Below are positions 1 to 32,000 of a stretch of 32,000 nucleotides of DNA, one piece after another (the stretch's first letter is position 1; the number at the start of each line of letters is the position of its first letter). A model generated the notes under the pieces. That model was not told the origin of the DNA. It saw only the letters and a list, made by a program, of their open reading frames with translations, and did not search any database. The position numbers and the translations under genes were made by a program. Location of the stretch: contig NC_017039.1 in assembly GCF_000284455.1 (NCBI RefSeq), positions 3,240,001 through 3,272,000 of the forward strand. The letters run 5' to 3'. The DNA is from Synechocystis sp. PCC 6803 substr. PCC-P (GTDB lineage Bacteria; Cyanobacteriota; Cyanobacteriia; Cyanobacteriales; Microcystaceae).

Positions 1-542
1 ACGAGAATAGTGGCTAAACCGATCCAAGCCCCGACGCTATGCACCACCGTTGACCCGGCAAAATCCCGAAAGCCCAAATTTTCTAACCAGCCCCCTGTAG
101 TTTCTATGCCTGCCACTGTTGCTAAGCCATTCCAAGCCCAATCTCCAAAGAGGGGATAAATGAGCCCAGAAGCTAGCCCCGCCACCAATAAGTAGGCAGA
201 AAACTTTAACCGTTCCGCCGCCGCTCCGGAAATAATTGTAGTAGCGGTGCCGCAGAACATAGCCTGAAACAGGAAAAACACCGCTAGGGTGGGTTCTCCC
301 CCTACGTCAACAAAGCTATAACCTGTGCCCCACCAGCCTCCCTGGGACAGTCCAAACATAATGCTGAAGCCAAAGGACCAAAAAAGAGCCACAGAAATGC
401 CAAAGTCAGCAAAATTTTTAATGGCAACGTTAATGCTGTTTTTAGAACGGGTTAGCCCCGACTCCAAACACATAAAACCGGCTTGCATAAAAAATACTAA
501 GCCAGCACAGAGCAACAGCCAGAGTGTATCGATGGAGGTCAT
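1..542 (-). CDS. amt3: Ammonium transporter (Amt/MEP/Rh family), N-terminal ~180 codons; the gene continues beyond the left window edge
   Basis: It is absent from the ORF track because it runs off the edge. My minus-strand translation from the ATG at 542-540 reads MTSIDTLWLLLCAGLVFFMQAGFMCLESGLTRSKNSINVAIKNFADFG...FCGTATTIISGAAAERLKF...DFAGSTVVHSVGAWIGL, a typical Amt N-terminal half. The start codon overlaps the stop of the upstream K+ channel gene (ATGA). The symbol amt3 comes from remembered Synechocystis synteny and is less certain than the family call. Confidence 0.85.
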   Translation of the reverse strand, partial: MTSIDTLWLLLCAGLVFFMQAGFMCLESGLTRSKNSINVAIKNFADFGISVALFWSFGFSIMFGLSQGGWWGTGYSFVDVGGEPTLAVFFLFQAMFCGTATTIISGAAAERLKFSAYLLVAGLASGLIYPLFGDWAWNGLATVAGIETTGGWLENLGFRDFAGSTVVHSVGAWIGLATIL

Positions 543-1645
543 GGGGTTAGGGCGGCCTCTTGCCAACGGGCTTTGAGTTGTTTGCGCTTGAACTGGTACT
601 GTTCAGCAAAGCGGGGAATTTCCGAGCGGTGACCAATGACAATGATGGTGTCGTTCTCGTTCAAGATTTGCGAAGGGTGGGGATGGAGAATAGTACTGCC
701 ATCCGCTCGGCGTAGGGCAATGACAATAAAGGCTCCCTTACTGCGAACTTCCATTTCCATAATGGTGCGACCCATGGCGGGGGAATCCGGTGCCACAATT
801 AGTTCATCCATTTGTACTTCCACGCTGGCCAACAGGTCATTTAAAAAACCCCGTTCATCGGGGCGATTGAGAAAATCCCGCCGGTTCGATTGGGTGATTA
901 AATCCGCCATCTGAACTGCCCCCACCGTCAGGGGTAAAATCACCTGATCCGCTCCTGCAAGCCTGAGTTTTCTCTCTGTTTCGGGAATTTCTCCCCGGGC
1001 CAAAATGGTCAAGCGGGAGTTGAGTTCCCTCGCAGTCAGGGTAATAAAGACATTGGTGGCATCCTCCGGCAAAACCGTGGCCAAGGTCTTTGCCCTCATT
1101 ACCCCCAACATTTGCAATTGTTCTTCCCTGGTGGCATCCCCGCAATGGGCCAGATAACCTAATTCTTCGGCGATCGCCACTTGGCTGGGTTGATTATCAA
1201 TGATGCTAAAGGGCAAGCCAGACTGTTTTAATTGCTTGGCCAAAACCTGACCCATGCGGCCAAAACCGCAAATAATTGTGTGGTCCGTTAAATTAGCAAT
1301 TTGCCGTTGCCGTTGCTGATTACCCAAAGCCCGATGGATTTCTCCCTCCGTCACCATTTGCACAAATGCTCCGACAATATAAACCGCTGAGGTGGTGCCC
1401 GCTAGAATTACCCCCATAGTAAAAACTCTTTCCGCCGTGGTGGTAAGAGGCCGCACTTCCCCATAGCCCACCCCAAAAACGGTAATGACTACCATGTACA
1501 CCGCTTCCGTCGTTGTCCAACCAAAGCAGATATAGCCCAAAGTGGCCAACACCAAGGTAACAACGAAAAACAGTACCCCCAGCTTGAGCCGTTGATTGGA
1601 ATCCTGCATAGTTAAACGGACTAAACGGCGATCGGCAAAGCCCAA
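539..1645 (-). CDS. Two-TM potassium channel with cytoplasmic RCK (TrkA-N plus TrkA-C) gating domains, MthK-like
   Basis: 368-aa ORF. It has a pore signature TVFGVGYGEV (GYG selectivity filter) between two hydrophobic helices. It also has the Rossmann motif IICGFGRMGQVLAKQL (TrkA-N) and a C-terminal TrkA-C-like segment. The track start at 1645 is TTG; the ATG at 1609 (MQDSNQRLKL...) is an equally plausible start. Confidence 0.85.
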   Translation of the reverse strand: MGFADRRLVRLTMQDSNQRLKLGVLFFVVTLVLATLGYICFGWTTTEAVYMVVITVFGVGYGEVRPLTTTAERVFTMGVILAGTTSAVYIVGAFVQMVTEGEIHRALGNQQRQRQIANLTDHTIICGFGRMGQVLAKQLKQSGLPFSIIDNQPSQVAIAEELGYLAHCGDATREEQLQMLGVMRAKTLATVLPEDATNVFITLTARELNSRLTILARGEIPETERKLRLAGADQVILPLTVGAVQMADLITQSNRRDFLNRPDERGFLNDLLASVEVQMDELIVAPDSPAMGRTIMEMEVRSKGAFIVIALRRADGSTILHPHPSQILNENDTIIVIGHRSEIPRFAEQYQFKRKQLKARWQEAALTP

Positions 1646-1906
1646 GAATGGAAAAACACCGTCCGTATAGGCAGTTTATCAACCCTAATTTAGAAAATTG
1701 TGGCGAAGGACACTAAATTCCCAATTCGCCAACTCCAGACAAAATTATGAAAAAATGCAAATCTCGGCGGCAATTTAGCCCTACTTTCAATTACTAACTA
1801 TCTTCACATTAAACTCACGAACTCAGCCTGTATTCATTTGATATGGCAGTTTTGGGTTATGGCAATTCCAACCAGTCTTTGATTACTGAAAAACAATGGG
1901 GTGAAC

Positions 1907-3244
1907 CTAAGCAGATTCCGGTTTAGGTAAGGAAGAAGGATGGAGCAATAATTCTGCTGTGGAGCGTTTTTCCACCATTTCCCTAGTGATCAAGCAGTGG
2001 GTTAAATCTTCCCGGGAAGGCAACTCATACATCACATCCAGCATTAATTCCTCCACAATGCCCCGTAACGCCCTAGCTCCGGTTTTACGACGGTGGGCCT
2101 CCGTGGCGATCGCCCGCACCGCATCGGGTTGAAAATCCAACTCCACATGGTCCATACCCAATAGGGTTTGATACTGTTTAACAATGGCATTGCGGGGCTG
2201 GGTCAGAATAGCAATTAAAGCATCCTCATCCAAGGGGTTAAGGCAGGCCATCACGGGAATACGACCAATAAATTCGGGAATCAGACCAAATTTGACTAAG
2301 TCATCGGGCTCTGCCTGACGGAGCACATCGGCAGTTCTTTTTTCCTTACTTGGCCCCTCTCCCGGCCGCACAAAGCCCATGGATTTTTTGCCAAACCTTT
2401 GTTCGATTACCTTTTCTAAGCCGACAAAAGCACCACCACAGATGAAGAGAATATTACTGGTATCAATTTGAATACAGTCTTGGTAAGGATGTTTTCTGCC
2501 TCCCTGGGGCGGCACATTGGCCACCGTTCCTTCCAACATTTTTAACAAAGCCTGCTGTACTCCTTCCCCGGACACATCTCTAGTAATGGAAGGATTCTCA
2601 CTTTTGCGGGCAATTTTATCAATTTCATCAATGTAAATAATGCCTCGCTGGGCTTCTTCCACATCCAAATCCGCTACCTGGAGCAGTCTCAACAAAATAT
2701 TTTCCACATCTTCCCCCACGTAGCCCGCTTCCGTCAGGGTAGTGGCATCGGCCACAGCGAAGGGCACTTCTAAAATTTTCGCCAGGGTTTGGGCAAGTAG
2801 GGTTTTCCCAGACCCCGTGGGGCCCACTAGAAGAATATTCGATTTTTGTAATTCCACTGCATCGCCGGGATCAATCTCTTGATTGCGCTCCAGCAGGTTT
2901 AATCTTTTGTAGTGGTTATAAACAGCGACGGAAAGCACCTTTTTAGCCTCATCTTGGCCAATTACATATTCATCCAGGTACTGTTTGATTGCCGTTGGTT
3001 TGGGTAATTCTTCTAGGGTAAGACGGCGACGGGGCTGACCAGATTTTTTTTGTTTTTGACCTGTCCCATCCCTTTCCCCGGTTGAGGCAGGGGGTACATC
3101 CAACAACTCCTCATCCAAAATGTCGTTACAGAGTTCTACACATTCATCACAAATGTACACGCCAGGGCCAGCAATTAATTTACGGACTTGCTCCTGGGAT
3201 TTGCCACAAAAAGAACATTTCAGATGGGAGTCGTATTTGGGCAT
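1907..3244 (-). CDS. clpX: ATP-dependent Clp protease ATP-binding subunit ClpX
   Basis: 445 aa. N-terminal zinc-binding motif CSFCGK...CDEC, Walker A GPTGSGKT, Walker [10 protein letters not shown]. It starts 4 nt after the clpP stop. Confidence 0.97.
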
Positions 3245-3248
3245 AAAA

Positions 3249-3929
3249 CTAACCGAGGGAGGTGACGGGGGTAGTGGGGTCGGGAAGATTAGGGCGGGAA
3301 ATTACCTGGTCAATGAGGCCATACTCCTTTGCTTCCTCCGCAGACATAAAGAAATCTCTTTCCGTATCTTCCTGGAGTTTTTCCATGGGTTGGCCGGTGT
3401 GTTCCACCAACATGGTATTGAGGCGATCCTTGATGTACAGGATTTCCCTGGCCTGAATTTCAATTTCCACCGCTTGACCCTGGGCTCCCCCGAGGGGTTG
3501 GTGAATCATGATGCGAGAACTAGGCAAAGCCATACGTTTTCCCTTACAGCCACCGGAAAGCAAAAAAGCCCCCATGCTGGCAGCCAGACCAAAACAGATG
3601 GTGACCACATCGGGACGAATCTGTTGCATGGTGTCATAGATGGCCAGGCCGGCATAAACGGAGCCCCCCGGGGAGTTGATGTAGAGTTGGATGTCTTTTT
3701 CCGGGTCCTCTGCGTCCAAAAATAGTAGCTGGGCCACAATGGAATCTGCCACTTGGTCGTCCACAGGGGTGCCCAAAAAGATGATTCTTTCCCTTAGCAG
3801 ACGGGAGTAAATGTCGAAGGCTCGCTCGCCCATGCCAGACTGTTCCACCACCATGGGAACAACGCTTTGGATGTTATTGCCCCCTAGGGTACTGAGGGGA
3901 GAACGGTAGGGAGAACGGGAGTTGACCAT
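3249..3929 (-). CDS. clpP: ATP-dependent Clp protease proteolytic subunit ClpP
   Basis: 226 aa. Catalytic Ser context GLAASMGAF and His context IMIHQPLGG. It sits directly upstream of clpX. I believe it is the paralog called clpP2 in Synechocystis. Confidence 0.95.
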
Positions 3930-4228
3930 GGGTTAGGTACGGGGAAAGGTAGGGAAAATTAAGAAAAAGGCGGACAGGGATCAAGCCGGCGTCCAAGGAG
4001 TGGGGAAAAAAAACTTTTCCTTTACTTTGCTTTAGGTTAACTCAACTTTGTTGCCGACATGGTCTCATCTTACCTAGATTTACTTGAGCCTTGGGGGACT
4101 AACGCCCTAGGACAGGGAGGGCAGGAGGTTAATCTGCCCTGTCAATTTACCTATTCCGGAGATTTCTCCTCTAGTTTGCGGAGGCCCGGTATGCCTCTGA
4201 CACCCCAAGGGTAATTTGGGCCAACGGG

Positions 4229-5644
4229 TTACTCTTCGTCGGAGGTTGCTTCCACATCCACGATGGCTTCTTCCTCTGCATCGTCGTCGGGAGTATCTTC
4301 CTCAGTCTGGCTGAGGCTACCCTCCGGCAACAGTTCAACGTCAGCCCATTCTTTGAGCAGATCCAGCACTTTACTTTCTGTGAGGGAACTTTCCACAAAG
4401 TTCACCAGCCGGGATTCGTCGATTTTTTCTCCCTTGAATTCCTGACGAAGCTCGTCACAGCGTTCCTTAACTTCTGCTTCGGTGGGCTGAATTTTTTCTT
4501 CTTTGGCAATGGCTCCTATCATCAGGTCGGTTTTAAGGTTGGCGATCGCCTCTGGGCGGGAATTGTCCTTGAGGGTTTGGAGCATATCATCCCCCTGACG
4601 GAACAGTTGGGAAACATCTAGTCCCATGCGTTCTAGTTCCATGGCGGTTTGGGCCACTAGGCGATCGCACTCCTGTTTGATCATGGTTTCCGGTAAATCC
4701 CCGGTGAACAGTTCCCCCAATTTTTTCTTAATGGCAGCCTTGATGTTGTCATCGGTGCGCTGTTTGGCCTGTTCCTGGAATTGTTTCTCCAGATCCGCCT
4801 TGAGCTCTGCCATGGTCTCAAACTCGCTCACATCTTCGGCGAAGTCATCGTCCAATTCAGGCAGTTCCCGGAATTTAATTTCTTTGAGCTTAATTTCAAA
4901 CAACACATCTTCCCCCGCCACAGCTTCCAAGGGATAGTCCTCCGGAAAAGTAACCGGAATCAGTTTGGTTTCATCAACCGCCATTCCGACAATACCGTCC
5001 ACAATACCAGCCACAAAACGACCGTCTTCTAGGGTCACCTCAAAATCAGACCCCTTCACTTCGGCGATCGCCTCTCCAGCTTGACCATCTTCTGCCACCT
5101 GAAAAGCGGCGTAGTCCACAATGGCCAGATCTCCCAGGGCCGCAGGACGGTCCTCCACCGGGACAAGGGTAGCCCGTTTTTCCTGTTCTCCCTTGAGCCA
5201 CTGGTCAACGGCATCGGCACTGTATTCGATTTCTTCCGCCTGGGCAGTGATTTTTTTATAGCTCTCCGGTTCATATTCCGCTTCGGGGAACACATCCGCT
5301 GCCACCTTAATGGTGAGGGGCGCTTCAGGGTCAAAGATTTGAATTAGGTTTTCCATGTCCGAGCGCAGGGAAAAATTGCCAATGATGGGTAGTTCTTCTT
5401 GCTTAACCGCGGCTTTAATGCTGTCGTCGATCAACTCTTCAATGGCCGTGGCCTTGATATAGCTTTGTCCCAAACGCTGGATAACAATGGCCCGGGGCAC
5501 CTTCCCCCGACGGAACCCAGGAATATTAACGGTGCGGGTTAACTTTTTGACGACGTTCTCATAAACTTTTTTCGACGCTGTGGCGGGAATCTCAATTTCT
5601 AGCCCAACTTGACTATCTGGCAATTTTTCCTGGGTAACTTTCAT
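4229..5644 (-). CDS. tig: Trigger factor (ribosome-associated chaperone / PPIase)
   Basis: The ORF 4229-5671 contains the ribosome-binding signature GFRRGKVP near the N-terminus, an overall trigger-factor layout and an acidic C-terminal tail. I prefer the ATG at 5644 (MKVTQEKL...) over the upstream ATG at 5671. Conserved tig-clpP-clpX order. Confidence 0.95.
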   Translation of the reverse strand: MKVTQEKLPDSQVGLEIEIPATASKKVYENVVKKLTRTVNIPGFRRGKVPRAIVIQRLGQSYIKATAIEELIDDSIKAAVKQEELPIIGNFSLRSDMENLIQIFDPEAPLTIKVAADVFPEAEYEPESYKKITAQAEEIEYSADAVDQWLKGEQEKRATLVPVEDRPAALGDLAIVDYAAFQVAEDGQAGEAIAEVKGSDFEVTLEDGRFVAGIVDGIVGMAVDETKLIPVTFPEDYPLEAVAGEDVLFEIKLKEIKFRELPELDDDFAEDVSEFETMAELKADLEKQFQEQAKQRTDDNIKAAIKKKLGELFTGDLPETMIKQECDRLVAQTAMELERMGLDVSQLFRQGDDMLQTLKDNSRPEAIANLKTDLMIGAIAKEEKIQPTEAEVKERCDELRQEFKGEKIDESRLVNFVESSLTESKVLDLLKEWADVELLPEGSLSQTEEDTPDDDAEEEAIVDVEATSDEE

Positions 5645-6137
5645 TGATGGGAAATCTCGATGGTGAAACAATGGGGGCAGTGGGCACTAAGTTCACCCCT
5701 GGAGGGCTGGGAAGGACTGCAGAAATCGGTCTGTGGGCCCTTCTACCCGTGTTATGCTAGGTTCACTTAGACCGAGGGAAATGTTTCCCTTCTAGCCCCG
5801 CAACGCAATGGCTCGGGGAAGACCTGTGGCGGTCAACCCAATTGATCATAATATAAGCCGGGTGCCATTTTTTCCTAGGGCGAGAATCTTTTCCCGCCGG
5901 GGGGTCCCCCAGGCCGGTTTGAGAGAATGGGACTAAATCAATGATTTTTCTAGCTGGACAATTCAATAATGGCTTTGCGGTTTAGGGGGCAATGCCCTGC
6001 GTCACAATTAGTTTTTTCTTTTTTGGCTGATTTTTTACCCCAACAACTTTGACCAACTGGGCTTAACTAAGCTTGATACTGCTTTCTGACTGCGTTGCCC
6101 ATCTTTCGATCCCGATTAGCTACTGGAGGAGTAAGCT

Positions 6138-7154
6138 TTGCCATCACCGATACGCGTTGCCATCCTGGGGGCCACTGGGGCCGTTGGCACAGAATTACTG
6201 GAGTTACTGGCCAGCCGGAATTTTCCCCTGGCAGAATTAAAACTTTTGGCCTCGCCCCGTTCTGCGGGTAAAACCCTGGAGTTCCAAGGAGAAAAGTTAC
6301 CGATCCAGGCAGTGGATGGTTCAGCGTTTAAAGGCTGTGACTTGGTGTTGGCTTCCGCCGGTGGTTCCACTTCCAAGCGTTGGGCAGAGGAAATTACCAA
6401 AGCCGGAGCGGTGATGGTGGACAATTCCAGCGCTTTTCGCATGGTGCCGGAAGTGCCCCTAGTGGTACCGGAAATTAATCCCGAAGCGGCCCAAAACCAC
6501 CAAGGCATCATTGCCAACCCCAACTGCACGACGATTTTAATGGGGGTAGCCATCTATCCCCTGCATCAGCTCCAACCTATTAAACGCATTGTGGTGGCCA
6601 CCTACCAGTCTGCCAGTGGGGCCGGGGCCATGGCCATGGAAGAAGTGAAGCACCAAAGCCGGGACATCCTGGAGGGAAAAATTCCCCAAGCTGAGATTTT
6701 GCCCTATCCTTTGGCTTTTAACCTCTTTCCCCACAACTCCCCCATCACAGCTAACCACTACTGTGAGGAGGAAATGAAAATGGTGCAGGAAACCCGGAAA
6801 ATCTTTGCCGCAGAAGATATACGCATCACGGCCACCTGTGTGCGGGTACCTGTGCTCCGGGCCCACTCAGAAGCGGTCAACTTGGAATTTGCCACCCCAT
6901 TCCCGGTGGAATTGGCCAAAACGGCGATCGCCAAAGCTCCGGGGGTAAAACTGGTGGAGGATTGGCAAAAAAATTATTTCCCCATGCCCATGGATGCCAC
7001 AGGCCAGGACGACGTGTTGGTAGGACGTATTCGCCAAGATATTTCCCACCCCAATGGTTTGGACCTGTGGTTGTGCGGTGATCAAATTCGTAAAGGGGCA
7101 GCCCTCAATGCGGTGCAAATCGCCGAATTATTGGTGGAGCGGGGGTGGCTGTAG
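6138..7154 (+). CDS. asd: Aspartate-semialdehyde dehydrogenase
   Basis: 338 aa. N-terminal NAD(P) fold VAILGATGAVG and active-site Cys context IANPNCTT. The start codon is TTG at 6138, preceded by a strong Shine-Dalgarno GGAGGA at 6125-6130. Confidence 0.95.
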   Translation: MPSPIRVAILGATGAVGTELLELLASRNFPLAELKLLASPRSAGKTLEFQGEKLPIQAVDGSAFKGCDLVLASAGGSTSKRWAEEITKAGAVMVDNSSAFRMVPEVPLVVPEINPEAAQNHQGIIANPNCTTILMGVAIYPLHQLQPIKRIVVATYQSASGAGAMAMEEVKHQSRDILEGKIPQAEILPYPLAFNLFPHNSPITANHYCEEEMKMVQETRKIFAAEDIRITATCVRVPVLRAHSEAVNLEFATPFPVELAKTAIAKAPGVKLVEDWQKNYFPMPMDATGQDDVLVGRIRQDISHPNGLDLWLCGDQIRKGAALNAVQIAELLVERGWL

Positions 7155-7213
7155 AATTTTTCCCAACCCATCCATGGTTACTTGCCCGCTGCCCTTTTTC
7201 GTTGAGATAGTCT

Positions 7214-8119
7214 ATGGCTGATTTTGTAAGCACTTCCCCCTTTGGCCCTGTGTTAACTGCGATGGTTACCCCCTTCAATGCCGATGGTGGGGTGGATTAT
7301 GGGGTAGCGGAAAAATTGGCTGACCATCTCATCACCCATGGCAGTGACGGCCTGGTGGTCTGTGGCACCACGGGGGAATCTCCCACCCTTTCCTGGGAGG
7401 AGGAGCATGAGCTATTTCGGGTGGTTAAACAAACCGTCGGCGATCGGGGTTCCGTCATTGCCGGCACTGGGTCTAACTGTACCCGGGAGGCCATGGAAGC
7501 AACCCAGATTGCGGCCAAGTTGGGAGTGGATGGTTCCCTCCAGGTAGTGCCCTACTATAACAAGCCTCCCCAGGAAGGTTTATTGGCCCATTTCCAGGCG
7601 ATCGCCAATTGTGCGCCGGAGTTGCCCCTGATGTTGTACAACATTCCCGGCAGAACGGGCCAGAGCCTAGCCCCGGAAACGGTTTACCGTTTAGCGGAAG
7701 TGGAAAACATTGTGGCCATCAAAGAAGCCACCGGCAGTTTGGAGCAGGCTTCCCTAATTCGGGCCCATACCCCCGATGATTTTGCCATCTATGCCGGGGA
7801 TGATGTGCTGACTCTTCCTTTATTGGCCGTGGGAGGGGCCGGGGTGGTCAGTGTGGCCAGTCATCTGGTCGGCGATCGCCTGCAGGCCATGGTGCAGCAT
7901 TTTGCCCAGGGAGCAACGGCCCAAGCCCTCGAAATCCATTTACAGCTAATACCCCTATTTAAAATTCTTTTCTGCGCCACCAATCCCATCCCAGTCAAAA
8001 CAGCCCTGGGACTCCAGGGTTGGCCCGTAGGATCGTTCAGACCTCCCCTTTGTGCTCTGTCCCCTGGCCACACCGAACAGTTACGAGACGTACTAAGGGA
8101 TTTAGCCTTACTTCCCTAG
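7214..8119 (+). CDS. dapA: 4-hydroxy-tetrahydrodipicolinate synthase (dihydrodipicolinate synthase)
   Basis: 301 aa. Motifs GTTGES and YNIPGRTG, and Schiff-base Lys context VAIKEATG. It lies 59 nt downstream of asd on the same strand, so a likely asd-dapA operon. Confidence 0.95.
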
Positions 8120-8342
8120 GGTAAAGAACTTGGGGATAAATATTCGATTAACCCAAGGAAGATAGACCGAATCAATTGGGAAACTTGACCTTGGCGATAC
8201 CAGTCAAAGAATGGCAGTCACAAGCTGAAATGATCTTTGATCAAATTTAATCAATTACCATCAACTCCATGGCTAAATCCCTGCCCAGTGTCGATGATTT
8301 CTCAATTTTTTTCTCAGAATAGGTACCTATCCGGAATGTATA

Positions 8343-8351
8343 TGCTAGAAT
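8343..8351 (+). promoter_or_regulatory. Candidate extended -10 promoter element (TGcTAGAAT) inside the long leader upstream of RNase J
   Basis: The sequence tatGcTAGAATggc matches TGnTATAAT at 8 of 9 positions. There is no good -35, which extended -10 promoters do not require. It would place a TSS near 8358-8360 and give a ~455-nt 5' UTR. This is motif only, with no transcript data. Confidence 0.3.
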
Positions 8352-8812
8352 GGCATGAACTTAAGAGCGAAGTAAGTTTTTCGATTCCGTCCAAACCTGA
8401 ATAGATAATCCATCCCATATGCGAGCTAGTTCATTACACCGATTAGCTAAAGGCTTCAGCGTCTTCTTTCCATTTTCGATACTTTCCGAGCCCAGAATGA
8501 GCTAAATTTTTTCTGAATCAGTCTTCGTTTTTACCTTCTGGCATTAGGGCTTGCCCTCTCCCCACCGGCTCCAAAGATTGCAAATACATTCACTCCTTGG
8601 GATGTTCTCAAAACTCGGTTCTATCCGTTTCTATAAATTCCCCAAAAACAAGTGGAATGCTAATCCAAAGATTGAATTGAATCGGTCGTTTGCTGATTGC
8701 TTAGCCCCGTTTTTGCTCTGCCCGGACCTCAGTTTGTTCTTCAATTTCTTCAAGTTGCACTGCGACTGTTGATTCTTAACTAGCTAAATTACAACGTTTT
8801 TTTATTTACACT

Positions 8813-10735
8813 ATGGCTAAAAATACTCAAACCCAAGCCCTCAAAATTCTTCCCCTCGGTGGCCTGCACGAAATTGGTAAAAATACCTGCGTCTTTGAAT
8901 ATGACGATGAAATTTTACTGCTTGATGCGGGGCTAGCTTTCCCCACCGACGACATGCACGGCGTTAATGTTGTACTGCCGGACATGACCTACCTGAGGGA
9001 AAACCGGGAGAAAATCAAGGGCATGGTGGTTACCCACGGCCACGAAGACCACATTGGTGGCATTGCCTATCACCTCAAGCAGTTTGACATTCCCATTATC
9101 TACGGCCCTCGGTTAGCCATGGCCCTGTTACGGGACAAGCTGGAGGAAGCCGGTATGTTGGAGCGCACCAATTTGCAGACCGTCTCTCCCCGGGAAATGG
9201 TGCGTTTGGGCAAATCCTTTGTGGTGGAATTTATTCGTAACACCCACTCCATCGCCGACAGCTATTGTCTAGCTATTCACACACCTCTGGGGGTAGTGAT
9301 GCACAGTGGAGATTTTAAAATCGACCACACTCCCATTGACGGGGAATTTTTCGACCTGCAAAAGGTGGCGGAGTATGGCGAAAAAGGGGTGCTCTGTTTA
9401 CTGAGTGACTCCACCAATGCGGAAGTGCCTGGCATTACCCCCTCTGAAGCGTCTGTTATCCCCAACCTGGACCGGGTTTTTTCCCAGGCGGAAGGCCGTT
9501 TGATGGTGACCACCTTTGCTTCTTCGGTGCACCGGGTCAATATCATCCTCAGCTTGGCCCAAAAACATCAGCGGAAAGTAGCGGTGGTGGGGCGATCAAT
9601 GCTCAATGTTATTGCCCATGCCCGTAAATTGGGCTACATCAAATGCCCCGATAACTTATTCGTGCCCCTCAAAGCAGCCCGCAATTTGCCCGACCAACAA
9701 CAACTAATTTTGACCACTGGCTCCCAGGGAGAACCTCTGGCGGCCATGACCCGCATTTCCAACGGTGAGCATCCCCAGATTAAAATTCGCCAGGGGGATA
9801 CAGTGGTCTTTTCCGCTAATCCCATCCCCGGTAATACCATTGCGGTGGTCAACACCATTGATCGCCTGATGATGCAGGGAGCCAATGTAATTTACGGCAA
9901 GCATCAGGGCATCCACGTTTCTGGCCATGCTTCCCAGGAAGAACACAAAATGTTGTTGGCCCTTACTCGACCTAAATTCTTTGTCCCCGTCCATGGGGAA
10001 CACCGTATGTTGGTCAAGCATTCCCAGATGGCCCAGGCCCAGGGTATTCCCAGCGAAAATATTGTTATTGTCAATAACGGCGATGTAATTGAACTGACCG
10101 GCGATCGCATCCGGGTGGCAGGACAAGTTCCTTCCGGCATTGAATTGGTGGATCAAGCGGGTATTGTCCATGAGAGCACCATGGCTGAACGGCAACAAAT
10201 GGCCGAAGACGGTTTGGTGACGGTGGCGGCAGCCCTAAGTAAAACTGGCACACTGTTAGCCTATCCTGAGGTACATTGCCGGGGTGTGGTGATGACCATT
10301 CAGCCTAAGTTGTTGGAAGAACTAATTGTCCGCACCATCGAGAATTTCCTCACAGAACGCTGGTCAGAGTTCACCCATGGTTCCAACGGCTCCACAGAGG
10401 TTAGCTGGAATGCGCTGCAAAAAGAATTGGAGTCTAGCTTGCAACGCCTGATCAAACGGGAATTACAGAGTAGCCCCATGGTTTTACTGATGTTGCAAAC
10501 CGACACCCCCATCGAATTGGATCAGGTTCCCCAGAATGTAAGCACTGTCAGTGCGACTTCTGCTACACCAGCCCCCCGCAAAAAAGTGGTCCTGACTAAA
10601 ACCCCAGAACCAAAAGTGAAAGCTAAACCAGAAAAGAAAGTGGTCACCACTGCCGAGCCTAGCGCCCAACCGGTCAGTACCACTAAGGTTTACCGTCGTA
10701 GCCGCAAACGCTCTACCACTTCTGTTTCTTCCTAA
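8813..10735 (+). CDS. rnj: Ribonuclease J (metallo-beta-lactamase / beta-CASP RNase) with an extra basic low-complexity C-terminal tail
   Basis: 640 aa. N-terminus LKILPLGGLHEIGKNTCVFEYDDEILLLDAG, motif II HGHEDHIGG, beta-CASP segments and HVSGHASQEE. The canonical C-terminal domain ends around ...SSPMVLLMLQ. It is followed by a ~78-aa tail rich in K, R, P, T and S. Confidence 0.93.
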   Translation: MAKNTQTQALKILPLGGLHEIGKNTCVFEYDDEILLLDAGLAFPTDDMHGVNVVLPDMTYLRENREKIKGMVVTHGHEDHIGGIAYHLKQFDIPIIYGPRLAMALLRDKLEEAGMLERTNLQTVSPREMVRLGKSFVVEFIRNTHSIADSYCLAIHTPLGVVMHSGDFKIDHTPIDGEFFDLQKVAEYGEKGVLCLLSDSTNAEVPGITPSEASVIPNLDRVFSQAEGRLMVTTFASSVHRVNIILSLAQKHQRKVAVVGRSMLNVIAHARKLGYIKCPDNLFVPLKAARNLPDQQQLILTTGSQGEPLAAMTRISNGEHPQIKIRQGDTVVFSANPIPGNTIAVVNTIDRLMMQGANVIYGKHQGIHVSGHASQEEHKMLLALTRPKFFVPVHGEHRMLVKHSQMAQAQGIPSENIVIVNNGDVIELTGDRIRVAGQVPSGIELVDQAGIVHESTMAERQQMAEDGLVTVAAALSKTGTLLAYPEVHCRGVVMTIQPKLLEELIVRTIENFLTERWSEFTHGSNGSTEVSWNALQKELESSLQRLIKRELQSSPMVLLMLQTDTPIELDQVPQNVSTVSATSATPAPRKKVVLTKTPEPKVKAKPEKKVVTTAEPSAQPVSTTKVYRRSRKRSTTSVSS

Positions 10736-10749
10736 GATCCGGTATTGTT

Positions 10750-10790
10750 TTGGCTGGGGTTCTATCTATTGGGCCCCGGCCAATTTCTTT
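10750..10790 (+). terminator. Probable intrinsic terminator downstream of rnj
   Basis: TTGGCTGGGG (10750-10759) pairs with CCCCGGCCAA (10774-10783). This gives a 10-bp stem with one G-U pair and a 14-nt loop. A T-rich run TTTCTTTGT follows immediately. Confidence 0.55.
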
Positions 10791-10819
10791 GTCAGTCCGG
10801 TAATTGTTGAGCAAAATTA

Positions 10820-11554
10820 ATGTCCACTGTAATTCCTACCTCCCAAGAACCTGTCACCCTTCCCAATGAAATTCTAGAAATTTCCATCAGCATTGCAGTC
10901 AAGGAGTTAGACCCAACCCTAGTCAATGAACAGTTTTTGAAGTTCAGTGGCATTGTGTCCAACGAATGGGAATTGAACCAACAGCCAGTGGTAAGTAAAG
11001 CTGGTTCCCAATTGGTGTTTAAAAATGGGCTCAGCATTGTGGCCCAGCCCCGCTCCCTAACGTTTTTAGAAGGGATGAATGATAAAACGGCGGAAGTGGT
11101 AACCGTGGGCAAGGTCGCCAGTGCCTTTGTGGAAAAATTACCCAATGCCCAATACAACGGCGTGGTAGTAACCCCCAAATGTTTAATTCCCCTACCGGAT
11201 CAAAACGATGGGGCTCGGAAGTTCATCACCGGTACTTTGCTGGCATCCGGTGCCTGGCAAGATTTGGGCAAGGCCCCCGTACAAGCGGCGGTGGAATTCA
11301 CCTATCTTTTGGAAGGCTGTCAATTTAACCTCAAAGTTAACCAGGCAACTTTGCAGATTCCCGATCGCCAGGCAGTGAGTGCGTTGTTATTTGCGGGTAA
11401 CTTCAATTACAGCTTGAATAATCCCAATCCCCAGGAACGGGTCAGCGTGGCCAAACAGTACATTGAAGCGTGGCAATCCGACTTGGATACTTTCCGGGGC
11501 ATTGTCCACGAAAAATTCTTGGCGGAGCAACAACCCCAAACGGTGTTTGGTTAA
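10820..11554 (+). CDS. Hypothetical protein, 244 aa, no recognisable motif
   Basis: Uninterrupted ATG-initiated ORF in a gene-dense co-directional run. Its amino-acid composition is balanced, unlike the antisense ORFs. It fits exactly between the rnj terminator and coaE. I cannot assign any family from the sequence. Confidence 0.6.
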   Translation: MSTVIPTSQEPVTLPNEILEISISIAVKELDPTLVNEQFLKFSGIVSNEWELNQQPVVSKAGSQLVFKNGLSIVAQPRSLTFLEGMNDKTAEVVTVGKVASAFVEKLPNAQYNGVVVTPKCLIPLPDQNDGARKFITGTLLASGAWQDLGKAPVQAAVEFTYLLEGCQFNLKVNQATLQIPDRQAVSALLFAGNFNYSLNNPNPQERVSVAKQYIEAWQSDLDTFRGIVHEKFLAEQQPQTVFG

Positions 11555-11636
11555 TTCGGTATAACTATTTGGGGGTTTAACACCTCTAACATGGAGCAAT
11601 CAATCCGTAGAAATTTCCGTTGACCATACTTTATCC

Positions 11637-12242
11637 ATGGACACCAAGCCCCCTCGACAACGATTGATTGGTTTGACCGGGGGCATTGCTACGGGAAAAA
11701 GTACGGTTACGGATTATTTACAGCAAAAATACAGCGTCCCTATCCTCGACGCCGACCTCTATGCCCGCCAAGCAGTGGAACCGGGTTCTGAAATTCTAGT
11801 GGCGATCGCCAGGCGTTATGGCCCGGAAATTTTAGACCAACAGGGACAGTTAAAGCGCCAAGCCCTGGGGGAAATTGTCTTTAATAATGCTGAAGAAAAA
11901 CAATGGCTGGAGTCCCAAATTCACCCCTTTGTTGGGCGGTGTTTTCGGTCTGCCTTAGCTCAGTTAAAACAAGAGCAAACGGTGTTATTGAGCATTCCTC
12001 TATTGTTTGAAGCCCAGTTAACAGATTGGGTAACGGAAATTTGGGTAGTGACCTGCGGACCACAGCAACAGGTGGAACGATTGATCAAGCGCAACGGTTT
12101 GACGGAGGCAGAGGCTTTAGCTCGCATTACTAGTCAAATGCCCTTGGCGGAAAAGGTAGCTCTAGCGGATGTGGTGTTGGACAACTCCGGGCAAATTGCG
12201 GACCTAGAACCACAAATTATCAAGGCTTGGCATCACCGTTAA
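11637..12242 (+). CDS. coaE: Dephospho-CoA kinase
   Basis: 201 aa. N-terminal P-loop IGLTGGIATGKST followed by ...PILDADLYARQAV..., the typical CoaE layout and length. Confidence 0.9.
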   Translation: MDTKPPRQRLIGLTGGIATGKSTVTDYLQQKYSVPILDADLYARQAVEPGSEILVAIARRYGPEILDQQGQLKRQALGEIVFNNAEEKQWLESQIHPFVGRCFRSALAQLKQEQTVLLSIPLLFEAQLTDWVTEIWVVTCGPQQQVERLIKRNGLTEAEALARITSQMPLAEKVALADVVLDNSGQIADLEPQIIKAWHHR

Positions 12243-12387
12243 CATTTCCTTGCACTGATACTTCCATCAGGCGATCGCCAGGGCGAAAACTGGACTAAGA
12301 TTAAGTTCCGCAGAAACAAATCGAGCTCTATGCCGTCAGTGGGCATAAATCGCCAGAATTTTAACTTTTTAGACGCTACCATATTTA

Positions 12388-15300
12388 GTGTTTTGCCCCT
12401 ACAATGAGACTCCCCGCACACTAGATATGGAGTCTTGTTCCGGCAAGACCGATGGCAAAATGAATCACTTGCAAGAATGGCGGCAAAGTTGTGTAGACGA
12501 CCAACTAACCCGCCTCAATGTCACTCCCCTTTTAGGGGATGCCCCCGCCCAACATTTGCTTTATGCTGAAGCGCTCCAGCGCCGTAATGACGGCCGAGTT
12601 AGTGACGGTTTAATGAAACGTTATGCCCACGTGGCCTCGGGGGGCTGGTGGTGTTCTGGCATTGATTTACTGTCCGGGGAAAAAGATCTATGGGGGTGTT
12701 TTAAGCCCGATCGCCCGAGACAGGATGGGGAAAGCAGTAAGACCATTAAATATGAGCATCCTCCCAAAACACCCACGGGAATTTTTGCCCTGCGGGTGCC
12801 CCTCCATCTTTGGGAAAGGATTGCTGCTAAAGCTGGGGTAGTCCTGACAGAGGAGGATCAAGACCCAGACCAGCCGGATTTAGGTTTTTGGCAATGGTTG
12901 ATGGGCCATCCGGAAATTCCTCTGGTAATCACAGAAGGGGCAAAAAAGGCGGGTGCTTTACTCACGGCCGGTTACGGGGCGATCGCCTTACCAGGAGTCC
13001 ATAACGGTTACCGCACTCCTAGGGATGACCAGGGGCAACGGATCGGCAAATGCCAATTAATTCCCGCTTTGGGAAAATTAGCCGCTCCCGGCAGACAAAT
13101 TCTGATTGCTTTCGATCAAGACAGTAAACCCAAAACTATCCAGCAGGTGAATCTGGCCATTCAACGGTTGGGCTATTTGTTCAGTCGCCAAGGGTGTGAA
13201 GTCAAAGTTTTGCAATGGGAGCATCACCTTGGTAAGGGCGTTGATGATGTGATTGCCCACCAAGGCAGTGATTATCTACAACAGTTGGTCGGCAAGGCCC
13301 TGCCGCTGGAAATCTGGAAAGCCCAACGACTTAACCGCCTCACCCATAGCCGGGGGATGGAAGTGGAAGCCCGGTATTTACCTCCTTTAACCATTCCCGC
13401 TGAAGAAAAATTAATTGCCCTACAATCGCCAAAGGGCACGGGCAAAACGGAATTTCTCGCTCGCATTGTCCGCCAAGCCCAGGCCGAACACAGACCAGTG
13501 TTGGTCATTGGCCATCGCATTCGTTTAGTGCAGGAACTGTGCCACCGTTTTCAGTTGCCCTATGTGGGGGATTTATCTAGTTCCCCCCTAGCTCGCCAAA
13601 GGGGTTTTGGTCTGTGTATCGACTCCCTCCATGGCCATTCCCAAGCCCAGTTTGACCCGGAACAGTGGCAAGATTGCCTAATTATCATTGATGAAGTGGA
13701 GCAGGTGCTCTGGCATGGACTGAATTCCGATACCTGCCGTCGTCAGCGGGTGGCCATTCTCCGTAACCTCAAGCAACTTTTGCAACATAGCCTAGGGGGA
13801 GAAGGACAAATTTATGTGGCCGATGCGGATTTAACCGATGTTTCCCTCGATTATTTGATCAGCTTGAGTGGCATTCCCCTCCAACCCTACGTGATCCGTA
13901 ACCATTGGCAACCGGGGTTAGAAGAAGCATGGCCCATCTATCACTTTGGCGAAAATGACCCCAAGCAATTGGTCAAACAACTGTTGCATCACATTCGGGA
14001 GGGCGGTAAACCTTTCGTCTGTCTCTCAGCTCAAAAGCTCACCAGTGCCTGGGGCACCCGCAATCTGGAAGCCTACCTGAAAAAGCAGTTTCCCGATCGC
14101 CGCATTTTACGCATTGATGCCGAATCCCTATCCGATCCTCACCATCCTGCCCATGGCAGTTTGACCAACCTCAACCAAGTGTTGGCCGACTATGACATTG
14201 TGCTGAGTAGTCCGGCGGTGGAAACGGGGGTCAGCATTGACCTAAAAAATCATTTCACTTCCGTGTGGGGCATTGCCCAGGGCATCCAAACCGCCACTTC
14301 CGTTTGCCAATCCCTCAGCCGCATTCGCCAAAATATTCCCCGTTACCTCTGGGCCGCTAGCTATGGCTTTAACCAAGTGGGCAATGGAGCTACGGCCATT
14401 AGTAAGTTCCTCACCGCCGGCCATCGTTTGACGGAGGTTAATATCCGGCTGTTGCAACAATCGGATCTGGATAATTTGGATGATTTAGACACCGGTTTCC
14501 AGGCGGAATCTTTGCTCTGCTGGGCCAAAATGGCGGTGCGGATCAACCTGGCCATGGTCAATTATCGGGAATCCATTCTTGGGCTTTTGCACCAGGAAGG
14601 CCATCAGTTGTTGGGGCCGCCCCCAGCTTTACCGTCTTTGCCTGTTCCACCCAGCGATCCCGATCACCCCCTCAGTACGGTCGCTCCTCAGCCTTTGCAA
14701 CAGGCCATTGAAGCGGTGCGGGAACAAAATTACCTTGCCGACTGCCAGGCGATCGCCGACGCTAAACCCCTAAAAGAATTGGAATATCAACAGTTGAAGA
14801 AAAGGCTAGTGAAAAATAGCCACGAACGGCAACGGCTACGGCGCTACGAACTGGCCCAACGCTACGGTATTCCTGTGACGGCGGATCTGGTGCAAAAAGA
14901 TGACCAAAATTGGTATCAAAAACTGCGTTGGCATTACTTCCTCACCGTAGGCCGGCCATTCCTTGGCGATCGGGATGCCAAAATTGCCCGTTTACTATTG
15001 GATCAAGGACAAGGCAGTCTCTTTCTCCCGGACTTTAATGGTTCCCAATTGGGGGCCATCATCGGTACCTACGACATTATTGGCATTCCCATTCTGCTGG
15101 CCCATCCCCAACGGGAGTTGTGTGCCCTGGATGAGGACTTAATCGCCCTGGGTAAATTAGCCTTGGCTAACCGGGATGATATTAAAACGGTAGTGGGCAT
15201 TGGTTTAGCCAAAAATGCTAGCCCCATCACCATTGTCCGTCGTTTTCTGGAAAAGCTGGGCTTTGGGATCCAATTAACCCGTACGAAAACTGTAGAAAAA

Positions 15301-15498
15301 AAACGAGTGCGGATTTATCAAATCACCTGTCCCCAGGATGGACGAGAAAAGGTCTTTCAAGCTTGGCTCCAAGGCGATCGCCAATGTCCCGGCAGTTCGG
15401 AACAATGGATGGCGGAATATTGGAAAAAGTTACAGAGTTCCCCCAGGGCAGAGGAGCAACATCAACCCTTTGTGCAACTCAGCCTGGAGTTAGGATAA
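12388..15498 (+). CDS. Large Toprim/DUF3854-like primase domain fused to an SF2-type P-loop helicase, with an uncharacterised C-terminal domain (plasmid/phage Rep-like architecture)
   Basis: 1,036-aa ORF. The N-terminal part carries KYEHPPKTP, ITEGAKKA, IAFDQD and GKGVDD, i.e. the Toprim E / DxD / xGxDD pattern. The central part carries Walker A SPKGTGKTE, Walker B LIIIDEVEQ, SSPAVETGVSID and QSLSRIRQ, which resemble helicase motifs V and VI. A Pro-rich linker PPPALPSLPVPPSDPDHP follows, then a ~270-aa C-terminal region. The start is uncertain: GTG 12388, ATG 12427 (MESCSG...) or ATG 12460 (MNHLQEW...). Confidence 0.8.
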   Translation: MFCPYNETPRTLDMESCSGKTDGKMNHLQEWRQSCVDDQLTRLNVTPLLGDAPAQHLLYAEALQRRNDGRVSDGLMKRYAHVASGGWWCSGIDLLSGEKDLWGCFKPDRPRQDGESSKTIKYEHPPKTPTGIFALRVPLHLWERIAAKAGVVLTEEDQDPDQPDLGFWQWLMGHPEIPLVITEGAKKAGALLTAGYGAIALPGVHNGYRTPRDDQGQRIGKCQLIPALGKLAAPGRQILIAFDQDSKPKTIQQVNLAIQRLGYLFSRQGCEVKVLQWEHHLGKGVDDVIAHQGSDYLQQLVGKALPLEIWKAQRLNRLTHSRGMEVEARYLPPLTIPAEEKLIALQSPKGTGKTEFLARIVRQAQAEHRPVLVIGHRIRLVQELCHRFQLPYVGDLSSSPLARQRGFGLCIDSLHGHSQAQFDPEQWQDCLIIIDEVEQVLWHGLNSDTCRRQRVAILRNLKQLLQHSLGGEGQIYVADADLTDVSLDYLISLSGIPLQPYVIRNHWQPGLEEAWPIYHFGENDPKQLVKQLLHHIREGGKPFVCLSAQKLTSAWGTRNLEAYLKKQFPDRRILRIDAESLSDPHHPAHGSLTNLNQVLADYDIVLSSPAVETGVSIDLKNHFTSVWGIAQGIQTATSVCQSLSRIRQNIPRYLWAASYGFNQVGNGATAISKFLTAGHRLTEVNIRLLQQSDLDNLDDLDTGFQAESLLCWAKMAVRINLAMVNYRESILGLLHQEGHQLLGPPPALPSLPVPPSDPDHPLSTVAPQPLQQAIEAVREQNYLADCQAIADAKPLKELEYQQLKKRLVKNSHERQRLRRYELAQRYGIPVTADLVQKDDQNWYQKLRWHYFLTVGRPFLGDRDAKIARLLLDQGQGSLFLPDFNGSQLGAIIGTYDIIGIPILLAHPQRELCALDEDLIALGKLALANRDDIKTVVGIGLAKNASPITIVRRFLEKLGFGIQLTRTKTVEKKRVRIYQITCPQDGREKVFQAWLQGDRQCPGSSEQWMAEYWKKLQSSPRAEEQHQPFVQLSLELG
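12400..12405 (+). promoter_or_regulatory. Candidate -10 box (TACAAT) upstream of the primase-helicase gene
   Basis: TACAAT at 12400-12405 is 5 of 6 to consensus. If used, the TSS (~12412) would lie downstream of the GTG at 12388. That would favour the ATG at 12427 or 12460 as the true start. Motif only. Confidence 0.25.
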
Positions 15499-15519
15499 CT
15501 CCGACAAGAATGGCTAAGC

Positions 15520-17715
15520 CTAGGGCAACAATGCCTTGGCCCGATCGCCAAGGGCCTGGGCAGTTAGGCCGTTATAGGCCATCAGTTGTCCAGCGCTGGC
15601 GGTAGTTTCCCCCCGTTTCCAAGCAAATAGATCCCTGGGGCAAGCACTACGGAGTAGAACTGGTTCCAACATGGCTCCACTGCCACCGGTCACCCCAATC
15701 AACGCATCGCCACCAAACAGTTCGGTAAATTCAGCATCGCTCAAAAAGCCACTGTCCGCTTCGGAACAATCCTGCCATTGCACATCATGGGGACGGTACA
15801 AGCGCCGGGGATTAATTACCGAAACCACTTTTACCCCATAACCTTCACTTTCCAATTGACTGGCCGCTTCCAACACGGGAATTAGAGTCATATCGCCAAT
15901 TACTGCAAAAACAATGGTTTTAGAGCCAGTGCTGTTGTGGAGTAGGATGCCGCCTTTGGCTAAACCCTGACGATTTTGCTCCAACGTAGTGCGGATGGGC
16001 AAAGGAGACTTACTGGCGGTGATGGGAATGCCTTTGTTGCTGGTGGTTAACGCCCAGTCATAGCAAACCTGAATACCGTTGGCATCACAGGGGAAAAGGG
16101 GAAAAATATTCCCATTCCGCATCATAGCGGCAAAATAATTCTCAATTTCCGGCCGTTGGTGAGTCCAACCGTTGCGCCCTTGTTCCAACGCTCCCGCTGT
16201 AAACAGGGTAATGGTGGAAGGGGTAGGACGACGTAGCTCCGCCATGGCCTGGGTCACCGTCTGCCAAATGGGTAAACCGTTAATAGCAAAGGACTCGTAG
16301 GAACACCAGAGGGTACGGCCTCCAAACAAAGCTTGGGCGGCGGCCAGGCCAGCACAGGCATCTTCGCTCAGGGGTTCATAAACTTGGCCGTTGGGTTGTT
16401 GGAAATAATCCTCATCCACCGTGGGATGGACAATTTTTAGCCCAACGTTGATGTTATTGATCCCAGAAGCGGCGTTACCGTCGGCGTTGGTAACCACAAA
16501 GTTTGAATCCTGTTTGCCCACATGAACCACCAATTCCCCCATGGCGGTGGTGGCTACCTGTTTATCTTCTAGGGCAAACTCCTTCAGGGGCAGAGTACCC
16601 AGATCCGCTAAAGGTAAAACGGATTCCGTCACCACGGTTTGGGAGGCGGGGCCACCGTGGGAACGTTCAAAATTGGTCCGCACCAATTGCCAAGCTTCGG
16701 GGGATAGGGCCCGTTCTTGCAAAGCACTGACAATATAATCTTTATCTAAACTGTCGCCGGGATAGAGGTTGTGGGATTTGGCCCCGGATTTGTGGACTCC
16801 CGCTCCTTTTAGTTGTTTGACAATCAGAACCGTTAACGTACCACCAAGGGCCGCCTGGGCCGCTTTGTCGGTGGCCTCCAACACTGCCTGGGTAAAAGCT
16901 AACCGTTGTTGGAAAGAAAACTTGGTGCTGTCAACAAAATCCCCCGCTTGATTGCTGTCGTCAAAATCTTTGGCGTTGACCAGAATGACATTTTTAAAAC
17001 CGTTGCCCTGCCAGTAGTTAACCATGGCTTCATTGCTCTGGGTGGAAACCATGCTGTGGTGTTCTTGGCTAAAACCGTTCCAGACCAAAATGGGCAAAAA
17101 GTTTGTTACCTGGGGATAGGCCGTGTGGAAATGGCCAAAACTACTCATGATGTAGGGTTCCCCCAAACCACCATCTCCGATAGTTACGGGAAATAAAACG
17201 CCGGGATAAAGTTTTGCTCCGGCCATGGCGAAATGTTGACCTTGACCCAGGGGGCCTGCTGGAGCTAATAAGCCTGGGATTTGCCCTGAGAGGTGGCCCA
17301 ATAGGCCGTGCATTTCCCGGAACCGATCGCCAAGTTCTTGGACATTATTAATCCCCATGGCTTCCAGGGAACGATCCAAAAACATGGTGCTGTAAAAACC
17401 GGGGGCATGGTGGCCCACTTCCGTCACCGTATTTTTGTAGCCCAACATGACCAGAGCGGCGATCGCCTCCGCAATGCTGGCAAAACCGCCGGGGTGACCC
17501 GATTCTTTACTGGCTGTGGTTTGGAGCGTTAAATATCTGAGGGCATCCGCCGCCAACAAAGTTTGATACACCGCCTGGGGATCATTGGCAGAACTGATGG
17601 CCTTTGCCCCACTGGCGATCGCCGTTTCCTGGCCATAACGATCAAAATCCGGCAGGTTTTCACCGAAAAAGCGAATTCCTTGGCAAAAAGCAGGGGCGGT
17701 GGAGGCGACGGTCAT
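15520..17715 (-). CDS. Thiamine-diphosphate enzyme of the transketolase/phosphoketolase superfamily (divergent XFP-like, putative phosphoketolase)
   Basis: 731 aa. It has a GHPGGFASIAEAIAAL motif (transketolase-type N-terminal ThDP domain). Its ThDP/Mg motif GDGGLGEP...LPILVWNGFSQ resembles the phosphoketolase GDGE...LPILHLNGYKI pattern. It is shorter than the canonical ~800-aa XFP. Confidence 0.7.
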   Translation of the reverse strand: MTVASTAPAFCQGIRFFGENLPDFDRYGQETAIASGAKAISSANDPQAVYQTLLAADALRYLTLQTTASKESGHPGGFASIAEAIAALVMLGYKNTVTEVGHHAPGFYSTMFLDRSLEAMGINNVQELGDRFREMHGLLGHLSGQIPGLLAPAGPLGQGQHFAMAGAKLYPGVLFPVTIGDGGLGEPYIMSSFGHFHTAYPQVTNFLPILVWNGFSQEHHSMVSTQSNEAMVNYWQGNGFKNVILVNAKDFDDSNQAGDFVDSTKFSFQQRLAFTQAVLEATDKAAQAALGGTLTVLIVKQLKGAGVHKSGAKSHNLYPGDSLDKDYIVSALQERALSPEAWQLVRTNFERSHGGPASQTVVTESVLPLADLGTLPLKEFALEDKQVATTAMGELVVHVGKQDSNFVVTNADGNAASGINNINVGLKIVHPTVDEDYFQQPNGQVYEPLSEDACAGLAAAQALFGGRTLWCSYESFAINGLPIWQTVTQAMAELRRPTPSTITLFTAGALEQGRNGWTHQRPEIENYFAAMMRNGNIFPLFPCDANGIQVCYDWALTTSNKGIPITASKSPLPIRTTLEQNRQGLAKGGILLHNSTGSKTIVFAVIGDMTLIPVLEAASQLESEGYGVKVVSVINPRRLYRPHDVQWQDCSEADSGFLSDAEFTELFGGDALIGVTGGSGAMLEPVLLRSACPRDLFAWKRGETTASAGQLMAYNGLTAQALGDRAKALLP

Positions 17716-17858
17716 GGGAAAAAATCCTAGTCCAATGAAAAGTAACGATTGAGGCTAATTTTACCCCCTTGGGGAACACCAGATAATCCCCTATTCTGCC
17801 ATTAAAAAAGATTGAGAAAAAGCTATGGTCGCTCAATCCCAATCTTTATGGTTTCCTT

Positions 17859-17959
17859 GCCCCCTAAATCTCCTCACTAAAGCTCCGGCAAGTTTGGGGG
17901 ACTTTAAATCTTATTTTCCCCCCAAAAAAATTTGGGGGGCCAGGGGGGCTTTTAAAACA
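17859..17959. repeat. Copy A of a ~100-nt intergenic hairpin repeat (G/C-clamped, MITE/REP-like)
   Basis: It aligns end to end with 24956-25050. Both run gccccctaaat..cctcactaaa.c..cggcaa.tttgg..gacttt.aa...ttcccccca...ttggggggc.aggggggcttttaaaaca. Internal hairpin CCCCCCAAA/TTTGGGGGG at 17918-17939. The ends GCCCCCT and AGGGGGGC are mutually complementary. Confidence 0.8.
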
Positions 17960-17963
17960 GGCT

Positions 17964-19073
17964 CTAGGCGGCGGAGGTTTGCAGACATTTGATGATGGAA
18001 GCTTTTTCCAATAATCCCACCACTTCTCCCGAAGGTTGCACCACCAAAAGTTCCGACAGTTTCTGTTGATCTAACAACTGGGCCACTTCAAACAAAGATT
18101 GATTGGCGTTAACGGTGACCATCTGTTGGGGATACTGCATCAAGCTATCCACTGTGACCTGGGGCCAATCGGAAGTGGGGACGTGTTTGATGTCTTCCGT
18201 AGCAAGTACACCTAACAGTTGATTGTCGGCACCAATAACCAAGAACCGTCGCCAGGGGGTTTTACCAATCACATAATCGTTAGCAAATTCCCGAATATTT
18301 AACCCGGCAGGAATAATGGGGCTGTTGGGAATAACCGCATCTTCAGCAGTAAAGGCTTCCATTTGCTCTTTGACCTGGGCGTTGCGGGCGGAGGAACCAG
18401 CATTTTGTAACAGGAACCAACCGATCAAAATGGTCCAGAAGCTACCGATGGGCAGAATATTTAAAATACCTAAGCTACCAATGGCGATCGCCAACCAACC
18501 GAAACCCTGGCCCACCCGACTAGCAATGAGAATACCTTTGTTTTGATTGCCCGTGATTTGCCACACAATGGATTTGAGCACATTGCCGCCGTCCAAAGGT
18601 AAACCAGGAATGAGGTTAAACAATGCCAGGGCGAGGTTGATCATGCCCAATAAACCAATGATGGCCTGCCCCGGCACAGGTAGGGGGATTTGGGTACCAA
18701 CTATGGTTAAACCCAAAAAGAGCACTAAACTCACCGCCGGCCCGGCGATCGCCACCGCAAAAGCTTGCCAGGGAGTGTTGGATTCCTTTTCTAAACTCGC
18801 TAGACCACCGAACAAAAACAGAGTGATGGATTTAACTTCAATGCCCTGGGCTAAGGCAACCAAACTATGGCCCAACTCGTGGGCGACAACGGAAGCAAAG
18901 AGGAGTAAAGCTGTAATTAACCCCAAAATCCAGGGTGTGCCACCGGAAAGTTGGGGAAAGCGGGCTAAGTCTTGGCCATAGCTCAGGGTCACCAATCCTA
19001 AAATTAAAAACCAGGATGGGTTGACGTAAAAAGGAATGCCAAACAGACTGCCGACGCGGATATTGTTGTTCAT
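17964..19073 (-). CDS. Site-2 protease family (peptidase M50) membrane metalloprotease with C-terminal CBS domain pair
   Basis: HExxH zinc motif VAHELGHSL in a hydrophobic helix, second conserved motif NLIPGLPLDGG, multiple TM segments and a C-terminal CBS-like pair. The track ORF extends to 19103. I prefer the ATG at 19073 (MNNNIRVGSLFGIPF...). Confidence 0.9.
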   Translation of the reverse strand: MNNNIRVGSLFGIPFYVNPSWFLILGLVTLSYGQDLARFPQLSGGTPWILGLITALLLFASVVAHELGHSLVALAQGIEVKSITLFLFGGLASLEKESNTPWQAFAVAIAGPAVSLVLFLGLTIVGTQIPLPVPGQAIIGLLGMINLALALFNLIPGLPLDGGNVLKSIVWQITGNQNKGILIASRVGQGFGWLAIAIGSLGILNILPIGSFWTILIGWFLLQNAGSSARNAQVKEQMEAFTAEDAVIPNSPIIPAGLNIREFANDYVIGKTPWRRFLVIGADNQLLGVLATEDIKHVPTSDWPQVTVDSLMQYPQQMVTVNANQSLFEVAQLLDQQKLSELLVVQPSGEVVGLLEKASIIKCLQTSAA

Positions 19074-19232
19074 AAACTGCCCCCCTAAACTGAGGCTTAA
19101 CATGAATTAATTGTAACGAGATGTTAAGAATTGCCTGAGTGGGATAACCGTCGGGGTTAGTTCGGTTAAGCACCTTTCCCCCAATCCACCGTAGGATCTA
19201 GTCAACAGGCCTCGATTTCCGTTAACTTGCCC

Positions 19233-19889
19233 ATGTTTTCCCCCAGCGTTTACTCAGAAATTATCGCTACCCTCCCCCCCAGTGTACGGTTGGTGGCGGT
19301 AACCAAAACCAAGGCGATCGCCGACATCGAAGCGGCCTACGGAGCGGGCATCCGGGATTTTGCCGAAAGTCGCATCCAAGAAGCTTTACCAAAAATCGAA
19401 GCTTTAGCAAATTACCAAGATATTAACTGGCATTTTATCGGACGTTTACAGAGTAACAAGGCCCGCAAAGTGGTGGAAAATTTTACCTATATCCATTCCG
19501 TTGATAATTTGGCGATCGCCGTCAAACTAGACCGCATTGCTGAGGAGTTGAACAAATTTCCCCAGGGATTATTACAAATCAAGTTACTGCCGGACGAGAA
19601 TAAATCCGGTTGGACAAGGGAAGAATTAAAGCTGGATTTGCCCCAACTGGAGCTATTAAAAAATCTAAAAATTTGTGGCTTAATGACTATTTTACCCCTG
19701 GGTCTTTCCCCTGGCGATCGCCAACTAACCTTTGGGGAACTAAAAAATCTGGCCACAGCCATCAACCAACAATCTAGCCTGTCATTAACGGAACTATCCA
19801 TGGGCATGTCCGGAGATTACCCAGAAGCCATTGCCGCCGGAGCTACCATGATCCGCTTGGGTACCATTCTCTTTGGCGATCGACTCTAA
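19233..19889 (+). CDS. YggS/PROSC-family pyridoxal-phosphate homeostasis protein (PipY-like)
   Basis: ~218 aa. PLP-lysine context RLVAVTKTK, then HFIGRLQSNK and a C-terminal MIRLGTILFG. The track start at 19227 is TTG; an ATG lies two codons later at 19233. Confidence 0.9.
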   Translation: MFSPSVYSEIIATLPPSVRLVAVTKTKAIADIEAAYGAGIRDFAESRIQEALPKIEALANYQDINWHFIGRLQSNKARKVVENFTYIHSVDNLAIAVKLDRIAEELNKFPQGLLQIKLLPDENKSGWTREELKLDLPQLELLKNLKICGLMTILPLGLSPGDRQLTFGELKNLATAINQQSSLSLTELSMGMSGDYPEAIAAGATMIRLGTILFGDRL

Positions 19890-19890
19890 A

Positions 19891-20286
19891 CTATACTCCC
19901 GCCCATAACAAAGAGACTCCATAATTTTTAAACATTGAATCTGCACTAATTAGCAGCATATTTTCTGTTTGTGCCTGGGCAATGATAATTCTGTCAAACG
20001 GATCACGGTGATGTAGGGGCAATGTCGCAACTTGCAGGGCATGGCGGGTTTTAATGTCCAGGAACTCAGCACCCAATTTCACCATGCGACTGAGAATGTA
20101 GTCGTCAATATTTTCTGGCAAGGGCAGTTTACCGATGGAAGTCTTAATTGACATTTCCCAAATACTGGCAACAGAAAGCCATATTTCGTTTGTCTCATCT
20201 ATGATCTGGGAAATTGCATCTTCGTTCAATTTTTCCGGCTCAGTAAACCACCATAACCAGCACTGGGTATCCAACAAAAGTTTCAC
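19891..20286 (-). CDS. vapC: PIN-domain toxin, VapC family
   Basis: PIN acidic residues lie in (V/M)KLLLDTQ, SVASIWEM, HHRDPFDRIIIAQ and LISAD. I prefer the GTG start at 20286, which has GAAGGA 6 nt upstream and lies 11 nt after the antitoxin stop. The track alternative is TTG at 20313, which overlaps the antitoxin by 16 nt. Confidence 0.85.
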   Translation of the reverse strand: MKLLLDTQCWLWWFTEPEKLNEDAISQIIDETNEIWLSVASIWEMSIKTSIGKLPLPENIDDYILSRMVKLGAEFLDIKTRHALQVATLPLHHRDPFDRIIIAQAQTENMLLISADSMFKNYGVSLLWAGV

Positions 20287-20297
20287 GTTAATCCTTC

Positions 20298-20534
20298 TCA
20301 AGATAATGGCCAAATATCATTTGGTAAAGGATCGTTAAAGTCATCTGGCACTACAAATAATCCTCGATCTACCCCTAAGCTGGAGCATCGATCCACGGAT
20401 TTTTGCCTTTGCAGAGGAACCAACTTAGCAATGGGAATACCCTGGTCAGCAACGATGACTTCTTCCCCTGGTTTGATACTGTACAAAAGCTCAGGAAGAT
20501 TGATTTCTATTTGGTCAACATTGACGGTCTCCAT
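20298..20534 (-). CDS. vapB: Phd/YefM-like type II antitoxin (VapB partner of the PIN toxin)
   Basis: 78 aa from the ATG at 20534. The sequence METVNVDQIEINLPELLYSIKPGEEVIVADQGIPIAKLVPL has the Phd/YefM N-terminal pattern, with a C-terminal ...VVPDDFNDPLP motif common in antitoxins paired with PIN toxins. It sits immediately upstream of the toxin. The track ORF extends to 20576. Confidence 0.75.
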   Translation of the reverse strand: METVNVDQIEINLPELLYSIKPGEEVIVADQGIPIAKLVPLQRQKSVDRCSSLGVDRGLFVVPDDFNDPLPNDIWPLS

Positions 20535-20645
20535 AGTGGATCCTAGTTTCTCTGGATTAACGCTAACTCCGATCATAGCTTGCTCTCATCGGGAATTATT
20601 TGACGGCACCAGAATATGAGTAAACAAATGGCGATCGCCGTTTAT

Positions 20646-21902
20646 TTAACTAGCTCTGTGGACAATGGCAAAGGCGGAAGTGTAACCGTGTAAAAAGGTC
20701 TGAGCACCCACCTGGCCAATTTCTCCATTACAAAAGAAACCACCCAGGGCTACTCCAGGAAAATATTGCCCAAACATCTGGCTATCAAAATTGGGGGTAC
20801 CATACAGGCCATAGCCTCTGCCCAAACAGGAAAACATCAATGCCCCGATCGCCGTAGAAGAAGATTGATTAGCCTCTCCTTCGGTGTAATGGCGCAAAAG
20901 AATTTGTAAGTCGTCGGCGGAAGTTTCCCGGTCCCGCAAATGGAATTGTAACCTTTGCCCCTTTCTCACCCGGTCTCCAATGGCGATCGCCCCTTGGCGG
21001 GGATCCACCCCCAGTAAGTTGCGAATGAGAAAATCCCCCGGTTGCAGAGTTAATTTAAATTCATCGCTGGCCACCCCCACAAAAAGGGAACTTTGGGCCA
21101 ATTCCTGATCTTTGGGACTGAGGGTGGGAATCAGTTTCTGCAGGCTAGCCAGGGGCGTTTCCAACACCACCGTGCCACTGTCTGCATCCTTACCTTGGAT
21201 TTCTGTAATGATATTTCTCTGCCCCTGGTTAACCACAAAGGGTTCGCCAATAGGCCGACAGCCCTGGGCCACCACACTACCGAGGCGAATATTGCCCGCT
21301 AAGGCTACGCCGATAAAACCATCTCCATAACGGCCAGCGGGATGATCAGAAGATTGCAAAAATAAACTGCCCCCCATGGCCACATTTTCCCCACTGGCTA
21401 AGCCACCCACTTTTGTTGCTTGGGGATAGGCAAAATCCAACCCGGCTAAAAAGTCTGTGATGCCCCCAGTCATCGGGTCGGCCAGAATAATAAAATCTGC
21501 GCCACTGGCCGGATCAACCCCCATTAAATCCACCCAACTTTGGGGCGGTGCGTCTAAATCGGGCATTCCTTCCCCATGGACATAGAATGGCGTCACCGTC
21601 ACCCCTGGCAATTGGGCCACCGTTAAGCTCAATGCCACTTCTCCTTCTACTTCCTGCACTGTGGCATTGTTTTCCATGCCAATAATGCCGCCCCCCAAGC
21701 AACCGATTAAATTCGGTACTGACAACTTTTCTTGCACTAGGGGCATTAACCGGGCCGCATCGCTGGCAAAGCTGGAGGAAAGGAAGATAATCGCCAAGTC
21801 CCATTGTCCCTGACCCCCCACCTTGGCGATCGCCTCATCCAATGCCCTCTCCAGGGATGGTCTGGTAGAAAGAGCATTAACCCACCGCAGAGAATGTGTC
21901 AT
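20646..21902 (-). CDS. FIST-domain (FIST_N plus FIST_C) putative small-ligand sensor protein
   Basis: ~418 aa from the ATG at 21902 (MTHSLRWVNALS...). Its length and segments such as ...DLAIIFLSSSF..., ...GGLASG... and a C-terminal LGGFFCNGEIG are as I remember for FIST proteins. The track ORF extends to 21989 but that start lacks support. Confidence 0.75.
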   Translation of the reverse strand: MTHSLRWVNALSTRPSLERALDEAIAKVGGQGQWDLAIIFLSSSFASDAARLMPLVQEKLSVPNLIGCLGGGIIGMENNATVQEVEGEVALSLTVAQLPGVTVTPFYVHGEGMPDLDAPPQSWVDLMGVDPASGADFIILADPMTGGITDFLAGLDFAYPQATKVGGLASGENVAMGGSLFLQSSDHPAGRYGDGFIGVALAGNIRLGSVVAQGCRPIGEPFVVNQGQRNIITEIQGKDADSGTVVLETPLASLQKLIPTLSPKDQELAQSSLFVGVASDEFKLTLQPGDFLIRNLLGVDPRQGAIAIGDRVRKGQRLQFHLRDRETSADDLQILLRHYTEGEANQSSSTAIGALMFSCLGRGYGLYGTPNFDSQMFGQYFPGVALGGFFCNGEIGQVGAQTFLHGYTSAFAIVHRAS

Positions 21903-22116
21903 AGGAGAAATAAAGTAATGAGGTGCTCGACGGGATGGCAAAGGTAACCAAAAACCTTGCCCAAAAGTAGGACTGGCGTAGACTACCATCGTAACTTCTC
22001 AGATCAAATTGCAGAAAATCAGCGACAAAAAATCTCCCCTGCCCCAAAATTACTGTCCCCATTCCCTTTGCTAACCTATGGCAAAATGATGAAGGCCTAA
22101 CAGTAAACTCCCTCCC

Positions 22117-24849
22117 ATGACCACTTCCCTGCCGCCCCAATATGAACCCACCGTCACCGAAGCCAAATGGCAAACAGCGTGGGAAGAAAGTCATGCCTTT
22201 AAAGCCGATCCCGATCGCCCAGGGGAACCCTATTGCGTGGTGATTCCGCCCCCCAATGTGACAGGTAGTTTGCATATGGGCCACGCTTTTGAGAGTTCTT
22301 TAATAGATACTTTGGTTCGTTATCACCGCATGCGGGGGGACAATACCCTCTGGTTACCGGGAACGGACCATGCCAGTATTGCTGTGCAAACCATTTTGGA
22401 ACGTCAGTTAAAAGCGGAGGGGAAAACGAGGGATGATTTGGGCCGGGAAAAGTTTTTGGAACGGGCCTGGCAATGGAAAGCGGAGTCCGGCAGTACTATT
22501 GTTAACCAACTGCGGCGTTTGGGAGTGTCTGTGGACTGGACCAGGGAGCGGTTCACCATGGATGAAGGACTTTCCCAAGCAGTAAAAACAGCATTTATTA
22601 AGTTGTACGAAGAAGGATTAATTTACCGGGGTAATTATCTGGTCAATTGGTGTCCGGCTTCCCAGTCAGCGGTGTCGGATTTGGAAGTGGAAAACCAGGA
22701 AGTGGACGGTCATTTGTGGTATTTTCGTTATCCCCTCACCGACGGTAGTGGAGAACTAGTGGTGGCCACCACCCGACCGGAAACCATGCTGGGGGATACG
22801 GGGGTGGCGGTTAATCCCCATGATGAACGCTATGCCGCCATGGTGGGCAAAACCATTACCCTACCTTTAGTGAACCGGGAAATTCCCATTGTGGCCGATG
22901 AGTTGGTGGACCCAGAATTTGGTACCGGCTGTGTGAAGGTTACCCCCGCCCACGATCCCAACGATTTTGTCATGGGGCAACGGCACAATTTACCTTTTAT
23001 TAATCTGCTCAACAAAGACGGTTCCCTAAATGAGAATGGTGGGGATTTTGCTGGCCAAGACCGCTTTGAAGCCCGCAAAAATGTGGTGCAAGCCCTAGAA
23101 GCCCAGGGTTTTCTGGTCAAAATTGAACCCTATCGTCATTCCGTACCCTACGGCGATCGGGGTAAGGTGCCCGTGGAACCGTTGTTATCCACCCAATGGT
23201 TTGTCAAAATTGAAAGCCTAGCCCAAAATGCCCTGGCCTGTTTGGACGAGGATAACTCTCCTAATTTTGTGCCGGAACGGTGGGGTAAGGTTTATCGAGA
23301 CTGGTTGGTAAAGCTCAAAGATTGGTGTATTTCCCGGCAACTGTGGTGGGGTCATCAAATTCCCGCTTGGTATGTGATCAGCGAAACCAATGGAGCCATA
23401 ACTGATCACACCCCTTTCATTGTGGCCTACGACGAGGCCGAAGCCTTAGCTAAAGCGAAAGCAGAATATGGCCCGACGGTGCAATTGCAACAGGACCCCG
23501 ATGTGTTGGATACCTGGTTTTCTTCGGGACTGTGGCCCTTTTCCACCATGGGCTGGCCAGAACAAACAGACGATTTGGCCAAATATTATCCCACCAGCAC
23601 CCTAGTAACGGGTTTTGACATTATCTTTTTCTGGGTGGCCAGGATGACCATGATGGCGGGGCACTTCACCGGCCAAATACCCTTTAAGGATGTCTATATC
23701 CACGGCTTGGTGCGGGATGAAAATGGTAAAAAAATGTCTAAATCGGCCAACAACGGCATTGATCCTTTGTTGTTGATTAATAAATATGGTACCGATGCGC
23801 TACGTTACACCCTAATTCGGGAAGTGGCTGGAGCGGGGCAAGATATTAGCCTGCAATACGATCGCCAGAAGGATGAATCGGAGTCGGTGGAAGCGTCCCG
23901 TAACTTTGCCAATAAACTGTGGAATGCGGCCCGGTTTGTGATGATGAATCTGGATGGTCAGACCCCGCAGCAATTGGGTCTAGCCCCTGGGGAAGATTTA
24001 GAATTGGCAGACCGTTGGATTCTCTCCCGTTTGAATCAAGTTATTCAGCAAACTCGAGAGCAAATTGAAGATTACGGCCTAGGGGAAGCGGCCAAGGGCC
24101 TGTACGAATTCATCTGGGGTGATTTTTGCGATTGGTACATTGAGCTAGCTAAACCCAGACTCTGGAATAAGGAAGGAGGAGACGTCGGCACCCAGCGTCA
24201 ATTGGTGGCCCGCCAAGTTTTGGCCCACACGTTGGACAGCATTATTAAGTTGCTCCATCCCTTTATGCCCCATATTACGGAGGAGCTGTGGCAAACTCTG
24301 CACCAGGCGGAAGGACAATTTTTGGCTTTGCAGGCCTACCCAACGGTTAACCAATCCTTAGTTGACCCAGCTTTGGAAACTCAGTTTGCTCTGTTAATTG
24401 AAACTCTCCGCACCATCCGTAATCTCCGGGCAGAAGCTGGCATTAAACCGGGAGCCATGGTCACTGTTATCCTCCAAAGTGAAAATGACCAGGAACGACA
24501 AACCCTCCAGCTAGGAGAAACCTATATTCGGGACATTGGCAAAGTGGAAAATCTCCAAGTGGTGTCCCAACTACCTCCAGAACAAACCCAGGCGATCGCC
24601 GGTGTGGTGGATACAATTCAGGTGCTCATTCCCCTATCCGGGCTAGTGGATTTGGATATTCTCCGCAATAAAATCCAAAAAACCTTGGATAAAGTGACCA
24701 AAGAATATGAAAGCATCGAAAAACGCCTTAGCAATCCCGGTTTTGTTAATAAAGCCCCAGAGGAAGTGATCGCCGGAGCTAAGGAATCCCTCAATGCCGC
24801 CGCTGTTCAACGGCAAATGCTCCAGGAGCGACTTAAAATGTTGGGCTAA
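22117..24849 (+). CDS. valS: Valine--tRNA ligase
   Basis: 910 aa. Class I HIGH motif [19 protein letters not shown] motif present verbatim, CP1 editing-domain insertion and a C-terminal coiled coil. Confidence 0.97.
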
Positions 24850-24935
24850 AAAAGCTTGTGATGCCCCTTCAGACCAATCTTTGGATCAAAATAGAGCACC
24901 ACTTTCAGCTTATTTATCGTTATCCACCAAAAGCT

Positions 24936-25050
24936 TGTTTAAAAAGCCACAATCCGCCCCCTAAATACCCTCACTAAACCGTCGGCAAATTTGGCAGACT
25001 TTGAACACTGTTCCCCCCAGAGTTGGGGGGCTAGGGGGGCTTTTAAAACA
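24936..25050. repeat. Copy B of the intergenic hairpin repeat, here with an extra 13-nt terminal inverted repeat
   Basis: 24956-25050 aligns with 17859-17959. In addition, TGTTTAAAAAGCC (24936-24948) is the reverse complement, at 12 of 13 positions, of GGCTTTTAAAACA (25038-25050). Internal hairpin CCCCCCAGAGTTGGGGGG. It lies between the convergent valS and ndhE stop codons. Confidence 0.8.
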
Positions 25051-25070
25051 CTTTATAATCCTGATATCTT

Positions 25071-25382
25071 CTACCACTTCAGGAGATTGAATTGTTCCAT
25101 ATCGGTTGTTTCCCGGTTGCGGTAAATGGCTAGCACGATCGCCAGACCCACAGCGGCTTCGGCGGCGGCAATGGTAATGACAAAAATGGCAAACACCTGG
25201 CCCCGAATGTTGCTCGGATCAAGATAATTGGAAAAACCCATCAGGTTGAGGTTAACTGCGTTGAGCAATAGTTCAATGGACATCAACACCCGCACCGCAT
25301 TACGGCTAGTGATGAGACCATAAATGCCAATGCAAAAGAGGGCGGCCGCTAGGATCAAACAATATTGAAGCTGCAAATGCAT
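25071..25382 (-). CDS. ndhE: NAD(P)H-quinone oxidoreductase (NDH-1) subunit 4L, NdhE
   Basis: 103 aa with three TM helices. The sequence ...[25 protein letters not shown]... is typical of NuoK/NdhE. It is the last gene of the ndhA-I-G-E run. Confidence 0.93.
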
Positions 25383-25521
25383 AGTGGGGTAAGAGAAATT
25401 TAACTAGAGTTATGAATAAAACCGTAAATAAAATTAGGTTAGGGCGGAAGATTTTTGCTTAAGTTTTGCCCAATTAACCGGCAAGATTGAAGAAGCTGCC
25501 ACTAACCTACCTAGGCAGCAT

Positions 25522-26118
25522 CTATTTGGAAGCGGAGGTTAACTCCCGGGGACGCTCTGGCAAAGTCAGGGCCGTGGCGGTTTTGTTTTCCTCGGACAAT
25601 TCGGGAATTAAGTCCCGACGGGCCAAAATAATTGCCCCCACCATGGCCATCAATAGCAGAACGGAAGCCAACTCAAAGGGCAAAAGGTAATCACTAAAAA
25701 AGTGTTTGCCAATGGTGACTAGGGTGTTTTCCACAAAAGGCCCCGTTTCATTAATCTGCCAGGGGGTGATCAACACCATGGTGCTCAACAGGGCAAAGAT
25801 GCCGGTACATACCAGAGCAGTGGAAACATTTCTTAGCCAACGACCGGGAATTTTGGAAAAATCCTCCCGTTTATTGACCAACATAATGGCAAAAAGAATA
25901 AGTACACTGACTGCCCCCACGTAAACTAGCACTTGGGCCGCCGCCACAAAATCCGCATTGAGCAGAATATAAATACCGGAAATACTGAGGAAAACTCCCC
26001 CCAATAGGAAGGCAGAATAAACAATATTAGAGAGCAGTACGACCCCCAGGGCCGCCCCAATGACTAAAAAAGCCAGGATTAGGAAGGATATGTACTGAAC
26101 ACCTTCAGCTAAATTCAC
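25522..26118 (-). CDS. ndhG: NAD(P)H-quinone oxidoreductase (NDH-1) subunit 6, NdhG
   Basis: 198 aa, hydrophobic, NuoJ/NdhG-like (...AAQVLVYVGAVSVLILFAIML...). GTG start at 26118 with AGGAG 8 nt upstream. Confidence 0.92.
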   Translation of the reverse strand: MNLAEGVQYISFLILAFLVIGAALGVVLLSNIVYSAFLLGGVFLSISGIYILLNADFVAAAQVLVYVGAVSVLILFAIMLVNKREDFSKIPGRWLRNVSTALVCTGIFALLSTMVLITPWQINETGPFVENTLVTIGKHFFSDYLLPFELASVLLLMAMVGAIILARRDLIPELSEENKTATALTLPERPRELTSASK

Positions 26119-26212
26119 AGTGGTTAATCTCCTAGGTACGGATAGTGGAAGGGCAAAATTGGTTCACAACGAGTTTACTTTAACGGGTAAAGCCAAGGAA
26201 TAAATCATCAAC

Positions 26213-26794
26213 CTATTCTGCTTTCACCAAATCTTCGGGATGTTGTCCGGCCCGTTGACTACCCTTGGGTAAATTGTGGGGTTCTATTACTCCTTTGGGT
26301 AAGTAGCCTAGTTCCCGCAGGGGAGTCACCATGGGGTCTTCGGTCACTTTATAGGGCAACCTTCCCAAAGCCACGTTGTCATAGTTCAAGTCATGGCGAT
26401 CATAGGCCGCCAATTCATATTCCTCGGTCATGGAGAGGCAGTTTGTGGGACAGTACTCCACGCAATTACCGCAGAAAATACATACACCGAAGTCGATGCT
26501 GTAATGTTTGAGTTCTTTTTTCTTAACTGCCTTATTAAATTCCCAGTCGACTACGGGCAAGTTAATGGGACAAACCCGCACACAGACTTCACAGGCAATA
26601 CATTTATCAAACTCAAAATGAATTCTGCCCCGGAATCGTTCTGAGGGAATGAGCTTTTCGTAGGGATATTGCACCGTGATGGGCCGACGACTCATGTGGT
26701 CAAAGGTAACTGCTAACCCCTGACCGATATACTTAGCCGCTTGCAAGCTCTCTTTAGCGTAATCGCCTACCTGTTTGAGAATGTTGTTAAACAT
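26213..26794 (-). CDS. ndhI: NAD(P)H-quinone oxidoreductase (NDH-1) subunit I, NdhI (2x[4Fe-4S])
   Basis: 193 aa with two ferredoxin-type cluster motifs, [12 protein letters not shown] and [12 protein letters not shown]. Confidence 0.95.
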
Positions 26795-26904
26795 AGATTT
26801 GGGATTGGGATAAGCAAATGATTAAAGGTTTAAGTCGGCCAAAGTTAGAAGCTGGGCTAAGACAAATTTCAGTGACATCCCAGCTAATCTTTGTTGGAAG
26901 AGGA

Positions 26905-28023
26905 CTAACCGCCAAAGGCCATGGGAAAGGTCAATTTCAGGGCGGCAGTGATGAGAAGGTTTGCTAGGGCAACGGGCAATAAAAATTTCCAACCCAAGTT
27001 TAACAATTGGTCAATACGCACCCTGGGCACTGTCCAACGGAGCAAAATAGCAATGAAGATGAGGAAATAGGACTTCAGCACCGTCATGGTGATACCGAGG
27101 GCCGCCATCAGCACCTGCAACCAGGAAGTGGTAGGGGCAACTCCCAGCCAATTGGCCACATTTTCCAGGGGAATGGGGAAGTCCCAACCGCCCAGATAAA
27201 GCACCGAAAATACCAAGGCAGAAAGTACAAGGTTAACGTAGGAGCCAAGGTAGAACAGGGCGAATTTCATCCCAGCATATTCGGTTTGATAGCCTGCTAC
27301 CAATTCTTCTTCGGCTTCCGGTAGGTCAAAGGGTAGTCGCTCACATTCCGCCAAGGCTGCAATCCAGAAAATCAGAAAGCCCACCGGTTGCCGCCAAATA
27401 TTCCACCCCAAAATGCCGTAACCGGACTGTTGGTCAACGATGTCGATGGTGCTGAGGCTGTTAGACATCATCACGATCGCCAACACGGCCAGGGAAAGGG
27501 GAATTTCGTAGCTAATGGACTGGGCTGCCGCCCGGAGACCCCCCAAAAGGGAATACTTATTATTGGAAGCATAACCAGACATCAACAACCCGATGGGAGC
27601 AATACTGGAAAGGGCAATCCAGAGAAAAATACCAACGTTAATGTCAGTAATGACCAAGTTCTGGCCGAAGGGCACGATGAGATAGGAAAGAAAAACCGGC
27701 AGTACCACCAGTACAGGGCCAAGGGTGAACAACCAGGGGTCAGCCTTGGCGGGTACTACATCTTCTTTGAATACTAGCTTGATGCCATCGGCCACGGGTT
27801 GTAACACCCCTAAAGGACCTGCGTATTCTGGCCCAATCCTTTGTTGAGCGGCGGCGGAAATCTTTCTTTCCAGCCACACCACCACCAACACCCCGACGGT
27901 AGCTCCGATGATCATCAAAATGGAGGGGAGGGGAATCCAAAACAGCTTCGCTAATCCTGGGGGCAGGCCAAAACCCTGGAGTGACTGAAGAAAACTATTC
28001 TGAAGATCAATGCCTGAAGTCAT
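26905..28023 (-). CDS. ndhA: NAD(P)H-quinone oxidoreductase (NDH-1) subunit 1, NdhA
   Basis: 372 aa polytopic membrane protein. NuoH/NdhA signatures ...[21 protein letters not shown]... and ...[25 protein letters not shown]... Confidence 0.95.
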
Positions 28024-28277
28024 GGTGCCGTCCGCTGGGAGGGTTGAAATGATTAACTGAGTCTCAGCTCAGCAAGCTTGCCGATTATTGTAATGAAATT
28101 TACCTGCTTAGTATAGTCCCAATAGTTTTGATGGTTATGATTAGAATTCTTGAAGGGTATAGCTCTCTTGGGGTCGGTGGTGTCCTCGTTCTTCAAGATC
28201 CCTAGGGTTTTTTCCCTACCCTGGGCAGCCCTCTAGTAACCAGTCCTGCCCCTATCAAAACTTCCTTTTGCCGCCCT

Positions 28278-29423
28278 ATGTTGCGTTTTGCCCGTTCTCT
28301 CTATCCCCTGATCTTATCCGTAACCAAAAGTGATCCGGAAAGGGGCCATCAACGGCTTATTCAAACTTTAAAGAAAGTGGATACCATGCATCGCAATGGT
28401 TTTGCTGTGGCCATGGAGCAACTGGAGCAAGCTTTTACCCATGCAGACCCTCGTTTACAACAAACCTGTTGGGGCTTAAATTTTCCCAATGTGCTTGGTC
28501 TATCGGCTGGCTGTGATAAGGAGGGGGAAGCGGCCGCCGTTTGGCCTGCCCTGGGTTTTGGTTTTGCGGAATTGGGGGCTGTGACCAAATATGCCCAACC
28601 AGGGAATGACCGTCCCCGTCTGTTTCGTTTGCCACAAGACCAAGCAGTGTTAAACCGTTTGGGGGCCAACAATGAGGGGGCCGTGGCCATGGCGGCAAAA
28701 TTAAAACACACCTGGGACTACTATCCCCGTACCATTCCCATTGGCATCAATCTTTGTAAGTCGAAAATTACTCCCCTGGACCAAGCGGTGGAGGATTACG
28801 TTTTTAGTTTTCAGACCTTGGCCCCGGTGGCGGACTATTTTGTGGTCAATGTCAGTTCTCCCAATACCCCTGGGTTACGCAGTTTGCAGGAGTCTGACGA
28901 GTTGCCCCGCATTTTTGCTGGCTTGCAATCGGCTAACCATTGGCAAAAACCCCTTTTGGTAAAAATTTCTCCAGATCTGTCCTGGGAGGCGATCGCCGTC
29001 ATTATCGACCTAGTCAAAGAACATAACCTCTCAGGCATCGTCGCCACCAACACCAGCACCAGGCGATCGGGGTTGAAGACAAAAATTTTGCCCCAAACAG
29101 GTCAACCCATAGAACAGGAAGCTGGCGGACTGAGTGGTCAACCCATTCGAGACCGAGCCACAGAGGTAATCCGCTATATCTATCAACAAACTGGCGGCAC
29201 CATTCCCATCATCGGCGTGGGGGGGATTTTCACTGCTGAGGATGCCTGGGAAAAAATTCAAGCAGGGGCGAGTTTCCTACAGATTTATACCGGCTGGATT
29301 TATGGCGGTCCTTGGGTAGTCTCCGATATCTTGCAGGGCTTGGGGGAAAAATTAGCGGCTGGGGGCTTTTCCCATATCAGTGAAGCAGTGGGAATAGATA
29401 CAATAGGCAAGGCCCCAGAGTAA
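28278..29423 (+). CDS. pyrD: Dihydroorotate dehydrogenase (quinone), class 2
   Basis: 381 aa. Motifs [25 protein letters not shown] and IIGVGGI in the TIM-barrel DHODH layout, with an N-terminal extension typical of membrane-associated class 2 enzymes. Confidence 0.92.
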
Positions 29424-29561
29424 GTTTGACTAGTTACCGATTGCTCCAACCCTGGAGAAAAGCTACATAATGCCCATTGTCACCGGAGCTTTAGTGGGTT
29501 GATCTGGGGCCAGCATCGAACCCCAATGAACAGGCTCTCAATTATTTTTCCCAACCTTGTT

Positions 29562-30005
29562 ATGGCCAACGCTACTTTACCTCCCAATCTCGCTAAGATT
29601 GTCGAACGCTTCCAACGGCACACTGACCCCAAAAAACGGTATGAGCAGTTGTTGTGGTACGGCAAAAAGCTGGAGCCGATGATGGAGGAAGGGAAAATTG
29701 CCGCTAATAAAGTCCAAGGTTGTGTTTCCCAGGTTTATATCACCGCTGACCTGGAAGATGGCAAAGTAATGTACCAGGGGGATTCCGATGCCCAATTGGT
29801 CAAGGGTTTGGTGGCCTTACTAATTCAGGGTTTAAACGGCTTAACCCCCACGGAAATTGTCGAGTTAACGCCGGATTTCATTGAAGCGACGGGTTTACAG
29901 GTGAGCTTGACCCCCAGCCGGGCCAATGGTTTTTATAACATTTTTAAGATGATGCAAACCAAGGCGATCGCCTTTCAGTTGGGCCAGTCCTATGGAGAAG
30001 GTTGA
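29562..30005 (+). CDS. sufE: SufE-like cysteine desulfuration (sulfur acceptor) protein
   Basis: The sequence MANATLPPNLAKIVERFQR...YEQLLWYGKKL...VQGCVSQVYI carries the conserved acceptor Cys, and ...GDSDAQLVKGL... follows. The track ORF starts at TTG 29499. I prefer the ATG at 29562, with ATG 29526 also possible. Confidence 0.85.
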   Translation: MANATLPPNLAKIVERFQRHTDPKKRYEQLLWYGKKLEPMMEEGKIAANKVQGCVSQVYITADLEDGKVMYQGDSDAQLVKGLVALLIQGLNGLTPTEIVELTPDFIEATGLQVSLTPSRANGFYNIFKMMQTKAIAFQLGQSYGEG

Positions 30006-31269
30006 CCAAGCAAAATTGTTCCTGGGTTTAGACTTTGGTACGTCCGGGGCGAGGGCGGCGGTAATTGATCAAAATAAAGAGTTAATTTGGCAGGAAAAAG
30101 TCCAGTTTTCCCAGGTTCCCGGCCCCCAATTGGTTACCATCTGGCGGGAAAGTTTGTTTCATCTTTTAGATCAAATTCCCGATGAACTAAGCAGTCAAAT
30201 CCAGGCGATCGCCATTGATGGCACTTCCTCCACGGTTTTACTGTTGGATAGCCAAGGCAATGGGTTAATGGAGCCTCTGTTGTATAACGATGACCGGGGC
30301 AAAGAAGTTAAGCATTTATTATCAGCAATAGCTCCAGCAGATCATTTAGTGCAAAGTGCTACTTCTAGCCTAGCCAAACTGCTTTGGTACTCCCAACAAC
30401 CGGAGTTTGAACGAGCTAATTACTTTTGTCATCAAGCGGATTGGTTAGCAAGTTTGCTCCATGGTGGCAGACCCGTTAGTGATTATCACAATGCCCTCAA
30501 GCTGGGCTACAATCCCCACAATTTAACCTATCCTGATTGGTTAAAAAATGCTTCTTGGTTTGCCCTTTTACCTCCAGTAATTGCCCCCGGTAAAGCAATT
30601 TCCCGCTTATCTCCCAGCATTGCCAACGCAGAAAAATTCCCTAAAAATTATTTGGTTTGTGCCGGCACCACGGACAGCATTGCTGCTTTTTTAGCCAGTG
30701 GCGCAACGCAACCAGGGGAAGCGGTCACTTCTTTGGGTTCCACTCTGGTGCTGAAGTTACTAAGTGAAAAGCCAGTGACGGATCTAGCTAGCGGTATTTA
30801 TAGCCATCGTCTAGGCGATTTATGGTTAACGGGGGGAGCTTCCAATGCGGGGGGAGCAGTGTTACAACATTATTTTTCGTCAACGCAGTTAACAGCATTA
30901 AGTGCCAAAATTAATCCCCATCAACCTAGTGACTTAGATTACTATCCCCTTTTGCAACCGGGGGAAAGATTTCCCATTAATGACCCTAATTTATTACCCC
31001 GCTTGGAACCCAGACCAGAGAATGATGCAATTTTTTTACAAGGTTTATTGGAAGGTTTAGCTCGCATTGAAGCCCAGGGTTATGAAAAGTTGCAAAAGTT
31101 GGGGGCAACAACCTTAACAAAGGTGTTTACTGCTGGGGGTGGGGCACAGAATTTAACTTGGCAAACTATTCGGCAAAATTTGCTCCAGGTTCCGGTACAA
31201 AAATCCGTTCAGTCAGAAGCGGCCTATGGTTCTGCTTGTTTAGCTAGAAGTAGTAAATCTTGGGAATGA
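29992..31269 (+). CDS. FGGY-family carbohydrate kinase (xylulokinase-like; resembles the cyanobacterial/plastid putative D-ribulose kinase group)
   Basis: 425 aa. N-terminal FGGY motif LGLDFGTSGARA, a GTTDS motif and a C-terminal ...FTAGGGAQN... segment. Its ATG at 29992 overlaps the last 14 nt of sufE. Confidence 0.85.
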   Translation: MEKVDQAKLFLGLDFGTSGARAAVIDQNKELIWQEKVQFSQVPGPQLVTIWRESLFHLLDQIPDELSSQIQAIAIDGTSSTVLLLDSQGNGLMEPLLYNDDRGKEVKHLLSAIAPADHLVQSATSSLAKLLWYSQQPEFERANYFCHQADWLASLLHGGRPVSDYHNALKLGYNPHNLTYPDWLKNASWFALLPPVIAPGKAISRLSPSIANAEKFPKNYLVCAGTTDSIAAFLASGATQPGEAVTSLGSTLVLKLLSEKPVTDLASGIYSHRLGDLWLTGGASNAGGAVLQHYFSSTQLTALSAKINPHQPSDLDYYPLLQPGERFPINDPNLLPRLEPRPENDAIFLQGLLEGLARIEAQGYEKLQKLGATTLTKVFTAGGGAQNLTWQTIRQNLLQVPVQKSVQSEAAYGSACLARSSKSWE

Positions 31270-31335
31270 AGATTAAATCATCGTCCCTAGATGGTTGTCT
31301 ACAATATAATCAACCAAACCCTACACCCAAATTTT

Positions 31336-31491
31336 ATGAAGCTGAAAGTATTAGTCTGGCAAGAACAAGACCAATGGTGCGCTTCTGTTCCTGCTTTGCC
31401 TGGATGTCACACTTGGGGGAATAGTTACGATCATCTGATGGAAATGGTCAAAGAAGCTGTGGAAGGATGGCTTGAAGTTGCTAGTAAATAA
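31336..31491 (+). CDS. HicB-like (UPF0150) small protein, antitoxin-type fold without a DNA-binding domain
   Basis: 51 aa from the ATG at 31336. [48 protein letters not shown] matches the HicB N-terminal pattern (...ALPGC.T.G.T.EEA....EA...). No hicA is adjacent. The track ORF starts earlier, at 31291. Confidence 0.7.
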
Positions 31492-31519
31492 GAAGAGGCG
31501 ATCGCCAAGAACAACAAGT

Positions 31520-31843
31520 ATGAGCCACACTTTTCAGCAGATTTTACAATTGATAGAGAAACAGGAAGTTAAAATATCTGCCCATGGCTACGACGAACTG
31601 GCCAGCGATAACATTTTTGTGACGGAACTTCTGTCCAGCGTGAATCAAGCCGAGGTTATAGAAGACTATCCTGATTATCCCAAAGGAGCTTGTGTCCTTG
31701 TTTTACAAAAAGATTTACAAAATCAGCCTATCCATGCCGTTTGGGGAATACCCAAAAATTCAGATTCTCCCGCTGTTTTAATTACGGCTTATCGGCCTAG
31801 TAACAACAAATGGGAAAACGACTACAAAACAAGAAAATTATGA
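31520..31843 (+). CDS. DUF4258-family protein (toxin-like component of a putative TA pair)
   Basis: 107 aa from the ATG at 31520. The sequence reads ...[59 protein letters not shown]...[21 protein letters not shown]. This fits the DUF4258 pattern as I remember it (EDYP.D.P.G...LVL, IH.V.G, ITAYRP...W). The track start at 31472 is TTG and overlaps the HicB-like ORF. Confidence 0.7.
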
Positions 31844-32000
31844 ACACCAGAACCCAAACAAAAATTATTCACGAAGGGGACTATATGGCAGAAGTTCAAG
31901 TTGAGCTAACCTACACTGATCATGATTGGTCTCCTTACTTATCTCTTACAGAAGCGCAAAAACTTGATCAACTCAGGCTGGCCCTGCGCAGAAATGATGT
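31840..32000 (+). CDS. Small hypothetical protein, 5' part only (runs off the window); likely partner of the DUF4258 gene
   Basis: My translation from the ATG at 31840 reads [53 protein letters not shown]..., open to the window end. Its ATG overlaps the DUF4258 stop (ATGA at 31840-31843), which suggests translational coupling. Confidence 0.5.

Follow-up and report, generated by a model that had tools for sequence, protein, structure and literature searches.

Primase and helicase lie on one polypeptide for replicon initiation in T7 gp4 / Twinkle and in P4 alpha, but the helicase is of the SF4 type in T7 gp4 and SF3 in P4 alpha, versus SF2 in Slr0554 of Synechocystis PCC 6803, and the P4 alpha primase has a different fold. 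Closer to Slr0554 are the plasmid CyRepA1 proteins (Slr7037 of pSYSA, SYNPCC7002_B0001 of pAQ1 and the pANL Rep), which share its three-part layout with a tblastn coverage of 94-97%, match NF042913 and carry identical catalytic residues. Sequence identity with Slr0554 is only 38.8% for Slr7037, 40.7% for the pAQ1 Rep and 26.9% for the pANL Rep. Slr7037 is needed for autonomous replication of pSYSA (PMC9978351). CyRepA2 (ORF B of pCC5.2) also combines DUF3854 with a DEXDc helicase and has a similar predicted structure (PMC10079941), but it is the Rep of a small rolling-circle plasmid, belongs to a separate, smaller clade and is set apart from Slr0554 by description. Unlike plasmid CyRepA1, Slr0554 is chromosomal and vertically inherited, and the gene is also chromosomal in all its close relatives. 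The gene was treated as unnoticed in an earlier note on this DNA, which does not hold, since RefSeq already annotates slr0554 as CyRepA1 family and Ohdate et al. (2024) list it as a chromosomal CyRepA homolog; its family and the occurrence of copies on chromosomes have both been published before. Our literature search found no paper on a discrete, vertically inherited chromosomal clade containing slr0554, on strong purifying selection in that clade, on a full-length slr0554-type gene in dnaA-less UCYN-A or spheroid bodies, or on the 12-bp box pair of the clade genes.

The analysed window is the whole 32,000-nucleotide (32-kb) stretch of the chromosome, in which slr0554 is the single long frame at 12388-15498 (+). 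The longest ORF opens at GTG 12388, which had been taken as the start, and RefSeq places the start at ATG 12427. In the homolog alignment, conservation of the N-terminus sets in at ATG 12460 (MNHLQEW; 1012 aa), and both upstream codons fall within a conserved non-coding element. The start codon is probably 12460 rather than GTG 12388. Domains and motifs of the coding region are as follows.

12460..15498, + strand: slr0554 CDS of 1012 aa and a stop, counted from the conserved start, matching NF042913
12460..13335, + strand: DnaG-type primase RNA-polymerase domain, N-terminal subdomain plus Toprim/DUF3854 (Pfam, AF2, Foldseek)
12748-12774, + strand: KYEHPPKTP
12928-12951, + strand: ITEGAKKA, with the acidic Toprim Glu codon at 12934-12936, where the earlier note had put it
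13111-13122, + strand: FDQD (previously given as 13124-13132), with the acidic primase DxD at 13114-13122
13231-13248, + strand: GKGVDD, with further primase acidic residues
13339..14616, + strand: SF2 helicase core made of two RecA-like domains and a helical extension (Pfam, phrog, Foldseek, BFVD)
13426-13452, + strand: Walker A SPKGTGKTE, Lys codon at 13444-13446
13678-13704, + strand: Walker B LIIIDEVEQ, DE codons at 13690-13695
14206-14241, + strand: SSPAVETGVSID, SF2 motif V
14308-14331, + strand: QSLSRIRQ, SF2 motif VI
14617..14670, + strand: proline-rich, variable, disordered linker (sequence, pLDDT, identity)
14671..15495, + strand: C-terminal helical domain (AF2 secondary structure; NF042913 covers to residue 959)
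about 15133-15384, + strand: three-helix plus beta-hairpin (winged-helix-like) module (AF2 model)

All motifs named beforehand were thus found in the ORF, with FDQD and one HIP1 position slightly displaced. The NCBIfam model NF042913 (CyRepA1) matched slr0554 with 504.2 bits (cutoff 200) over ORF residues 340-959, and Pfam DUF3854 (PF12965) matched residues 167-295 with E = 3.7e-52. Pfam matches to ResIII/AAA in the helicase region were weak, and phrog_4913 'replication' matched the same region with E = 1.8e-31. The catalytic residues did not vary among 84 aligned homologs, nor among 33 relatives from chromosomes and plasmids. In the latter set this applied to the helicase Walker A Lys, the Walker B DE and the motif VI arginines, and across both sets to the primase E, DxD and DD apart from one D-to-E variant. 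Given the DUF3854 and NF042913 scores and this invariance, the motifs are not chance occurrences. Judged by its sequence, slr0554 is a full-length, catalytically intact CyRepA1-family member that aligns over its full length with 78 plasmid-borne copies. The proposals of a primase and SF2-helicase fusion in one ORF and of CyRepA membership were borne out, and the fold search recovered both a DnaG-type primase and an SF2 helicase.

Modelling divides Slr0554 into three parts: a DnaG-type primase polymerase, an SF2 helicase resembling UL9, and a C-terminal domain that is helical and winged-helix-like. The AF2 model of the primase domain has a pLDDT of 83, and its best eight Foldseek PDB matches were all DnaG RNA-polymerase domains (312-321 columns, E 1e-5 to 8e-3). 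The Toprim/DUF3854 primase described from the E/DxD/DD layout was correct as far as it went; according to the model, the N-terminus is a whole DnaG-type RNA-polymerase domain, more than a Toprim fold. The N-terminal 300 residues match this entire DnaG domain, including the Toprim E/DxD/DD, at a sequence identity of 9-15%. Slr0554 differs from DnaG in having neither the zinc-binding domain nor the DnaB-binding C-terminal domain, and its own SF2 helicase is fused instead. No zinc-finger Pfam matched the protein, and in the model two short helices lead straight into the polymerase domain.

For the full-length model, the best Foldseek PDB match was the HSV-1 origin-binding protein (9hgj/9hgi, E 3.5e-14 to 1e-11, ~800-860 columns), followed by other SF2 helicase families at ~1e-7, and the BFVD matches were likewise origin-binding proteins (E 1e-27 to 1e-14). 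UL9 (PF02399) matched the helicase and C-terminal region best (9hgj, ~840 columns), and the likeness lies in an SF2 helicase with a DNA-recognition domain C-terminal to it, the latter predicted in Slr0554. Modelled together, helicase and C-terminus resemble herpesvirus and giant-virus origin-binding proteins. Sequence similarity to UL9 is below significance (profile versus PDB, E = 0.2); the Pfam scan of Slr0554 gave no PF02399 match at E <= 1, and faint precomputed PF02399 matches exist for some clade members. UL9 also differs in that it has no fused primase and its recognition sequence is unrelated. Global superposition was poor (TM ~0.4, rmsd ~19 A), meaning that the domain arrangement of Slr0554 differs or is mis-modelled. 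The linker (residues 737-754) has a pLDDT < 50 and an identity of ~10% inside the clade; the S. salina assembly breaks at this Pro-rich linker. The C-terminus of ~270 aa, previously left unassigned, can now be described as helical with a winged-helix-like end. Compared with plasmid Reps it has diverged more than any other part, with 56% identity in the chromosomal clade, 32% to plasmid Reps (47% for the catalytic domains) and 27% to Slr7037, and its dN/dS between UCYN-A1 and UCYN-A2 is 0.107. We predict from the model that it is a sequence-specific DNA-binding (specificity) domain.

The 217-nt spacer between the coaE stop and ATG 12460 contains a two-box element. The upstream locus of pSYSA, of the ssr7036/asRNA1 type with a small ORF and an overlapping antisense RNA, is absent at slr0554, where the following features are found instead.

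12379..12390, + strand: Box L (CCATATTTAGTG; consensus TCcATATtTAGTGTTTT), overlapping the -35 position of a putative promoter, with GTG 12388 inside
12400..12405, + strand: -10-like hexamer TACAAT of the putative promoter, between Box L and Box R
12421..12432, + strand: Box R (CTAGATATGGAG; consensus ACACTAnATATAGTG), 42 bp after Box L, with ATG 12427 inside

The box core is CYAnATnTAGYG, and Box R reads CCATATCTAGTG on the minus strand (12419-12430). The exact 12-mer at Box L and the near-reverse-complement at 12419-12430 were the only exact matches in the window; one further site with one mismatch lies inside the slr0554 CDS. Start-to-start spacing of the boxes is 40-44 bp, and 41-42 bp in 36 of the 43 unique elements; 29 of the 43 have a TAnnnT hexamer 21-23 nt after the Box L start. 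A simple sigma-70 scan called no full promoter at the boxes, and TACAAT is a putative -10 element. Thirteen genomes keep the box upstream of their clade genes. Of 59 metagenomic clade loci, 54 had the pair, versus none of 17 plasmid-type loci (background 1.9%). In 867 kb of fetched DNA, it occurred almost exclusively upstream of clade genes, with one pair per locus in the DNA examined. We infer from this sequence conservation that the C-terminal domain of Slr0554 would bind the paired boxes in the style of UL9. The spacer between the boxes in Synechocystis has ~50% GC, which makes it a poor candidate for an unwinding element, and the boxes may be an operator only.

The closest homologs of Slr0554 (57-83% identity) lie on Mb-size chromosomes. 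Members of the chromosomal clade are 52-83% identical to Slr0554, versus at most 49% for plasmid Reps, and Stanieria NIES-3757 has both types, a chromosomal copy at 56.7% and a plasmid copy at 43.3%. In a 50%-identity library, the next clusters were at most 48% identical, and the ten looked up were on contigs of at most 60 kb. The clade was monophyletic in 191 of 200 NJ bootstraps with an internal topology matching the species tree, and it is inherited with the chromosome in Chroococcales, Pleurocapsales and some Oscillatoriales. All 14 contexts examined were housekeeping neighbourhoods without an adjacent integrase; two of them (L008, L024) have IS605-type transposase genes 1.6-3 kb from the clade gene. 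Residual micro-synteny persists inside families, and synteny does not hold across orders. Many clade genomes also hold several plasmid CyRepA1 paralogs.

As initially described, slr0554 is flanked by coaE upstream and by a ThDP-type enzyme gene downstream (XFP/ThDP-type, divergent in sequence and convergent in orientation). There is no tRNA near it, no integrase or transposase in the ten flanking ORFs (6138-24849), which are housekeeping genes, and the repeat search found only chance or HIP1-based matches at its borders, again in line with the initial description. GC and GC3 are like those of the neighbours. An integrated mobile element (prophage, ICE or integrated plasmid) was rejected on the lack of integrase, tRNA and repeats and on the typical composition. 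HIP1 sites occur at 12979, 14749 (previously 14759) and 15374; they had been taken as a sign of long residence, but their density is no evidence, as a HIP1 frequency of 0.5-0.7 per kb is also seen in Synechocystis plasmids and in slr7037. Long residence itself stands on the phylogeny, the selection and the occurrence on other chromosomes, and it is strongly supported that slr0554 is a vertically inherited gene and no recent plasmid insertion.

Across all three domains, dN/dS in the clade is ~0.04-0.09, which denotes strong purifying selection. The value is 0.081 between UCYN-A1 and A2, where neighbouring genes have 0.076-0.121, and 0.04-0.05 between 6803 and S. salina; selection on the clade is as strong as on its housekeeping neighbours. 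Full-length copies are present in UCYN-A1, UCYN-A2 and five spheroid-body genomes, which are reduced to 1.4-3 Mb. UCYN-A and diatom spheroid-body genomes have been reported to be without dnaA (PMC6315102). For UCYN-A and the spheroid bodies only chromosomes are listed, and for Arthrospira, in which the Slr0554 homolog has been detected as a protein (PMC2743650), no plasmid is listed. In published CRISPRi data, slr0554 repression has a fitness effect of about -0.9 to -1.1 units under some high-CO2 conditions and none under others, a mild but significant effect beside the -3 to -5 of essential genes.

We tentatively favour, from the sequence features above, a role of Slr0554 as an autoregulated, sequence-specific chromosomal initiator or primosome acting in DnaA-independent start or restart of replication. 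The C-terminal domain would recognise the two boxes and thereby repress its own promoter, by analogy with plasmid Rep autoregulation, while marking a cognate loading site; the SF2 motor would then open the DNA at the boxes or at related sites, and the fused DnaG-like domain would lay the first RNA primer. A single box site would not account for the multiple sites from which Synechocystis replicates, and Slr0554 is probably one contributor and not the sole essential initiator. A less likely reading, though one to be taken seriously, is that of a restart, repriming or repair factor in these highly polyploid cells, a self-contained primosome at stalled forks or damaged DNA whose boxes control expression. 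The mild, condition-dependent knock-down phenotype, the single box pair per locus with a spacer that is not AT-rich in Synechocystis, the absence of the gene from some dnaA-less free-living genera and a weak local PriA similarity in the NCBIfam scan, below significance, are all in its favour. Yet the closest folds are origin-binding initiator helicases and not restart helicases, the family members tested are all initiators (PMC9978351, PMC10079941), and the conserved specificity-type C-terminal domain with its co-conserved boxes suggests site-specific action.

That same demonstrated family function, plasmid replication, and the lack of an identified Rep for pSYSM or pSYSG (PMC10899382) would fit a chromosomal Rep acting in trans on plasmids without a recognised rep. 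We consider this improbable, as the clade is kept under purifying selection in UCYN-A and spheroid bodies, which are listed with chromosomes only, and retained in Arthrospira, which is listed with no plasmid, and as pSYSG and pSYSM carry no two-box pair (single boxes at chance level only) and blastn of the element against PLSDB gave zero matches. Still less probable is that Slr0554, instead of being a replication enzyme for the chromosome, regulates or guards the relations between plasmids and chromosome, exerting incompatibility, anti-plasmid, copy-number or ploidy control through Rep-like DNA binding: the plasmid paralogs in many clade genomes and the autoregulatory-looking promoter layout are compatible with it, but the catalytic residues of primase and helicase are all conserved, which points to enzymatic use, and the gene persists in the endosymbionts with only chromosomes listed. 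That slr0554 is the inert or decaying leftover of a plasmid that integrated long ago, and persists by chance, is hardly credible. The plasmid-family origin, the lack of synteny across orders and the mild knock-down phenotype could be read that way, but the low dN/dS, the invariant catalytic residues, the full-length copies in reduced genomes, the conserved promoter element, the Arthrospira protein and the significant CRISPRi effects argue strongly against it.

Beyond the initiator or primosome role, it is conceivable but rather unlikely that the Slr0554-type clade supplies the chromosomal, DnaA-independent initiator so far missing in the Synechocystis/Crocosphaera/Pleurocapsa lineage, the UCYN-A nitroplast and the spheroid bodies, with the two-box element as a chromosomal origin or one of several, a plasmid replicon that would have been domesticated. 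If true, such a replicon would explain the loss of dnaA in the UCYN-A and spheroid-body endosymbionts. The slr0554 gene is a testable candidate for DnaA-free DNA copying in these cyanobacteria. The supposed dispensability of dnaA in this lineage agrees with its reported dispensability in 6803, 7120 and 7002 (PMC7198777), each of which has one chromosomal CyRepA. No Nostocales names were among the top Slr0554 matches, so the DnaA independence of Nostoc 7120 cannot be credited to the slr0554 clade. Neither dnaA nor any CyRepA was found in Cyanobacterium aponinum and C. stanieri, and the dnaA-less Geminocystis has CyRepA on plasmids only, with no chromosomal copy; the Slr0554 protein therefore cannot be a universal DnaA substitute, and replication without DnaA does not in general need a CyRepA gene on the chromosome. 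S. elongatus, where dnaA is essential, has zero chromosomal CyRepA, and an integrated episomal plasmid makes up for the loss of dnaA there, replication then starting at the origin of that plasmid.

The gene slr0554 (ORF 12388-15498, + strand) lies downstream of asd, dapA, an RNase J gene, a 244-aa ORF and coaE, and is followed by a divergent XFP/ThDP-type gene, a site-2 protease gene, a FIST protein gene and valS. An earlier note, made from the nucleotide sequence, had read it as a primase-helicase fusion and, correctly, compared it to the CyRepA family of plasmid replication proteins. All the motifs it named were found in the ORF, at coordinates that were exact or off by a few bases, and the profile HMM searches recovered both DUF3854 and CyRepA1. 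Pfam DUF3854 covered residues 167-295 (E = 3.7e-52), ResIII/AAA families matched weakly over the Walker A region, and the NCBIfam model NF042913 ("plasmid replication protein, CyRepA1 family") reached 504 bits over residues 340-959 (cutoff 200). The gene had been treated as unnoticed, but the RefSeq entry of identical sequence already bears the CyRepA1-family name (1023-aa product, start at ATG 12427), and syn:slr0554 is included in the table of Ohdate et al. 2024, which lists CyRepA homologs for 145 cyanobacteria, chromosomal in 80, and whose authors say that the chromosomal homologs need validation (PMC10899382). Our literature search found no paper giving the chromosomal copies a function or separate-clade status. 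Among plasmid-borne proteins, the CyRepA1 protein Slr7037 is required for pSYSA as a free replicon (PMC9978351), and CyRepA2 of pCC5.2 drives broad-host-range vectors (PMC10079941).

A full-length AlphaFold2 model of the slr0554 product, with 84 homologs as input, had a mean pLDDT of 81 and a pTM of 0.70, and the first 330 residues modelled separately reached a pLDDT of 83. The eight best PDB matches of this N-terminal model were all DnaG RNA-polymerase domains (2au3, 4edg, 5guj, 5w33, 1eqn, 1dde, 3b39 and 1dd9; 312-321 aligned columns, E 1e-5 to 8e-3), followed after a gap by unrelated folds, indicating that the N-terminal third is a complete DnaG-type primase core. KYEHPP belongs to the N-terminal subdomain of this core and the E/DxD/DD residues to its Toprim part. 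Unlike DnaG, the core lacks a zinc-binding domain. A quartet that is invariant or nearly so, plasmid-type homologs included (H57, C65, C80 and H100, counted from Met 12460; window 12460-13449), sits in the N-terminal subdomain and could be an embedded metal site standing in for the missing domain. For the full-length model, the best PDB match was the HSV-1 origin-binding protein UL9 bound to OriS (9hgj/9hgi; 800-857 aligned columns, E 3.5e-14 to 1e-11), ahead of Mfd, RecQ-type and DEAD-box helicases by six to seven orders of magnitude in E-value. The top named matches in a viral structure library were "replication origin-binding protein" or "helicase-primase" entries from giant viruses and herpesviruses. 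At the sequence level the link to UL9 is weak: the PDB profile search gave a non-significant E of 0.2, PF02399 matched only some slr0554 homologs and faintly, and a single-sequence PDB search with the product returned no match.

The Pro-rich linker (14617-14670) was disordered in the model (pLDDT < 50). Beyond it, the C-terminal domain of about 270 residues, which the earlier note could not assign, was helical and ended in three helices and a long beta-hairpin, an end module that is winged-helix-like as modelled. The catalytic residues scored (Toprim Glu, DxD, DD, Walker A Lys, Walker B DE and the motif VI arginines) did not vary among 33 relatives (23 other chromosomal, 10 plasmid), bar three D-to-E replacements at the second Asp of DxD; a loss of Glu, DxD or Walker residues in relatives, raised earlier as a possibility, was thus not seen in these 33 proteins. 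In the model, slr0554 has complete initiator equipment, with a predicted DNA-recognition domain, a helicase and a primase.

We then compared slr0554 with its plasmid and chromosomal relatives. A tblastn search of 72,556 plasmids returned 255 records, all at 48% identity or less (49% or less on a MAFFT alignment), and the protein database held many full-length homologs at 57-83% identity. Those on long contigs were all on Mb-size chromosomes (Gloeothece PCC 7424, Crocosphaera ATCC 51142, Stanieria NIES-3757, Pleurocapsa PCC 7319, Lyngbya aestuarii and Synechocystis LKSZ1). Stanieria NIES-3757 has both types, a chromosomal copy 56.7% and a plasmid copy 43.3% identical to slr0554. A neighbour-joining tree built from 24 chromosomal and 10 plasmid proteins recovered the chromosomal ones as monophyletic in 191 of 200 bootstraps, with short branches, and separate from plasmid CyRepA proteins. 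The topology of this set tracked the organisms: Synechocystis grouped with Snowella, Crocosphaera with UCYN-A, and Rippkaea with the spheroid bodies (the last four together in 200/200 bootstraps), and there were a Pleurocapsales group and a group of Moorena, Symploca and Lyngbya. A library clustered at 50% identity placed the clade in the cluster of the query itself, and the next representatives were at most 47-48% identical; the ten looked up were on contigs of 3-60 kb, one a Moorena plasmid. A single-protein scan of a genome collection gave Synechocystis salina alone, split over two contigs. The break in this LEGE 00031 ortholog (end of L001, start of L002) falls exactly in the Pro-rich linker, at residues 749-753, and probably reflects failed assembly of a repetitive, GC-rich stretch.

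The neighbourhood of slr0554 showed no sign of insertion. No tRNA was found in the window, no integrase or transposase among the family-scanned ORFs (6138-24849), and no repeats bordering the gene beyond HIP1-based chance matches, upholding what had been read from the sequence. The GC and GC3 contents of slr0554 matched those of its neighbours. HIP1 density was 0.99 per kb in slr0554 vs 0.5-0.7 per kb in slr7037 and the Synechocystis plasmids; since these plasmids carry HIP1 too, we discarded it as a sign of long residence. The earlier view of a long-resident chromosomal gene stands on the comparative data (identity, tree and selection), its HIP1 argument being weak.

Synteny across cyanobacterial chromosomes proved not to hold between orders: in 14 contexts, gene order around the clade genes was not conserved, so that the argument for vertical inheritance rests on the tree and on selection. 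Neighbours were housekeeping genes in all 14, with IS605-type transposase genes 1.6-3 kb away in two (L008 and L024). A loose linkage places valS a few kb from the clade gene in the window and in Snowella, and a possibly split class-I tRNA synthetase gene lies at a similar distance in locus L007. A Peptidase_M15 gene adjoins the clade gene in the Pleurocapsales Stanieria and Pleurocapsa, and the UCYN-A1 and UCYN-A2 loci are collinear. In Crocosphaera subtropica ATCC 51142, the chromosomal CyRepA gene has dnaN (beta clamp; L005, 4389-5570) two genes upstream of it; this proximity was absent from the other genomes examined and may be coincidence. Within the window, the 244-aa ORF between the RNase J gene and coaE (10820-11554, + strand) had no Pfam match at E <= 1e-5. 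The downstream gene earlier taken for a ThDP enzyme (15520-17715, - strand, 731 aa) matched XFP (E = 2e-12) and XFP_N (E = 3e-8) weakly, and its product looks like a divergent phosphoketolase-family member and not a canonical phosphoketolase.

Full-length clade members were present in the reduced genomes of UCYN-A1 (1.44 Mb) and UCYN-A2, the Braarudosphaera endosymbiont (1.49 Mb), and in five diatom spheroid-body genomes (2.5-3.1 Mb). These copies, of 1009-1013 aa, share 65-67% identity with the one on the Crocosphaera chromosome. The UCYN-A1 and UCYN-A2 orthologs gave a dN/dS of 0.081 (primase 0.07, helicase 0.07, C-terminal part 0.11), compared with 0.076-0.121 for six neighbouring housekeeping genes, and between PCC 6803 and S. 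salina it was 0.04-0.05. Purifying selection and full-length retention in reduced genomes exclude, for practical purposes, a decaying remnant. The slr0554 clade is a distinct, ancient and constrained chromosomal variant of a plasmid initiator, and is vertically inherited.

Directly 5' of the conserved start, all genomes examined had two 12-bp boxes, which in the window are placed around the putative promoter as follows:

12379-12390, + strand: Box L, CCATATTTAGTG
12400-12405: -10-like hexamer TACAAT, of the TAnnnT pattern
12421-12432, + strand: Box R, CTAGATATGGAG (on the other strand CCATATCTAGTG, 12419-12430)

The consensuses are TCcATATtTAGTGTTTT for Box L and ACACTAnATATAGTG for Box R. Each box is quasi-palindromic, so that the two run as inverted repeats in Synechocystis, while most other lineages have them as direct repeats. 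Start-to-start spacing was 40-44 bp, and 41-42 bp, or four helical turns, in 36 of 43 distinct elements; a TAnnnT hexamer stood 21-23 nt past the start of Box L in 29 of them. Among 80 metagenome loci gathered by protein similarity alone, the pair was found at 54 of the 59 with at least 52% identity to slr0554 and at none of the 17 with 40-46% identity, vs 1.9% of random 166-nt windows. In 867 kb of fetched DNA it was essentially confined to this position, and none was found on pSYSG, on pSYSM or in PLSDB. Two metagenomic clade loci carry extra upstream boxes (L074 at 2258 and 2410; L079 at 2368 and 2408), which add either a further pair some 150 nt upstream or one more box in the same ~40-bp phase, an arrangement resembling an iteron array.

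Both candidate starts upstream of ATG 12460, namely GTG 12388 (the longest ORF, agreeing with published sgRNA offsets) and the RefSeq ATG 12427, fall inside the boxes. Protein conservation sets in at ATG 12460 (MNHLQEW), so the true product is most likely of 1012 aa and the start is probably wrongly annotated in databases. Rfam gave no match across 12000-15800, which means that the upstream element corresponds to no known RNA. We also dropped an RNA hairpin as the leading idea, given that the boxes are, in most lineages, direct copies of a quasi-palindrome, that the left one lies upstream of the likely -10, and that the spacer is of about 30 nt. We know of no convincing likeness of the boxes to LexA or other known operators.

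The plasmid CyRepA1 genes differ in having other upstream features. Chondrocystis NIES-4102 plasmid1 (L017) has three tandem 23-bp iterons (AAAACATCCACATCCCCCGATAA) some 90-160 nt before its rep gene, which starts at 429; this suggests that repeated binding sites 5' of rep are general in the CyRepA1 family. In pSYSA (L009, ~2520-2535), CAAATTTAGTGTC, 115-130 nt upstream of slr7037, is like Box L at 11/13 positions, with no second box beside it, and could be ancestral or a chance likeness. The C-terminal domain is 32% identical to that of plasmid Reps vs 47% for the catalytic domains, and 56% identical within the clade. A specificity domain and a box pair at the putative promoter of its own gene, both conserved, are the pattern expected of a Rep with its cognate site, and binding of the boxes by this domain is predicted.

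How chromosome replication starts in Synechocystis, Picosynechococcus PCC 7002, Nostoc and the dnaA-less endosymbionts (UCYN-A/nitroplast and spheroid bodies) is an acknowledged open question. Published data for PCC 6803 agree with the earlier remark that dnaA is dispensable in this lineage, as it is in Nostoc 7120 and PCC 7002; Cyanobacterium, Geminocystis, UCYN-A, spheroid bodies and Nostoc azollae lack dnaA. In S. elongatus dnaA is essential, and it could be lost completely only once an episomal plasmid had integrated, from whose origin replication then began. The sole plasmid listed for S. elongatus, pANL, encodes a CyRepA1-family Rep and is reportedly the one integrated in the dnaA mutants. 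Chromosomal CyRepA genes number zero in S. elongatus, Prochlorococcus, nearly all marine Synechococcus and Thermosynechococcus, and one each in PCC 6803, PCC 7002, Nostoc 7120, UCYN-A, both spheroid bodies and N. azollae (PMC10899382); the UCYN-A and spheroid-body genomes are reported to lack dnaA (PMC6315102; PMC7198777). The correlation is suggestive, not universal and confounded by phylogeny. Both dnaA and CyRepA are missing from Cyanobacterium aponinum and C. stanieri, and in Geminocystis the CyRepA copies are all on plasmids (PMC10899382). No Nostocales names occurred among the slr0554 database matches at 55% identity or above, so the Nostoc chromosomal copies probably lie elsewhere in the CyRepA family.

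We tentatively favor, as quite possible, a reading in which the slr0554 product is an autoregulated, site-specific initiator or primosome for the chromosome, one contributor and not the sole one. The C-terminal domain would bind the box pair, repressing its own promoter and marking a loading site, the UL9-like motor would open the DNA, and the fused DnaG-like domain would prime, resulting in a DnaA-independent start or restart of chromosomal synthesis. That the clade is the missing initiator itself and the boxes an origin seems unlikely. The main rival, a restart or repriming factor for which the boxes flanking the -10-like hexamer are merely an operator, we regard as rather doubtful. A trans-acting Rep serving plasmids without a rep of their own is disfavored as quite improbable: the gene is kept in UCYN-A and the spheroid bodies, whose listed replicons are all chromosomes, and the pair is absent from pSYSG, pSYSM and PLSDB. 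An inert remnant is contradicted by selection and deserves hardly any credence.

The annotation and the listing were already known; new here is a constrained chromosomal clade with its own conserved DNA element, retained in dnaA-less endosymbionts and spanning major bloom formers and nitrogen fixers among the cyanobacteria. What had been a loosely noted "chromosomal CyRepA homolog" becomes a defined initiator candidate, and its co-conserved boxes offer a ready EMSA or ChIP probe and a site for mutagenesis. Should the protein fire replication, a plasmid replicon would have been domesticated by the chromosome, with bearing on how an organelle-like nitrogen-fixing endosymbiont replicates. If not, clade and boxes would still define a conserved, presumably autoregulated DNA-metabolism factor.

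Two genome-wide CRISPRi studies cover slr0554, with sgRNAs that target 12398-12434, the box/promoter region. Fitness was -0.86 to -1.08 (padj 0.005-0.0125) in four high-CO2 conditions and about zero or positive in others, compared with -3 to -5 for essential genes. In one table (PMC10615215, Supplemental Data Set 2), slr0554 fitness at high CO2 was above zero under high light and below it under low or intermediate light, a pattern like that of ndhD and ndhF. AR-seq inserts (1.5-2.5 kb) are smaller than the 3-kb gene, so its non-recovery there is uninformative. Yao et al. 2020 list among their sgRNA targets an internal sense transcript unit of 170 nt ("intern slr0554", Entry1945, 14980-15149) in the region coding for the C-terminal domain; as the next in-frame ATG comes only at 15409, it is unlikely to encode a separate domain. 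The slr0554 mRNA changes under Mn stress, and the Arthrospira homolog has been observed as a protein spot.
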